A DNA stretch of 64,000 nt from an uncultured archaeon (GTDB lineage Archaea > Asgardarchaeota > Lokiarchaeia > Sigyniarchaeales > SOKP01): assembly GCA_964632315.1 (NCBI GenBank), contig CAZWEM010000019.1:1486-65485 (forward strand). The letters are read 5' to 3'. The translations under genes and the position numbers were made by a program. Under the pieces are notes generated by a model, which saw nothing but the letters and a program-made list of their open reading frames with translations, was not told the origin of the DNA and did no database searches. Shown one piece after another: positions 1 through 64,000 of this stretch (position 1 is its first letter; each line of letters begins with the position of its first letter).

Positions 1-91
1 CGTTCTATTACCAGTTTTATATGTAATAATATATTTTGGATGGAATCTGATTCAGATCTTCTTTCTTCGAATCAGTTTCGAAGATATTGCA

Positions 92-964
92 GTGAAAGCT
101 AATGAAAAATTATTAAAAGAGAATGCTGAATTTAGTCGAAACAAAAATATAAGCATTGCACTTGCCATAATAATTATTTCATTGACGATCCTAATCCAAA
201 TCTTATCAAATATTGGATTTATACCTTTATTTGAACCCACAAGTCCCTCAGGTTCGTTAACACCTTTATATACATTCTATGGATGGAATGTCTTCATGTA
301 TGCTTTGATTGGAGTCTTATCTTATCGTTTATTTCAACTTCAGAGAATGAGTGTTAAAAATGAAACGCCTAATGTCTTTTCTTCAGTCTTTCATATACTG
401 ATTTGGATTATAATTTGGTACCGATCATTTAGTTTTATTTATTCCTTTAGGTCTGTCGAGAGCAATTTAGGAATAGATATAATGAGGGTTTTATCTGATG
501 TATTTCTCATGATCTTAACTTCATTTTTAGTTTTAAGGGGATTGGGATCAAGAATTTATCGTTTTAAAGCATTTAATCCAAATAATTTACCATTCTTCTT
601 GTTTGCTTTTACAATTTTATATGTGGAAGGACAAGTCATTATGATTATTGGTGGTGGTTCCATCGCAGGACTTTATACGAGTCGAGCGCAAATTAATTTA
701 GTCAATAATTTCTTAGTTTTGCTGATAACTGTGATATTTTACTGGTGGTATTCAAAAGTAACACTTGAAAAACGAAATTTAATTTTCAAATCATTGTTCA
801 CTCATAAGGAAGTGGGGCAAATTCTAATTGACTTTAAAGACTACTTAGAAAATTCTGGTGCTCTTGAAATCAATAAAGTAGATGATTATGAGATTAAGAC
901 CTTTATGGAAAATAAAAAGATAAAGGTTAATAAAATTACGGATGGAAAAGCCGTAGAAGATTAA
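92..964 (+). CDS. multi-pass membrane protein, unknown function
   Basis: 290-aa ORF with GTG start (no in-frame ATG upstream after stop at 26-28). Several hydrophobic segments (ISIALAIIIISLTILIQIL, VFLMILTSFLVL, FLVLLITVIFYWW). 8-nt gap to the next ORF. Confidence 0.55.
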   Translation: MKANEKLLKENAEFSRNKNISIALAIIIISLTILIQILSNIGFIPLFEPTSPSGSLTPLYTFYGWNVFMYALIGVLSYRLFQLQRMSVKNETPNVFSSVFHILIWIIIWYRSFSFIYSFRSVESNLGIDIMRVLSDVFLMILTSFLVLRGLGSRIYRFKAFNPNNLPFFLFAFTILYVEGQVIMIIGGGSIAGLYTSRAQINLVNNFLVLLITVIFYWWYSKVTLEKRNLIFKSLFTHKEVGQILIDFKDYLENSGALEINKVDDYEIKTFMENKKIKVNKITDGKAVED

Positions 965-972
965 GTATCGAA

Positions 973-1716
973 ATGAATGAAAGAAACAATACTTTAAGAG
1001 ATTACATTGAATTAAAAGACTATAATTCAATCAATGATTTTTTAATTGAAAGCAGCAAATCACCAAATGCGAAAGATCTAAAGTATATAGATATTTTATT
1101 AAATGTTCCAGATCTGGAGTTTAGAAAGAATTACATCCTTAATCTTGTTTTTTATTTAGGAGAATTAGGGAAGAGTACTATCCTTGATGAGAAATATGTG
1201 ATCTTCATGAAAAACATTTACTTCCAATCTGATAGATGGGTGCGTAATGAAATACTTACTACAATTTTGAAATTCATGCTTAAAACGAAATTAAATGAGG
1301 ATATTTTTACTATAATTAGAAATGCAATAACGGATGAATATTTAGAAATCAAGTTAAATGCCATCAGAATTATAAATCAAGTTGATAATATCCCCGAAGA
1401 TATTGCCTTGAGAGTCCTATTAAACTTCGGAAGCAATAATTCAGAATTAATTTCTTATTCCTCTCGTATCATTAAGAAAAATGTTAAATCTAATCAAATT
1501 CTAATAAATCTTCTTAAAAAATTATATGATATAAATCCTAACCTAGAAATAGGTTTAATTAGGAACCTATTAATTAACTTATTTGAATCAGTTTTGGAAT
1601 TGGAGCATTTTCGAGAAGATCTTTCAGAAAGTGAGTTAGCTGAACGGTTTAAACAAAAATTTCTTAATGAAATAAAAATTATGCAAAAAATTTTATTAAA
1701 AATTCCAAATCGCTAA
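973..1716 (+). CDS. hypothetical alpha-helical protein (possible HEAT/ARM-like repeats)
   Basis: 247-aa ORF with ATG start. Repetitive helical segments (VRNEILTTILKFM, LEIKLNAIRIINQV). No catalytic motif recognised. Confidence 0.5.
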   Translation: MNERNNTLRDYIELKDYNSINDFLIESSKSPNAKDLKYIDILLNVPDLEFRKNYILNLVFYLGELGKSTILDEKYVIFMKNIYFQSDRWVRNEILTTILKFMLKTKLNEDIFTIIRNAITDEYLEIKLNAIRIINQVDNIPEDIALRVLLNFGSNNSELISYSSRIIKKNVKSNQILINLLKKLYDINPNLEIGLIRNLLINLFESVLELEHFREDLSESELAERFKQKFLNEIKIMQKILLKIPNR

Positions 1717-2930
1717 ATCTCTACAGTATTGACTATACTCTGCAGATTCTCTTGAGTATAGATAATCTTATTAAAAATTCTTATAAATGCTTTGATAATT
1801 TTTCTTGGATTCCCATCATATTTATGATAAATTTTTCTCAATATATCTTCATTCAAGGGAAAATAATCCAGTTCACTAATGTTTATTGATGTTTGGAGTT
1901 CTAATTTTTCAGTAAAATTTTTCATGCTATTTTTATAAAATTCAAAAATGTCATCTTCTTCAAACTTTTTCAAAATGATTGGTTCATTAAATGTGAAGTT
2001 CGGGGTTTGTAATTCTTTGAACCATTGTTTGATCTCTTCAAGAGCTTTAATCGATTTTAATGTTATAATAATTCTTAAACCATTAATTTTCTTTAATTTT
2101 GAAATTCTTTTAATAATTTTCTTAGAAGCAATTTCTTCAGGGGACGTTTCTGGGCCATATAACCAGCTTGGGTCAAAAACTTCCTCTGCATCTTCCTGAG
2201 GTTTGATCATGGATATTAATTTTTCAAAATCATCAATGAATAAAACTGTACCTAATTTTGAATTTTCAATCAATAATTTGAGCATTGTAAAGGCGGTCTT
2301 GCTTTTTCTTAAATCACTGTTCATGTTCAATCGCGATAATTCCCTTACGTCCATTAATTCGCCTAAAAGCCACCCTTCCGCTTCTACCTTCTTATAAGGA
2401 TCTAACTGATGAGTAGTAATTCCATTGATAACGTCAATTAGCGCGCGATAATGATCTTCTTCAAATTGATCCCTTAGCTGACTAAATGCAACATTTTTTA
2501 CTTTTTTCACATCACCAACATGAAAAAATCCAAATTTCCTTTCTAACGCCCCCCATTGGTTACAAAGTTGATTAATGATATTTCGTAATGGTTCTACTCC
2601 TATATTTTCAATGAATTCGGAATAGATATTGTAAAAAAATTTTCGATATACTTTATCCAATGAAATATAAATCGTATTATAATAATATAAGGCAGTTTTT
2701 AGACTCCAATAGAAATGAGTTTTTCCAATTCCAACATCAGCTATGATTGGAAGGAGTATATTGGGATTATTTTTAATGATATTGACAATTTGGGCTAAAG
2801 TTGATTTCCGAGAATCGACAACGCCTAATTCTTCAGCGATTTCTCCCGTGCTGACAAATCTTTTAAAAGGATTGACCCCGATCCTCAAAAAATTAAGTAA
2901 TTTTACTTTCTTATTTTCGTATAATAACAT
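1713..2930 (-). CDS. P-loop NTPase (archaeal ATPase / ORC-like AAA family)
   Basis: 405-aa ORF. Walker A-like ADVGIGKTHF and Walker B-like VLFIDDFE. 7-nt gap from the upstream ORF 2938-3570. Confidence 0.65.
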   Translation of the reverse strand: MLLYENKKVKLLNFLRIGVNPFKRFVSTGEIAEELGVVDSRKSTLAQIVNIIKNNPNILLPIIADVGIGKTHFYWSLKTALYYYNTIYISLDKVYRKFFYNIYSEFIENIGVEPLRNIINQLCNQWGALERKFGFFHVGDVKKVKNVAFSQLRDQFEEDHYRALIDVINGITTHQLDPYKKVEAEGWLLGELMDVRELSRLNMNSDLRKSKTAFTMLKLLIENSKLGTVLFIDDFEKLISMIKPQEDAEEVFDPSWLYGPETSPEEIASKKIIKRISKLKKINGLRIIITLKSIKALEEIKQWFKELQTPNFTFNEPIILKKFEEDDIFEFYKNSMKNFTEKLELQTSINISELDYFPLNEDILRKIYHKYDGNPRKIIKAFIRIFNKIIYTQENLQSIVNTVEI

Positions 2931-2937
2931 GCCTAAA

Positions 2938-3570
2938 TCAGATCTTCAATTCTTCAATTCCCAAGATAATTATAAATTTAACCACTTTATCGTCCACATT
3001 AGTAAGCGGTTCGTAACTCACATCTAATTTATCATTTTTATCTCTTCCAACAATAAGGCAATCATAAAACACAGGATCTCCATGCTGATCTATAACAACT
3101 CTATCAGCAATAATAATACCCCCCATTATTAGAGAAATAGGATTCTTTAAAATTTCCTCTCTAAAAAAATTAAGATGATCAATCCCATATATTGGGTCAT
3201 TCAGATATAATCCAGCAGTATGTAACATATTTATAGTATAAGGAAAAGTATCAGAAAATTGCCCTTCATCATACAATTGCATAACGTCATCGGGTATTTG
3301 AACACAAAAATCAATTAATTCAAAGTCTTCCACCGCATTGGCAATTTTTTGAGAAAAAGCAGAATAATTATTGTTTCTCATTTCAAATCCAATTTTCAAT
3401 CCATTTTTAAATAAGAGCCCACCATTTTCTTTTGGGATTTGGACAGAGTCAGAGAATATAATAGAATCACTTTCGGATTTCAATTTCGTGATTATTGAGC
3501 CTGAATAATCTCCCTCGATCTTAATGTCGAGTATTGAATCAAATAAAACAAATCCATCGATATTACTCAT
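2938..3570 (-). CDS. hypothetical protein, first gene of a two-gene operon with the P-loop NTPase
   Basis: 210-aa ORF with ATG start. No recognisable motif. Confidence 0.55.
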   Translation of the reverse strand: MSNIDGFVLFDSILDIKIEGDYSGSIITKLKSESDSIIFSDSVQIPKENGGLLFKNGLKIGFEMRNNNYSAFSQKIANAVEDFELIDFCVQIPDDVMQLYDEGQFSDTFPYTINMLHTAGLYLNDPIYGIDHLNFFREEILKNPISLIMGGIIIADRVVIDQHGDPVFYDCLIVGRDKNDKLDVSYEPLTNVDDKVVKFIIILGIEELKI

Positions 3571-3781
3571 GTTAAAATCGAATAGTAAGTGTAATGCATT
3601 AATGTTACATATCTTAATGTGATATCTTATATTTAAGTTTAGTAACCAATTTCTCCCAATTGAATGAATTCAAACCTTTAATGTTAAATGAAGGGATATT
3701 TATTCAAATCAGTTAATTGTATTTAAAAAAGTAACAGAATACTTTCTAAATCAATTATAATTTCATTCTGAAATTTTATTT

Positions 3782-5830
3782 TTATTCAATTTTTGCTCCT
3801 GGAGGTATATCCTTATCAGTAGTTAAAACTGAAACAATTTCGCCATCTACAGCCGCTAACAACATTCCTTGACTTTCAATTCCCCTTAATTTTCGAGGTT
3901 CAAGGTTAGCTAGAATCACGATCTTTTTATTTTTCAATTCTTCAGCTTTATAGTGTTGAGCTAATCCTGCTACTAAAGTTCGTTTTTCATCTCCTAAATC
4001 AATTGTTAACTTGTATAATTTGTCTGCTTTAGGTACTTTTTCTACTTCTTTAACTAAAGCAACTCTTATATCTAGTTTTTTGAAATAATCATATGATACC
4101 AAATCTTTTTCACCTTTATCTTTGCCTTCTTTTATTTTTTTAAGTTTTTCTTGAAGTTCTTTAATATCTAATTTTTGAAAAAGAGGTTTTGGTGATTTTA
4201 TTTTAAGACCACTTTTTATAGCATTACTACTTATGTCGTTCCATTCCAATTTTGAAGGATCAAGATTCAAAAATTCTAAAATTCGAATACTTGTATCAGG
4301 AATGAATGGGTTCAATAGAATTGCAAATGCATGAACTGCTTGGATACAAATATTAAAAACGTGGCCTGCTGCTTTGCGATCTTTTTTAATTAGATGCCAG
4401 GGTGCTTTTTGATTTAAATAAACATTGCATTCCTTTCCAAAGGACACGATATCTCTTATTGACTTTCGGATTTCGAAGTTTAGCATTCCAGTTTCAATTT
4501 TTGTACCCATAGACTCGATTAAAGATAAAAATTGCTCATCTATTGAATCATTCTCAACCCTTTCGGGAACTAATGATTTAAATTGTTTCTCTATGAACGT
4601 CAAGGTTCTATGTATGAAATTACCAATATTATCATTTAGAGCCTTAACATTATTATCGAATTCAGACCATAGGAATGATGTATCACTTGTTTCGGGTCTA
4701 TTATAAAGCAACGAAAACCTCCAATAATCAACAGGGGCCAATTTTAAAGCATCGTCGATCCATATCCCTATTCTTCTAGATTTAGAAAACTTGGTATTTT
4801 CGAACATTAACCATTCTGTTGAAGATACGTTATAAGGGAGCACGAATTTGTCTTTTTCCCCTTTATCTTTATTATATCCTAACAATAAGCCTGGAAATAT
4901 AATTAGATGAAAGATGATATTATCTTTTCCAATAAAGAAGACAGACTTAGTATTTTTATCTTTCCAGAAATAATCAAATTTTTCTGGTTTTTTAATTATT
5001 TTATCGGCCCATTCTTTGACTGCTGAAATATAGCCTAAAACCGCTTCAAACCACACATAAATTGTTTTTCCTTGTGCTCCTTCAAATTTTGCAGGAATGC
5101 CCCATTCTAAATCCCTAGTTATTGCCCGTTCGGGTATTCCTTCTGCTATGCTATTCAAACACATTTGACGAGCATTTTGAGGGATGATCTCATTGTTGTC
5201 AATTAATTCAGCCAGTTTATCCTGTAACTTCGGGAAGTCAAAATACCAATGCTTAGTCTTCTTGATGATGGGTGTATTACCACATATTGCGCATCTAGGT
5301 TTTTTTAAATCCAGTGGGGTTAATAATTTTTGACAATTATCGCATTGATCTCCTCTAGCATCTTCATAATTACAGTGTGGGCATTCTCCCTCAACAAATC
5401 TGTCTGGTAGAAAGAAATCATCTTGTTTACAATATAATGATTCAATCTCCTTTTCAAAAATGAAACCATTTTTTTGAACATCAAGATAAAAGTTTTGAAC
5501 AAATTCTATATGGGTCGGATTATGAGTGATTGTATAATTATCATAAGATAAATTCCATTTTTTATACAAATCTTTAATAATTGCATGGTTTTTAAATGCT
5601 AATTCTTCAGTTGATATGTTTAACTTCTTAGCTTCTACTGCTACCGGAGTTCCATGTGAATCAGAGCCAGAAACGAACACAACTTCATCACCCCTTAATC
5701 TGAGAAATCGAGCGAAAACATCTGCGGATAAAGTACTTCCAATCATATTTCCAAGATGAGGAATGGCATTTACGTATGGCCATGCACTTGTCACTACCCA
5801 TTTCGATCTTTCTTTGTTAGAAATGTTCAA
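3782..5830 (-). CDS. metG: methionyl-tRNA synthetase with C-terminal Trbp111/EMAP-like tRNA-binding domain
   Basis: AWPYVNAIPHLGNMIGS (HIGH-type), KFSKSRRIG (KMSKS-type), zinc knuckles CPHC...CDNC and CAICG. C-terminal LDIRVALV...IESQGMLLAA. TTG start. Confidence 0.95.
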   Translation of the reverse strand: MNISNKERSKWVVTSAWPYVNAIPHLGNMIGSTLSADVFARFLRLRGDEVVFVSGSDSHGTPVAVEAKKLNISTEELAFKNHAIIKDLYKKWNLSYDNYTITHNPTHIEFVQNFYLDVQKNGFIFEKEIESLYCKQDDFFLPDRFVEGECPHCNYEDARGDQCDNCQKLLTPLDLKKPRCAICGNTPIIKKTKHWYFDFPKLQDKLAELIDNNEIIPQNARQMCLNSIAEGIPERAITRDLEWGIPAKFEGAQGKTIYVWFEAVLGYISAVKEWADKIIKKPEKFDYFWKDKNTKSVFFIGKDNIIFHLIIFPGLLLGYNKDKGEKDKFVLPYNVSSTEWLMFENTKFSKSRRIGIWIDDALKLAPVDYWRFSLLYNRPETSDTSFLWSEFDNNVKALNDNIGNFIHRTLTFIEKQFKSLVPERVENDSIDEQFLSLIESMGTKIETGMLNFEIRKSIRDIVSFGKECNVYLNQKAPWHLIKKDRKAAGHVFNICIQAVHAFAILLNPFIPDTSIRILEFLNLDPSKLEWNDISSNAIKSGLKIKSPKPLFQKLDIKELQEKLKKIKEGKDKGEKDLVSYDYFKKLDIRVALVKEVEKVPKADKLYKLTIDLGDEKRTLVAGLAQHYKAEELKNKKIVILANLEPRKLRGIESQGMLLAAVDGEIVSVLTTDKDIPPGAKIE

Positions 5831-5945
5831 AACCTCTCTTTATTTATTTGTTAATAAAAGAAATATAGCTAAAAAAAGTTGTTTCTAGAAAAATTGCGTG
5901 ATATTTCGTTCAGACTTTATAATTTAATAAATCGACAACGAATCA

Positions 5946-7124
5946 TCAACCGTAATGAATTTTTAACCCACAATTTCGACAGGCTCTAATTTCCTTGTTC
6001 ATTTTTTCTAAACAAGGTTCATGATAATAAGCGCCACATTTTTCACATTGATAAACTTTATAATCTCCTAGAAAAATACTTCGACAATAACTACAAGAAG
6101 AATTAATTTTAGAGATCTCTTCCTTTTCGATTAAGACCATAGATGTATCTTTATTTCCATCTTGCGATAATAATTTGATTTTATGTCCAGATTCTTTTCT
6201 TTCTTTTATAATTTTTGCTGCCGAAGGGGGCAATTCTAATAAAAAATAACAAAATGGACACCGAAACACGTTATCCTTATATTCGGTCTTTTGTGCCCAC
6301 ATCGCAGCACAAGAGAGATGCATTGATCTATCACAAGAAGGACAGTATCTACCTTCTGAAAAAAAATCGGAATTTGTGACAGGTGATTTAGTTGAATGAC
6401 ATATTTGGCATTTTTCTTGACCCTTTCCATCTATGGACATCATTAAACGTATATCAAGAACAGAAGGTCTTCTTAATGGGAGAGCAATTTCACTTACAAG
6501 TGGAGCGATCTTCTCTACTTTATTTGGAGCGAAATAATCCGTAGTCGTAGCACTATCTTTTTTTGAAGCAAAAGCCTTTCCAGAATTAAGAATTGCTTTA
6601 GAATTATTGAAAAAGCCATACTCACCTCGAGTATCATTGCATATTTTTTTAAATAACCCTCCAGATATTGTTTCAACAACTCCATATTGACAAACATCGA
6701 TAAAGATATGCAATCCTTTAGCAATTTCTACTAATTTCTGCAGTCTGTGGCTATTTTCTGGACTACTATCGGTAATTATAAATATCCTATTATTTTTCCC
6801 GCCTAACTTTCTCATTTCTTCAACCAATATCTGGAGAGAAAATGCAATTCCATCAGTAAATTGACTATTACCCGATATTCTTAATCTCATTAAGCTCTGA
6901 ATTAATCTCTCTTCTTCATAACTAAAAGAAGATAACTTTCTAGTATCATCTCCAAAAGATAAAATAGCAATTCTATCTTTTGGATCAATAAGGAATTTTG
7001 TATGAACGAAATTTTTTACAGTATTTAAGGCAACGGTTATTCTGTCGGGTTTAAAATCTTTTCTCATCATTGAACGAGACACGTCAATGAGAACTACTGT
7101 ATCTTCAGGTTTTATATCATGCAA
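5946..7124 (-). CDS. von Willebrand factor A domain protein with two C-terminal C4HC3 (PHD/RING-variant) zinc fingers
   Basis: MIDAS-like VVLIDVSRSM. Finger 1: CQIC-x18-CPSC-x4-H-x2-C-x16-CPFC. Finger 2: CSYC-x12-CEKC-x4-H-x2-C-x10-CRNC. TTG start. Confidence 0.8.
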   Translation of the reverse strand: MHDIKPEDTVVLIDVSRSMMRKDFKPDRITVALNTVKNFVHTKFLIDPKDRIAILSFGDDTRKLSSFSYEEERLIQSLMRLRISGNSQFTDGIAFSLQILVEEMRKLGGKNNRIFIITDSSPENSHRLQKLVEIAKGLHIFIDVCQYGVVETISGGLFKKICNDTRGEYGFFNNSKAILNSGKAFASKKDSATTTDYFAPNKVEKIAPLVSEIALPLRRPSVLDIRLMMSIDGKGQEKCQICHSTKSPVTNSDFFSEGRYCPSCDRSMHLSCAAMWAQKTEYKDNVFRCPFCYFLLELPPSAAKIIKERKESGHKIKLLSQDGNKDTSMVLIEKEEISKINSSCSYCRSIFLGDYKVYQCEKCGAYYHEPCLEKMNKEIRACRNCGLKIHYG

Positions 7125-7188
7125 GATGCTTTTCCAATTTAAAAATCAATTTATCTCTATAAAAAATATAACTGTATAAATAACTTTA

Positions 7189-8550
7189 TTATTTTTGTTT
7201 AAGAAATTCATAAGCGAAAAGGGCATATACTTTAATTGAATTTATAAAATCTTCTATTTCTATATATTCATCAACAGCATGAGCTTTTTCACCTCTTCCT
7301 GGACCGAATATAACAGTTTGGGGGCAAATTCCAGAATTTCTAATATAATGAGCATCAGCAGAGGCAGGTAATAATAAATAAAAGGACTTTTTGTTATAAG
7401 TCTTTTCAATAATATCATGCAATGTTTTTAGATGGTTTGATTCTTCCCAATCTTTCCAGTAAGATCCTTCGGAGGCATCACTAGTTTCGACAAATACATA
7501 TGGCTCGTTATTATTTTCTCCTAATTTATCTTTAATATTATAACTTGTCTCATTTAAAATTAGCTCTTTCAATCCGTCTATAATCGAATCAACTTTCTGC
7601 CCCGGCAATAAGCGAACATCGATTAATGCCTCACACCTATCGGGTACCACGTTTTCTTTTATGCCTGCTTTAATCATAGTTACTGAATAACTGAAATTTA
7701 CAAGTGATTGAATTACGCTATTAAGCATGGGTTGTTCGTTTAAGATTCTTTCAAAAATCTCTCGACTAGCAAAAACTTCAGCGACTAAGCTCTTTAATTT
7801 TTCAAGTGTCATTGGAGGCTGTGCGGGAGGAATGTAATTCTTTAACTTACTCAGTTTTATAACTATTTCACTCATCATATCTATTGCATTTTTGCCCAAT
7901 GAAGGCATAGAAGCATGGCAAGATATGCCGTTAGTAATTAATTTAACATATAAATGTCCTTTTTCTCCCAATAAAATGGCTTTTGGTAACGGATTTAAGC
8001 CCGATGCTTCACCAACTATGGTAAAATCGGGTTTTTTTGATTTAAGGGGATTTTCAAGACACCATTTAGTTCCAAAAATGCCCCCCGTCTCTTCATCAGC
8101 TACAGCATTAACAATTAAATTCCCAGAAAGTTCATTTTCAAAAGGTTTTAAAATTTTTAATGCAATGATCATGGCAACCAAACCACCTTTCATATCTGTC
8201 GTTCCTCGCCCATAGATATATTTTTTCCGCTTAATAGTCGCATCTAATGGAGGGCTGGACCAATCGGAATCATTTCCCGGGGGAACAACATCCATATGTC
8301 CATTGTAAAGTAAGAGTTTATCATCATTGCCATTTAATGAAGCAACTAAATTAGCTCTGTTTTCTCCAAATGGATAAATTTCCGAAGTAATGCTAAACTT
8401 TTTTAAAAATCCATCGATTACTTTCGCAACATTCAGTTCATCCCCAGGAGGATTATAGGATTTAGCTTTTAACACATCCCGAAAAAAATCAATGTACATT
8501 TCACGATTCTTTTCTATATCTTTTAAAATCTGCTCTTCAGTCATATTCAT
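7189..8550 (-). CDS. M20-family metallopeptidase (ArgE/DapE/carboxypeptidase G2-like)
   Basis: GHMDVVPPG, GRGTTDMKGG and VADEETGG motifs; 453 aa. Confidence 0.9.
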   Translation of the reverse strand: MNMTEEQILKDIEKNREMYIDFFRDVLKAKSYNPPGDELNVAKVIDGFLKKFSITSEIYPFGENRANLVASLNGNDDKLLLYNGHMDVVPPGNDSDWSSPPLDATIKRKKYIYGRGTTDMKGGLVAMIIALKILKPFENELSGNLIVNAVADEETGGIFGTKWCLENPLKSKKPDFTIVGEASGLNPLPKAILLGEKGHLYVKLITNGISCHASMPSLGKNAIDMMSEIVIKLSKLKNYIPPAQPPMTLEKLKSLVAEVFASREIFERILNEQPMLNSVIQSLVNFSYSVTMIKAGIKENVVPDRCEALIDVRLLPGQKVDSIIDGLKELILNETSYNIKDKLGENNNEPYVFVETSDASEGSYWKDWEESNHLKTLHDIIEKTYNKKSFYLLLPASADAHYIRNSGICPQTVIFGPGRGEKAHAVDEYIEIEDFINSIKVYALFAYEFLKQK

Positions 8551-8703
8551 TCATTTCTTATCGAACTTTTCACTTAAATTTAGAAAATGAATAAATTATT
8601 TATAATATTTTGTCATTTTGGTTTCTGCGTAATAAACTTAAATAAAATTGCGAAATTTTTTTATTTTTAAATTCTTTTATAACTAAAAAATTGAAATAAT
8701 CGG

Positions 8704-11700
8704 TTGAATTTTGTGATACGACGAAAAAAAGAGGAAAGACAAATTTTTGTAGTGAGTATCTTTATAATATCAATTTTTCTAATTAGTACTCCACTATTTT
8801 CTAATTTTAATTCAATTTTCACTAATTCTCAAAATGAAGATTTGAATCATAATGAAATAAAAGATCTATCAGTTAGCTCAGATAATTATTTGAATGATTA
8901 TTACATTACAGGAACTGGGAATGATCAACAAGTTCAGATTTATGCGACAAATTCTTCAAATTCAAATATTAACAATCAAAATTATTTTGACATTCCATCA
9001 ATGTCCTCTGTAGATGATACGTTTCTGACTAGAGGGGATTTTAATTTCACGTTTCAAAATAATTATACAACGAACTACGTGATTGAAGATACTTATCCAC
9101 TAAATGCATCCAATTTTATTGAATTTGATATGAATACGGGTAGTGGGTATTCTACGATAGCCCTCGAAAATGGAACATCTAGTAATTTGAATCTAGACAC
9201 CCTTACTGATGATAGTTTATCGACTTCCTCCTTTATTAACGCAGAAAATGGAATAGTTAACCTTACATTAAGTGCTGATTTCTCTGATACAACATTTGTT
9301 AATTCTCCTACAGGCATAAATCTCAATTTCGACAGAAATCTAATAATAGGATTTATTACTTCTTTAATTTTTGAAATCAGTAGAAATGCTACATTAACAA
9401 TCATGATGAGAGATATTACATCTTCTTCTTGGGTAAATGTAACGCAGCCAATATCCCTAGATAGCACATTAGGTACATTAGATATTGAACAGAAAATCAT
9501 TAATGAAAATTTACAATATATAAATCTTTCCAACGAAAATAACGTTCAGTTTTATTTCGAACGATTTGATACCTCGAATTATAATATTACTCTCTATGAA
9601 TTACATGATAAATCAATTTATGGATTTGATCTTCCTATAACTGATACAAATTGGGTGGCTCTTGAGTTTGACCTTAAAGGCTTGAGTTCTACCGTCAATG
9701 GCTTCAATGCTTGGATTAGAACTTTGAATCTAACTAAGGCTTTAGATGCTGAATTAAATGTCACCTTATATAAAGCTAATAGGACTGTTGCAAGAACTAG
9801 CAAAAATTTGGTAGACAATACGATGAGACCAGAATATTCAGAAAAAATTGATAGTTTTGTATTAGATTATAGCGCATACCACGGAGATTCTATTCATTAT
9901 TTTAAATTCAATACGAGTAACACTTCCAATCTCGGGTTATACAATTACTTTATTGTCATATATTCTAATTCATCTGAGCTTGTATATAGTTTAGCTACGA
10001 TTCCTAGAGAAACTTTTGGAGATCCCGATGAGAGAATTGATCATCAATTAAAAAGGAGTAGTGATGGTGGATTATCATGGGTAAATGCACATAAAAACGT
10101 GCCCACTAATTATGAATCAGAGCAACTCGATGCCAGTCCTTTTGTTTTAAATGTCACGAGGGGATACATGCCTTCTGATTTTTATATTTCTGAAGATGAT
10201 AATTTAAATATACAAGACATGCGGGTTGAAAATTTAGCAATTAATACTGGTATTTATGCTACAAGTTCTGCACTTACATGGGGATTAGGAAGATGGAATA
10301 ATGATTTTACCACGGAAATAACAAATAATACCGTAAATGATTTTCGAATTGATTTAAATTGGAGTAAATTGGTGATTAAGGGATTCAAATTCAACGTGTC
10401 TTATTTTGTAAAAGCTTATTGGAATGAGCCTGCATTAGTTGGCTATAATGTAAGCTATAATTCAATTCCAAGATGGCATTTTAATTTTACATTCGATTCA
10501 AGCAATGTAAATCTTGATGAATGGAACTTTTATGAATTTTGGTTTGTATATCCTAGTTATTTTGATGCAACAAACCTGACTAATCCAAGTAATGAGGATA
10601 TCTATAATTTAACAGGAAAAGAAGTTCAAATTTCGGGTATCCCTCAAGATAAAACGATTGTAAACTCAACTTTAGCAACTGATGGACTCTATGTATTAGA
10701 AGCTACCTCCCCAAACCTCATTAAAGAAATGCACAGTTATATTTATTACAAAGAGGATTTACTTGAGACTAATGGATTTATGTATGGAGATAATATGACG
10801 GTTAGGTTAGATATTTTAGATCAAAATGGAAAGATCCCTAAGGGGGGATTAGCGAATGTATCTCTATATTATCCAAATAATAGTACAAAATATCCAGGAA
10901 CAGATAGAAGTAGCAGTGAAGCAATTAAAATAGATGATACTAAAACTTACTCTTTCAGTAATGATACTATCTTAATGGTGAATGAAAGTGTCCCCTTAGA
11001 TAATTATTATTTAGGATTCTTTTGGTCAAATGGGACTGCCATCGGATGTAAAACATTGAAAGTGTATATTAATGCATATGATATTGAATTAGACGACTTA
11101 TTTTATGAACCCAATTTTAATACTAACGTGCTTAGTGGTATCGTTTCTGAAGTGTATGATAACTATTCATTACTATTAGCTAGTGTTAATGAAACAACTG
11201 GTTTAACTAATCCCGACTTTTATACTGTTAATCAATCAGGCTTGAATCAAGAATACAGTATTGACATTAGTGGAAACCAAATACCTGTAATGTTTAAATC
11301 ATTTTTACAAAATGAAACTATTCTCAATCCAGGAGAGATTGTCAAATTTTCGACTGAGATTCAAAATCTACATGAATTGATTAACTTAGATGTATCGATA
11401 AATGTTAAATTAGTTGCTTTAGGAAATGAAGACTGGATCATCGATGAGGCTACTTCTGCGATTCAAAATTTATCACTTAAAGGAGATCCAAGTGGAAATG
11501 ATACTAAAGATTTCTCAGTTGAACTTCAGGTTCCTGATTTTCAACCTGATGGCACATGGATGGGTCTAAATGCCCCTATCCGAAAAGGTGGTGCTAAAAC
11601 AATCGTTACAATATATATTGGGAATAAAATTGCTGGATATTACGAAAGTCCAGACTATTCCATACTTATAAATGACCACGAAGATATTTTTGAGGGATTC

Positions 11701-12792
11701 ATAATAGCGTTAAAATATAACACGGGAATTACCAGTGAATCAATTATAAGATCATTTCAGCGGGATCAATGTTTGTATCTTCCAGAATCTACAAAGATCT
11801 TTGCTAATATTTATGATGATAACATGCTAAGTAGTTATACTCAATTTAATAAATCCTTCAACTTAAAATTGAACAGTCAATTTAATGAGATAGTAGTTAA
11901 TCCCAAAACTCCAATCAGGGGAGAATTCTTCAATTTAACTGCTAAATTAACATCAGAATTCGGGGAAGCTTTAGAAAATGAGAATATTACTCTTCAGTAT
12001 TATGATCATGGTAATTGGAGTAATTTGAGCTCACAAATGACAGGACCAAATGGCACATTACTATGCATAGTTGATTCTCTATCTCTAAATGAAGAAGATG
12101 CTTACAAGTTCCGATTTTCGTGGAATGGAACACAACTTATAATGGGAACTACTGAAAATTTTACTGTTAATATCTTGCGACAATTAAACTTGATTGATCT
12201 TCATTTAAGCCAGAATTCAGTACAAATTTATCGAAATGGATTAACTACGATTAACCTTAGAATTGATAATATCGGAGAATCAACTTTGAACATCACTGAG
12301 TTTATAATTAATGTAGACCCAGATTTAAGCTATAAGATTGTAAAAATTAACAATCTTGAAATAAGTAAACTATTTCCAAATAATTCGACACTAGTAACTC
12401 TAGAGATAGAAGTATCTAATATACATGAGTTTTCAATTTCTTTATCTGTTAAAACTCAAAATACATTAACCCTGGAAAGTAACACTTTCAACATATCAAA
12501 AAGTTTTGAAACATTTGAAAGACCCTTAGAATATTATATTAATCAAGCTATTGCTTTAATCATTTTTGTCATATTTGCTTGCATAGCACTCATCACTTAT
12601 TTAGTAGTGAAGAGATCGATCCGAGCAATTGAAACTCCTGTAGAAGAACCGACTAAAAAGAAGAAGAGAAGAGGACGATATATGCCTGTAGCAGAGATTT
12701 CGAAAGAGATCGAAGAGGAGGAAAAAGAAGAAAGCAAGACGGACCTTGATTCTCTCCTTGAAGAAGAGGGTCTTAAAGATAACGATGATTGA
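8704..12792 (+). CDS. giant cell-surface (S-layer-like) glycoprotein, N-terminal signal anchor and C-terminal TM anchor
   Basis: 1362 aa. N-terminal hydrophobic IFVVSIFIISIFLISTPLF and C-terminal TM AIALIIFVIFACIALITYLVV, followed by a KKKKRRGR/acidic tail. Dozens of N-x-S/T sequons. CARDB-like beta-sandwich segment near the C-terminus. TTG start (alternative GTG at 8713). Confidence 0.8.
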   Translation: MNFVIRRKKEERQIFVVSIFIISIFLISTPLFSNFNSIFTNSQNEDLNHNEIKDLSVSSDNYLNDYYITGTGNDQQVQIYATNSSNSNINNQNYFDIPSMSSVDDTFLTRGDFNFTFQNNYTTNYVIEDTYPLNASNFIEFDMNTGSGYSTIALENGTSSNLNLDTLTDDSLSTSSFINAENGIVNLTLSADFSDTTFVNSPTGINLNFDRNLIIGFITSLIFEISRNATLTIMMRDITSSSWVNVTQPISLDSTLGTLDIEQKIINENLQYINLSNENNVQFYFERFDTSNYNITLYELHDKSIYGFDLPITDTNWVALEFDLKGLSSTVNGFNAWIRTLNLTKALDAELNVTLYKANRTVARTSKNLVDNTMRPEYSEKIDSFVLDYSAYHGDSIHYFKFNTSNTSNLGLYNYFIVIYSNSSELVYSLATIPRETFGDPDERIDHQLKRSSDGGLSWVNAHKNVPTNYESEQLDASPFVLNVTRGYMPSDFYISEDDNLNIQDMRVENLAINTGIYATSSALTWGLGRWNNDFTTEITNNTVNDFRIDLNWSKLVIKGFKFNVSYFVKAYWNEPALVGYNVSYNSIPRWHFNFTFDSSNVNLDEWNFYEFWFVYPSYFDATNLTNPSNEDIYNLTGKEVQISGIPQDKTIVNSTLATDGLYVLEATSPNLIKEMHSYIYYKEDLLETNGFMYGDNMTVRLDILDQNGKIPKGGLANVSLYYPNNSTKYPGTDRSSSEAIKIDDTKTYSFSNDTILMVNESVPLDNYYLGFFWSNGTAIGCKTLKVYINAYDIELDDLFYEPNFNTNVLSGIVSEVYDNYSLLLASVNETTGLTNPDFYTVNQSGLNQEYSIDISGNQIPVMFKSFLQNETILNPGEIVKFSTEIQNLHELINLDVSINVKLVALGNEDWIIDEATSAIQNLSLKGDPSGNDTKDFSVELQVPDFQPDGTWMGLNAPIRKGGAKTIVTIYIGNKIAGYYESPDYSILINDHEDIFEGFIIALKYNTGITSESIIRSFQRDQCLYLPESTKIFANIYDDNMLSSYTQFNKSFNLKLNSQFNEIVVNPKTPIRGEFFNLTAKLTSEFGEALENENITLQYYDHGNWSNLSSQMTGPNGTLLCIVDSLSLNEEDAYKFRFSWNGTQLIMGTTENFTVNILRQLNLIDLHLSQNSVQIYRNGLTTINLRIDNIGESTLNITEFIINVDPDLSYKIVKINNLEISKLFPNNSTLVTLEIEVSNIHEFSISLSVKTQNTLTLESNTFNISKSFETFERPLEYYINQAIALIIFVIFACIALITYLVVKRSIRAIETPVEEPTKKKKRRGRYMPVAEISKEIEEEEKEESKTDLDSLLEEEGLKDNDD

Positions 12793-12795
12793 TTC

Positions 12796-12837
12796 TTTCT
12801 ATTTTTTATTTATTTTTTAACTATTTTTTTAAAAAAA
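12796..12837. terminator. bidirectional oligo-T/oligo-A tract between convergent genes
   Basis: T6, T6 and T7 runs followed by A7, between the stop at 12792 (+) and the stop at 12851 (-). Archaeal terminators are oligo-T tracts. Confidence 0.35.
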
Positions 12838-12850
12838 GAGGTAATAAAAT

Positions 12851-13201
12851 TTAAGGATTTGATAAAGAGATTAAATTTCGTTTCAAAAGACTTAGTGAAG
12901 CCTTCCCATCTAAACCAGCTAAAGCGATTAAAAGCATCTCGTCTGATCCTGCTAATACTGCAAATCCATCTGCCAATTCGACTGTCGCAGTTTTTAAAGT
13001 TCCTTTTCCAAGGCTATTTCCCAACTTATTCGAACTGGTGATAATTGAAACACATTCTTTAGCAATCAAGCCATGATCCATATCCGTAAGTGTTTGTCCA
13101 ACGAGTACTTTCCCATTCATATCACTCGCAATTAAACCCTCACATTCGGGTACTAAGTCCATCAACTCTGCTAGTTTCTTTTCAAGTTCTTTTTTATCCA
13201 T
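12851..13201 (-). CDS. Roadblock/LC7 (MglB-like) domain protein
   Basis: 116 aa. CEGLIASDMNGKVLVGQT...TATVELADGFAVLAGSDEMLLIALAG fits the Roadblock a-b-b-a-b-b-b pattern. Confidence 0.8.
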   Translation of the reverse strand: MDKKELEKKLAELMDLVPECEGLIASDMNGKVLVGQTLTDMDHGLIAKECVSIITSSNKLGNSLGKGTLKTATVELADGFAVLAGSDEMLLIALAGLDGKASLSLLKRNLISLSNP

Positions 13202-13346
13202 AAGATATCCACTTTTAGTAAAACTTAGGTGATAAGAATCTTCTACATTGGTGAAGAATTTATATTAAATATATTATGGATTTACAAAATTTAAATTTAT
13301 CAATAGAATAGGTAAAAAGAATTCAGTCTAAATAATTCAATAAAAT

Positions 13347-13631
13347 TTACTTCAATATGATCAAAATGAGGTTTTCTTCACGAGCTATCATAATTTCCCC
13401 CTTCGAAGTCTCTAATCGGATGAAATTTAGCCGCCCCTCATCCAAGGCTTTAACACATGATTCTGATTTACCTATTAATGCTGTAATATATGCGGACACC
13501 TCTTCAGTTTGTTCTGTAGCAAGATTTGACTTTATTGGGAGCCCTGTAGAATCACAGATAATCACTCCTCTAACACCTTCTTTCTCTTCGAAGCGGCGTA
13601 TGATCGCTTTTACTTCGTTCACATCTATCAA
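13347..13631 (-). CDS. Roadblock/LC7 domain protein
   Basis: 94 aa. VRGVIICDSTGLPIKS...FIRLETSKGEIMIAREENLILIIL. TTG start. Confidence 0.75.
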   Translation of the reverse strand: MIDVNEVKAIIRRFEEKEGVRGVIICDSTGLPIKSNLATEQTEEVSAYITALIGKSESCVKALDEGRLNFIRLETSKGEIMIAREENLILIILK

Positions 13632-13751
13632 AGTTGTTTATCACCTTATTTTTTAAACACATGCAATTTTTATTATTATAATATATTTAGTACTTAAAAA
13701 ATTATCATCTTATTATACAAATAAAAAAGAAAAAATAATAAAACAAGAATC

Positions 13752-14384
13752 CTAAACAAAATATTTTCTAAACATGTTATTCTTGCGTTCGAACCCGATT
13801 GTCGTAAATCCCATATGACCGGGGAAAACGATAAAATTATCTGAAAGATTGTCATTATTCATTATTCTTGTCCTTATACTTTCAAAAAGAAGATTTTGAT
13901 CTCCTCCTTCAAAATCAGATCTACCAATACTTTGCTTGAAGAGTAAATCCCCTGAAAATAAAATTCCATCGACTTTTTCATTATTGAATTCAGTTATGTC
14001 TTTAGTGTAAAAACAGAGAGATCCGGGAGAATGTCCTGGAGTTTCAAGCACGTGCAAGGAAATATCTCCCACTTGTATGATATCTCCTTCATTCAACCAT
14101 CTATTTGCCGTCTTATTACTGAAAATGCCCGAATCATACTCTTTTTTACTAAACATCAATGGGATCTTGTAAAAGCGTAAAATTTTTCCCACTTTCATTG
14201 TATGATCGAAGTGCCCATGAGTAAGTAATACTGCAATGGGTTTAGCTTCAAGTTGTTCAATCTCTTTAATGATTTCATTTTCATTTCCACCGGGATCGAT
14301 GATAACCACTTCCTTCATTTCTGAAGATCCAAATATATAAGCGTTTGTTCCTAAAGGCCCCACTACAAGTCTTTTGAAGATCAT
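13752..14384 (-). CDS. MBL-fold metallo-hydrolase (hydroxyacylglutathione hydrolase-like)
   Basis: LLTHGHFDH motif, TPGHSPGS; 210 aa. Confidence 0.9.
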   Translation of the reverse strand: MIFKRLVVGPLGTNAYIFGSSEMKEVVIIDPGGNENEIIKEIEQLEAKPIAVLLTHGHFDHTMKVGKILRFYKIPLMFSKKEYDSGIFSNKTANRWLNEGDIIQVGDISLHVLETPGHSPGSLCFYTKDITEFNNEKVDGILFSGDLLFKQSIGRSDFEGGDQNLLFESIRTRIMNNDNLSDNFIVFPGHMGFTTIGFERKNNMFRKYFV

Positions 14385-14470
14385 GATCTTAGATAACTCT
14401 TAATTTTGAATTTTAAATTGAGTATAAGAAAATAAAAGAGAAGGGTAAATCAATTTCATCGCGAGGGAAT

Positions 14471-14758
14471 TCATTTACCGTTGATCAAGTTATTAATTTC
14501 AACAAGCTTGTTATAGATTAATAAACCTTTATCAGTTAGCTTTACGAACTTTTTCTTTTTATTCTCTTCTATAGAAATTAGTCCTTTTTCGATCATATCA
14601 TCTTTTACTCGGAAGAAAGAGTTGTAATAGCTAAATTTGTTCAATTCGTTGTAGAATGTATGTTTATCGGTTTTAAAATTCTTAAATTGTGCCAATACAG
14701 TCATCGTATCACGATAACCCTTCTTTTTAAGAAAGTTTATTAATTCATCAATAGCCAT
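14471..14758 (-). CDS. small winged-helix DNA-binding protein (putative regulator)
   Basis: 95 aa. Helix-rich N-terminus, then KGLISIEENKKKKFVKLTDKGLLIY wing-like segment. Confidence 0.45.
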   Translation of the reverse strand: MAIDELINFLKKKGYRDTMTVLAQFKNFKTDKHTFYNELNKFSYYNSFFRVKDDMIEKGLISIEENKKKKFVKLTDKGLLIYNKLVEINNLINGK

Positions 14759-15024
14759 ATTTTATCCCTTAACTTTTTTTTAGTAATAGTAACTAAACTT
14801 GTACTATTTTGTAATTTAGTAAAATTATTAGAATTAAAAAAGATTGTGAAATTTTTGGGTATGGCTTATCGAAATACGTTGGGAAACTGACTGATTTCCT
14901 TTATCAACTTAATAGTAAATCAAGAAAGAATGTGATAAATTCCAATAATAAAATCTTTTAAAACTTTCAATTAGTTTCAATTACGCCTTAAAACTTTTAA
15001 TTTCGAAAATATTTTTATTAATGA

Positions 15025-15744
15025 ATGTTTGTGAAAAAGTATTTTGAAATCGGTAATGGCCACGTTCCAGTAATCTTATCATGTGCTCACGGAGGATATA
15101 AAAAATCGAAAAAAATTCCAGATAAACTGAAGGGACCCACGATTGCTGATCAAAATACCTACTTTCTTTCCAAGATGATTATTAATGGACTAATAAGCGA
15201 GGATGTACAAATTTATTACGTATTAAATAAGATTCATAGGAGTAAGGTCGATTTAAACAGGCCTGTATTGTCAATCAGCGCGATTAACCAGGATTGTACT
15301 GAAGCATTAAACATTCATAACTTATTTCATGATTATCTTGATAGATTCACTCAAAATTGTCTTTCAGAATACAATCGTTGCTTATTGATTGATCTTCATG
15401 GTTTTACTAAACCTAGTCAGGATTATCCTGATGTGATTTTTGGGCATGTGTTTGGAAAGACCTTATCAGAAATACAAGATAGTGCTCATGAGGATTGTAA
15501 TAGATTTTGGGGTTGTGCGCAATTACAAGATGAAATTTGCAAGAGTTTTACCCTCGATGATGGTTTGGGAATAAATAACTTCAATCTTTCATATTCGGGA
15601 GGATATATAACTCAACGCTTCTATAACCAACCCAAAATTAATGCAATTCAGATCGAGATCGCAAAATATATTCGAACAGATAAAAATCTCACCTATAAAA
15701 TTGTCGATGCTTTAATCTCGGCTATTTTAAACTCTCTTAAATAA
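15025..15744 (+). CDS. N-formylglutamate amidohydrolase family protein
   Basis: ILSCAHGG, KVDLNRP and LIDLHGF motifs in the order typical of the FGase family. Confidence 0.55.
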   Translation: MFVKKYFEIGNGHVPVILSCAHGGYKKSKKIPDKLKGPTIADQNTYFLSKMIINGLISEDVQIYYVLNKIHRSKVDLNRPVLSISAINQDCTEALNIHNLFHDYLDRFTQNCLSEYNRCLLIDLHGFTKPSQDYPDVIFGHVFGKTLSEIQDSAHEDCNRFWGCAQLQDEICKSFTLDDGLGINNFNLSYSGGYITQRFYNQPKINAIQIEIAKYIRTDKNLTYKIVDALISAILNSLK

Positions 15745-15825
15745 TGCAGGCACTCCTTAGTTTAGTTCATATTGCATTATGAAATATAAAGAGCTCCTTT
15801 AATAAGTTGCATAATTGTCTATTTT

Positions 15826-16197
15826 ATGAAAGAATTAAAAACTACACCTAATAAGAAAAGTGTTGAGAAATTCTTAAAAAACATTGATAATCCTACAAGA
15901 AAGAAAGATTCTTTTGAAATTCTCAATCTTCTAAAAGAACTAACTGACAGAGAGCCTATAATGTGGGGCGACAGTATGGTTGGGTTTGGAACCTATAATT
16001 ATAAGTATAAGTCAGGTAAAGAAGGCGATTGGATGAGAGTAGGATTCTCCCCCAGAAATCAAAATTTAACTCTATATATAATGGATGGGCTCGAGAAATA
16101 CGAGGAATTGCTCGGAAAATTTGGAAGGCATAAGATTGGAAAATCTTGTTTATACATTAATAATCTTGAGCATGTTGATAAATCAGTTTTAAAGTAA
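15826..16197 (+). CDS. DUF1801 (YdhG-like) domain protein
   Basis: IMWGDSMVGFGTYNYKYKSGKEGDWMRVGFSPRNQNLTLYIM matches the DUF1801 core. Confidence 0.7.
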   Translation: MKELKTTPNKKSVEKFLKNIDNPTRKKDSFEILNLLKELTDREPIMWGDSMVGFGTYNYKYKSGKEGDWMRVGFSPRNQNLTLYIMDGLEKYEELLGKFGRHKIGKSCLYINNLEHVDKSVLK

Positions 16198-16269
16198 CTA
16201 ATTTTAGAATCCCTAAACTATATGGATCAAGAATATCCGGAGAAATAATCAGTTTCGTTTTAATTTAGC

Positions 16270-16650
16270 TTAGAAATTCTTCTGCAGTTCCATAACATAA
16301 GGTTTGAGAAATGCCATGATTTTATCTGGATTTGAGCCAGATAGACCATATATAGCTAAAACTCCGCCTTCAAAAGACATTATGATGATAGATCCCATTC
16401 CTTGTGAATTAGTTGCTATTAATCCATCATCTGAGGCTTTTGTAATAAGAAATTCAGCTTCATTGATTTTAATTGAAGTTACTCCTTTAAGGGCATCAAA
16501 TAACTGATCTCGTGACGTAGATACATCCCAATTTTCTGTTTGATAAATGATTTCTTTTGAATTAGATAATACGGCAAAGGCTGCTATCTTCATATTATTT
16601 TCAAATGAGGATATTCCTATTTCATCAATTAGATTTTTTATTTCACTCAT
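16270..16650 (-). CDS. profilin-like protein (Asgard-type); alternative is a divergent Roadblock-like fold
   Basis: 126 aa. N-terminal helix, IAAFAVLSNSKEIIYQTENWDVS, then INEAEFLITKASDDGLIATNSQGMGSIIIMSFEGGVLAIYGLSGSNP and a C-terminal helix KIMAFLKPYVMELQKN. This follows profilin secondary-structure order. Confidence 0.5.
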   Translation of the reverse strand: MSEIKNLIDEIGISSFENNMKIAAFAVLSNSKEIIYQTENWDVSTSRDQLFDALKGVTSIKINEAEFLITKASDDGLIATNSQGMGSIIIMSFEGGVLAIYGLSGSNPDKIMAFLKPYVMELQKNF

Positions 16651-16974
16651 TATCTTAAGATAAAGTGATTACTCATTTATAGCATATCATTTTCGAAATA
16701 CAACTGAAACCTTTTCAATTTTCATCCATACCTTTAAAAGTGATAAAATAAAATCTGAAATCTCTTTAAAGAAAAATAGTTTCATTATCATTTTGTTCAG
16801 AACACTAAATTTTGTCGGTCTGAGAGATGGATTAAGGTTTATATGAGGATGGGAAAAGATTGGGCAAGACTTAAATATGATCTTTGGTTATATTACTTAA
16901 GTAAGAAAAAATTAAAATTGAAGAATGTTCAGTTTTTTGTAATACCGTAAAAAATTGAATAATAAAAATTGGAG

Positions 16975-17211
16975 ATGAAAAAACACTTGTTAAGATGTGA
17001 AAAATGTGGTAAAGAATATTCTTATGGACGTAAGATACACCATGAATGTGATGAAAATTTAATTAATCATGGAGTCATTTTTGAAAATACCCCAAGGAAT
17101 CATGGGTGGAATTGTCTTTCAGATGATTCAGATCTTTGTGGAATTAGTGAACGAATTATTGCGAGTTATGTAAGTAATTCGAAAGTTAAATCCTTATTCG
17201 TATACGAATAA
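16975..17211 (+). CDS. small zinc-ribbon-like protein
   Basis: CEKCGKEY...HHEC. ATG preceded by GGAG. The ORF track starts 6 nt earlier at a TTG. Confidence 0.45.
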   Translation: MKKHLLRCEKCGKEYSYGRKIHHECDENLINHGVIFENTPRNHGWNCLSDDSDLCGISERIIASYVSNSKVKSLFVYE

Positions 17212-17304
17212 ATTTTACTATTTTATACACTACTTTTATAACTTATTTTCTCATTTACAAATAATTAATTTCATAAGGTTTAATTCTGTTCCATTAATTG
17301 TTTA

Positions 17305-18207
17305 ATGAATGCGAGTTCATTTCAGACAGACATTGCTATCATCGGACATTTGGCAAAAGATTTAATTGAAATCGATGGTAAAGTAACAGAAGCTTTAGGT
17401 GGGGGTGTTTATTACGGTGCTCTTGCTGGGAGTCAAATGGGCTTGAAAATAGCAATAATTACTCATTTAAAAAAATCAGATTTCCAATTTTTAGATACTT
17501 TTGAAGAAAAGGGTATCCAAATTTTTGTTACCCGAACTAAGGAATCTTCTGGAATACGTAATATCTATTCATCTAAAAATTTTGAAACAAGAAAATATAC
17601 TCCCTTAGGTTTTGCCGGAGCTTTTCATATCTCTGAAATTCCTGAAATCGATGTAAAATATTTTGTAATTGGTGCAATTGTAGCTGGCGAGATTGAATTA
17701 GAGCTATTTAAGTATTTAGCTTCAAAATATCCGAATAATTTATGTGTCGACATTCAAGGTTTTATTCGAGTTCGATCTAACAAGAAACTCTTTTATAAGG
17801 ATTTAAGTGAGCATAATAAAAGAGAGATTTTATCAAAAACTAATGTTCTTAAAGCAGATCAAACTGAATTAAAAATACTTACGAATCAACCAGAGATTAA
17901 AGAGGGAGCAATAATTTTAAAATCGTACGGGCCTAAAGAGATATTAATTACTCATGAAAGAGGCATCAGCCTACTTTCTGATGATGAATATATCACTTTT
18001 CCCTGGAAAAATAACTCTTTTCTGGGGAGGACGGGGAGAGGAGATACTGCTTTTATGAGTTATTTAGGATCAAGAATTACCAAAAGCCCCAGAGATTCAT
18101 TAAAATTTAGTGCTGCTTTAACTTCACTAAAATTAGAGTCCGCAGGAGCATTTTCTCTTCCCATCAATTTAGTGAATGACTTAATTAAGAGAGAGTATTC
18201 TAATTAA
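17305..18207 (+). CDS. PfkB-family carbohydrate/nucleoside kinase
   Basis: GGGVYYGA near the N-terminus and GRTGRGDTAF (GxGD anion-hole motif) near the C-terminus. Confidence 0.85.
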   Translation: MNASSFQTDIAIIGHLAKDLIEIDGKVTEALGGGVYYGALAGSQMGLKIAIITHLKKSDFQFLDTFEEKGIQIFVTRTKESSGIRNIYSSKNFETRKYTPLGFAGAFHISEIPEIDVKYFVIGAIVAGEIELELFKYLASKYPNNLCVDIQGFIRVRSNKKLFYKDLSEHNKREILSKTNVLKADQTELKILTNQPEIKEGAIILKSYGPKEILITHERGISLLSDDEYITFPWKNNSFLGRTGRGDTAFMSYLGSRITKSPRDSLKFSAALTSLKLESAGAFSLPINLVNDLIKREYSN

Positions 18208-18209
18208 CC

Positions 18210-18953
18210 ATGAGAATTGGCGGTACAATAGATATATCAACTAAGGATATTCCAAATAAATCGGCAATGGTTATTTTTACTGTTGGATGTAACTTAAATT
18301 GCGAGTTCTGTCATAATAAACCGTTATTAGTTAATTCTGTTGGCCAAGGGTATTCAGTTGATGAAATCTTAAATAAAATAGACCAGAATGTTTTAATAAG
18401 CAGCGTGAGCATAACTGGGGGAGAACCAACTCTTCAGAAAGATTTACCGCAACTTTGCGATGGGATAAGGAATCTAAATAAATATCTTAGTATAGATACA
18501 AATGGTACAAATCCAAGCGTGATTCAAAAAATAATTCCATATTTGAATAGGGTGGCTTTAGATATTAAAGCTCCTTTAAATGATGAAAGGATGAGAGAAA
18601 TAACTCGGCGTGAAGTAGATATCTCACGGATAATGAAAACCATTAGCTTATGTAATAATGGGAATCTTAATTTCGAAATCCGCACGACATATGTCAGTAA
18701 TCTATTGAAGCCTAATGATATTTATGAGATTTTAGAAGATCTACGAGTTATTACATTTAGGGGAAATTTTGTACTTCAACAATACCAATTTTCAGAAGGA
18801 GTAGGTGATGCTCTAAAAGATAAATTTGAAAAACCCCAACATACTTTTTTAATTAACATATTAAAACCCTATCAAGATGTCATTCTCCCATTCAAGATTT
18901 ATATTAGAGATGACACTATAGGATATTCTGAAATTAATAATAAAACATTCTAG
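18210..18953 (+). CDS. radical SAM glycyl-radical-enzyme activase family protein (NrdG/PflA-like)
   Basis: FTVGCNLNCEFCHNKP (CxxxCxxC followed by HN), ITGGEPTLQ; 247 aa. 2-nt gap after the kinase. Confidence 0.8.
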   Translation: MRIGGTIDISTKDIPNKSAMVIFTVGCNLNCEFCHNKPLLVNSVGQGYSVDEILNKIDQNVLISSVSITGGEPTLQKDLPQLCDGIRNLNKYLSIDTNGTNPSVIQKIIPYLNRVALDIKAPLNDERMREITRREVDISRIMKTISLCNNGNLNFEIRTTYVSNLLKPNDIYEILEDLRVITFRGNFVLQQYQFSEGVGDALKDKFEKPQHTFLINILKPYQDVILPFKIYIRDDTIGYSEINNKTF

Positions 18954-18957
18954 TATA

Positions 18958-20088
18958 ATGAATGAAAACGAAATTAGGGAACAAATAGATTCTTGTATCG
19001 AATGTGAAGCTTGTTTAGAAGTGTGCGATACTTATTTAGTTTCTCATGATATTCTTAGGTCTCCTAATGGTAGATTGAAAATATCTGGGAAGATATTTGA
19101 TGATGAAGAAATTTCAGGAGAGGAACTGAAAGCCATTTACACTTGCACCTTATGTAGCTTATGCGATGATTTCTGTCAACAAGAAATACCTATTTCTGAA
19201 ATTATTCATTCTTCAAAAATTAAGCTCGTGGAACAAAACTTAGGACCTTTAGAGATTCATGATAAAATCACGCAAGGAATTATTGAAAAAGGTAACTCAG
19301 TTAATGGAGATCCCGAAGAGCGTTTAAGTTGGATTCCTGATGAGTATCGAAAAAATGAAATATTTGAACAAAAAAATTCCAATACTTTATTGTTTTTAGG
19401 TTGCATGTCCTCTTTTCGAGTACAAGAGAGTGCAAGTGCATCATATACTCTCTTAAAAAAGGGAGGTTATGATTTCAAGATATTAGAAAAAGAACCTTGC
19501 TGTGGGGAATATGTATATTCCTCAGGTAACTTAAAATTAGCTAAACAAATGTTTAAAGAAAATTTTGATACTTTTAAGACCGCAGGGATAAAAACAATAA
19601 TCACAACCTGTGCTGGATGCTTATACGCGTTCAACAATGTGTACCCCAAATTTGTTTCTGATTGGGATATAGAAGTAAAGCACGTTATTCAAGTAATCCA
19701 TGAACTGTTTATTAATCATGAGTTAAAGTTTAAAAAACTCAGAAGAGGAATAACATATCACGATCCTTGTCGAACTGGTAGGAAACTTAAAGAATTAGAT
19801 ATATATGATGAACCAAGAGAATTATTACAAACCTCATGCGAGAATTACTTCGAATTACCTAAAAATCGGGAAATTACGCCTTGCTGCGGAGCAGGATCTG
19901 GCGTAAGAGGTGTTGATAGCAACTTGTGTATTAATATTGGTTTAAGTGTGTTGAATGATAGTTCCACTAAAGAACTAATTACGGCTTGTCCTTTATGTGC
20001 ATTTAATTATCGGTACATTATTTACAAAGAGCAGTTAGATAAAGAGATTAAATATATCACAGATTACTTGCTCGAAGCTTTAGACTGA
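18958..20088 (+). CDS. Fe-S oxidoreductase with two CCG domains (HdrD/GlpC/LldE-like)
   Basis: CIECEACLEVC and CTLCSLCDDFC ferredoxin-type motifs. CCG motifs EPCCGEY and TPCCGAG. Confidence 0.8.
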   Translation: MNENEIREQIDSCIECEACLEVCDTYLVSHDILRSPNGRLKISGKIFDDEEISGEELKAIYTCTLCSLCDDFCQQEIPISEIIHSSKIKLVEQNLGPLEIHDKITQGIIEKGNSVNGDPEERLSWIPDEYRKNEIFEQKNSNTLLFLGCMSSFRVQESASASYTLLKKGGYDFKILEKEPCCGEYVYSSGNLKLAKQMFKENFDTFKTAGIKTIITTCAGCLYAFNNVYPKFVSDWDIEVKHVIQVIHELFINHELKFKKLRRGITYHDPCRTGRKLKELDIYDEPRELLQTSCENYFELPKNREITPCCGAGSGVRGVDSNLCINIGLSVLNDSSTKELITACPLCAFNYRYIIYKEQLDKEIKYITDYLLEALD

Positions 20089-20091
20089 TTT

Positions 20092-20598
20092 TTAAGATTT
20101 AACACAAGATGATTCATTTCTTTTAGAGTGTTGTCTAGCTTCCTTTAATCGTATCTCTCTTCTCTTTTCTGCTTCTGCGAAGCGGCGCTGCTCTTGTTTG
20201 TTTTCTAAGCTTAATTTAGGAACTTCAATAGGTTTACCATCCTTATCTAAAGCTACGAAAGTGAGATAGGCAGAACCAACATGAAAATGTGATCCTGTTC
20301 TAAGGCATTCGGCTTCAACTCTCACCCCAACTTCCATAGAGGTTTTGGATACAAAATTTATTGACGCTTTAGCGAATAGCAGATCTCCAACATATACAGG
20401 TGAGAGAAAATCCATTCTATCTACTGATGCAGTCACACAGTTTCGACGAGAATGTCTAACTGCTACAATACCTGCGGCTTCATCCACAAGTTTTAGAATA
20501 TGACCACCATTAACGTTTCCAGAGGGATTAGCATGTTCAGGATACATGATTTGAGTAACTTGCACTCTTGAATCCATAACTTTTTTAGGACTTAACAT
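20092..20598 (-). CDS. acyl-CoA thioesterase (hotdog fold, YciA/ACOT-like)
   Basis: MYPEHANPSGNVNGGHILKLVDEAAG...ASVDRMDFLSPV. Confidence 0.85.
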   Translation of the reverse strand: MLSPKKVMDSRVQVTQIMYPEHANPSGNVNGGHILKLVDEAAGIVAVRHSRRNCVTASVDRMDFLSPVYVGDLLFAKASINFVSKTSMEVGVRVEAECLRTGSHFHVGSAYLTFVALDKDGKPIEVPKLSLENKQEQRRFAEAEKRREIRLKEARQHSKRNESSCVKS

Positions 20599-21246
20599 AA
20601 TTTCTTCTCTTCACAATTTTCTGCATTACATAATAAATCGATTTTTGATAAAAATTGTTATTTTAAATTATAGATAAACAAGTACTTTTTATTTTAATTC
20701 TGTTAGCTATAAAACTCAATAAAATATTAAAGCAAGATATATTACAGATGTTTTACTCAATTTTTTAGAGAAAAAAACAGGTGATTAAAGATTTCGAAAG
20801 AAAAGGAAAATTGTGTTGATGATGACTTGGATGATGAATTAGAAGCTCAATGGGCTTTACAAGATCAAATTCATCATAAGTGTAAAATGCGAGATGATCC
20901 AGATAAAAAACTAAAAGAATGGAAAGAAAAATATGAATGATAATTTTTAGATACATCATTCACAATATCAATTACCTATTCTCACGAAGATGTCGTTATT
21001 CGAAAGCTATAATTTTAGATTAGACTCTTAATAACGTGGGGTATACATTTTGAGTCTTTTGGGACTATTTCAATCATCGAAAAATTAAGAAACCGGTAGA
21101 AAACTAATTTTTCTTTTTTCTATTAGTCTCAACTAACAAAACTGGCTCGGTTAAACTTAAAGCTTTAAATGTAATGACGTACTATTTTTAGTGAATAATT
21201 ATTCAAATATAATACTAAATACATAAATAATCTGAACGTGAAAAAT

Positions 21247-21753
21247 ATGCCAAGTTTTAAGGAAACATATGAAGCTATAAAAGCAGATTGGGCTGCTGGA
21301 GAAAAGAATTTTAACATTGAATGCACCATGCTTCCAAAGGGCATGCAAGTAGAATGTTCAATGGGAAATCCCGCAGGAGAGCCCTTTAAGTTGTTGATTG
21401 ATGCGCCAGGTGGATTAGATGGATCAAATGAAGGGCCTTCTCCTTTATTAGTGATCTTATCTTCAATTGGTGGATGCATTATTGCAGTCACTAAATTTTG
21501 GGCGAAACTCATGGATATTGAAATTGAAGAGTTGAAAGTATTTTCCAGAGGACATATCAATCTTGGAGCTATTTTCGGAATCGACGATTCTAAATTAGCT
21601 GGATATGACAAGCTTGAACCAGTTATAAGGATTAAAGCAAATGCTTCTGAGGAAAAAATTAATGAACTCATGGATAAAGTCTTTAAACATTGTCCAGTAA
21701 TCACAAATTTTGGCGGAACTTCCCCAATAACTCCAAAAGTACAAATTAGATAA
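21247..21753 (+). CDS. OsmC/Ohr-family peroxiredoxin-like protein
   Basis: GPSPLLVILSSIGGCIIAV...KHCPV. ATG at 21247; an in-frame GTG at 21238 is also possible. Confidence 0.8.
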   Translation: MPSFKETYEAIKADWAAGEKNFNIECTMLPKGMQVECSMGNPAGEPFKLLIDAPGGLDGSNEGPSPLLVILSSIGGCIIAVTKFWAKLMDIEIEELKVFSRGHINLGAIFGIDDSKLAGYDKLEPVIRIKANASEEKINELMDKVFKHCPVITNFGGTSPITPKVQIR

Positions 21754-21802
21754 AAAATATCTAATTTATTTTTTTAATTTTTTACTTATTTTTGTAAAAA
21801 GA

Positions 21803-22648
21803 TTATTTTAATGGATATCTTGGTTTTCTTTTTTGCATAAAAGCTGCGGAACCCTCATTCATATCTTTAGAGCTAAATGATAATACTATTCCATAATTTT
21901 CTAATTGCAATATTGTTTCTAAACTGGGAGAATCTAAACTCAAGTTTACTGCCTGTTTTGTCATCCTAAGCCCTAATGGACTTTTTGTAAGCATCTCTTC
22001 AGCGATTTCATAAGCACTCAGATACAATTTCTCTCTTTCGACTAATTTGAAAATAAAGCCAAATTCTTTTGCTTCTTTTGCAGTTAATTCTCGTCCCGTA
22101 TACAGAACTTCTGCTGCTCTAGATAATCCAATTAGTCTTGGTAAGAAATAACTTCCTCCAACATCTGCTCCAGTAAGTCCAAGATTTATTGATCCATTCA
22201 CGAATTTGGCATCAAAAGCCCCTATTCTAATATCGGATGCCATTGCAAAGCCAAATCCCCCTCCTACTGCTGCTCCTTGGATGGTGCAAATAATTGGTTG
22301 ACTTATTTTTCGCATTTTGACATAAATTTGACTGATCCTCCATTGATGATAAAGCTTTTTCTTGATCGGTTCAGGAGAGTTGAGGTGAAAATATTTCTCG
22401 AATCCTTCTGGAACTTTTTTGACGTTTAAATTAAGCCCATCTTGTAAATCAGTCCCTGCACAAAAAGCCCTACCTTTTCCTTGAAAAATGATCACTCTAC
22501 AATCTAAGTTTATCATTAATTCGTCGAGTAGAGAATGAAGTTCTTCTTCCATCTGAAATGAAATAGCATTTAATTTTTCTGGGCGGTTTAAGGTTAGAAT
22601 TCCAATTCCATTATTATTTAATTCAAATTCAATAGTTTCATAACCCAT
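21803..22648 (-). CDS. enoyl-CoA hydratase/isomerase (crotonase) family protein, paralog 1
   Basis: LTLNRPEKLNA, FCAGTDL, QGAAVGGGFGFAMASDIR. ATG at 22648; the ORF track starts at a GTG at 22657. Confidence 0.9.
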   Translation of the reverse strand: MGYETIEFELNNNGIGILTLNRPEKLNAISFQMEEELHSLLDELMINLDCRVIIFQGKGRAFCAGTDLQDGLNLNVKKVPEGFEKYFHLNSPEPIKKKLYHQWRISQIYVKMRKISQPIICTIQGAAVGGGFGFAMASDIRIGAFDAKFVNGSINLGLTGADVGGSYFLPRLIGLSRAAEVLYTGRELTAKEAKEFGFIFKLVEREKLYLSAYEIAEEMLTKSPLGLRMTKQAVNLSLDSPSLETILQLENYGIVLSFSSKDMNEGSAAFMQKRKPRYPLK

Positions 22649-22687
22649 GATGATCACTTTAGAAAATTTGTAGGAAAATAAATACTC

Positions 22688-23461
22688 TTATAATGACAAT
22701 AAAAAATCCTTAGCTAATACAAATAGATGTTTCATGTGCTTCTTAGTAAGGTGGAAATGTAATTCCCATTTATCTTCAGTGAGATAATCACTTATGGTGA
22801 AAATCGCACAGGCATTTACATTTAGAAATTTAGCGACAGTAAATATGGCCGCAGCTTCCATTTCAACGGTTAAAACACCTTCATCTCGATATTTCTTAAC
22901 TTCTGCGAGAGTTTCTCTATAAGGAGCGTCGATTGTCCAAGTAGCTCCAACTTTGTAACCCAAATTTTTATCCTCTAAACTATTTATCATTTTTTTTAAA
23001 AGAAGTTTCGAGGGATAAGCATATTTTTTATTTTTTAAGTAATGATGGGACACCCCTTCATCTCGAATCGCTTTATCGCACACGATAATTTTTCCAAGTT
23101 CTATATTTTTTTGTAGGCACCCTGCTACCCCTATCGATAGATAATTTTGAATACCAAAAACACTTAATTCTTCTAATAAGATCGCAGTAATAGGAGCTCC
23201 AATACCAAAGCCTCCACAAATTCCAATTTGGGACCCAGATCCTTCTAAAATATAAAAATAGTCTCCAAATACATTTGGAATATGCTTTGCATCATACTCC
23301 TCTTTTATATAATCGAATAAGGTAGGACTATAACACATTATAAGTCCTTTTGGAGGATTTATGTCAGGAATATTCCCTAATTCTGTTTTATATGCCCAAA
23401 AATCTCGCGCTTTTACTAATGATTTTTCTTTGTATTTGTTAGGATAATTTGGATAAGTCAT
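22688..23461 (-). CDS. nucleoside phosphorylase, PNP/UDP family 1
   Basis: GICGGFGIGAP, VGATWTIDAPYRET, VEMEAAAIF. Confidence 0.8.
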   Translation of the reverse strand: MTYPNYPNKYKEKSLVKARDFWAYKTELGNIPDINPPKGLIMCYSPTLFDYIKEEYDAKHIPNVFGDYFYILEGSGSQIGICGGFGIGAPITAILLEELSVFGIQNYLSIGVAGCLQKNIELGKIIVCDKAIRDEGVSHHYLKNKKYAYPSKLLLKKMINSLEDKNLGYKVGATWTIDAPYRETLAEVKKYRDEGVLTVEMEAAAIFTVAKFLNVNACAIFTISDYLTEDKWELHFHLTKKHMKHLFVLAKDFLLSL

Positions 23462-23502
23462 AATCTTATAAGGTCTGGTTTTATTAAATAGTATTGCACT
23501 GC

Positions 23503-24372
23503 TTAATTCTCAGCAAGTGGATTATTCACTAAAGAAATATTAACTTTTTCTATTAAGGGATATAGCTCTTCGGGAATTTCTTCAATATAGTTATGATCTA
23601 AATTCATTACCTTCAATGAAGGTAATTTTTTAATGATTCCTGGGATCTCAACAAATTCATTCCAACCAAGGTCAAGCAACTTTAATTTTTTTAAATTTTC
23701 AAAAGCCTCTGGTAAGTAAGTTAATTTATTATAACTTAAATTCAATACTTCAAGTTCAGTTAAACTTTTTATAGATTCTGGGATGTATTCTAAATTTAAA
23801 ACTAAATTTAGCTCCCGTATTCGCTCATCTTTTATCAATATGAGTAGATTTTCTGCTTGGATGTAATAAATTTCAAAATTAGTAAGTATAAGGTTCACAG
23901 TATTCAATTCTATACCTAAATCTATTAAAAAGAGGATTTCTGTTGAATCTAACCGCAAATTTTGAGAGATTATTTCAACACGTTGATTAAAAGCGTTTAA
24001 AATGAAGAGATATTTATCAGAATAAAGATATTTTTTTATTTCTCTTAAGAATCGAGAAGATGGATCATTCTTTATTGCCCATTTTAATATTCTTAGTGCT
24101 GGTTGAGATTCATTTTCTAATAAATATTTAAAACTTAAAGCTCTAATAATATAATTTTCATCTGAAACTAAATTATTCTCAATTAAGCGATGAGCGGTTT
24201 TATTCATCACTTTCATGTTATTTAAAAATTCTAAGCTTTTTATCCTATGTTCTAGAATTTCACTTTTATCTATTATTGTTAAAAGATACTCTAGGAAAGT
24301 CTGAAGGCTAATCTTATTATCTATAAAAAGATGATAAAAATTATTAGGATCTTGTATTTTCTTCATTTTCAT
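23503..24372 (-). CDS. HEAT-like plus leucine-rich-repeat (LRR) protein
   Basis: C-terminal LxxLxLxxNxL repeats: LNLSYNKLTYLPEAFENLKKLKLLDLGWNEFVEIPGIIKKLPSLKVMNLDHNYIEEIP. Helical N-terminal half. Confidence 0.8.
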   Translation of the reverse strand: MKMKKIQDPNNFYHLFIDNKISLQTFLEYLLTIIDKSEILEHRIKSLEFLNNMKVMNKTAHRLIENNLVSDENYIIRALSFKYLLENESQPALRILKWAIKNDPSSRFLREIKKYLYSDKYLFILNAFNQRVEIISQNLRLDSTEILFLIDLGIELNTVNLILTNFEIYYIQAENLLILIKDERIRELNLVLNLEYIPESIKSLTELEVLNLSYNKLTYLPEAFENLKKLKLLDLGWNEFVEIPGIIKKLPSLKVMNLDHNYIEEIPEELYPLIEKVNISLVNNPLAEN

Positions 24373-24376
24373 TAAC

Positions 24377-25237
24377 TTACTTTAATGGATATTTAGGATC
24401 TCTTTTTTCAAAAAATGCTTGAACCGCTTCAGTGAGATCACTAGAAGAAGAGCAAAGCATTTGAGCCCGATTTTCTAACTCTATTATTGTATCTATGCTT
24501 GGAGAATTTTGGGATAGATTGATGGCATGTTTTGTCATCCTTAAACCTAAGGGGCTTTTCCTGAGAAGTTCCTCTGCTAGTCTTAGCCCTTCATCGAGTA
24601 AGACCTCTTTCTTAACAACTCTTGACACGAGACCTATCTTTTCTGCCTCATCTGCTTCTATAAAACGTCCAGTATAAAGAATTTCAGCAGCTCGTGACAT
24701 ACCAATGAGTCTTGGTAGGTGATATGAACTTGCCATATCTGATCCCGAAAATCCTACATTTATGAAAGCATTATTAAACCTTGCTTTATAACTAGCAATC
24801 CGAATATCCGAAGCCAAAGCATAAGCAAAACCTAATCCAGATGCAGCTCCTTGAATCAAAGCAATGATGGGTTGGCTTATTTTTCGCATTTTTAATATTA
24901 TCTGGCTGGTATGCCATTGAGCATACAATTTCGCTTTAATAACGTCTTTTTCAGGAGTATCAACATAAAAGAATTTCTCTTTTAATTCCTGTGGTTTTTT
25001 TTTCGATTGTAAAACTGTTGATTCTTTAAGATCTAACCCTGCACAGAAAGCTTTCCCTTCAGCTTTAAGGATAACAACCCGACAATCTAAATTCGTCATG
25101 AGATGATCCATTATTGAATGAAGATCTTCAATCATTTGAAATGAAACTGCATTTAGCTTATCTGGACGATTTAACGTCAAGATTCCAATACCATTATCTT
25201 GTAGATCAAATTTTATAGTTTCGTAATTGTCTTTCAT
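24377..25237 (-). CDS. enoyl-CoA hydratase/isomerase family protein, paralog 2
   Basis: LTLNRPDKLNA, FCAGLDL, QGAASGLGFAYALASDIR. About half of positions are identical to paralog 1 by eye. ATG at 25237 (TTG at 25246 in the ORF track). Confidence 0.9.
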   Translation of the reverse strand: MKDNYETIKFDLQDNGIGILTLNRPDKLNAVSFQMIEDLHSIMDHLMTNLDCRVVILKAEGKAFCAGLDLKESTVLQSKKKPQELKEKFFYVDTPEKDVIKAKLYAQWHTSQIILKMRKISQPIIALIQGAASGLGFAYALASDIRIASYKARFNNAFINVGFSGSDMASSYHLPRLIGMSRAAEILYTGRFIEADEAEKIGLVSRVVKKEVLLDEGLRLAEELLRKSPLGLRMTKHAINLSQNSPSIDTIIELENRAQMLCSSSSDLTEAVQAFFEKRDPKYPLK

Positions 25238-25482
25238 TCTAAACAACTATCATATAATTACAATTGAATTTATAAATGAGACCTTAGATTAAAAATATTC
25301 ATAAAGTATTAAAAATAATTCTTATAATCTAAGTTCTCATAAGAAGAGAAAGATTAATTAGAGGGTATTTGAGTACGAATTCCCTAAATATAAAAATTTC
25401 TGTTTATAATAGCTAAATTTATTTTTAAATGACATAATATTCAATTATCACGATTGAATCTAATTAATTAAAGGGGAATAAA

Positions 25483-27882
25483 ATGATTGTATCGGAGAAA
25501 TCAGAAAGGATCTCTAAATTAAAAGGAAAACTGTTATCAAGTAAGTACGAATTATGTACCGAAAGAATGCGCTATTACACTGAAATATATAAAGAGTTTC
25601 CGAATGATCCAGAAAATATAAAAAGAGCAAAAGCATTGGCTCATACCCTTAAAAATATGAACATTTTCATTAGAGAAGACGAACTTTTAGTAGGGAGTGA
25701 AACGAGCAAAAACTTGGGAGAAAAGTTCAATTTAGATTTAGCTCGATATGATACTAGTTTTGAAAAAAAGAATACGTACAAAAAGTTAGCAAGACGAAAA
25801 GTACAGCCATTTTTTATACAAGAAGAAGAGATAGATGAAATACTCGAAATGATCCCTTTTTGGAAGGGAAAGGCGCTAGTTGCTGATTATACTAACAAAC
25901 GACTACTAAAAGAAGGCTATATCTCTTCTGAAGGTATAATATCCTCTTTAGCTCCTAATATTGCAATTCAGATCGGTACTACTGAGGGACATGTATGTGC
26001 GGGTTATGAAAAACTTCTGAAATTAGGATATTATGGGATTTTTAAAGAAGCTAACAGACTGCAAGAGAACTTAAAAAAAGAGGACAAAAATTACCAAGAA
26101 AAACATGACTTTTATGAAGCTATTAAGATATATTATCAAGCTGCTCGAGAGTTTTCTAAAAGATATTCAAGATTGGCCACTACTTTAGCAGAAAGTCATG
26201 ACTATGATTTAAGGAAAGGAGATTTATCTAAAATTGCTCAAATGATGGAAAAGTTTTATTCAAATCCTCCAGATACGTTTTATGAAGCTGTACAATTTAT
26301 TTGGTTCTCACAAAATATTGCAAATATTATTTTTCAGAGAAGTGTTGTTGCTCTTGGACGACTGGATCAGATATTGTGGCCATATTATTTAAGAGATCTT
26401 AAAAAAGGATTAATTACGAAGGATTTTGCATTAGAACTCATTGAAGAATTGAATTTAAAACTAACATGGAATGTAACCCTATTGCCAACAGACTTTACGA
26501 TGGTTGCAAACGCAATTGGACAAAACACGCAAACAATAACAATAGGTGGGCTCGATAAAAAAGGAAACGATGCAACTAATGAATTGTCCTATTTATTTCT
26601 ACAAGCCTATGCGAATGTAAAAGTGTTTACAACGGATCTTTCCGTCAGGATTAGCGAGAAAACCCCCAAAGAATTTTTTCTTGAAGCAATCAAAGTCTTT
26701 AAATCAACCTCTGGAATTGCATTCTATAATGATGAAATTATAATTCCTTCTTTAATCGAATCTGGTTATATTTCAGAGGATGCAAGAGATTACGTAATAA
26801 TTGGTTGTGTTGAACCAACGGGTCAAGGAAATTCTTTTGCAGCTACTGGTAGAATGTTTCTAAATCTGCCAGGCGTACTTGAACTTGTGCTTAATAATGG
26901 TTATAGCAACCTTTCCAAAAAGATTGATGGCTTTCAAACGGGAGAAGTCTCGAAATTTATTAGTTATGAACAGTTTTATGATGCATTTGTTCAGCAGCTC
27001 CAATATAACATTAAAAAGTCCGTGGAGATTGCAGCAATTGGAGATCAAGAGGCAATGAAATATTTTCAGCACCCTTACATTTCCGCGACGATTAATGGGT
27101 GCTTAGAATCTGGAAAAGATCACGTTTGTGGAGGAGCTAAATATAATTTTTCTTCAATAACAGCTTATGGATTTGCGACTCTAGTTGATTCCATGTACAA
27201 TATTAAAAAACTAGTTTATGATGAAAAAGTAATTTCTTTAGAAAGATTTGTAGAAATTTTAAATTCAAATTTTAAAGATCAAGAAAAATTTCGACAGATA
27301 CTCCTCAACAAGACACAGAAATGGGGCAATGATCAAGAAGAAATCGATACTTTAGCGAGTGAATTATGGATTCTTTTTACATCCGAAGTAGCAAAACATA
27401 AACCATTAAGAGGAGGTCGCTTTAACGCAGGAGCATATTCGATGGGGATCCATGTTATGGAAGGATTATTCACACAACCAAGTGCAGATGGTAGGAAAGC
27501 ACTTGAACCAATTTCAAATAGTTTATCTCCAGTAAATCACGCAACCCGAAATGGGTTAACATCCGTCTTAAATTCGGTAGCTAAGCTAAACTATAAGTAT
27601 GCAACGAATGGAATAGCCGTAAATGTTAGGATGCATCATCAAAATTTAGAGTCTAAGGAAAATCAAGAGAAATTATACAATCTACTTCAGGGATACTTTA
27701 GCAATGGAGGAATGCAAATACAACCGAATGTCGTCTCTACTGAAACTTTGAGAGACGCTCAAGAACATCCACAAGAGTATTTGGACCTTATTGTGAAGGT
27801 TGGAGGGTATAATGCCACTTTTGTTGATTTAGGGACTCCGATTCAAAATGACATCATTGATCGAATGGAATATGAGCTTTAA
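25483..27882 (+). CDS. glycyl radical enzyme, PFL2 / dehydratase-lyase clade
   Basis: 799 aa. N-terminal RISKLKGKLL...CTERMRYYTEIYKEF, catalytic IIGCVEPTG, C-terminal glycyl radical motif LIVKVGGYNATFVDL. Confidence 0.9.
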   Translation: MIVSEKSERISKLKGKLLSSKYELCTERMRYYTEIYKEFPNDPENIKRAKALAHTLKNMNIFIREDELLVGSETSKNLGEKFNLDLARYDTSFEKKNTYKKLARRKVQPFFIQEEEIDEILEMIPFWKGKALVADYTNKRLLKEGYISSEGIISSLAPNIAIQIGTTEGHVCAGYEKLLKLGYYGIFKEANRLQENLKKEDKNYQEKHDFYEAIKIYYQAAREFSKRYSRLATTLAESHDYDLRKGDLSKIAQMMEKFYSNPPDTFYEAVQFIWFSQNIANIIFQRSVVALGRLDQILWPYYLRDLKKGLITKDFALELIEELNLKLTWNVTLLPTDFTMVANAIGQNTQTITIGGLDKKGNDATNELSYLFLQAYANVKVFTTDLSVRISEKTPKEFFLEAIKVFKSTSGIAFYNDEIIIPSLIESGYISEDARDYVIIGCVEPTGQGNSFAATGRMFLNLPGVLELVLNNGYSNLSKKIDGFQTGEVSKFISYEQFYDAFVQQLQYNIKKSVEIAAIGDQEAMKYFQHPYISATINGCLESGKDHVCGGAKYNFSSITAYGFATLVDSMYNIKKLVYDEKVISLERFVEILNSNFKDQEKFRQILLNKTQKWGNDQEEIDTLASELWILFTSEVAKHKPLRGGRFNAGAYSMGIHVMEGLFTQPSADGRKALEPISNSLSPVNHATRNGLTSVLNSVAKLNYKYATNGIAVNVRMHHQNLESKENQEKLYNLLQGYFSNGGMQIQPNVVSTETLRDAQEHPQEYLDLIVKVGGYNATFVDLGTPIQNDIIDRMEYEL

Positions 27883-27988
27883 TTGACTTTAAAAAAGAGT
27901 TTTTAAGAGATCTATCCTTTTTCTTCTTACTATAGCTATTTATTAAGAATTATTTTTATAAAAAAACAGTTGGAGCATAAAAACTAAT

Positions 27989-28519
27989 ATGCCACGTCAG
28001 GTTGCGTTGAAAATTTTGGTATTAGGAGATGGAGGAAGTGGTAAGACAACATTACTTCACCGTTATGTAAATGGAGAGTTCATAGATACTACTACGATGA
28101 CAATTGGAGTTGAGTTTTTCACTAAACAAATAACAATTGATTCTACCAATGTAAGTTTAATTTTATGGGATATAACTGGACAAGATCGCTTTAGGCACAT
28201 GATTGCGCGCTACATGAAGGGAGCAAGTGGTGCATTAATACTTTATGATATGACAAATATGGACAGTTTTGTACACGTAGGTAAATGGATGAAAATTGTG
28301 CATGAATTCTATGAAAATTTACCAATAATTCTTGTCGCAGCTAAATATGATTTAGAAGAATTTTCAGCAGTGGACGATAAAAATGCTCAAAATGCTAAAG
28401 AAAAATATAAAATGAACGACTTTATAAAGATTTCTTCTAAAACTGGTTTAAATGTAGATTTAGCTGTTGAAAAATTAGTAAAGGATTCAATTAAAGCTAA
28501 GAACTTGATTGCTAAATAA
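27989..28519 (+). CDS. Ras/Rab-like small GTPase
   Basis: G1 GDGGSGKT, G3 WDITGQDRF, G4 AKYD (NKxD variant), G5 SSKTG. No C-terminal Cys. Confidence 0.9.
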   Translation: MPRQVALKILVLGDGGSGKTTLLHRYVNGEFIDTTTMTIGVEFFTKQITIDSTNVSLILWDITGQDRFRHMIARYMKGASGALILYDMTNMDSFVHVGKWMKIVHEFYENLPIILVAAKYDLEEFSAVDDKNAQNAKEKYKMNDFIKISSKTGLNVDLAVEKLVKDSIKAKNLIAK

Positions 28520-28572
28520 TCTTCATTTTTATTAACTTAAGATTTATAATTACAACATGCAATTCATTTATT

Positions 28573-28725
28573 ATGAAGGATATAAATTTAATGGTGAATG
28601 AAAAAGAAGTCCCCTTAAATGAATTAATGCAAGAAATGTTAAAGAACCTGGTAACTGGTTATTTAAAGTCGGCGAAAAAGATTCCAGAAGAAATAAAAAC
28701 AATCAAAATTGAAATTAATTTATAA
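28573..28725 (+). CDS. possible small ORF (50 aa), unknown
   Basis: ATG...TAA read by hand (MKDINLMVNEKEVPLNELMQEMLKNLVTGYLKSAKKIPEEIKTIKIEINL). Below the 60-aa cutoff of the ORF track. 53 nt downstream of the GTPase on the same strand. Confidence 0.25.
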   Translation: MKDINLMVNEKEVPLNELMQEMLKNLVTGYLKSAKKIPEEIKTIKIEINL

Positions 28726-28767
28726 TTTCTTTTTTTCAAAATTAAAAAAAAAAGAGTATAAAAAATT

Positions 28768-30081
28768 TTAATCTCTATTTAATTCTTGGATTGCTTTTTG
28801 TCGTGCTATTTTTTCTTCCTCGGTTAATTCTACTTCTCCTCTTTTAACTAGAAACATCATTATAAGTGCAAGTATGAAAAAAATCGCTCCGTTTAACAGT
28901 AAAGAGGGAATCCCAAATAAATCGGTTAAACCCCCAACTATCATTGGTCCAAGGATGGCTGCTAAGTAACTCGAGAAATAATATAAGCCTGTATAAGTAC
29001 CAATCTTCTCTTCAGTTGGAGCAAGTTCCCATACTATTACGATCGAATTAGTGTTGATCATTGCCCATCCAAGTCCTAAGAAAGCAAGAGGTATTGCCAT
29101 AATAAGTAAAGGAGCTTGAACAAGCCCAAAGAAAAAGCCTAATACTAACATCGCGATCCAGATTATCACTCCTATTTTAATGGTATTTCGCCTACCAATT
29201 TTGCCTGGTACATAAGATAAGGGATAAATAGAAATCAATAGTGGGACAGTGACAAGAAATGGCAAGAAACCTGCAAGACCTTCGCTATACCCTAAAACCT
29301 GAACACCGTAAATGGAGATCAAGGCAACAATTCCTTGATATCCAATAAACCAACAGAAAATCGCCAATAAAATAAATATAGTACTCTTATCTTCTTCAGC
29401 GGCTATATCCCTAATACTCTCAATTAAACTAGGTTTAGAAGCCTTTCTTTTAACTTTTTCGGCCTCATCTGCTTCTAATTCGAGAATCAGTTTATAACTA
29501 TATGATTCCTTCTCCCTTATTCTCCAAAGTAAAACCAACAATGCAAGAACCATTATGATCGATACTATTACAAAGAGGAGCTGTAGTCCAAGAGTTTCTA
29601 AAAATAGACTCATGCCATATCCTATGGCAACTCCAAATCCACCCATTAAATTTATGATAGCATTTCCTTTACTCCTATTTACGGGCCTTACAAAATCCGG
29701 CATCAATGAAACTGCTTGTGATCTATAGAAACCCATGCTTAAACCGAATAAGAACATAAAAATAATTAGTTCGACTAATGATGTTTGGGTAGGAATCAAT
29801 GAAAAGAAAATTGCCCCCAAAGGAATTCCAATGATCAAATAAGGCATTCTTCTTCCTAATTTTGTCCGAGTCGAGTCGCTTATTGAACCCATAATTGGTT
29901 GGATGATCACTCCTATAATATTATCTAATGCCATCAAGAACCCAATTAGAAAAAAAGATGATAGGTAATCCCTTAGTAACAATGGTACTTGAGCATTATA
30001 TAACGACCACGCAATTTCTGAAGAAAAAAAAGCTAAGCCAATAATAAAAGTATGACCTGCTCGAAATTTTGTTTCTGACAT
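28768..30081 (-). CDS. MFS transporter (GPH/sugar-cation symporter-like)
   Basis: About 12 hydrophobic segments. SDSTRTKLGRRMPY motif between TM2 and TM3. Confidence 0.85.
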   Translation of the reverse strand: MSETKFRAGHTFIIGLAFFSSEIAWSLYNAQVPLLLRDYLSSFFLIGFLMALDNIIGVIIQPIMGSISDSTRTKLGRRMPYLIIGIPLGAIFFSLIPTQTSLVELIIFMFLFGLSMGFYRSQAVSLMPDFVRPVNRSKGNAIINLMGGFGVAIGYGMSLFLETLGLQLLFVIVSIIMVLALLVLLWRIREKESYSYKLILELEADEAEKVKRKASKPSLIESIRDIAAEEDKSTIFILLAIFCWFIGYQGIVALISIYGVQVLGYSEGLAGFLPFLVTVPLLISIYPLSYVPGKIGRRNTIKIGVIIWIAMLVLGFFFGLVQAPLLIMAIPLAFLGLGWAMINTNSIVIVWELAPTEEKIGTYTGLYYFSSYLAAILGPMIVGGLTDLFGIPSLLLNGAIFFILALIMMFLVKRGEVELTEEEKIARQKAIQELNRD

Positions 30082-30223
30082 TCAAATCATTATTTTTTTT
30101 AAAAGATAATATAGAATTATTTGCTCATCATATTTAAAATTCGCTTTTGAGGAGTAGATAAAATAATTTATAATCATTCAAGGATTTTCTAATCTATAAA
30201 ATCTTTTATTAAAAAGAATATTA

Positions 30224-31105
30224 ATGAAATTAGAGCCAGAATGTATTGGGTGCTTCTTTAATCAAATAATGAAATCATTAAGGTTAAATGAGGCAATTTC
30301 TACCGAAAAGATTATTAGCACACAAACAAAGTTCATGGAATATTTATTATCGTTAGAAATTGAAAAAGTAGAAGCACCAATTATTGCAACACGGGCTTAT
30401 GAATTGATTGCAGAGATGCACGGATGTTTAGATCCATATAAATCAATTAAGCTTCAGACTAACAATCTTTCTCTTCGATATTATGATCAAATAAAAAAGG
30501 CAGTTTTAAGTTCTAAAGATCCCCTTTTTCAGGCAATCATCATTTCAGCGTTAGCTAATTCAATTGATTATGCGAGTCAGCATCAAATTGAATTAGTTTC
30601 TGATTTGAAAGAATTTGATCAAGAACGTTTAATTATAAATCATTATGAAAAATTTATAAGTTCGGTTAGAAAAGCTAACACGATTCTAATTATTGGTGAT
30701 AATGCTGGGGAAATTGTATTTGATAAGTTATTGATAGAAATTCTTATTGAAAGATATCCCAATTTGGAGACTATTTATGCTGTTCGCTCTGCTCCAATAA
30801 TTAATGATGCTACCTTGGCTGATGCTAAATTGATAGGTTTAGATAAATTAATTAAAGTCATAACTTCGGGTCCTACTCCCGGAGTCAATTTTCAAACTGC
30901 TACAGCTGATTTTAAAAAATTTTTCTTCATGAAAAATACTGTAATTTTATCAAAAGGTCAAGGTAATTTTGAAAGTTTATATGGATTAGACTTACCAGAT
31001 CAAGACTTATATTATCTTTTCATGGCAAAATGTAATCTTATGGAAAGAATTTTGGGTGCTAAGATAGGACAATTAATTTTTATGAAGAAAACTGCGAAAT
31101 TTTAG
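30224..31105 (+). CDS. DUF89 / ARMT1-like damage-control phosphatase family protein
   Basis: IIGDNAGEIVFD and LSKGQGNFES motifs. Confidence 0.8.
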   Translation: MKLEPECIGCFFNQIMKSLRLNEAISTEKIISTQTKFMEYLLSLEIEKVEAPIIATRAYELIAEMHGCLDPYKSIKLQTNNLSLRYYDQIKKAVLSSKDPLFQAIIISALANSIDYASQHQIELVSDLKEFDQERLIINHYEKFISSVRKANTILIIGDNAGEIVFDKLLIEILIERYPNLETIYAVRSAPIINDATLADAKLIGLDKLIKVITSGPTPGVNFQTATADFKKFFFMKNTVILSKGQGNFESLYGLDLPDQDLYYLFMAKCNLMERILGAKIGQLIFMKKTAKF

Positions 31106-31500
31106 TCACTTCTCAATTTCGCAATTGCTTCAGTAAAGAAACCAAAGTCAGCTTTCATGGATATTTTTTCTATTTTATTATTATTCTTCTTCTCAGTATA
31201 ATCCTTGATTTGTTGATATAGTGCTTTTTTAAAAGGTATGAATTCATTAATATCTTGGCAAGGATCACATTTCTCAATCTTTGATTTGTATAATGAATAA
31301 AACAAATCCAAAGCTTTTTCTGCTTCTGAGTGTACATCGTTTTTTACAAAATGCCTATCCATTATAGCAATTAAAAAGAGGTTGTATTTATTAACTATTA
31401 TCATCTGAATGTCTAAGCCTTTGATAATTATTTCATCGATTTTCCCCAAATTCTCGTTGCCAAACATACCTAGAGCACCTACAAAAGAAGAAAATAACAC
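31102..31500 (-). CDS. hypothetical protein with Roadblock/longin-like strand-helix pattern; start uncertain
   Basis: GTG start at 31500. The reading frame stays open and protein-like for 39 more codons upstream (to the stop at 31618-31620) with no ATG/GTG/TTG. Confidence 0.4.
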   Translation of the reverse strand: MLFSSFVGALGMFGNENLGKIDEIIIKGLDIQMIIVNKYNLFLIAIMDRHFVKNDVHSEAEKALDLFYSLYKSKIEKCDPCQDINEFIPFKKALYQQIKDYTEKKNNNKIEKISMKADFGFFTEAIAKLRSD

Positions 31501-31658
31501 AGGATTTATCTCTGAATCTAATATTAAATCTACTAAATATATCCCCGTTTGATTGCATATAATAATGCCCTTTATAAATTTAGCAATTTGCTTAGTATCT
31601 TCTATGATAATTTTTCTTTACCTTACCCTTGAAATTATTTTATTTTATCCAAATTTCG

Positions 31659-31679
31659 ATGATTTGAAATTCAAATCAT
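31659..31679. repeat. perfect 21-bp palindrome ATGATTTGAA-A-TTCAAATCAT in the upstream region of ORF 31102-31500
   Basis: 10-bp arms and a 1-nt spacer, read directly. Chance occurrence in AT-rich DNA is not negligible. Confidence 0.3.
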
Positions 31680-31775
31680 TAATAATGTTAAATATATATA
31701 ATCTTTGACTTTTCGATTAGTATTATATCCAGATATTCACGGGTAAAAATAGAAAATAGAATAATAGAGATTTTT

Positions 31776-32657
31776 TTATTCTAGTAGTTTTCTTATTTGA
31801 TCTACTATTTGTTTAAAGGCTTTTGTTGAATCACTTTCCGGATATTTTAACACAAAAGGAAGACCTTGGTCTCCTTGTTGACCGACTTGTACTTCAAAAG
31901 GAATCTTACCTAGTAAAGTGATATTAAAATCATGAGATGCTTTTTCAGCACCTCCTGGAGGATATAAATCAATATATTCATTGCAATGAGGACATTTAAA
32001 GCCAGACATATTTTCAATAATTCCTAATACATTCCTCTGCATCGTTTTAGCCATGGCTATTGTCTTTCTTGCATCCATCACTGCAACTTCTTGCGGTGTG
32101 CTTATGACGATAACATTTTCATCTGGAATTAATTGCAAGATGTCAAGTGTTTCATCAGATGTACCGGGAGGTAAATCGCAGATCAAGTAATCCAAATCTC
32201 CCCAAACAGCATCGCCGAGAAATTGCCTTACAGCGCCCATCTTCATCGGTCCACGCCAAATAACGGGCGTATCTGAATCCTGGGTCAGGAAAGCCATACT
32301 CATCACCTTGATGTTTAATGGTCCATTTACTGGATAAAATTTCTTAGCATCAGGATCTACGCGCGGCCTGACTTCGGGGCTAATTCCTAGCATTTTGTTT
32401 ACATTCGGTCCCGTGATGTCAACATCTAATAATCCAACTCTTAAACCCACACTGGCGAGACTCATTGCAAGGTTTACTGAAACAGTAGTTTTTCCAACGC
32501 CCCCTTTTCCACTTATTATAACGATTTTATGCTTTATTTTCTCCATATTTTTGCTGATATTTTGTTCTCTCTCGTCCATCATTTCTCTTTTGCTTTCTTC
32601 CGAAATTTTTTTTAAATCAATGTCCGGAATTTCATCTTCTTCCATAGTTTTGATCAA
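31776..32657 (-). CDS. Mrp/NBP35/ApbC-family Fe-S cluster carrier ATPase
   Basis: ISGKGGVGKTTVSVNLA deviant Walker A, DLPPGTSD, CPHC. Confidence 0.9.
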   Translation of the reverse strand: MIKTMEEDEIPDIDLKKISEESKREMMDEREQNISKNMEKIKHKIVIISGKGGVGKTTVSVNLAMSLASVGLRVGLLDVDITGPNVNKMLGISPEVRPRVDPDAKKFYPVNGPLNIKVMSMAFLTQDSDTPVIWRGPMKMGAVRQFLGDAVWGDLDYLICDLPPGTSDETLDILQLIPDENVIVISTPQEVAVMDARKTIAMAKTMQRNVLGIIENMSGFKCPHCNEYIDLYPPGGAEKASHDFNITLLGKIPFEVQVGQQGDQGLPFVLKYPESDSTKAFKQIVDQIRKLLE

Positions 32658-32850
32658 CTCTGTTTAAAGAATATTATAATTAAATAATTTGTCTAACCAA
32701 CATTAAGATACTCATAATAATTTGAAAATGCTTTAGATTTTCTCATTATAATTTAAATTTATATAAACTTTTTTCTTCATAAAAGAAAAGGTTAGTGAAT
32801 TAATATTCAAAATGTAACACCTAATTTGAATTTTACTAAAAAATGAAAAT

Positions 32851-33624
32851 CTAAGCTTGAATCTCTTCTCGTAATTCCATTAATCTAAATGGAAAATTAG
32901 AAAACATACCATCAATAAATTCTCCGTTATAATTCATTTTTAGAAATTTTTTCATTGTTTCCTTAAAGAGTAAGCCCCATAAATAAAATTTGAAACCCAT
33001 ATCTTTTACCATCTTGAATAATTCATAATTAGCAAAATTATAATTAACATTTATTACTTTTACATCTAAATCATACATGCTCTTCAACTCTAGGTTTGCT
33101 TTTCCTATCTTATTATATCTCAATGATACAGAATTTGCTAGTAGGACATTTTTATCAAAATTCCTTATTTCCAGAAAAATTTCTTTTAATGAACGTGGAT
33201 CTACTGATGATTTTGCTAATTCTATTTTATCTAAAATGCAATATTCTTTAGCAATTTTTACAATTTCTATTCCTACACCAGGTCCACTAATATCGAAATT
33301 ATATTTTATATCTAAACCTTTAAACATGTCAAAAAGATTTCTCAAAGTAGGTATGGGCTCATCATTTTCTAGTTTCATTGATTTAATTAAATCGCACTTG
33401 AGTTCATTAATCGGACTTACCACGCCATTTACTGAGAGTTTTTGTGAGGAACATAATATAACCTCATTATCCTTACTCAATCTTGCTTCAGTTTTAATCC
33501 CATCCACGCCTTTTTCTATCGCAAATTGGAAAGATTTCATCGAATTCTGCACGATATAGTCATCATTTTTATTATAATTTCTAAATCCTGAGCCTCTATG
33601 ACCCCAAATGAATGTTTTTTTCAT
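32851..33624 (-). CDS. glycerophosphodiester phosphodiesterase (GDPD) family protein
   Basis: IWGHRGSG N-terminal motif, GVDGIKTEARLSKDNEVIL. Confidence 0.7.
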   Translation of the reverse strand: MKKTFIWGHRGSGFRNYNKNDDYIVQNSMKSFQFAIEKGVDGIKTEARLSKDNEVILCSSQKLSVNGVVSPINELKCDLIKSMKLENDEPIPTLRNLFDMFKGLDIKYNFDISGPGVGIEIVKIAKEYCILDKIELAKSSVDPRSLKEIFLEIRNFDKNVLLANSVSLRYNKIGKANLELKSMYDLDVKVINVNYNFANYELFKMVKDMGFKFYLWGLLFKETMKKFLKMNYNGEFIDGMFSNFPFRLMELREEIQA

Positions 33625-33625
33625 A

Positions 33626-34015
33626 TCATTCTAACTCCTTTTTTTTATTTTGATCTAAAGCAAAGTTAATAAAATCGAAATAAACTACAGCATATTGGAC
33701 ATCTCCTTCAACTTGAAGATTTTTTTTCACAAATTCAGTATGAGGCATCTTTTTTTGATTCAAAATCTTTTTCATCAAGGAAAATTTAGATTTTACAATT
33801 ATATCAGCATTTTCAATCTCTCCTTTCCCATAGTTAAATATTCCGTTACCAAAAATTACCCAATAAGTATAGTGAGGAGAATTAAGGATTACCTGGACTT
33901 TTTTTAAATTTAGTTCAACTAATTCTTTTTTTATAATTGTGTTAGATTTAGAAAGATTCTTAATTTTTTCATAAAACTTCAAAATCCCATCAATCTTTTG
34001 CGTTTTAATCTCCAA
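33626..34015 (-). CDS. SCP2 (sterol carrier protein 2)-like lipid-binding domain protein
   Basis: C-terminal LMKKILNQKKMPHTEFVKKNLQVEGDVQYAVVYFDF resembles the SCP2 signature. TTG start. 1-nt gap to the GDPD gene. Confidence 0.45.
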   Translation of the reverse strand: MEIKTQKIDGILKFYEKIKNLSKSNTIIKKELVELNLKKVQVILNSPHYTYWVIFGNGIFNYGKGEIENADIIVKSKFSLMKKILNQKKMPHTEFVKKNLQVEGDVQYAVVYFDFINFALDQNKKKELE

Positions 34016-34350
34016 AACAAAAATTCACCTCATTTACTTTTGAGACAAACTGGCTTAATAATTATTTAGATGGAGAATTATAATTTTATTGCTATTTGCG
34101 ATTATAACAAAAATATAAAATCCATCTTCTGATTTTAAAAAATAATGGAATTTAAAGCATGAGTGTTTCGGGCAGTTTCTCTGTAGCTTTTAACGATATA
34201 ATTATACAATATAAAGAATAAATAAGATTTAATTAATTTATATCGGAACAAATCTCAAATTCGAATATAATATTAGGATAAGCTTTATTTGACTAAAATT
34301 TAATTATAGATTAATGGAATTACTTGGAAAAAGAAAGGAGTGAGTATAAA

Positions 34351-34518
34351 ATGGAGTTAAAATGTTCTCAATGTGGAAAACCTATTGGTTCGTTACCTAC
34401 TCCCTGTGGTTACAGTATTACATTCGATGAGGAGACTGGTGAATGGGGTTGTATGAACGATTGTGGATTTATCGTATTTTCAAGATATATTTGTTCTGAT
34501 TGTTGTGATAAAAAATAA
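34351..34518 (+). CDS. small Cys-rich (zinc-ribbon-like) protein
   Basis: CSQCGK...PCG...GCMNDCG...CSDCC. ATG at 34351; the ORF track begins at an upstream TTG at 34324. Confidence 0.4.
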   Translation: MELKCSQCGKPIGSLPTPCGYSITFDEETGEWGCMNDCGFIVFSRYICSDCCDKK

Positions 34519-34656
34519 AATTGAATAGTAATCAACCTCTAATAACAAATCAATCCTGAATTAAAAAACGGGGAATTAATAAAAAAATCACAATTATTTT
34601 ATTCTATATTTAAGTAGATGAAATAAGGCAATACATGTACCTAAGACATGTTTATG

Positions 34657-35196
34657 CTAATATTTATGTTGATATCGTTGAAAAATAATTGATCCCATTT
34701 TGTGAAAAGCTTCCTGGATGCCAACGTTGTTTTTAGCACTGGTTTTAAAGTACTTTGAATAATGCAATTCTTTTTTCATAACTGTCAATTCATCTTGACT
34801 TATATCCAAAGAATCGTTTTTTATTAGATCTAACTTGTTTCCAATTAATATGCTAGGTATTTCTTTACCGATGACTGTTTCCACCTCATCTCTCCATTCT
34901 AACAAGTTATTAAAAGAATATCTTCTTGTTAAATCAAAAACGTAGATAACCCCTTTCGCACCCGCATAAAAATTTTGTCTAATTGCAGCAAAATGCTCTT
35001 GGCCTCCTAAATCCCATATTTGAAATTTAACCTGAGCATTCATTTTTGGCAGATCAATATCCTTGATAAAGAAGTTTGTTCCAACAGTCATCTTAGTGTC
35101 TTCAAGGAATCGGCCATCAATGTATCTATATAATATTGTGGTTTTTCCCACTCCCCCCTCTCCAAGTACACAAATTTTATAGAGAAATTTATGCAT
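34657..35196 (-). CDS. Ras/Rab-like small GTPase (tandem paralog A)
   Basis: G1 GEGGVGKT, G3 WDLGGQEHF, G4 GNKLD, G5 TSAK. No C-terminal prenylation Cys. Confidence 0.9.
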   Translation of the reverse strand: MHKFLYKICVLGEGGVGKTTILYRYIDGRFLEDTKMTVGTNFFIKDIDLPKMNAQVKFQIWDLGGQEHFAAIRQNFYAGAKGVIYVFDLTRRYSFNNLLEWRDEVETVIGKEIPSILIGNKLDLIKNDSLDISQDELTVMKKELHYSKYFKTSAKNNVGIQEAFHKMGSIIFQRYQHKY

Positions 35197-35336
35197 GATG
35201 CGTAGATTTGAACTTGTATTTTTTACAAAATTAAACTAATTATATTAGTATCGTTATAAAATTTCATCTATAAAAAAAGTTCTCATTATTCAATGATTGA
35301 TATAATTGTCTAATCATAGAATTTTAATTCCATTTT

Positions 35337-35876
35337 TTAATCTCTATAGGTTAAGTAGAGCAACTTCGCTAAAGTAGTAAATGCCCTGTGAATCCCCATA
35401 TTTTCTTTAGCGCTTGTCTCAAAATAGTGTGAAAAATTTAAAATTTCTTTCATTTCGGAAATTTCTTCTTGAGTCATGTTAAAACTATTGCTTTCATCTA
35501 CTAAATCACTTTTGTTGCCAAGAAGAATGCTTGGAACCTCCTCAAAAAGCCCCCTAGAGACTTCATCATTCCAATTTAATAAGTTGTTAAAAGTTATTTT
35601 TCTTGTTAAATCAAAAGTATATATGATTCCTCTCGCGCCAGAATAGAAGGATGGTCTTACTGCAGCGAAATGTTCTTGCCCTCCTAAATCCCATATTTGC
35701 AATCTTATAAATGTATTGTATTCCTCGAGTCTTATGCCTTTTATGAAGAAATTAGTACCAATTGTCATCATAGTATCTTGTACAAACTTTCCATCAACGT
35801 ATTGATGTAGAATTGTTGTTTTACCTACTGCTCCATCCCCTACGATGCAAACTTTGAATAGATAATAGTTTTCCAT
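35337..35876 (-). CDS. Ras/Rab-like small GTPase (tandem paralog B)
   Basis: G1 GDGAVGKT, G3 WDLGGQEHF, G4 GNKSD, G5 TSAK. More than half of positions are identical to paralog A by eye. Confidence 0.9.
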   Translation of the reverse strand: MENYYLFKVCIVGDGAVGKTTILHQYVDGKFVQDTMMTIGTNFFIKGIRLEEYNTFIRLQIWDLGGQEHFAAVRPSFYSGARGIIYTFDLTRKITFNNLLNWNDEVSRGLFEEVPSILLGNKSDLVDESNSFNMTQEEISEMKEILNFSHYFETSAKENMGIHRAFTTLAKLLYLTYRD

Positions 35877-36124
35877 TGAACATCTCCCTCTTTAAGAGGT
35901 CTTCTCTCTCGTTATTATTTAATGAGCTAAAAGCTAAAATTAAACTAATTGTCTTATAAGTTGTAAAATATAGATATATAATCTAATTGCTTCTATTTAA
36001 AAATTCATTTAAAAAAAAATAAATGAACTTCCTCATTCTCTTTTCATCAAGTTTTTAAATTAGTATTATTTTTAATATTATAGGAAATGAATAATTATTC
36101 AAAATATTATAAAGTGATGATCAA

Positions 36125-36544
36125 ATGGTTGTAATTGCTATTCCCTCAGCATCAAGTGGAGGATTAAGTGATAAAATGGATGCGCGTTTTGGTAGATGTC
36201 AAAGTTTTACTTTCGTAACGATTAATAAAGACCAGATTAAAGAAGTAAAAACGGTACCTAACCCTGCAAAAGATGAAATGGGAGGGGCAGGTATATTAGC
36301 TTCCCAGACGGTGTACAATGAAGGTGCAAATGAAGTGATAGTAGGATTTTTAGGACCTAATGCCATAAATAGTCTGAAATCTTTAAACATGAAAGTGTTT
36401 CAAGCCCCAAATAATAATCTGCCCATTCGGGAAGTGGTTGATATGCACATGAATGGCAAATTGAGTATAATTGATGCCGCAAATGTTGGGAGACATCATG
36501 GAGGACGAGGTGGTGGGGGAGGATATGGAAGAGGAGGATTATAA
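36125..36544 (+). CDS. NifX/NifB-type (dinitrogenase FeMo-cofactor-binding fold, MTH1175-like) protein with Gly/Arg-rich tail
   Basis: IAIPSASSGGLSDKMDARFGRCQSFTFV...GGAGILASQTVYNEGANEVIVGFLGPNA. C-terminal GRHHGGRGGGGGYGRGGL. Confidence 0.75.
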   Translation: MVVIAIPSASSGGLSDKMDARFGRCQSFTFVTINKDQIKEVKTVPNPAKDEMGGAGILASQTVYNEGANEVIVGFLGPNAINSLKSLNMKVFQAPNNNLPIREVVDMHMNGKLSIIDAANVGRHHGGRGGGGGYGRGGL

Positions 36545-36578
36545 TTCTTAAATCTAATTATTATTATTTTCAAATATA

Positions 36579-37502
36579 ATGTCTATATTAAAACCAAAAA
36601 TCATCTGTGTCACTGGTGGAAAAGGGGGCACGGGAAAAACCTTGGTTGCAGTAAATCTTGCCACTATTTTTAAAAACCACGGTAAAAAAGTACTCCTAAT
36701 TGATGGTGATGTCGAAAACCCTAATACATATTTATTATTAGGTGCCAAATTGAAAAGCTTGGCTAACGTGGAGTTTTTCATTCCAAAAATAAACAATGAA
36801 AAATGTAGCATGTGCGGGTTATGCGCTGAGAATTGCTTATCTCATGCGTTATTGAAAGTGAAAGATATTCCACCTATTCCCATGCTAAACCTATGTTCTG
36901 GGTGTAAATTGTGCTATAAAATATGCCCTGATAATGCTATTGAAAAAGATTCAAAAATTATAGGTACTCTCTACGAGTCTGAAAAAAACGAAATTAAATT
37001 GATGTTAGGTGAATTAAAACCATCAGAAGCTCGTTCCGCTGTTATAGTAAAAAGTTTAATGCAACACTTAGATAGGATAATAAAAAATCCTAATGTAATG
37101 CCTGACGTGGTAATAATTGACACAGCACCAGGAGCTCATTGTGATGTGGAAGAATTAATCCAAAAAGCCGATATTGTTATTCCAGTTACAGAACCAACTC
37201 GATTTGGTTTATTGGATCTAACACGAATTATAGAATTAATCACTCTCCTTAATAAAGAATATCGAGCGATTGTTAATAGAGCATCTCTTCCTGGATATAA
37301 AGAGGAATTTAGCTTGGAGCTGAAGAGAAGAGATATTGAGATTTTGGGAGAGATTCCATTAAGTCAAGAAGTAGTAGAATCATATTGTCAAGGAACTCCG
37401 CTTATGGAAGACCCTTCTGGAATTTATACTTCGAGCGACGCGTACCATGCATTTAATCAGATTTATGACAATTTATTAAAGTGGAGTGATATTCAAAAGT
37501 GA
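36579..37502 (+). CDS. MinD/ParA-superfamily P-loop ATPase with inserted 2x[4Fe-4S] ferredoxin domain (COG1149-like)
   Basis: VTGGKGGTGKT. Insert with CSMCGLCAENC and CSGCKLCYKICP. DTAPGAHC. Confidence 0.85.
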   Translation: MSILKPKIICVTGGKGGTGKTLVAVNLATIFKNHGKKVLLIDGDVENPNTYLLLGAKLKSLANVEFFIPKINNEKCSMCGLCAENCLSHALLKVKDIPPIPMLNLCSGCKLCYKICPDNAIEKDSKIIGTLYESEKNEIKLMLGELKPSEARSAVIVKSLMQHLDRIIKNPNVMPDVVIIDTAPGAHCDVEELIQKADIVIPVTEPTRFGLLDLTRIIELITLLNKEYRAIVNRASLPGYKEEFSLELKRRDIEILGEIPLSQEVVESYCQGTPLMEDPSGIYTSSDAYHAFNQIYDNLLKWSDIQK

Positions 37503-38419
37503 AAAAAATAATCAAAATTGGAATTCTTTCTGGGAAAGGAGGAGTTGGAAAAACGTCAATTACCGCTTCTTTAGGAATTATTGCTCAACAAGATCATGAA
37601 TTCAAACCTGCTTTGGTGGATTGTGACGTGGATGCTCCTAATCTCTCGATACTTTTTCCTCCAAGATCCCCAGATAAAGTTGATAAAAAAGAGATTACAG
37701 GTACATTAAAATCAACTTTTATTGAAAATGCTTGCATTAAGTGCAGATCTTGCGTTGAAGAAAACTATTGCGAATTCGATGCAATCTCATGGAATCAAGT
37801 AACAGATTTTCCTGAAATTGATTATCTAGCATGTGAGGGATGCGGTGCATGTAAAGTACTCTGTCCAGAGCATGCCTTTGAGATAAATCCAGTTAAGAGT
37901 GGCGAAATCATATCTTACGTATCGAAATTCGATCTAGCCCTTACTTACGGTAAGACAATCTTAGGTAGTACAACGTCTGGGAAGTTAGTATCAGACGTCA
38001 AAGAATATATTAAAAATCTCGAGTCCTATTCTGATCTCGATCTCATATTGATTGATGGGCCTCCAGGAATCGGTTGTCCCGTTATTGCTACAGTATCAGG
38101 ATTGGATTATGTAATTGCTGTAACTGAACCCACCCCTTCTGGATTACACGATTTGAAACGAGCTATTGAAGTAATTGAAAGTTTTCAGATTCCTTTTGGA
38201 ATTGTTATAAATAAAGCTGATCTTCAAAGCCCTTTTCAAGCCCAGTTTAAACAATTCATGTTAGAGAATAATTACGTGATATTAGGAAAAATTAATTATA
38301 GTGAAGATATTCCGATTGCAATGTCTCACGCTCAACCAGTCGTGATTGAAAATCCAAAATCTGAAGCGTCAAGAGCCATTCAAATAATTTTTCAAAATTT
38401 AAAAAAAAATATCAGTTAA
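37499..38419 (+). CDS. MinD/ParA-superfamily P-loop ATPase with inserted ferredoxin domain, paralog
   Basis: LSGKGGVGKT. CIKCRSCVEENYC and CEGCGACKVLCP. DGPPGIGC. GTG start overlaps the upstream stop (GTGA). Confidence 0.85.
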   Translation: MKKIIKIGILSGKGGVGKTSITASLGIIAQQDHEFKPALVDCDVDAPNLSILFPPRSPDKVDKKEITGTLKSTFIENACIKCRSCVEENYCEFDAISWNQVTDFPEIDYLACEGCGACKVLCPEHAFEINPVKSGEIISYVSKFDLALTYGKTILGSTTSGKLVSDVKEYIKNLESYSDLDLILIDGPPGIGCPVIATVSGLDYVIAVTEPTPSGLHDLKRAIEVIESFQIPFGIVINKADLQSPFQAQFKQFMLENNYVILGKINYSEDIPIAMSHAQPVVIENPKSEASRAIQIIFQNLKKNIS

Positions 38420-38527
38420 AAAATAAGACTGAATATCTCTTTCTAATTGATAAATTAGTTGAATAAACAAATTGCTTTAAATCCAGTAGATTAAATAAAA
38501 AAAAAGAAATGAAAATTATTTAAAAAC

Positions 38528-39358
38528 CTAGTAGTTTTTCGGTTTTTCAGAGGGATTACCTAACATTTCAGACATCATTGTTTGAAAATTGTCGAAATGA
38601 CCGGGTAGTGTCTTCTGAACATAAAAAGCTTCAGCAGCATCTAACCCTACTTGATTTCCAATGACGTTCGCGATGGATCTTAGCAAACTATTAGCATGTC
38701 GAGTTAATTTTTTCATCTCTTTAGAAGAAACATTTGAGGGATCTATGTTAGGAGCAAATAAATCTGCCAATAATTCTAAGGTTGCTTCGAATTTTAATGC
38801 AGCACTAACTTTTTTATCCAAGGTTGAGCTAATGTCCACAAGAGCGTTGGGATAATGCCCTAATAATCCCATAAGCCAGATTTCATCACAAGCATTTGCT
38901 GTAATTCCATCCTTAAATTGATCTTCATAGAGTAGTGGAAAAGCAGAAAAAGCTCCCGCTTCACACGCCATTCTTCCTACTATGACGTGATCAGGATGAA
39001 CTTCATATTTCGCCCATGGATCAAATGTGACAACCCTATTAGCTTTTAATTTTCGGACATAATAAACTAGTTCTTTTCTCAATTTTGCCCCATCAATAAA
39101 TCCAGCATCTGGATAATTTAATATAATTGTTTCTTTAAACCCTAATAAATCGTTAGACGCTCGAAGCTCTTGTTCTCTCTTTTGTGCGACATCAGCTTTA
39201 GTTAAATCGGCGCGTAATGTTCCAACTTCACCATGAGTACAACACACAACATAAATATCATGACCTTCATTCACCCATCTAGCTAATGTACCCGCACTAA
39301 AAAATGAGAGATCATCGGGATGAGCAATAATAGCTAAAATATTCATCTTTTTAATCAC
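38528..39358 (-). CDS. PIG-L/LmbE-family N-acetylglucosaminyl deacetylase
   Basis: ILAIIAHPDDLSFFSAG, HPDHV motifs. Confidence 0.8.
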   Translation of the reverse strand: MIKKMNILAIIAHPDDLSFFSAGTLARWVNEGHDIYVVCCTHGEVGTLRADLTKADVAQKREQELRASNDLLGFKETIILNYPDAGFIDGAKLRKELVYYVRKLKANRVVTFDPWAKYEVHPDHVIVGRMACEAGAFSAFPLLYEDQFKDGITANACDEIWLMGLLGHYPNALVDISSTLDKKVSAALKFEATLELLADLFAPNIDPSNVSSKEMKKLTRHANSLLRSIANVIGNQVGLDAAEAFYVQKTLPGHFDNFQTMMSEMLGNPSEKPKNY

Positions 39359-39373
39359 TCTAATGACTTTTAT

Positions 39374-40801
39374 TTAAGTTGATAATTCATCTCTAACTTT
39401 TTTATATAATTTATCTAACTCTTTTTCAATGGTATTATCTAAAGGTTGAGGATGGTACTTTTTAAGAGTTGCCTCTTTATATTCTATACAACGTTTTTTC
39501 ATATCAGATGAGCCATTTTTGATCCAGACATCATATCCTTCTCTATCTAATAGCGATGGAAACCATAACTCTTTTCGTATTACCTTTGTTGTATGGGGTT
39601 CCTTAAGAAAAGAGCCCTGCGGTCCTACTTTATGAAGAATATTAGAAAAAAAAGCCTCCTCACTTACATCTAAAGTTCTGTTAACATTTTCAACATAAGA
39701 AATAATCTCAGATTGCATAGCAAGAATGTCTAATGAAGCACCTTGATCCATCCCACAAATACCCATGTGACCAAAGATATCTGCTCCGGAAGAAGCCCCT
39801 AAAGCTAAAGTAATTCCACTTTCCAGTCCCGCCTGTGCATCAAGTTCTTTGGAATCTGTTAACCCCACATTGATATAAACAGGAAATCCATAGAATTTTC
39901 CCATTTGAGTCATGGCAATTGAATATATCGCTTGTTCAGGACCTCCAAAAATGATTTGTGCTGTTCTCACATCGAAAGCATGGCATATTCCTCCATAACA
40001 GATTGGCAATCCTTCTCGAATTAACTGTGTAATGCATATTGCAGCAAGGATTTCGGCATTTTCTTGGGTCAATGTTCCCACGATTGTTGGAGGTGCTGAA
40101 ACACCCATTTGGGCCATCGGACCAATATGCACTGGTAAATTAAGTTTACATGTTTCAAATAATAGATCTATACCGTGAAAGGGAAAACTTAAAGGACTTA
40201 TGGGTTCAAACAATGGGTAAAATAAGGGGTGCTTTTCTGCGCTTTCTTTATCTCCTCTCAAAATAATTAGTAATTCATTCAAAAATTTAGCAGATTTCCT
40301 ATCATAAAACCAGAAATTGATTGGTTTTGCAGTATTTTTTATCATTTTTAATGCTACGGCAAAGCATCGATATTCCAAAGGGATATCCAATGGATCTGAC
40401 ATCGCTCCAGGAATATTTATCTGATTCAGAACATCTGCAAATCTCGTGGCCTTCTCAACATCATTTAAATTAGGATATCGTCGAGAACCTCCCAGATTAT
40501 CTATCCAAAATGCTTGACCAGCTGAAGAATTATAATTGCGTTTTCCTCTCCCAAATTCTGCTTTTTTGGAGAGATCACGTCCATATATGGTAAATTCCTT
40601 CGTGGCTTTTCCAATTAGTTCGTTTACTATACTTGGAGATACTTTTACTAATCGTTTCTTGAAATCAACTAAAGCTCCAAATTCCTTGAAGCGATCTAAG
40701 ACCTCATCATGAGGAACTATAAATCCCGTATTTCCAAGAATTTCAAGAGATTTTTCGTGAATTTTCTCAATTTGGGAGTTATTTAATATTTCAACATGCA
40801 A
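39374..40801 (-). CDS. MttB-superfamily methyltransferase, non-pyrrolysine type (quaternary-amine:corrinoid methyltransferase-like)
   Basis: 475-aa uninterrupted ORF. N-terminal LNNSQIEKIHEKSLEILGNTG is typical of the MttB family. No in-frame TAG. TTG start. Confidence 0.8.
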   Translation of the reverse strand: MHVEILNNSQIEKIHEKSLEILGNTGFIVPHDEVLDRFKEFGALVDFKKRLVKVSPSIVNELIGKATKEFTIYGRDLSKKAEFGRGKRNYNSSAGQAFWIDNLGGSRRYPNLNDVEKATRFADVLNQINIPGAMSDPLDIPLEYRCFAVALKMIKNTAKPINFWFYDRKSAKFLNELLIILRGDKESAEKHPLFYPLFEPISPLSFPFHGIDLLFETCKLNLPVHIGPMAQMGVSAPPTIVGTLTQENAEILAAICITQLIREGLPICYGGICHAFDVRTAQIIFGGPEQAIYSIAMTQMGKFYGFPVYINVGLTDSKELDAQAGLESGITLALGASSGADIFGHMGICGMDQGASLDILAMQSEIISYVENVNRTLDVSEEAFFSNILHKVGPQGSFLKEPHTTKVIRKELWFPSLLDREGYDVWIKNGSSDMKKRCIEYKEATLKKYHPQPLDNTIEKELDKLYKKVRDELST

Positions 40802-41037
40802 CTTGATTATTCACATACATATAATTTTATATTTAAAGAAGGTTGATTGATATTCTTAGTTGCTTGAATAAATATAAAAGGTTTTCTTTTTCATTTCACC
40901 TAATAGTTAACTCTTAAAACTGTTAAAAGTTTATAATCAATAATCTCAAGAAATTAATATGATTCAAACATTACTCAACACGAGAAGAGTATAATTAATT
41001 TTAATTATGGTGTAATAACATTCCTGTTCAAAATTTT

Positions 41038-41505
41038 ATGGAACTCTACAAGTACCTACCAAAAACAAACTGCAAGAAATGTGGTAAACCAACTTGCATG
41101 GCTTTTGCTTTGGATTTATTGCAAGGTAAAGTAAAAGTGGACGATTGTACGCCTTTACTGGAGCCCAAGTATGCCAAAAAATATGAAGCCCTTAAAGAAT
41201 TGATAGGTTCGGAAGAGGGAAAAGAAAAAGAGTTAAGAATAAATGTAGATACCGATCTTTGCGATGGTTGTGGAATCTGTGTTACGGTTTGCCCTGTAAA
41301 TGCTCGATATTGTCCACCAACATTAAGTGGTAAAGCTCCTAATTATCCTCCCGAAAAACACCAATTATTTCAAGTAAAGATGGGAAAATGCGAGCTGCTC
41401 AACTTAGAGCATTGTAGACGGTTAGATGCAGAGGGGAGAGAAAGAGAATGCCGGGTTTGTGAGACATATTGTCCTCGAGAAGCCATAAAAATCGAATATG
41501 TATAA
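41038..41505 (+). CDS. Fe-S protein: CFeSP-type N-terminal [4Fe-4S] domain fused to 2x[4Fe-4S] ferredoxin
   Basis: YLPKTNCKKCGKPTCMAFALDL (as in AcsC/CdhE N-termini), then CDGCGICVTVCP and CRVCETYCP. Confidence 0.75.
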   Translation: MELYKYLPKTNCKKCGKPTCMAFALDLLQGKVKVDDCTPLLEPKYAKKYEALKELIGSEEGKEKELRINVDTDLCDGCGICVTVCPVNARYCPPTLSGKAPNYPPEKHQLFQVKMGKCELLNLEHCRRLDAEGRERECRVCETYCPREAIKIEYV

Positions 41506-41524
41506 AGTATAAAGAGGTTCAAAC

Positions 41525-42832
41525 ATGAAACGTGTTACTTGTACCGGATGTTCTTTATTATGTGATGATATCATAATAAGAACTGATGGTTTATTTATTG
41601 ATGAAGTTGTTGGCACTTGTCTGAAAGGTAAAGAACATTTTGATCAAATTACTGCTAAAAATAGACTTTTATATCCATCAGTCAGAAAGCAAGACAAACT
41701 AGAAAAAGCATCATGGGATGAAGCTTATGATAAGGCACTTGATTTAATAAAAGCTGCAAAAAATCCACTCCTATATGGATTTTCGACATCAAACTGTGAA
41801 GCGCAATTAAAAGGAATGAAACTTGCTAAAGAATTAGATGGATTCGTAACTTCAAATGCAGCAATCTGTCAAGGAAAAGTGCTAGAAGCATCTAAAGAAA
41901 AAGGGTTAACCCTTACTTCTATTACTGAGGTGATAAATAAGGCAGATTTAATTATTTCTTGGGGTGCGAATGTTGCGGAATCAATTCCAAGATTGTTAAA
42001 TAAAGTATTATTCTCTCGCGGAAAATTTCGAATGACTGGGAGAGAAATTAAAACATTTGTTATTATCGATCCTGTCCAAACAGCTTCATTTGGGGTGATG
42101 GGTGTAAGGGATCTTGCTCTGAAAATCGAACCAAATAAAGATATTGAGTTAATAAGGTTATTAAAGGAAGAATGCTGTAAGGTAGGGTCGCTTCCTCCGG
42201 AAGGCGTAGCAGGAATTGACAGCGACGATTTAAAGAGGCTTTTACTTCATCTAACTGGAGCAGAATACGGAGTAATTTTAGTTGGACAGGGATTATTGAC
42301 CCCAAATAAAGATTTCGACCTTCTTAAGGAATTTTTAGAATTAATCGATTTAATCCAATCAAAACAAGAAAAAGGAAGGATTTCTTTGATGTTATTAGGT
42401 GGTCATTACAATATGGCGGGATTTGATCATGTGTCCCTTGCTAATTTTGGGATGAATGGAAGCCTTCAATTCAAAAACAAAGAGAGAGTTGATTCTGAGG
42501 ATAATTTAGTTTCTAAAATTGAATCTGAAAATTTTGATTTATCTATTTTTGTAGGTACTGATCCAATATCCCATCTACCATATAAACTGAGTAAAAAAAT
42601 CCTCAAACATCCAATCATCTTAATTGATAACAAACGATCTGCTACGGTGGAGTTTGCAGACATTGTATTACCCAGTTCGATTACTGGAATAGAAAACAGT
42701 GGAATAGCTATTAGATTGGATCAAGTGCCAATACAACTTCAAAAAATTATTAATTCTCCCAATAACATACCTTCTGATGAAGAAATATTGGCTAATCTTT
42801 TACTTAAATTACACCAAGATGGTGAGAAATAA
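41525..42832 (+). CDS. fwdB: formylmethanofuran dehydrogenase subunit B (molybdopterin/tungstopterin subunit)
   Basis: N-terminal VTCTGCSLLCDDI...GTCLKG Fe-S motif; 435 aa. Followed directly by fwdD and fwdA. No in-frame TGA, so the Cys type rather than Sec. Confidence 0.8.
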   Translation: MKRVTCTGCSLLCDDIIIRTDGLFIDEVVGTCLKGKEHFDQITAKNRLLYPSVRKQDKLEKASWDEAYDKALDLIKAAKNPLLYGFSTSNCEAQLKGMKLAKELDGFVTSNAAICQGKVLEASKEKGLTLTSITEVINKADLIISWGANVAESIPRLLNKVLFSRGKFRMTGREIKTFVIIDPVQTASFGVMGVRDLALKIEPNKDIELIRLLKEECCKVGSLPPEGVAGIDSDDLKRLLLHLTGAEYGVILVGQGLLTPNKDFDLLKEFLELIDLIQSKQEKGRISLMLLGGHYNMAGFDHVSLANFGMNGSLQFKNKERVDSEDNLVSKIESENFDLSIFVGTDPISHLPYKLSKKILKHPIILIDNKRSATVEFADIVLPSSITGIENSGIAIRLDQVPIQLQKIINSPNNIPSDEEILANLLLKLHQDGEK

Positions 42833-42833
42833 A

Positions 42834-43214
42834 ATGAAGTTACGGTTAAACACTTCAAGAAAATTAGACAATGATCAAGCTCGCGAACAAGCATTTGGAG
42901 ATGATACATCATTAAAGGAGAACTTAGCAATTGCTTTTTTCAATCCTCTTGATATAAAAGAGTTAAATATTAAATCAGATACAAACGTTTTAATCTCCAA
43001 TGACAATGGAAGTGTAGTAGTTAAATGTAAAGTAGACGAAAAGCTACCTCAAGGGATGGTGTTGATGCCAGTTTCCATTTGGGCCAATCAAATCACTTTT
43101 GTTTTAAATGATGATTTAATTTTTAAAAATATTATCGTTCAAATTGAACCAACTGAAGAAAAAGTTTTAGAGTATGAAGATCTGCTTCAAAAAGTTAAAC
43201 GGGGAGAAGAATGA
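42834..43214 (+). CDS. fwdD: formylmethanofuran dehydrogenase subunit D
   Basis: MKLRLNTSRK...GSVVVKCKVDEKLPQGMVLMPVSIWANQ...FKNIIVQIEPTEEKV. ATG is 1 nt after the fwdB stop. The longer ORF-track start at 42777 overlaps fwdB. Confidence 0.8.
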   Translation: MKLRLNTSRKLDNDQAREQAFGDDTSLKENLAIAFFNPLDIKELNIKSDTNVLISNDNGSVVVKCKVDEKLPQGMVLMPVSIWANQITFVLNDDLIFKNIIVQIEPTEEKVLEYEDLLQKVKRGEE

Positions 43215-44875
43215 CTAAGTTTCTTATCAAGAATGGAATTGTTTATGATCCTCTAAATAACATTGGTGGGGAAGTAAAAGATATCCTAATTGAGGAGGGT
43301 AAAATTGTTGAAAAATTTTCGAATCAAGAGGATATAAAAGAGATTGATTCAAAAAATAAAACTGTAGTACCAGCTGCGATCGATATTCACGCTCATGTTG
43401 CATCGCAACAAGTTAATTGGGCTAGGTTATTAGGCACTAAAAATCCAGCATTCCAAAAAACATGGAAAGGATTGACATTGGATTTTATAGCTGAACAATA
43501 TTTATCAAATGGGTTTACTTTTGTACTTGAAGCTAATGTTTTTCCTTCACTAGCTTCCCAAACGGCTCTTAATCTCACAAGTTTACCCGTATTGGATTCA
43601 GCCTATTTATTGAATTTAAGTAATTTTTGGCCAATGGAATTAGAATTCCAGAAAGGGATGGTGGATCAAGCATCAGCCTACATTTCAGATATATTAGAAA
43701 AAACAAAAGCATTCGGTTTAAAGATATACAATCCTTTTGAAAGAGAAGACTGGAATTTTAATAAGTTAAGAGATGATTTGGAGAAAAATGGACGTCTATA
43801 TAATTTTGCTCCCCTTGATGTTTATGAAAACATGGCGAAGTATGTGGAAAATTTAAAATTACCTCATTCAATTCACGCTCATATAGACGCTTACGAAAAT
43901 GAACAAGCCAAAAGGAATTTAAGCTTAGTTTTAGCCCGGATTAAGGAATTAAATTTAGAAAGCCCGAATAAGTCAAAACAAGGGAAAAGATCTCAGGTGT
44001 TTCATATTGCTCATGCATCATCGTATAACACAGATGGAGATAATTCAGAACTGATTAAGTTTTATAATGAAAATGCTGAATTTGATTTAGATATAGGATT
44101 TCTCGGATTTGATCCGATTAATCCCGTGATTTCTGGAGATCGTCGTTTTATAACTACCTTATCAAATCAAGAAAATTCTTTTAACGTGATTAGATCGGCT
44201 ATCGAACTTGAAGGAGATACTTTTTCTTCGCTTCGGACATTTAATAAACAGAACAATAATCACTGTACTATTTGGGCAAATGGATTAGATCTTGCTCTTA
44301 ATATTAAGAATAAATGGCAGATCCAGTTCTCAGTGAATTTTCCAAACTATTCAAGCATCTCTAAAGTACCCCAAATTGCATCTTGGCTTTTAAGTAACAA
44401 AGCTCGAGAAGACTTCATAAAGGATTTTGATTCTAAATTCTTAAAAGATAATACTATTTCATCTAATAGTGATTCTCTTAGTTTTCTTGAATATATTACC
44501 ATAACCAGAGCGAGTCCTGCAAAATCTTTAGGAATAGGAGATATAAAGGGAAATTTAGGAGAGGGTGCTGACGGAGATTTAAATATCATAGATCTAAATC
44601 TTGAGCAAGTAGATATTCAAAATAATTATCAAACTCTTATTGATGCCTTTTCTAACATAAATTTTGTGTTAAAAGAGGGATATATAATTAAAAAAGATCA
44701 CAATTTAGATTTATCACCCAATGGTAAGATATATTGGACCGAGGGCATCCCAAAGAAAGAGAGAGATACGTTTGTTTTAAATAAAAAGAAGGAATTTTAT
44801 GAGAAATATTATTCTTCTTTCTATAAATCTACTAAAGTGAATTTAAAAGAAACATCCTTAAGAAAAGTAAACTAG
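43211..44875 (+). CDS. fwdA: formylmethanofuran dehydrogenase subunit A (amidohydrolase)
   Basis: FLIKNGIVYDPLNNIGGEVKDILIEEGKIVEKF, AAIDIHAHV metal motif; 554 aa. ATGA overlap with fwdD. Confidence 0.85.
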   Translation: MTKFLIKNGIVYDPLNNIGGEVKDILIEEGKIVEKFSNQEDIKEIDSKNKTVVPAAIDIHAHVASQQVNWARLLGTKNPAFQKTWKGLTLDFIAEQYLSNGFTFVLEANVFPSLASQTALNLTSLPVLDSAYLLNLSNFWPMELEFQKGMVDQASAYISDILEKTKAFGLKIYNPFEREDWNFNKLRDDLEKNGRLYNFAPLDVYENMAKYVENLKLPHSIHAHIDAYENEQAKRNLSLVLARIKELNLESPNKSKQGKRSQVFHIAHASSYNTDGDNSELIKFYNENAEFDLDIGFLGFDPINPVISGDRRFITTLSNQENSFNVIRSAIELEGDTFSSLRTFNKQNNNHCTIWANGLDLALNIKNKWQIQFSVNFPNYSSISKVPQIASWLLSNKAREDFIKDFDSKFLKDNTISSNSDSLSFLEYITITRASPAKSLGIGDIKGNLGEGADGDLNIIDLNLEQVDIQNNYQTLIDAFSNINFVLKEGYIIKKDHNLDLSPNGKIYWTEGIPKKERDTFVLNKKKEFYEKYYSSFYKSTKVNLKETSLRKVN

Positions 44876-45035
44876 TCAATCCATCCATATTTCTTCTTTT
44901 ATTTTAACGATATTTTTGTATATAACTCTTCACGTTTTTACAAGAAAGTCAATTTGCTATTTTTGGATTTCCTTAAATTTATTTAGGTAAGAGAGATTAA
45001 TGCTTTAAACATAATTTAAAAGAATTTTTAGACTC

Positions 45036-46067
45036 ATGCTACAGAAATTTAAGTTATTTATTAAAGAACTCAAGAAAAATCGGATTTTAAGTTATAGTTG
45101 GGTAGTAACCAATATTTTAATCATTTTCTACATGATAATTTACATCTCAATTGGTCCCGCGATGAATCTTCCAGTACCTGGGGAGTTGTTAGATTTACAC
45201 GGGTTTTCATTTTTGCTGCTAATCACATATTCCTTTTTCCTACTATTTTTATTAGTAATTACGTGGGTAAAATCGTTTTATGCGAAAATTCTAGATAATC
45301 ACACTATTTTAAAACTGGTTGGTTTAAACATTCTATTTTTTGTATTAGCCTTATTCATTCCTATTATCATCTTTATCGGTTTGTATATTATTGCGTACTT
45401 TATGTGGTATGTAATAAATGCCATTGTATTCACCTTATTTCTTAAAGATATCTCTTCTAAAGTTTCAGAAAAATTAATAAAAAATGAAAAAGTATACCTA
45501 ATTTCTCAAATAATATTTTGGGTTATTTCTTTTGGATTATTTGGATTCTTGTTCATGTCTATTCCATGGATGAGTCTGAATATCTTCCAGCAAATGCCAT
45601 TGCTCATATTTCCTTTATTTATTATCATATTACCTTTAATAAACTTCATTCTGAAATCAAAAACGGGCTTACGTCCTCCGATCACACTATTCGCCATATT
45701 AATTTCTGCTTACACATTTTATACTTGGTTTCGATATTTAAATTGGACTAATCAAACCGATCTATTAACGATAAGTGATGCTATACTTGACATTGTAATG
45801 ATTACCTACATCTATTTTTCTTTATTTAAAAACGCGAATAAACTTGCTGAAAAGTTGAATAATAAAATCTCTTATGAACAATTATTGCTACTATTTATAT
45901 GGGCTCGTATTTCCTCAATGATTCTTCTACTTACTGTGAGTGATTATGAACTTTTAGGTATATCTGCATCTGAAGGTACTTATCTAATTTCCATGTTTTT
46001 ACTAATTGTTGTTGGATTCGTAATTGGTTTTTATTGGATTCGTAAAGGCTTCAATAAAGAAAAATAA
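45036..46067 (+). CDS. polytopic membrane protein, unknown function
   Basis: 343 aa, about 9-10 hydrophobic segments. Confidence 0.65.
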   Translation: MLQKFKLFIKELKKNRILSYSWVVTNILIIFYMIIYISIGPAMNLPVPGELLDLHGFSFLLLITYSFFLLFLLVITWVKSFYAKILDNHTILKLVGLNILFFVLALFIPIIIFIGLYIIAYFMWYVINAIVFTLFLKDISSKVSEKLIKNEKVYLISQIIFWVISFGLFGFLFMSIPWMSLNIFQQMPLLIFPLFIIILPLINFILKSKTGLRPPITLFAILISAYTFYTWFRYLNWTNQTDLLTISDAILDIVMITYIYFSLFKNANKLAEKLNNKISYEQLLLLFIWARISSMILLLTVSDYELLGISASEGTYLISMFLLIVVGFVIGFYWIRKGFNKEK

Positions 46068-46089
46068 AATTTAAATTTGGATCAGAAAA

Positions 46090-47559
46090 TTACCCAATAA
46101 CATGGTAATGCAGTGAAGATCTATAATAATACCGCGGAGATATAATGTACGCCAATGGTCTTCTCTTGATATAATCCTGTAAATCTTTTTCCAAAAACGA
46201 ATAGGTAATTAGATGAACAATAGGAACTACGAGATGTTTCCATCTTTCAAGATAATTTTGTGAAATATTGTTTTCAATTTCGATGATTTTTTGATTCATT
46301 GTTAATAGTAAGGCATACTCAATCAACTCCGGAATAAATTTAGCACTTTGTGCTTTTAGGATGTTAATCTCAGCACGAAGGAAGACCATCCAAGTTTCTT
46401 CTGGATCCCACGGGAACAAGCTAGCAACTGTTGAGAAAAACTTTGAACCTTCAGGAATATCCTTTAGCTGATCTTGAAAATAATCGCATTTAGTTCTATC
46501 ATCTACTAGAGGTAGTATAAAAGAAGCATAACGCACTTCGTCGAAAAGCTCCCCAAGTGGTTTTTTTTCAAAAATATCAACTAGAAGATCGTAATAATTA
46601 TTTCCACTCATTTCATCTTCAGGATGTTGTTCTGTCCAACTCGAAAACAATCTACCTATCATTGTAGATGCTGATCGGAGTTTCCTATCATAAACCCTAT
46701 GTTTATCTAATGCTGCTTTAATTTCACTAGCAGGATTATTAGACCTAAAAGAATACCTCATCTCATTTTCAATACCTCTAATTTTGTTTAAACTTGTAGG
46801 AATGGGTGAATTTGGCTGGTTTAACGCATTTATGCTCAATTTCATCATTCTCTTTTCAGCATTGCTGTAGGAATATTCTCTATTTGTAATGTTATTAAAA
46901 GCACTTATTAATCTCCTATTATCAATGTTTATCATATATAGCGCCCATATAGCTGAAAATGAACTATTATTCATTAGATTTGCAACATCTTTTATGAGAT
47001 CAACAAAAGCATCATCAAGTTGTTCAATCACATTAATTAACGATGGAAGTTCTTTGGAATAAAATCTTTTGCGGGCTTTTATCTCATCAATCAAGTTTTC
47101 TCCGTTCGGAGTCAATATAACCTTCTTCCCATTAACCTTAACCGATTGTTCAGCAGATTGCTTCTGATCATTTAAGTTAAGGATTTGGTCCTTAATGATT
47201 GAGACTTGAACGTTTTTATTTTCTACTTGGGCTTTTATCTTTTTTATTTTAGACTTAAGAAATCGACCTTTTCCAATAAAAATATAGCTGATTAATTTTG
47301 AAATTAAAGATAAATGTTCATAATCTCGTTCCAGGGATAAGAGTTCCTTGCTAATCTCATTTATTTCACTGTTTACTTGAGAGTAATTAGCTTTCAAGGT
47401 TGCTAACTCTCTAATAACTTGCTCATTGGGAATATTATTTTTATATTCGTCTAAAAGAGAGTATTTGATTAGCTCCATTATTTCTTCTCTAGAACATAAA
47501 ATACTTACTCTACTTTTAACCGAAGTTAATATTTCTAACGCTCTTTCACAATTCATCAT
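46090..47559 (-). CDS. hypothetical protein with N-terminal coiled-coil region
   Basis: 489 aa. Start ATG shares one nucleotide with the upstream stop (TAATG at 47557-47561). No family motif recognised. Confidence 0.6.
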   Translation of the reverse strand: MMNCERALEILTSVKSRVSILCSREEIMELIKYSLLDEYKNNIPNEQVIRELATLKANYSQVNSEINEISKELLSLERDYEHLSLISKLISYIFIGKGRFLKSKIKKIKAQVENKNVQVSIIKDQILNLNDQKQSAEQSVKVNGKKVILTPNGENLIDEIKARKRFYSKELPSLINVIEQLDDAFVDLIKDVANLMNNSSFSAIWALYMINIDNRRLISAFNNITNREYSYSNAEKRMMKLSINALNQPNSPIPTSLNKIRGIENEMRYSFRSNNPASEIKAALDKHRVYDRKLRSASTMIGRLFSSWTEQHPEDEMSGNNYYDLLVDIFEKKPLGELFDEVRYASFILPLVDDRTKCDYFQDQLKDIPEGSKFFSTVASLFPWDPEETWMVFLRAEINILKAQSAKFIPELIEYALLLTMNQKIIEIENNISQNYLERWKHLVVPIVHLITYSFLEKDLQDYIKRRPLAYIISPRYYYRSSLHYHVIG

Positions 47560-48695
47560 TAATTCACCATTTCTATTAATGGTATTTCTATAGGTGGTAC
47601 AGAGGAGACCTCTAAAATAATATTTAGATTATCGTCATATTGCTCAGCACGTGCAATATGATCTTTATTTAATGCCATTTGGATAAGTAAAGAGAGTTCA
47701 TCTCTTTGGCTTTCCCAAGTGACTATATTTTCTTTCAATTGATGTCTATAAGTGTCCAATTTAACTAAGGCAAATAAAAACTCAAAAACAAGTTTTTCCC
47801 ATTCTTTTGTTTGAATCTCAGAAAAGTCCTTGAGTGACACCGAATGCCAGATTAGACCTTCCAAATCGGCAAAATGAATTTTTCCATCAGGAGCAACTAC
47901 GCAATCTTTATCTAACCATACATCTTGATAGATGATTCCCTTGATCTTATCTCCTTCTATTTTTGCTGAACGCCCAAATAAAGATAATAATGCGATACCA
48001 CTGCTGATGAAATTTAATTCAAAATTCTCCATCAATTTTTCATTTGTAATTTCAAAAAGGTTAAGAAAAGAATGCGGATTTGCCACAACACGGGGAGATT
48101 CAAAATATAACCGGATATTAGATGGCATTAATCTAATTATTTGATAAAAATTTTTTTTATAGGTTCTGAACCAAAAAAATTTTCGAGCTACACTCTCAAT
48201 TTCAGATGGTAATTGAACGACAGCGATAACCGGACAAATATATGCTCCATTTATAGAATCTTTTTTTGCTATAACCGAGAATTTCAATTCATCAAACCCA
48301 TTTACATACCCTTGGCATCCATAGGGGCTTTCCCCCATCCAAGATTCTGCCATCATAAATCCCGTATATGTATTTAGATGTTGAACCCTCGATATAAAAT
48401 TTTTATCTCTACAAGCATTAATTATATTAGAACGTGTTAATCTCCCACCTGAAAACATATCCTCATATGCTCCACAACCTTTAACCCCCAAATAATAGGT
48501 TTTATCATCTATATCAATAGAATATTTTGGGATTATTGCATTTCGATTTTCATCCTTAATTGCATCATGTGATGGTTTGTCTATGCCATGTAGTTCTGCA
48601 GTAGCTGGACCTAAATAACAATTTATCCACCTTTTATAAGACTTAAATTGAGGATTAACTTCACACATTTCAGGATTAACTTCATATAGTTTCAT
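47559..48695 (-). CDS. hypothetical protein (possible nucleotide-binding enzyme; Gly-rich YLGVKGCGA and HFADLEG segments)
   Basis: The ORF is open to 48839, but that start overlaps the upstream gene by 109 nt. The internal ATG at 48695 leaves a 35-nt gap. Confidence 0.6.
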   Translation of the reverse strand: MKLYEVNPEMCEVNPQFKSYKRWINCYLGPATAELHGIDKPSHDAIKDENRNAIIPKYSIDIDDKTYYLGVKGCGAYEDMFSGGRLTRSNIINACRDKNFISRVQHLNTYTGFMMAESWMGESPYGCQGYVNGFDELKFSVIAKKDSINGAYICPVIAVVQLPSEIESVARKFFWFRTYKKNFYQIIRLMPSNIRLYFESPRVVANPHSFLNLFEITNEKLMENFELNFISSGIALLSLFGRSAKIEGDKIKGIIYQDVWLDKDCVVAPDGKIHFADLEGLIWHSVSLKDFSEIQTKEWEKLVFEFLFALVKLDTYRHQLKENIVTWESQRDELSLLIQMALNKDHIARAEQYDDNLNIILEVSSVPPIEIPLIEMVN

Positions 48696-48730
48696 ATTAG
48701 AGGATTCCAGTAAGTATTGCTGGAATTTAT

Positions 48731-50407
48731 TCAAAAGCGCCTCACCTTTACTTTTGGCATTTTTTTGCCGAATAAAGTTGCTTTTCCAATCTCTTCGGCT
48801 TTTAATCCATAATATATCCTCTTTGCCGGGCCATTCCATTCTGCTATTTCAGTTATTGCTGTATCGCAACCTAATTCTTTTAGAGTAGCAAGTCGAGCAT
48901 TTGCTAATGCTGAACCGATACCTTTATTTCTAAAAGCAGGATGTACGTATAGCCCATAAAGCCACCCAGAGATTTTTCCAGGAGTTGTAAATCCCACTCC
49001 TAATAGGATCTTATTTGAATAAATTTCAGGCTTCGGATAATTACGTTGAAAAATGTCTTTCATTGTGTCTTTTATCCATTCATCATTTGGGGATGCAACT
49101 GCAATAAGAACAATATCTGTTTTTAGTGCATCCTTAACCCACTTTGCATACTTTTTCTTTGGTTTTCCAACATCTTCATTCGCAATCAATTTCATAATAG
49201 CATCTAAGTCATCTTTTGTTGCCGGTTGGATTAATCTAGCATCATAGCTAAAATCAATTCCTCCCAAATTTTCTATTTTATAAACGTTGTACTTCTCTAT
49301 AGTCTTAAAGCCGATTACTCTGCTAACTTCGGCAAATCCATATTTTACCTTGGAATAATCAATGATATTTGCAGTATGTTTACCAAAAAAAGAGCCTACC
49401 TTTCCATTTGGTTCAATAAATCCAATTCCCTTCAACTTTTCCTGATTGTGAACAGATATTATTGTCTTGTTTTGTGACTCTGCTCGTGCTATATAAGAGG
49501 GAATTAAATCTGCATACAATGAAGATATCGAGAATGTTAAATTCTTGGGCAATTTTCGCTCAATCACAATACTTTTCTCTCGTTCCTCCCGGGTAAGAAT
49601 ACGTGGCTTCCATCTATAATGTTCATAGACAACAAAGAAAATGATGGCAAAAAATAACAATGGAAACCAATAAACTAAACCATAGAGCCATCCATTAAAT
49701 GCCCTAAAATAACTTGCTGATGTAATGAAGACATATGAATCAAAATTAAACGTTGACCAATAACCTTCGCTTGTTCCTTCATCTTGTTCATGCATAATTT
49801 CACCCATAAAATAACCTTCAGGTGTAAAATAATCATCTACCGTGTAAACAGCATCAAATTGACCATATGCATCATCTCGATAATATTCACCAGAAGCAGT
49901 CAATTTCTTTCCACTAAATGGCATCAAGTGACCTTCCCAGATTACTCCTTCTCCAACAGGTACGTATGTTTCTTTAAGAATTGAGAACGTATCTCCATGG
50001 ATTCCTCCTGGAATGTGAAACCATACGTTCATTCCCGATGTATTATAATCCATATCGGTTCCAGAGATATATTGTCCGTTTGTTAAGGAATAGGTGAAGT
50101 GGTAACTCTCAGTACCTCCATCACTATCATCCAAGTATCCTTCATACCATGCTTGCCAATTCCACGTCACTCGAGCAGTCACAGTTGCCTCGTTTCCATT
50201 AAAGTCAACTATATAATGCCCATCCGCGTGATAATTTTCGGTATATCCAACGTACCATCCTCCAGTACCAGTGACCGTCCAATCGTTAACATAATTAAAT
50301 TCGATGTCATGATTAGAAAATGTAAAACCCAAATAAGGTATTCCAAATAATTGAATAATGATTAAGGTAATAGCCATTAATAATAACAATATTGATCTTT
50401 TTCGCAT
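48731..50407 (-). CDS. membrane-anchored protein: extracytoplasmic aromatic-rich domain, TM, cytoplasmic GNAT acetyltransferase domain
   Basis: N-terminal signal/anchor ILLLLMAITLIIIQLF, second TM WLYGLVYWFPLLFFAIIFFVVY, GNAT motif A LYVHPAFRNKGIGSALA near the C-terminus. Confidence 0.75.
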   Translation of the reverse strand: MRKRSILLLLMAITLIIIQLFGIPYLGFTFSNHDIEFNYVNDWTVTGTGGWYVGYTENYHADGHYIVDFNGNEATVTARVTWNWQAWYEGYLDDSDGGTESYHFTYSLTNGQYISGTDMDYNTSGMNVWFHIPGGIHGDTFSILKETYVPVGEGVIWEGHLMPFSGKKLTASGEYYRDDAYGQFDAVYTVDDYFTPEGYFMGEIMHEQDEGTSEGYWSTFNFDSYVFITSASYFRAFNGWLYGLVYWFPLLFFAIIFFVVYEHYRWKPRILTREEREKSIVIERKLPKNLTFSISSLYADLIPSYIARAESQNKTIISVHNQEKLKGIGFIEPNGKVGSFFGKHTANIIDYSKVKYGFAEVSRVIGFKTIEKYNVYKIENLGGIDFSYDARLIQPATKDDLDAIMKLIANEDVGKPKKKYAKWVKDALKTDIVLIAVASPNDEWIKDTMKDIFQRNYPKPEIYSNKILLGVGFTTPGKISGWLYGLYVHPAFRNKGIGSALANARLATLKELGCDTAITEIAEWNGPAKRIYYGLKAEEIGKATLFGKKMPKVKVRRF

Positions 50408-50806
50408 AGAATTAATTCAACTCGGACAAGAATGATTATATAAACTTGAATTTCAATTTTTAAAATCTTATGGTATATCTAAAAACATTCAAATTTAAAT
50501 TTAATTACCAATCAAATAGCTAGCAAAGAATAAATTTGGAATTTATAATTAATAATTAATTTTTGAATTGCTTTTTGAATTTATTATGAAAACTATTAAA
50601 TTTCTTGTTTTTATCTTTTGAGTGATTGATATGGGATCTAGTCTAAAGGTGATAAACATTGAATGATGATAAGGAGTGTAAAGAAAAGATAAGAGAAACA
50701 CATGTAGTAAGTCAACATACAAAAAATCTGTTAAAATCAGAAGAAATTGAAGAGGAAGTGCTTATTGATGAAATTTGCGAAAATTTAGAAGAGGATGAAT
50801 CCTAAG

Positions 50807-51298
50807 TTAATTATATTCAAGTTCAATATGACAAATTTCAGCAACTTCTAATTTATTTTTTATTATTTCGGGATATGAATTCCTGACATGTGTTAAAGCA
50901 CCAATTATAATTCCTCCAATAGGACATGCGGTAAATCCTTCTAAATCATATTCACCGATTCTCTTGGGGCAAATTAAACATTTTTGAACGACTAATTTGA
51001 TTTTTTCATTTACAATCCTTATATCTAATTCCACTGCTAGATTCATGACTTCCGTTAATTTTCCAATGAGTTTCTTGTCGTCATCATCTTTAGTCACAAT
51101 GTTTTGAGATATAAGTTCTTTTACGATTTCTTTACCGATACCAATACTAATAAAATCCATTGCGTCTTGAGGAGTAAACCCGAAATTTTTTCTTAAAATA
51201 AGGTTTCTACTTTTAATTAGACCATACGCAAATCCGATTATTATCCTATTTAAAAAATTCGGTTTTAAATTCTCTGTTTTTTTAAAAAAAAATTTCAT
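50807..51298 (-). CDS. V4R domain protein (Bet3/TRAPP-like fold), paralog B
   Basis: 163 aa. VVQKCLICPKRIGEYDLEGFTACPIGGIIIGAL...EICHIELE matches the V4R Cys/Gly pattern. Start shares one nt with the upstream stop. Confidence 0.65.
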   Translation of the reverse strand: MKFFFKKTENLKPNFLNRIIIGFAYGLIKSRNLILRKNFGFTPQDAMDFISIGIGKEIVKELISQNIVTKDDDDKKLIGKLTEVMNLAVELDIRIVNEKIKLVVQKCLICPKRIGEYDLEGFTACPIGGIIIGALTHVRNSYPEIIKNKLEVAEICHIELEYN

Positions 51299-52599
51299 TA
51301 TCGATCCACTCCGGTCAATTTATAAGAAAAAGAATCGGAGTTATTTTTTGCATCAACATTAAGATAGAGTTTCTCGACTTGCCCAGCTTTAACAAATCTA
51401 TCTACAATTTTTAAAATGAACTCTTTATCTATTGTTCTGTTTAATGCTTTTTCCAATGGTGCCATTTTCAACATTAAACTTGAAAGACTTATTTCTTTAT
51501 TTTTAGCGATATTAAATAGAATATTCTTTTCAATTACGTTCGGAACGTCGCAATCTTCAATTCTATCGCAAGATATTTTGCTAATCAAGATTAACCGTTC
51601 TTCACTAGATAATTTCCTAAGTTCTTCTTCTGAAATTGGTGTAGCTTTTATCTTTTCATCTGGTTTCTGAGTGGAATTGACTGTTAGAAAATTAAATAGT
51701 TTAACTATTCCATCTCCAGTGATACAAGAAGTTTCAAAAAATAAAAAGTCTCGATCCTTCGATAATTTCAAAGCTTCTTCTCTAATATTATTTTGATTAT
51801 CTAAAAGATCGATTTTATTCCCAACCAAAATGTAAGGAATCTCATTGCTATTTAAGAACATGCTTGATTCATTTATCCATTCTTCCACTTCTGTAAATGA
51901 TTCTATGCGTGAATAATCGAATACAATGATTAAAATGTCAGTATACTTGTAAAAATGACGTCGTACCTTAGCGAAACTTTTAATGCCCCCTAAATCAAAA
52001 AAATTTAATGTTACTGACTCTCCATCTGGATATTGAATTACTTTTTCGATTATTGAAATACCAATTGTAGGAATATATTTTTTTTCATACAGATCGTATT
52101 CAAATTTTTTAATTAGAGAAGTTTTTCCAACCTTTTCAGAACCAATAAAAGTGATTGTTTTATTATTTTGTTTTAACTTGAGTTCTCCCGTTTCATCTAG
52201 CAGGGGCACTTCAATTGAAGTTTCTTCATTATTTAATAACATAGAAACCTTTTGTGCGATGATATGAGAAAATGGGATATAATCTTCCAATTTAGAATAG
52301 GGTTTTCCAATTAATAGTAATAACGCGTCAGTTGTACTTCCAAGCTCAATATAAAAAAAGCGAAATTCATCAGTGTCAAATGAACCGCTCCCTATTTTTG
52401 TATCTGTATATTTTTTAATTCTATTTAATGTTTGATCAAGATTTGCTGTAATCACTCCAATGAGGTCATTGTCAAATTCTTTAGTTGAATTTTTAGCAAA
52501 TATGAATCCATCCAAGTCAATCACTATTGTAGCAAGTAGATCTGGAATCGCATCTAAAAAGTTCGCCAGTAACTCTTCCAGTCTTTCTGATTTTGTCAT
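51298..52599 (-). CDS. Roadblock/LC7 - Ras-like small GTPase - winged-helix fusion protein
   Basis: Residues about 1-125 are Roadblock-like (IPDLLATIVIDLDGFIFAKNS...ALLLLIG). GTPase G1 GSEKVGKT, G2 PTIG, G3 FDLGGIKSF, G4 GNKID, G5 ETSC. The C-terminal about 90 aa is homologous to the C-terminus of ORF 53142-53702. Confidence 0.8.
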   Translation of the reverse strand: MTKSERLEELLANFLDAIPDLLATIVIDLDGFIFAKNSTKEFDNDLIGVITANLDQTLNRIKKYTDTKIGSGSFDTDEFRFFYIELGSTTDALLLLIGKPYSKLEDYIPFSHIIAQKVSMLLNNEETSIEVPLLDETGELKLKQNNKTITFIGSEKVGKTSLIKKFEYDLYEKKYIPTIGISIIEKVIQYPDGESVTLNFFDLGGIKSFAKVRRHFYKYTDILIIVFDYSRIESFTEVEEWINESSMFLNSNEIPYILVGNKIDLLDNQNNIREEALKLSKDRDFLFFETSCITGDGIVKLFNFLTVNSTQKPDEKIKATPISEEELRKLSSEERLILISKISCDRIEDCDVPNVIEKNILFNIAKNKEISLSSLMLKMAPLEKALNRTIDKEFILKIVDRFVKAGQVEKLYLNVDAKNNSDSFSYKLTGVDR

Positions 52600-52643
52600 A
52601 TTACAAAAAATAGGTTTTCAATTATTAGAATTTATTCAATTTC

Positions 52644-53141
52644 TTAGCTACTCAGTTCCATCTCGACATGACAGATTTCTCCTGCTTGAAGCCTATTTTT
52701 CGTAACATGAGGATCTATTCCTCTCGCGTAAGATATCGCTCCAGTTAAGATCCCTCCGACTGGACATGCAGTATTTCCTTCCAAATCGTAGCCTCCGACT
52801 CTTTTCGGGCATATCATGCATTTTTGGACGACAACTTTAACTTTATCATCTTCTACTTCAACATCTAATTCATCTGCTAAATTTATTACGTTCATAAGTG
52901 CGTTGATAAGTTCTTCATCGGTATCACTTACCTTTACAATTTGTTTTTCTAAAATTGTTTTCATTAATTCTCTTCCAATCCAAATGCTCAAAGAATCCAT
53001 TGCATCTTGAGTAGATATCCCTAATTCCTGATTCAAGATGAAATCCTTCGTCCTTATTAAGCCATAACCTAACCCTATTATCGTTCTATTCAAAAAATTA
53101 CTGTCAGCATAATTTTTTCTTTTAAATAACTTAATCTTCAT
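52644..53141 (-). CDS. V4R domain protein (Bet3/TRAPP-like fold), paralog A
   Basis: 165 aa. VVQKCMICPKRVGGYDLEGNTACPVGGILTGAI...EICHVEME. Abuts the upstream stop (TAAATG). Confidence 0.65.
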   Translation of the reverse strand: MKIKLFKRKNYADSNFLNRTIIGLGYGLIRTKDFILNQELGISTQDAMDSLSIWIGRELMKTILEKQIVKVSDTDEELINALMNVINLADELDVEVEDDKVKVVVQKCMICPKRVGGYDLEGNTACPVGGILTGAISYARGIDPHVTKNRLQAGEICHVEMELSS

Positions 53142-53702
53142 TTATATATTACCCCTTTGTAGAATATTCGTCTTAAATTGAGAGGAATTTTCCTCCTCTT
53201 CTATTTTTACTTCATACTTCTTAATAATTTCTTTTTCGGTATACTTTTCAAGAATGTGTAATAATACTTCTCGAGAAATATTTTTATTTAGTGCTTTCTC
53301 TAAAACAGCACATTCTTGAGTCAATCTACCTAAACTCACTTCCTTATTTTTCGAAATCACTCTTAAAATATGTTTTTCTGTGAGATCAGGTATTTTATCA
53401 ATTAAAAAACCACTTTCTGAATTGAATTCATACATTATTAAGTCATCATAGGTTAATCTAGAATGAGACTGGGAATGCATAAAGTGAGAATGATCTGCTT
53501 CTTTTTTTGCTTGAAATAACAATCGTGTATCTATGCAATCAAAGTTCGCATCGATAAATATGATGAACTTACTTCCACAATGATCGATCTTGAAAGGAAC
53601 AGGTAACTTTAAGGCATTTAAAATGATCCTTCTATCTATAGTACAAGTAATTGGTTTATTACAAATTGGACAACTGCTTATAATATCTATTTCCTCAGCC
53701 AA
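53142..53702 (-). CDS. CxxC N-terminal domain plus winged-helix-like C-terminal domain protein
   Basis: 186 aa, TTG start. CPICNK...HCG. C-terminal EKHILRVISKNKEVSLGRLTQECAVLEKALNKNISREV aligns with EKNILFNIAKNKEISLSSLMLKMAPLEKALNRTIDKEF of the GTPase fusion. Confidence 0.55.
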   Translation of the reverse strand: MAEEIDIISSCPICNKPITCTIDRRIILNALKLPVPFKIDHCGSKFIIFIDANFDCIDTRLLFQAKKEADHSHFMHSQSHSRLTYDDLIMYEFNSESGFLIDKIPDLTEKHILRVISKNKEVSLGRLTQECAVLEKALNKNISREVLLHILEKYTEKEIIKKYEVKIEEEENSSQFKTNILQRGNI

Positions 53703-53988
53703 ATTTAACCCTTGATGCTTTTATTAAGTAAAGTTATTGCAATTTCTATTTAGAAATTTAAAAAAATAATGTTAGATCTAATATTTAAATAAACCGATTC
53801 AAAAATTCAACTCAAGGCTATTATGAAAAAGTTTTGATTTTGACACCCTATAAATTCTATGTAAAAATTTAGTCCTTATTAATTTGAATAGAAGAAAAGT
53901 ATCTAATTTTTTGAGCTTAAATAGTCTATTTTTGATACATTCGTTTTTGAATGTAATAAAGCTCTAATTGAGTTTAAAGAAATATTCG

Positions 53989-54531
53989 TCACTTTATTTT
54001 ATGATGTTGTTTATATCGATCAATAGATTCTAATATTATTTGCACCGCCTTTTTCTTCCCTTTCCAATCAATAACTTCAGCCCACTTTTCTGGAGCATTT
54101 AATTTTTTATATTCTTCAAAGAAATGGGTGATACCACGATGCCAAAATTCTCCTATATCGTTTAAAGAATGAATTTGCTCAAGACGGGGTTCTCTCACGG
54201 CTATTGCTAATACTTTATCATCAATTCCTTTTTCATCACGCATTCGAGCTATAGCTATGGGGCGAACCTCAAGTACGCAACCAGGGAAAGTACTTTCATA
54301 TAAAAATACTAATACATCTAATGCATCTCCATCTTCACTAATAGTTTGGGGAAAAAACCCATAATCAAGTGGATAACCGAAAGGTGATGGAAGCACGCGA
54401 TCTAAAAAAAAATATCCTTCTTCTTCTTTATATTCGTACTTGTTACGTGATTTCATGGGGATTTCAATAACTGCATACATAATATTCGGAGGATCTGGTC
54501 CGGGAGGTATATCTTTTACAAGGTTTGTCAT
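53989..54531 (-). CDS. ppa: inorganic pyrophosphatase, family I
   Basis: YAVIEIPMKSRNKYEY, DGDALDVLV; 180 aa. Confidence 0.95.
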   Translation of the reverse strand: MTNLVKDIPPGPDPPNIMYAVIEIPMKSRNKYEYKEEEGYFFLDRVLPSPFGYPLDYGFFPQTISEDGDALDVLVFLYESTFPGCVLEVRPIAIARMRDEKGIDDKVLAIAVREPRLEQIHSLNDIGEFWHRGITHFFEEYKKLNAPEKWAEVIDWKGKKKAVQIILESIDRYKQHHKIK

Positions 54532-54669
54532 TTAACTGCCCAATATATATTTTTATTTAAGATGTTTTGAGATGTAGTGTTAGTAAATATACAATTTTTA
54601 TCAATTTATAAAGATAGGGATTATAAATCTTTACACAGCCATACTTATGTTGAATTCGACTGAACTCAG

Positions 54670-55902
54670 TTAGTATTTAAATCCCTTTAATAATTGAACA
54701 GTCGTATAGGAATCTTTACCACTCTTCCTGAGGAAATCCATCGCTTCTTCAATTCCTTCTATAGTTAGATGAAACATAGGAATGATGCTTGAGATGATTT
54801 TTCTGGTCCAAGGGACCCATTCCAATCTGATGATTTCAGGATTTAACCAAACCACGTTATTTTTAAAATGATTTGCGATTTCTTTAACATAATATATCCC
54901 GGGCATTTCATTCCTATGATAATAATAAATGGAACCATACCGTTCTGTTAACTCCCAAGATGCCATTGCCGCATCCCCAACAATTACGACTTTATATGAA
55001 CTGTCATATTTTTTAAGAAATTCATTAAAATCAGTTGATTCTTCGGGATTTCTTTGAGCATTATGGTAGAGTGATTCATAAACGCAATTGTGAAAGTAAT
55101 AATACTTGAAATCTTTCCAATGTGACATGTTATTCGCCGCGGAGAAGAGCAAGTTTACTAAGTGACTATAAGGCGTCATGCTTCCGCCCACATCCATCAA
55201 TAATACTAATTTGACGTTGTTTTTTCTCTTTTTTTCGAAAATCAACTCTATATCTCCACCGTTCTTAGCTGTTTCATCGATAGTCTTATCAATGTTAAGC
55301 TCATCACGCTTGCCAATTTCTTCAAGTTTTCTAAGGCGTTTTAAAGCAACTTTTATCTGACGAGTATCCAAAACGACGTCTTTCCTGTAGTCTTGAAAGA
55401 TACGTTTTTGAGCGATTTGAATTGCCATTCGCATTCCTGCTGAACCACCAATCTTCATACCCATCGGATTTTGACCGGAGTGACCAAATCGAGAGTCCCC
55501 TTCAGTACCTATCCAATGATGCCCTCCATCATGATCCTCGTCTTGTTTTTTTAATAATTCTTCAAACTGTTTTTGAAGTTCTTCTAGGTCAAAAATTTCA
55601 CTAATAAATTGTTGAAAGTTATCGGGTAATTCTTTGGGGTCGATTTCTTTATCCAACCAATCCCAAATCTGTTGCTTAATCTCATCTGGAAATTTTAAGG
55701 AAGCATTCTTGAAAAAATTAGCAAAAGCAATGTCATAGATATCGAATTGATGCTCACTTTTGCACAAAATGGATCGAGATATGTAATAAAATTCTACCAT
55801 GTTCCTTATCAGACCTTTATCCAATGCTTCAATTAAGGTCATGTATTCTGTAATCGAAACAGGAAGTCGATCTTTCAAATAATAGAAGTATTCTACAAAC
55901 AT
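54670..55902 (-). CDS. vWA domain protein, CoxE-like (partner of MoxR ATPase)
   Basis: LVLLMDVGGSM MIDAS-like motif. Located directly downstream of the MoxR-type AAA gene. Confidence 0.75.
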   Translation of the reverse strand: MFVEYFYYLKDRLPVSITEYMTLIEALDKGLIRNMVEFYYISRSILCKSEHQFDIYDIAFANFFKNASLKFPDEIKQQIWDWLDKEIDPKELPDNFQQFISEIFDLEELQKQFEELLKKQDEDHDGGHHWIGTEGDSRFGHSGQNPMGMKIGGSAGMRMAIQIAQKRIFQDYRKDVVLDTRQIKVALKRLRKLEEIGKRDELNIDKTIDETAKNGGDIELIFEKKRKNNVKLVLLMDVGGSMTPYSHLVNLLFSAANNMSHWKDFKYYYFHNCVYESLYHNAQRNPEESTDFNEFLKKYDSSYKVVIVGDAAMASWELTERYGSIYYYHRNEMPGIYYVKEIANHFKNNVVWLNPEIIRLEWVPWTRKIISSIIPMFHLTIEGIEEAMDFLRKSGKDSYTTVQLLKGFKY

Positions 55903-55927
55903 CTCGCTCGCTGAATGATTTAGTATT

Positions 55928-56782
55928 TTAGGTTGGGAATTTGATCTTTTCTAAGGCAATCTCAACATCTTTTTCTTTCTTTAATAGAGTGCCTAAAAAT
56001 GGTAAAGTCTTTCTCAATTCCTCGAGTGATATGCCACTTTTCAAGAGCACCCCTATCCAATCTAATAGTTCAGAGGTTGAAGGCATTTTTCTCAATTTAG
56101 TAATTGCCCTTAGAGCATAAAAATGCTTTAAGCATTGATCAAGTAAGTTTTGTCTAAGATCTGGGTAATGCAAGTTACAAATCTCTGCCATGAATTCTTT
56201 TGAAGGAAATTCAATCCAGTGAAAAACACAACGGCGTAAAAATGCATCAGGTAGTTCCTTTTCATTGTTTGAGGTAATTATTACTATTGGTCTATGTTTG
56301 GATTTAACAAATTCCTTCGTTTCTTTTATATAAAACTCCATAACATCAAGTTCTTGGAGTAAATCATTGGGAAATTCGATGTCGGCTTTATCTATTTCAT
56401 CAATCAATAAAACCACTTGCTCATCGGATGCAAATGCTTCTCCTAACGGTCCGAGAGTGATGTAATCCTTAATGTTATTCACATCTCTGTCTTCGCAACC
56501 AAAGCGACTGTCATTTAGTCTTTGAACAGTATCATACATGTAACATCCATCAATTGCTTCTGTTGTACTTTTAATATTCCAGATAATAAGTTTTTTTCCC
56601 AAAGATTCGGCGATTGCATGAGCTAAGAGAGTTTTTCCTGTTCCGGGCTCTCCCTTAACTAATAGAGGTCGTTGTAGAGCAATTGAGACATTTACAATAT
56701 TTCGGAGCTGAGGATCTGCTATATATCGCACTCGTTCAGTATTGATTGATCCCTTGAATTGATCAAAGTTCGAAATACTCAT
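55928..56782 (-). CDS. MoxR/CoxD-like AAA+ ATPase
   Basis: Walker A GEPGTGKT, Walker B VLLIDEIDKA, ITSNNEKELPDAFLRR. Confidence 0.9.
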   Translation of the reverse strand: MSISNFDQFKGSINTERVRYIADPQLRNIVNVSIALQRPLLVKGEPGTGKTLLAHAIAESLGKKLIIWNIKSTTEAIDGCYMYDTVQRLNDSRFGCEDRDVNNIKDYITLGPLGEAFASDEQVVLLIDEIDKADIEFPNDLLQELDVMEFYIKETKEFVKSKHRPIVIITSNNEKELPDAFLRRCVFHWIEFPSKEFMAEICNLHYPDLRQNLLDQCLKHFYALRAITKLRKMPSTSELLDWIGVLLKSGISLEELRKTLPFLGTLLKKEKDVEIALEKIKFPT

Positions 56783-56978
56783 GATTAAATTGAATAATTA
56801 AGGAATTAAATAATTTTTTACTTCTTATTATAACAAACCCCTTAAACGGAATTTAATATGAATCGTAACTTAATAAAATATTAAGGAGATTCTTAAAAAA
56901 TATTACATTTAAGTATAGCTAAATGGTATTATTTTTTATTACACATAAAAAATCGAATTAAAATGAGTTGAAGAAATA

Positions 56979-57353
56979 ATGGCAAATGATGATGAAATGC
57001 TAGAAGAGTTAAAGAAAATTAGAGAATTATTAACACCTAAACCAGTACCGCCTAAAGAAAAACCTAAAAATCTTGCGATGGAGTTCATGGAATTTATAAA
57101 GCATTACAAAATCTTGGGACTTGCTGCCGCTTTTATAATTGGTCTTGCTGTAAATGAATTAATTTTATCCTTAGCTCAAGATATCATAACTCCAATTATC
57201 GGAATATTTATTCCTGGTTTCGAAGGCATACAAGATATTAGGCTTGGAGTATTTGGAATTGGAAGTTTTATTGCAGCTGCTATAAACTTTATTATAATTG
57301 CTTTAGTTATATTCCTCATTATAAAATTAGCTTCAAAGATAGGACTTGAATAA
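56979..57353 (+). CDS. mscL: large-conductance mechanosensitive channel MscL with about 30-aa N-terminal extension
   Basis: FMEFIKHYKILGLAAAFIIGLAVNELILSLAQDIITPIIG, then a second TM INFIIIALVIFLIIK. Confidence 0.8.
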   Translation: MANDDEMLEELKKIRELLTPKPVPPKEKPKNLAMEFMEFIKHYKILGLAAAFIIGLAVNELILSLAQDIITPIIGIFIPGFEGIQDIRLGVFGIGSFIAAAINFIIIALVIFLIIKLASKIGLE

Positions 57354-57384
57354 GCCCTAACATATTTTTTTTATATTTTAAGTA

Positions 57385-57759
57385 TTGAATCCTAACTCTG
57401 GTGATAAATGGGAATTAACTGGTACTGAATCAATCGCTTGGGAGGCTAATGGTACTATAACTGATGTCAAAATCGAACTTTTTGTAGATGGTGTTTATGA
57501 TAGAGTTATTACTGGAAGCACGACAAATGATGGAAGATTTACGTGGATTATTCCAAGAGATTTAGTAAATGCTATATTATGCCAGATAAAAATTTCTGAT
57601 GTTTCATTTCCAGAGATCTATGACTTTAGTGGATATTTTGTCATTGTACCTCCTGGTACACCCGCGATTCCTGGATTTGATGTTTTTATAATGATATCAT
57701 TAATATCAATGATTTCACTTGTTATGATCTCAGTCAAGAAAAAACAGATTTCTAATTAA
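57385..57759 (+). CDS. PGF-CTERM-like tail-anchored fragment (beta-sandwich domain, no signal peptide)
   Basis: TTG start 31 nt after the mscL stop. C-terminus TPAIPGFDVFIMISLISMISLVMISVKKK is PGF + TM + basic. The N-terminus MNPNSGDKWELTG has no hydrophobic leader. Confidence 0.5.
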   Translation: MNPNSGDKWELTGTESIAWEANGTITDVKIELFVDGVYDRVITGSTTNDGRFTWIIPRDLVNAILCQIKISDVSFPEIYDFSGYFVIVPPGTPAIPGFDVFIMISLISMISLVMISVKKKQISN

Positions 57760-57781
57760 ATTAAACTTATTTAACTTTTTT

Positions 57782-58122
57782 TTATTTTTCTAATCTTACT
57801 AACCAATGCATTGAAACCATGGTGGTACCGTCAAGTGGATCTAAAGTAGCTTCAAGTAATATCTTCATTCCATTACCAGATACTTCTGAGAGGATTCTTC
57901 TACATTCCTCATATTCAAGTAATCTATCTTCTAAGATGTAAGGCTTTCCTTTTTCTATGTAATGCAATCGTGATAAGGCACCAATCTCGCCAAACTTTCC
58001 TTCAACGACTTCTACTTTTTCCAGATATTTTGTCCAATGGAGCAGTTATCTGGATTTATGAATGCTCTCCACACGATATCTACAGGTCGAGTAATATTAG
58101 TTGAGAACTTAAAACTTACCAA
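57782..58122 (-). pseudogene. SRPBCC/AHSA1-like gene interrupted by a frameshift in an A5 run
   Basis: The frame from TTG 58122 (VSFKFSTNITRPVDIVWRAFINPDNCSIGQNIWKK) stops at 58012-58014. The other frame continues VEVVEGKFGEIGALSRLHYIEKG... to 57782. One extra A in the run at 58016-58020 fuses the two. Confidence 0.5.
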
Positions 58123-58485
58123 TTAAAATCTTTTTTGACAATTTAGTTTTATTACTTTATAAGTACAATTCATTTATTAATAATCCCATTTATCCTAGGA
58201 CAAAAATGAAATAAATTTAGGTAATTAATTATATCGGTATCTATCATTCACATACAATATCAAAATAGGTGATAGGGTTTCATGAGGTAAAGATTTAAAT
58301 ATCATGACTTTCATTTTTAATTTTGCAATATTAAAGTTTTACAATAGGAGAAGTATTAATCACAAAATTTATAGGGTCAAGGCCATAATTAATTCACAAA
58401 GACACAATTTCAATTTTAATCTAAGTTTTATAATTCATAATATCAAGTTTAATGTATACCAAATAATTCTTTAGAACAAATTCCC

Positions 58486-59013
58486 ATGTATGATGCAATA
58501 TTTAAGGTTGTCATTTTTGGAGATGCTGGTTGTGGTAAGACTACTTTAACACATCGTTTCATGACAGGTTCATTTATTTCGCATTCAAACATGACAATTG
58601 GAGTCGATTTTAAATCTAAATTAGTCGACGCTAATGGCAGTCAGGTAAAACTGATGATATGGGATTTTGGAGGAGAAGAGCGATTTCGATTTATCTTTCC
58701 GCAATATGTAATAGGTGCGATGGGGGGTATTTTAATGTATGACATTACGGATTATTCATCATTTGCACATATAAATGCATGGTTGTCTTTAATGAATGGT
58801 GCAAGAGACAGATTCCCCATCATATTACTTGGAGGAAAATTAGATTTAGATGATATGAGAGAAATTTCTCATCAAGAGGGAACAAAAATCGCTTACTCAA
58901 TGGGACTTGATAAATATATTGAATGCTCCAGTAAAACGGGAGAAAATGTAAATAAAGCATTTGAAGAACTAACTAGATTAATGCTTAATAAAATGTCAAT
59001 CCAAGCTCTTTAA
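58486..59013 (+). CDS. Ras/Rab-like small GTPase with divergent G3/G4
   Basis: G1 GDAGCGKT, G3 WDFGGEERF (Glu in place of catalytic Gln), G4 GGKLD, G5 SSKTG. Confidence 0.9.
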   Translation: MYDAIFKVVIFGDAGCGKTTLTHRFMTGSFISHSNMTIGVDFKSKLVDANGSQVKLMIWDFGGEERFRFIFPQYVIGAMGGILMYDITDYSSFAHINAWLSLMNGARDRFPIILLGGKLDLDDMREISHQEGTKIAYSMGLDKYIECSSKTGENVNKAFEELTRLMLNKMSIQAL

Positions 59014-59049
59014 TTTGAATACATCTCTCTCATTATTAAGTTATATATT

Positions 59050-59283
59050 TCAGTTAAAAAAGAATCTGAAAAAAGCTCGATCAAAATCACTTAAAAATAA
59101 ATTATTAATCTCTCCAAATCTATAGCATCCAAAGTCTTTCATAAAATCTGATTTTACTTGAATATTTTCAGATTCGAAATATTCATTAAGTGAATCTGTA
59201 AACTGGTTTATGGCATCATTATTTATTTCTCCGAATTCTATCTCTCCAAATTCTTTAGAAAAATCAATATCAGATAATACCAA
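59050..59283 (-). CDS. questionable small acidic ORF with internal FGEI(N) repeats
   Basis: 77 aa, TTG start. FGEIEFGEINN and YRFGEINN. No other support. Confidence 0.3.
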   Translation of the reverse strand: MVLSDIDFSKEFGEIEFGEINNDAINQFTDSLNEYFESENIQVKSDFMKDFGCYRFGEINNLFLSDFDRAFFRFFFN

Positions 59284-59920
59284 CTTTCACTATCACCTCA
59301 ATGTCTCATGATAAATTCCTAATTAAAACATGCGTATTTTAGAACATAAATTATACAAGAATGCAGATATAATTTGAAATCCTTTAATTAACTAATCTTA
59401 TAATGTAAAAACATCTTGTTGATCAGTTCAATATTTACCTTAAAACAATTAACTCATCACTAAAAATTCTTCCTTTTTTAAGTTTTCAAATTTCACTTGT
59501 TTAATGCTTACCTTATAGCTTAAAATAGTTGAAGTGAGTATTAAATCATTTTTTCTATTCTCAATCGGAATGTTACGCTTTTCTTTAGAGAATCAGAAAT
59601 TTCGAATTTAATCTCGTGATTCAGATTACTCTTCTTAAAATTGGCTTATGGGACATTTTGATTTCCACAGCGTATGGGTTTTAATCATTTTACTTTTTAG
59701 TGGTAATTAATAACAATTCAATCACCACTCAATCATCAGAAACACTCGATAATTTATCCTCATCATTTTCAATAACCATATATAAAAACTGTGGTAAGAA
59801 GAAAGACAAGGGAATAAAACTAAGCTAATAAAATTTTTTAATGTGTAAATATATGTTTGTCAAAAATGTACCTTTTTGTTATTGCATACTTGCATTTGTC
59901 ATTTATTGTTTTTTAACTCT

Positions 59921-60283
59921 TCAGAGCTTTGTATCATGAATTTTTGGATGGTGTCCTATTAAATCGGTTAAGTCATATCTTATATAATCCCACCCACGTT
60001 TTTTTAAGAATTCAGCGACAAATGACGGTACTCTTCCCTCCAATCCGCAACCATAATAGTCACCGTAAGGTTTTTCACTAAATGATGCTAAAAGATTAGC
60101 AGCTGAATTCCAACTATAAGCTATTTTACCTACATGAATTCTAGACTTATTATATTTGTGCCATTCGACATTACAGATGGAACCATATATTTCTTTTTGT
60201 TTATCTGAATATTTTCTAACTAAAATCTTAATATATCTTTCAAAATCTTTATTTAGAATTTCATTCGTATTAATCGCTTCCAT
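59921..60283 (-). CDS. hypothetical protein
   Basis: 120-aa ORF with ATG start, divergent from the Lrp/AsnC gene. No motif recognised. Confidence 0.5.
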   Translation of the reverse strand: MEAINTNEILNKDFERYIKILVRKYSDKQKEIYGSICNVEWHKYNKSRIHVGKIAYSWNSAANLLASFSEKPYGDYYGCGLEGRVPSFVAEFLKKRGWDYIRYDLTDLIGHHPKIHDTKL

Positions 60284-60540
60284 TTTATTTAAAATTCAAT
60301 ACAAACTTCAATCCACCATATGATTGTTCGGCGGTCTTACTGATCACCGAACATTTGTTCAATTAAACAGTGTTAAATGAAATATTTAAAGCTACGATTT
60401 ATAAATTTTAAATATTTATGGATATGTTTATTCGGTATTATTGATGATTGGCAAAATATGCGTACAAGATAAATCAAGAATAAATAAAAATTATTCGTAT
60501 AATTTATTTATAAAGAGATATATATTTTTATTGAAGAAGA

Positions 60541-60993
60541 ATGGATGAAATAGATAGAAAAATATTAACCTTACTACAGGAAAATAGCAAGATTTCATAT
60601 AATAAATTAGCCAAAAAGTTAGAATTAGCTACAAGCACGGTATATACTCGTGTAAAAAATTTGGAAAAAGAAGATGTTATTAAACAATACAGCATAATAA
60701 TAGACCATGAAAAAGCAGGATTAAAAACGATTGCTATATTAGGATTGAATGTGGATCCTTTAAGAATGAAAGAAATTGCTAAAAAATTGGCTAATTTAAA
60801 CAATGTTCTATTAGTAGCTATAACTACGGGGGATCACGATCTTATTATACAAATTATTGCCACGGATGAAAGAGAGCTATGGAGAATTATTAATGAAAAA
60901 ATCAAACCCATTGAGGGTATAAGATCGCAAACAAGCGTATCGAGTTTTATTGAGATTTACAAAAGGACTCATTTAATAGACCTGTTAGGATAA
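60541..60993 (+). CDS. Lrp/AsnC-family transcriptional regulator
   Basis: MDEIDRKILTLLQENSKISYNKLAKKLELATSTVYTRVKNLEKEDVIKQY HTH, then a RAM-like C-terminal domain. Confidence 0.9.
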   Translation: MDEIDRKILTLLQENSKISYNKLAKKLELATSTVYTRVKNLEKEDVIKQYSIIIDHEKAGLKTIAILGLNVDPLRMKEIAKKLANLNNVLLVAITTGDHDLIIQIIATDERELWRIINEKIKPIEGIRSQTSVSSFIEIYKRTHLIDLLG

Positions 60994-61294
60994 TAATTTT
61001 ATTTCTCAATCATTAGACTTTCTTTAAACCATAATTTTAATAGTAATGAGATAGGATCATTTCTGATTTCACTGCTTATTGCTGTTCAGTCATGTTTTAG
61101 TACTATATTTATTATATGAAGAGAAATTTAAATCCTAATTCTTGTAGATAATACCCGAATAGTTCTAAAAGAGAACCTTAATTCTTAAAAAGAGAATAGG
61201 ATAATTATATTTTAACCGTGTATCTTAGAGAATAAATCTTAAAAGTTTATATAGCAATTATTTTATTAGAAGAAGGTAAATTCAGAAGGTAAAA

Positions 61295-62392
61295 ATGGCA
61301 AACCTTAGCAGTATTCTACTGAGCAAAATCCATCCTAGCTGTGCAGTATGGGAAATCACATTAAGATGTAATAGTAAATGCATTCATTGTGGTTCTGATG
61401 CGGGATCCACTAGATCTGACGAGTTAACTACAAGCGAAGCTTTAAATTTAGTAAAACAAATACGAGATTCTGGTTATAAAGGTGTTGCTTTAATGGGGGG
61501 CGAGCCTTTATTAAGAGAAGATTGCCTTGAGATTGGAAAAGAAATAAAACAGCAAAAAATGCAGTTGTCTATTATCACTAACGGAATAATATTAGAACGA
61601 TATCTAAAGGAAATCAAAAATATAGAGACTGACTGTGTGACCCTAAGTTTAGATGGTGGGACCGCAAAAACCCACGACTATTTACGAGGTTCTAAAGGAT
61701 CATTTAATAACACCATGAGGCTCATTGCATTATTAAAACAACATCAGATTCCAGTAAGCATCATTACAACGGTAAATAAACTAAATTTAAAGGAATTAAA
61801 CATGATAAAGAATATGATTCTCGATAGTCAAATTGCATGGCAAATACAAATAGCAATTCCTATCGGAAGATTTCCTAGAGAATTAGTTATATCGCGTGAA
61901 GAATTTTATGCACTCGCATTATTTATTGAGGTTAATTACAGAAAATATAAGTATAAACGATTACCTTTAATTGGAGCTCATTGCTTTGGATATTTTTCTC
62001 GATATATCCATCATTTAGCGTTGAGTCCTTGGATTGGATGTCAAGCTGGTTTTTCGACTTTAGGGATTCAGAGTAATGGGAACATTAAAGGATGCTTGAC
62101 TTTACCAGATGATTATATCGAAGGCAATATTAGAGATGAAAGCCTTAAAGACATCCTAATCCGATTGAGGAAAAGGAAATCAGTTCCACGAGGTTATTGT
62201 CAATCCTGTGATGTCTTTAAAGAATGTAAAGGGGGATGTTTGGGAACATCTCTTGCATTAGAATCATTTGAAAATCCATACTGCTTGAGAGCTATAGAAA
62301 ATTCTTTTATTGCCCAAAATAAGAATCAAAAGAAAACGAAAACTGAAGCAAAAAGTGCAAGATTAAATAATCTTTTAAAAATTTTTAATTAA
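61295..62392 (+). CDS. radical SAM enzyme with C-terminal SPASM domain
   Basis: ITLRCNSKCIHCG (CxxxCxxC), MGGEPLL, GCQAGFSTLGIQSNGNIKGC, CQSCDVFKECKGGCLG. Confidence 0.85.
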   Translation: MANLSSILLSKIHPSCAVWEITLRCNSKCIHCGSDAGSTRSDELTTSEALNLVKQIRDSGYKGVALMGGEPLLREDCLEIGKEIKQQKMQLSIITNGIILERYLKEIKNIETDCVTLSLDGGTAKTHDYLRGSKGSFNNTMRLIALLKQHQIPVSIITTVNKLNLKELNMIKNMILDSQIAWQIQIAIPIGRFPRELVISREEFYALALFIEVNYRKYKYKRLPLIGAHCFGYFSRYIHHLALSPWIGCQAGFSTLGIQSNGNIKGCLTLPDDYIEGNIRDESLKDILIRLRKRKSVPRGYCQSCDVFKECKGGCLGTSLALESFENPYCLRAIENSFIAQNKNQKKTKTEAKSARLNNLLKIFN

Positions 62393-62416
62393 ATAATTTA
62401 GGAGGATCATGTAAAA

Positions 62417-62695
62417 ATGATATATGAAATTATAAATTTGTATCGCATTGGTAAAACTTTGAGATTAAAGCCAAGTGAGATTAGCAACATTTTAACCGAT
62501 AAAAAACGACAATTTAGAAGCAATCTCATGGTCTCGTTTTTTATTGTTTCCGTACTTGTCTTTATAATCGTCTTGATTTCAATTATGAGTTCTATAATTG
62601 GAAATACCGCAGTAAATACGACTCCTGATAATACATATACTACTGGAACATTTTATTCAACAGTAAAATTAAAAGATTTTAAGAAAAAGCAATGA
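62417..62695 (+). CDS. small single-TM protein with Thr/Tyr-rich C-terminal tail
   Basis: 92 aa. TM LMVSFFIVSVLVFIIVLISIMSSII. Tail NTAVNTTPDNTYTTGTFYSTV. Stop overlaps the next start (ATGA). Confidence 0.45.
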   Translation: MIYEIINLYRIGKTLRLKPSEISNILTDKKRQFRSNLMVSFFIVSVLVFIIVLISIMSSIIGNTAVNTTPDNTYTTGTFYSTVKLKDFKKKQ

Positions 62696-64000
62696 AGTTA
62701 AACATTGGTTGTGGAAAAAAATACGACCCCAATTATGTGAATGTTGACTTTCAAGAAGTTTTAATAGCAGATAAAATCATGTCTGCTATCGATCTTGATT
62801 TTAATGATAATAGTTTTGAGGAAGTAAAAGCAATCCATTTAATTGAGCATTTAAGTTTCTTCGAATCACACTATGCTCTCAGTGAATTTTTTAGAGTTTT
62901 AGATTTTAATGGTAAATTAATAATAGAAACCCCTGATATAGAATCTGCATTTAAAAGCTACTTGAACTCTAATTACGAAAAGCAGAAGGAAATCTTGGGA
63001 TGGATATTTGGTGTTCCAGATCCAGGCCTTCAGCATAAATTATGTTATCCTCTTGGAATGCTGTTAGATTTATTAGAAAAAACAGGATTTGAATATTTTG
63101 GAAAAAAAGTTTTTTATAATGCAGAATCCATACCGACATTAAGGATCATCAGTAAAAAACCATCAAAAGGAGAAATTGAAGAGAATTTCCACCTTATGAC
63201 TCTTATTCGTAAGCAATTGATAAGAAAAGAGCAGGTGCATTTTGTGGATTCTTATATAAACAAAGAACAAGAAGATTTACTGACCTATATTCTAGTTAAA
63301 TTCCACGACTTTGAAAAATATAATGATCGTGGATTCTTTTATGACATTATAACTAAAACATTAATTAGATCACCAGTTATTACTGAAGCTTTCTTAACAG
63401 CTATCCAAAATTATGAATTTGTTTCCGAACTTGAATCTAAAAACATTTTTGAATTTACTAAAAAGTTGAAGGAAATAAATTTTCCAAATATTTTGATTAA
63501 TTCGCTAATGAAAGTTCCGATTATCCCAGGATCTCAAAGATTAGCTCTCTTTTCAATTGAATCTTTTGGGGAAAAAATAATCGAAAAAATTATATTTTCA
63601 AAAGATGAGAGAGAGAAAGAATTGAATCACTTGCAGAAATTATCTGATACGACTCATTCCATTGAGCTTGATTTTTATTCCCCATTAATTGTTAAAAAGA
63701 AATCGGAAGATTATTTTTATCAAGGTGTAAAATTCTTTTATCTCAATAACTTGCGTAAATCACAAAATTATTTTTTACTTGCTCTGAAATTATATCGAGA
63801 TGATTTCTTATATTTCTGGAACTTCGCAAGGGTCTTAACAAAATTGGATAAAAAACAAAATGCATTAAGTTTCTATAAAAAAGCGTTAAGATTACTAAGA
63901 ATCAGTAATGTTGAGAATAAAACCAAAATTAAAAATGAATTAAAGCGAGAAATGAAATTAATCAAGGATGATTCACAGAACCGAGAATTAACCCCAATTC
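62692..64000 (+). CDS. class I SAM-dependent methyltransferase fused to a helical/TPR-like region (3' partial, runs off the window)
   Basis: Hand-translated, no stop to 64000. MKLNIGCGKKYDPNYVNVD, AIHLIEHL, GKLIIETPD. Later TPR-like YQGVKFFYLNNLRKSQNYFLLALKLYRDD...ALSFYKKALRL. Confidence 0.75.
   Translation, partial: MKLNIGCGKKYDPNYVNVDFQEVLIADKIMSAIDLDFNDNSFEEVKAIHLIEHLSFFESHYALSEFFRVLDFNGKLIIETPDIESAFKSYLNSNYEKQKEILGWIFGVPDPGLQHKLCYPLGMLLDLLEKTGFEYFGKKVFYNAESIPTLRIISKKPSKGEIEENFHLMTLIRKQLIRKEQVHFVDSYINKEQEDLLTYILVKFHDFEKYNDRGFFYDIITKTLIRSPVITEAFLTAIQNYEFVSELESKNIFEFTKKLKEINFPNILINSLMKVPIIPGSQRLALFSIESFGEKIIEKIIFSKDEREKELNHLQKLSDTTHSIELDFYSPLIVKKKSEDYFYQGVKFFYLNNLRKSQNYFLLALKLYRDDFLYFWNFARVLTKLDKKQNALSFYKKALRLLRISNVENKTKIKNELKREMKLIKDDSQNRELTPI

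Follow-up and report, generated by a model that had tools for sequence, protein, structure and literature searches.

The DNA stretch analysed here, of 64,000 nucleotides in all (the window), carries on its minus strand, at positions 5946 to 7124, a complete gene for a protein of 392 aa with a TTG start at 7122-7124 and a stop codon at 5946-5948. The frame was defined from the list of open reading frames and the orthologue alignment, and the same start, M-x-D-I-K, is used by the homologues. The gene product, found in Lokiarchaeia-type Asgard archaea, is a multi-domain protein predicted to be soluble and to depend on zinc, in which a vWA domain resembling those of Rpn10 and p44 is followed by two binuclear fingers of predicted cross-brace (RING-type, C4HC3) class, the domain order of p44/Ssl1. 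All coordinates below refer to the minus strand.

The homology search returned 395 proteins, the best 120 being mostly 372-394 aa long. Since all the named homologues but one bin are Promethearchaeota, Lokiarchaeia, Hel- or Hodarchaeota, the source was taken to be an Asgard archaeon, in line with the archaeal origin proposed in the original prediction; the exception, a bin labelled Nanopelagicaceae (a bacterium), was regarded as mislabelled. Labels of Hod-, Thor-, Odin- and Hermodarchaeota could be read as an Asgard-wide distribution, but they were distrusted because the orthologues are 56-66 % identical and lie in identical synteny. Several paralogous subfamilies are present in Asgard MAGs.

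The vWA domain (aa 7-187, nt 6564-7106) was delimited by Pfam, by PDB profile matches and by an HMM of the p44 vWA. Three Pfam models matched the protein above their gathering scores, VWA_2 (1.4e-15), VWA (2.7e-9) and Ssl1 (5.7e-9), and the MIDAS-type DVSRSM signature predicted for the N-terminal half was located as DVSRS at aa 14-18 (D14-V-S16-R-S18, nt 7071-7085) in the orthologue and family alignments. D14, S16 and S18 are invariant in the orthologues together with a later Asp, D119 (nt 6768-6770). Gly or Ser takes the place of the MIDAS Thr, a position that is not conserved in the orthologue alignment, and some paralogues possess degenerate motifs, e.g. DGTEIM or DPMRSS.

The relationships of the vWA domain were judged by comparison of HMM and profile scores. 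In a profile search of the PDB Rpn10 (4.6e-18) was followed by p44 (2.6e-16), with the best bacterial vWA at 7.8e-11, and Rpn10 was also the top match in the single-sequence search (2e-8), which upholds the link to Rpn10 made earlier for this domain. The p44-vWA HMM gave 37 bits for the 392-aa protein, one of the five best-scoring family members (37-44 bits), in comparison to at most 24.6 bits for the stand-alone archaeal vWA relatives of the BatA type. The Pfam Ssl1 model (PF04056, cut-off 27) scored 36.5 bits over profile positions 2-157 of 193, and the motif D-x-S-R-(S/T)-M-x3-D-(F/L)-K-P-(D/N)-R is common to the vWA domains of p44 and of the 392-aa protein.

Two connecting segments were recognized in the orthologue alignment and the structure models. 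The conserved linker between the vWA domain and the first finger (aa 188-235, nt 6420-6563) contains the invariant residues K188/K189, D196/F198/P200 and the L217-R-R-P220 motif; K188/K189 are directly preceded by A186/S187 at the end of the vWA helix. The linker is mostly unstructured in the model, with pLDDT below 50 for aa 189-212. The inter-finger segment (aa 293-343, nt 6096-6248) comprises, in this order, a conserved FLLELP strand and a helix, a variable charged linker (pLDDT below 50) and a conserved strand before finger 2, placed at aa 326-332 in the full-length model.

Finger 1 (aa 239-292, nt 6249-6410), a binuclear C4HC3 RING variant according to alignments, profile matches and the model, has the pattern CQIC-x18-CPSC-x4-H-x2-C-x16-CPFC with C239, C242, C261, C264, H269, C272, C289 and C292 as ligands. 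Finger 2 (aa 344-385, nt 5970-6095), a C4HC3 finger classified by profile matches and Pfam as RING-H2/PHD-like, reads CSYC-x12-CEKC-x4-H-x2-C-x10-CRNC with ligands C344, C347, C360, C363, H368, C371, C382 and C385. The exact C4HC3 spacing proposed for both was confirmed as written. When the whole 64 kb window was scanned in six frames with a regular expression, the eight-ligand pattern was found at two places only, the two fingers. None of the 16 ligands varies among 27 orthologues (61-88 % identity); when the comparison is extended to 33 family members with identities as low as 25 %, 15 remain invariant and C371 shows at least 90 % conservation. Because of this conservation the patterns are not regarded as due to chance.

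In the AF2 model of the C-terminal part (pLDDT 84) each finger adopts a beta-beta-alpha RING/PHD fold with the helix starting at ligand 6. Foldseek with this model returned RING domains as neighbours, among them those of RNF165, TRIM2, FANCL (4ccg), RNF38 and RNF12 (probability 0.97-1.0, TM 0.5-0.64, rmsd 3.2-3.8 A), several of them solved with an E2 bound; the E-values for the fingers alone were weak, 6e-3 or worse. From the topology and these structural neighbours we infer interleaved ligation, i.e. cross-brace fingers of the RING type. The original prediction had described the fingers as PHD or RING variants of the C4HC3 cross-brace type, and the call of two such fingers stands. RING variants and RING-H2 domains are nearest, whereas histone-reader PHD fingers and RINGv are more distant. 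Across the 33 members Pfam matched zf-RING_2 in 23, Prok-RING_1 weakly in 16, PHD_NSD in 11, zf-ANAPC11 in four and FANCL_C, SLX1_C and zf-rbx1 in two each.

Both fingers share the C-x2-C-x4-H-x2-C spacing of PHD fingers and variant RINGs and depart from the canonical RING C3-x(1-3)-H/C4-x(2-3)-H/C5-x2-C6. The last ligand is followed by Tyr or Phe in finger 1 and by Gly in finger 2, so that the Arg/Lys/Asn 'linchpin' common in active RINGs is absent at that position from both.

Finger 1, modelled with a pLDDT of 88-95, carries I241, W276 and P290 at the positions through which RING E3s contact their E2. Across the family (25-88 % identity) W276 never varies, and I241 and P290 each show at least 90 % conservation. 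The aromatic F287, which precedes ligand 7 by two residues in the manner of PHD fingers, is invariant in the orthologues. The profile matches comprised the RINGs of FANCL (5.5e-4) and SLX1, the PHD finger of KDM2A, listerin and NSE1. With FANCL the alignment runs ligand by ligand from ligand 4 on, with Ile, Trp and Pro matched. The C4HC3 ligand set is the one found in FANCL, SLX1, NSE1 and listerin, and among such RING variants 4ccg_X, 5hvq_C, 6sei_C and 7kzp_L were structural neighbours. In contrast to these four proteins, finger 1 has a longer loop between ligands 2 and 3 with a conserved motif of its own, and it is joined to a vWA domain, which they lack; the E-values against them are modest, 5.5e-4 at best.

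Finger 2 matched the domains of RING-H2 E3s over their full length with E-values of 6e-10 to 1e-6 (Arkadia/RNF111, at 6.2e-10, RNF4, RNF165, synoviolin and RNF38), and such domains were also among its Foldseek neighbours. PHD (1e-5 to 1e-3) and C1 (1.7e-5) profiles were matched as well. The E2-contact positions are only partly kept, as Tyr, Met and Arg, and finger 2 differs from RING-H2 domains in having Met for Trp past ligand 6, usually Arg for Pro past ligand 7, and C-x2-C-x4-H instead of C-x-H-x2-H from ligand 3 to ligand 5. A PHD-type aromatic residue two positions before ligand 7 is absent.

The gene lies between an M20 peptidase gene and the MetRS gene, neighbours found at 77 and 70 of 79 loci, respectively. 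These loci come from close relatives (MetRS 65-84 % identical). Because the genomes are closely related and the syntenic block extends over unrelated genes, this neighbourhood was rejected as an operon signal, and the two conserved neighbours say little about function. The Pfam scan of the 64 kb window, which covered most ORFs of at least 110 aa and eight of the 14 intergenic ORFs of 50-109 aa, detected no E1, E2, ubiquitin, JAB, proteasome, XPD or XPB gene; the claim that no E1, E2 or ubiquitin genes are adjacent thus holds for most of the window. In the syntenic loci of the orthologues no E1, E2, ubiquitin-like or JAB gene adjoins the gene, and no gene for XPD, XPB or the TFIIH partners p34, p62 and p52 was found. 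The contexts of five divergent subfamilies revealed no recurrent partner save in one, P0128/P0271. There a ThiF/MoeB-type E1-like gene lies in head-to-head orientation to the family gene on two contigs that differ in their flanks. This ThiF-like neighbour, seen in that subfamily only, scores below every curated NCBIfam cut-off.

Given the p44/Ssl1-like domain order, a ubiquitin-ligase-like scaffold role is plausible. The reading that we tentatively prefer, at slightly less than an even chance, is that of a RING-type E3-like adaptor, anchored by its vWA domain, with finger 1 docking an E2 and finger 2 serving for interaction. The vWA domain would hold a partner or substrate protein via the DxSxS/Asp MIDAS site. 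Since the Ile, Trp and Pro used by RING E3s such as FANCL are preserved in finger 1, this finger would dock the charged E2 of an Asgard ubiquitin-like system, while finger 2 would provide a second RING-type interaction or dimerisation module, like the C-terminal finger of p44 on the p34 vWA.

The conservation of the ligands and of the E2-contact residues of finger 1, its alignment with FANCL, the RING families matched in Pfam, the fold and Foldseek neighbours of the fingers, the match of finger 2 to active RING-H2 E3 domains (6e-10), the C4HC3 arrangement usual in prokaryotic RINGs, the proximity of the vWA domain to Rpn10 and p44, both components of ubiquitin- or E3-linked machines, and the E1-like gene adjoining subfamily P0128/P0271 speak for the E3-like adaptor. 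Against it stand the PHD-like C-x2-C-x4-H spacing, the missing linchpin, the weak Foldseek E-values of the fingers alone and the want of E1, E2, ubiquitin-like or JAB genes in the 64 kb window or beside the orthologues. The closest C4HC3 relatives, p44, NSE1 and SLX1, are mostly structural interaction modules. Prokaryotic RING domains are typically C4HC3 (review, PMC11354881), and a C4HC3 finger in a prokaryote is also what Prok-RING_1 (Burroughs, Iyer and Aravind 2011, cited in PMC11354881) has in common with the present protein. The Pfam model of that name reached 22.4 bits on the 392-aa protein, below its gathering cut-off of 29.1, with a best E-value of 4.1e-6 in the family. Operons reported for prokaryotic RINGs carry E1, E2 and JAB genes, whereas the vWA/double-finger gene is without such neighbours.

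The protein could also be a non-catalytic scaffold of the p44/Ssl1 kind, in which the vWA domain would bind and regulate a partner enzyme (e.g. an XPD-type helicase, the partner of p44) and the fingers would act as protein-protein glue with no transfer of ubiquitin, e.g. on the vWA domain of a paralogue, in the way the RING of p44 attaches to p34; we consider this main rival possible, if rather unlikely. The resemblance to p44/Ssl1 noticed earlier was borne out by the PDB matches of the vWA domain, by Foldseek and by hhalign. The 19 highest-ranking Foldseek hits were all full-length p44/Ssl1 chains, aligned over about 390-400 columns with E-values from 4e-16 to 4e-11, against 4e-11 for the p44 vWA alone. 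The hhalign comparison with the p44 alignment yielded one collinear match of 12-390 to 61-319 (probability 98.2 %, E 3.4e-14), which placed C261/C264 and C289/C292 on the central C4 finger of p44 and finger 2 on its C4C4 finger. The scores against p44 are nevertheless dominated by the vWA domain. The order of an N-terminal vWA domain, a central zinc module and a C-terminal eight-ligand finger is the same in both proteins, and the spacing of finger 2 (x2/x12/x2/x4/x2/x10/x2) is nearly identical to that of the p44 C-terminal finger (x2/x11/x2/x4/x2/x10/x2). In Pfam the Ssl1 model matched 20 of the 33 members (E<=0.01) and Tfb4 (p34) five of the 33. Since there are several paralogous Asgard subfamilies, a pairing like that of p44 and p34 is possible.

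When the fingers were compared alone, however, hhalign aligned only finger 2, with the p44 C-terminal domain, in the correct ligand register but with a probability of 10.7 %. The Pfam model C1_4 (PF07975) did not match the 392-aa protein at E<=10 and was absent among the 25 most-matched of the 35 families in the 33 members. Although finger 2 can be put in register with p44 residues 339-389, it is much nearer to RING-H2 E3s than to p44. The p44 alignment consisted of vertebrate isoform fragments only, and its profile is narrow because the human p44 vWA query returned only fragments or isoforms below 300 aa. The central finger of p44 is a mononuclear C4 and its last finger a C4C4, whereas finger 1 is a complete binuclear C4HC3 and finger 2 a C4HC3. 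Moreover, p44 is eukaryotic and acts within TFIIH, while the archaeal protein has no XPD, XPB or other TFIIH partner gene nearby in the window or the syntenic loci. Because C1_4 remained unmatched and the finger-only profile comparison was weak, membership of the p44 family is not established by these sequence comparisons.

An evolutionary relationship may nevertheless be envisaged, which we hold to be doubtful: the Asgard vWA-finger family might be a sister or forerunner of p44/Ssl1 and, by duplication, of p34/Tfb4, so that the core scaffold of TFIIH would derive from a pre-eukaryotic archaeal vWA-RING E3-like protein. The central C4 of p44 would then be the remnant second zinc site of the finger 1 RING, and its C4C4 finger would come from finger 2. 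The TFIIH helicases XPB and XPD have known counterparts in archaea, and ubiquitin-ligase activity has been reported for Ssl1. For the scaffold subunits p44 and p34 we know of no archaeal counterpart, and our literature search found none described, the one 'TFIIH-like' Asgard report concerning a RAD25/XPB-like helicase. A conserved Asgard protein collinear with p44 and possessing two intact RING-type fingers is a testable candidate for the origin of the TFIIH scaffold and for the root of the ligase activity reported for Ssl1.

That the protein is a receptor or adaptor like Rpn10 (PSMD4), whose vWA domain would dock a proteasome-activating or Cdc48-type ATPase while the fingers capture clients, is improbable. 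In both PDB searches the vWA domain matched Rpn10 better than any other protein, but its score is nearly equal to that of p44 and only the vWA part aligns. Rpn10 lacks zinc fingers and carries C-terminal UIMs in their place, whereas the 392-aa protein has no UIM or other known ubiquitin-binding motif. Proteasome genes are not found nearby, save for a PAC2 gene about 4.4 kb away in one Helarchaeota relative.

A still smaller chance is given to the fingers being readers, either binding peptide tails, modified or not, in the manner of PHD fingers (e.g. those of archaeal histones or ribosomal proteins) or binding lipids like C1 domains. The spacing is of the PHD type, F287 stands where PHD fingers have Trp two positions before ligand 7, and Pfam PHD scored 24.5 on the whole protein (cut-off 24) and C1_1 30.4 (cut-off 26.5); PHD_NSD in a third of the 33 members and the KDM2A match of finger 1 point the same way. 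Stronger matches, and more of them, were nevertheless obtained with RINGs and RING variants, and no single stretch exceeds the threshold of Pfam PHD (PF00628) alone. PHD fingers have the ligand set C-x2-C-x(8-21)-C-x2-C-x4-H-x2-C-x(12-46)-C-x2-C, which fits the spacing of finger 1, while the last loop of finger 2 (x10) is short. The C1 set is H-x12-C-x2-C-x(13-14)-C-x2-C-x4-H-x2-C-x7-C; finger 2 has no first His and ends with C-x2-C, and the C1_1 match, covering profile positions 12-49 of 53, leaves out the N-terminal His ligand.

That this is merely a common prokaryotic vWA protein whose zinc ribbons are independent of each other is already disfavoured and hardly credible. Some distant relatives do combine the vWA domain and finger 1 with a simple C-terminal zinc ribbon (Zn_Ribbon_1/DZR), and hhalign shows a strong relationship of the vWA domain to stand-alone archaeal BatA/'Ca-activated chloride channel'-like vWA (E 1.8e-43), but both fingers have His at ligand 5 and a helix past ligand 6, RING/PHD profiles and structures are matched by both, no zinc-ribbon family in Pfam matches the 392-aa protein, and the named homologues are Asgard archaea save for the mislabelled bin. 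The two outcomes named in the original prediction as speaking against it, fingers modelled as independent ribbons and homologues that are ordinary bacterial vWA-zinc-ribbon proteins, were accordingly not seen. The archaeal and bacterial BatA-like proteins (COG2304-type) are without RING-type fingers and score below the best family members on the p44-vWA HMM; a D-x-S-x-S-M...P-x-R-L motif is common to their vWA domain and that of the 392-aa protein.

A full-text literature search found no published description of the vWA/double-finger family. The only archaeal RING reported as reconstituted so far is a small stand-alone Caldiarchaeum protein (PMC5654768). Independently of p44, the E3-like adaptor proposed here is a candidate multi-domain RING E3 for the Asgard ubiquitin-like system, and it is directly testable, as the gene is short, its product is predicted to be soluble and it occurs in many Lokiarchaeia-type genomes. 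In the nucleotide archives the gene sequence was present only in salt-marsh DNA metagenome runs.

The ORF list gives the vWA-RING gene (5946-7124, minus strand) a TTG start and a product of 392 aa, and this start is credible since M-x-D-I-K also begins the orthologues. The N-terminal half, with DVSRS at aa 14-18, matched Pfam VWA_2 (1.4e-15), VWA (2.7e-9) and Ssl1 (5.7e-9), each above the gathering score, which bears out the DVSRS-containing vWA domain of the original prediction. The two C4HC3 patterns that it placed in the C-terminal half were found exactly as written, CQIC-x18-CPSC-x4-H-x2-C-x16-CPFC at aa 239-292 (finger 1) and CSYC-x12-CEKC-x4-H-x2-C-x10-CRNC at aa 344-385 (finger 2). In a six-frame pattern scan of the whole window the eight-ligand arrangement was limited to these fingers.

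The finger 1 profile matched the C4HC3 'variant RINGs' of FANCL (5.5e-4), SLX1, listerin, NSE1 and Pep5, and further the KDM2A PHD finger and the EL5 RING-H2 domain. The FANCL alignment paired ligands 1, 2 and 4-8 as well as Ile, Trp and Pro with I241, W276 and P290 of finger 1; residues Ile, Trp and Pro at these positions make up the E2-binding surface in RING E3s. Much stronger were the matches of the finger 2 profile to RING-H2 E3 domains, with Arkadia (6.2e-10) followed by RNF4, RNF165, synoviolin and RNF38. An AlphaFold2 model of aa 231-392 (37 sequences; mean pLDDT 84, and 88-95 inside the fingers) predicted for either finger two short strands about ligands 3-5 and a helix from ligand 6. 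Its Foldseek neighbours were RING domains (RNF165, TRIM2, FANCL 4ccg, NSE1 5hvq, RNF38, RNF12 and Slx1) at probability 0.97-1.0, TM 0.5-0.64 and rmsd 3.2-3.8 Å, with weak E-values, the domains being small. The modelled topology is that of the RING/PHD treble clef and not of a zinc-ribbon pair. By this topology and the RING structural neighbours the fingers do not model as independent zinc ribbons, and the proposed cross-brace type is supported; interleaved zinc ligation of both fingers is a prediction.

From what was observed, namely the domain composition, the conservation and the likeness to RING-type fingers and p44, we infer, tentatively, a vWA-anchored RING E3-like adaptor. The vWA/MIDAS domain would grip a partner or substrate, a charged E2 would bind the Ile/Trp/Pro surface of finger 1, and finger 2 could be a second RING-type module for interaction or dimerisation. 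Against this proposal stand the PHD-type finger spacing, the fact that no Arg/Lys/Asn linchpin follows the last ligand, the mostly structural role of the p44, NSE1 and SLX1 RINGs and the absence of ubiquitin-system genes from the neighbourhood. The latter had been pointed out for E1, E2 and ubiquitin, and a Pfam scan that covered most window ORFs of at least 110 aa, and 8 of the 14 intergenic ORFs between 50 and 109 aa, revealed no E1, E2, ubiquitin-like, JAB, proteasome, XPD or XPB gene.

The main rival is a p44-like non-catalytic scaffold, which is possible if rather unlikely. For the full-length model (pLDDT 67) the first 19 Foldseek matches were full-length p44/Ssl1 chains of TFIIH structures (E 4e-16 to 4e-11, ~390-400 aligned columns), with the p44 vWA alone (4e-11) and the Rpn10 vWA (1.3e-10) scoring lower. 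The family profile aligned with human p44 in three collinear pieces: the vWA domain (5e-14), 'GrfCPnCgr' on 'GYFCPQCRA' of the central finger (not significant), and finger 2 on p44 residues 339-389 (independent E 0.86) with all ligands in register. The finger 2 spacing is C-x2-C-x12-C-x2-C-x4-H-x2-C-x10-C-x2-C, whereas that of the C-terminal finger of p44 is C-x2-C-x11-C-x2-C-x4-C-x2-C-x10-C-x2-C. In hhalign the family gave one match over residues 12-390 (98.2% probability, E 3.4e-14, 254 columns) in a narrow comparison, the p44 alignment consisting of vertebrate fragments and isoforms <300 aa from a human p44 vWA search. In this match the second zinc site of finger 1 (C261/C264 and C289/C292) lined up with the central finger of p44 and its four Cys, and finger 2 with the C4C4 finger. 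The score was carried by the vWA domain, the fingers alone reaching 10.7% probability, and Pfam C1_4 was unmatched by the vWA-RING protein and absent from the 25 most-matched of 35 Pfam families among 33 members. The suggested p44/Ssl1 likeness thus stands for the architecture, which is p44-like in the collinear hhalign and Foldseek matches, but membership of the p44 family is not established. Homology with p44 over the whole length is plausible; that this archaeal family could be sister to the TFIIH p44/p34 scaffold, or its forerunner, is doubtful.

Among all PDB sequences the vWA domain was best matched by the vWA domains of proteasomal Rpn10 (single sequence 2e-8, family profile 4.6e-18) and p44 (1.4e-4 and 2.6e-16), compared with 7.8e-11 for the best bacterial vWA and 1.7e-8 for BABAM1 with the family profile. 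The alignment with p44 shares the motif D-x-S-R-(S/T)-M-x3-D-(F/L)-K-P-(D/N)-R. An HMM built on 33 eukaryotic p44 vWA segments gave 37-44 bits for the five best-scoring family members, the vWA-RING protein included, and at most 24.6 bits for stand-alone archaeal vWA relatives; the gap at the profile level was modest (hhalign score 111 for the family vs 99). Since these stand-alone proteins are so near the family (E 1.8e-43), sequence comparison places the domain in the prokaryotic BatA-like vWA clade, within which the family is the most p44-like. The MIDAS is largely intact (DxSxS and D119), the Thr position not being conserved. A proteasome adaptor of the Rpn10 kind, to which the best vWA matches would point, is improbable in a window whose scanned ORFs include no proteasome gene. 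PHD/C1-type reader modules are slightly more improbable still. Finger 2 matched PHD fingers at 1e-5 to 1e-3 and C1 domains at 1.7e-5, and Pfam matches among 33 members were divided between zf-RING_2 (23), C1_1 (23), PHD (18), Prok-RING_1 (16), zf-ANAPC11 (4), FANCL_C (2) and SLX1_C (2). An ordinary vWA/zinc-ribbon protein is very improbable given the treble-clef model, even if remoter relatives keep the vWA domain and finger 1 and end in a simple zinc ribbon.

The gene belongs to a genuine, conserved family. All 16 putative zinc ligands, D14/S16/S18, W276, the linker motif A186-S187-K188-K189, D196, F198, P200 and L217-R-R-P220 were invariant in 27 orthologues. In a 33-member alignment (25-71% identity) 15 of the 16 ligands and W276 were invariant, and C371, I241 and P290 were at least 90% conserved. 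A search of 5.8 billion proteins returned 395 matches, the best 120 of which showed 61-88% identity, were mostly 372-394 aa long (a few shorter, one 423 aa) and, if named at all, were called 'VWA domain-containing protein', from MAGs of Promethearchaeota, Lokiarchaeota, Thor- or Hodarchaeota. Of 1.84 billion cluster representatives scanned exhaustively with HMMER, only 247 reached E<=1e-3 and 39 E<=1e-30, the ~390-416 aa architecture being kept to ~29% identity. Within the divergent subfamilies all members that carry a name are Asgard (Promethearchaeota, Lokiarchaeia, Hel- or Hodarchaeota); Helarchaeota versions reach 619-686 aa. The sequence was found only in salt-marsh DNA metagenomes. Full-text literature searches gave no description of the family, and 'VWA domain-containing protein' is its members' sole database name. 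According to a review C4HC3 is the typical arrangement of prokaryotic RINGs (PMC11354881), so the finger type was itself already known. The novelty lies in joining it to a p44/Rpn10-like vWA domain, in a family that is collinear with p44 and restricted to Asgard archaea.

The 80 recovered genomic loci are close relatives, some with phylum labels that are not trusted. Contig DATKTW010000029.1, labelled 'Candidatus Nanopelagicaceae bacterium' (Actinomycetota), carries an orthologue at 64% identity and is probably mis-binned or mislabelled, since the remaining named homologues all come from Asgard archaea. The vWA-RING gene lies between genes for an M20-family peptidase (7189-8550, minus strand) and methionyl-tRNA synthetase (MetRS; 3782-5830, minus strand), an order kept on the peptidase side in 77 and on the MetRS side in 70 of 79 loci; it says little on function because it belongs to a long syntenic block of closely related genomes. 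Where all three were comparable, identity to the window copies was 65-84% for MetRS, 56-71% for the vWA-RING protein and 51-65% for the peptidase, which gives the vWA-RING protein an ordinary, housekeeping-like pace of evolution. In one of five divergent subfamilies (P0128/P0271) a ThiF/MoeB-type E1-like gene (271-274 aa) stands head to head with the vWA-RING gene on two differently flanked contigs (L086, 2158-2973, and L087, 6754-7578, both minus strand), the vWA-RING gene being followed by a VTT-domain membrane protein gene. The E1-like gene scores under every curated NCBIfam cut-off and is the sole hint, in any neighbourhood, of a link to a ubiquitin-like system. The paralogous subfamily P0133 adjoins a 402-aa Arf/RagA-like GTPase (L083, 1890-3098, minus strand).

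Elsewhere the window encodes three stand-alone Ras-family small GTPases (27989-28519, plus; 34657-35196 and 35337-35876, minus), a 433-aa protein with a Ras-like domain (51298-52599, minus) and two Roadblock/LC7 proteins (12851-13201 and 13347-13631, minus), one also matching LAMTOR5. These GTPase and Roadblock/LC7 genes count among the 'eukaryotic signature' genes typical of Asgard archaea and support an Asgard origin of the window. A 1362-aa protein (8704-12792, plus), with abundant N-x-S/T sequons and a hydrophobic segment at either end, is probably a glycosylated surface protein; of 79 related loci, 59 keep it, at only ~45% identity, divergently oriented and upstream of the M20 peptidase, and a homologue has no recorded Pfam match. 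Conserved proteins of 210 aa (2938-3570, minus) and 405 aa (1713-2930, minus), are both unmatched in Pfam; in 47-60 of 79 loci their genes share the strand of MetRS and lie downstream of it, and a homologue of the larger one has only a faint ATPase_2 match. In most relatives a 414-aa opposite-strand gene lies between MetRS and this pair; the window lacks that gene. A VWA_CoxE-type protein (54670-55902, minus) and the adjoining AAA ATPase (55928-56782, minus) look like a MoxR/CoxD-CoxE-type pair, a second, unrelated vWA system. Metabolic genes comprise a pyruvate formate-lyase type glycyl-radical enzyme (25483-27882, plus), an MTTB-family methyltransferase homologue (39374-40801, minus) and two enoyl-CoA hydratases (21803-22657 and 24377-25246, minus), between which sit a phosphorylase-family (PNP_UDP_1) gene and a leucine-rich-repeat protein.
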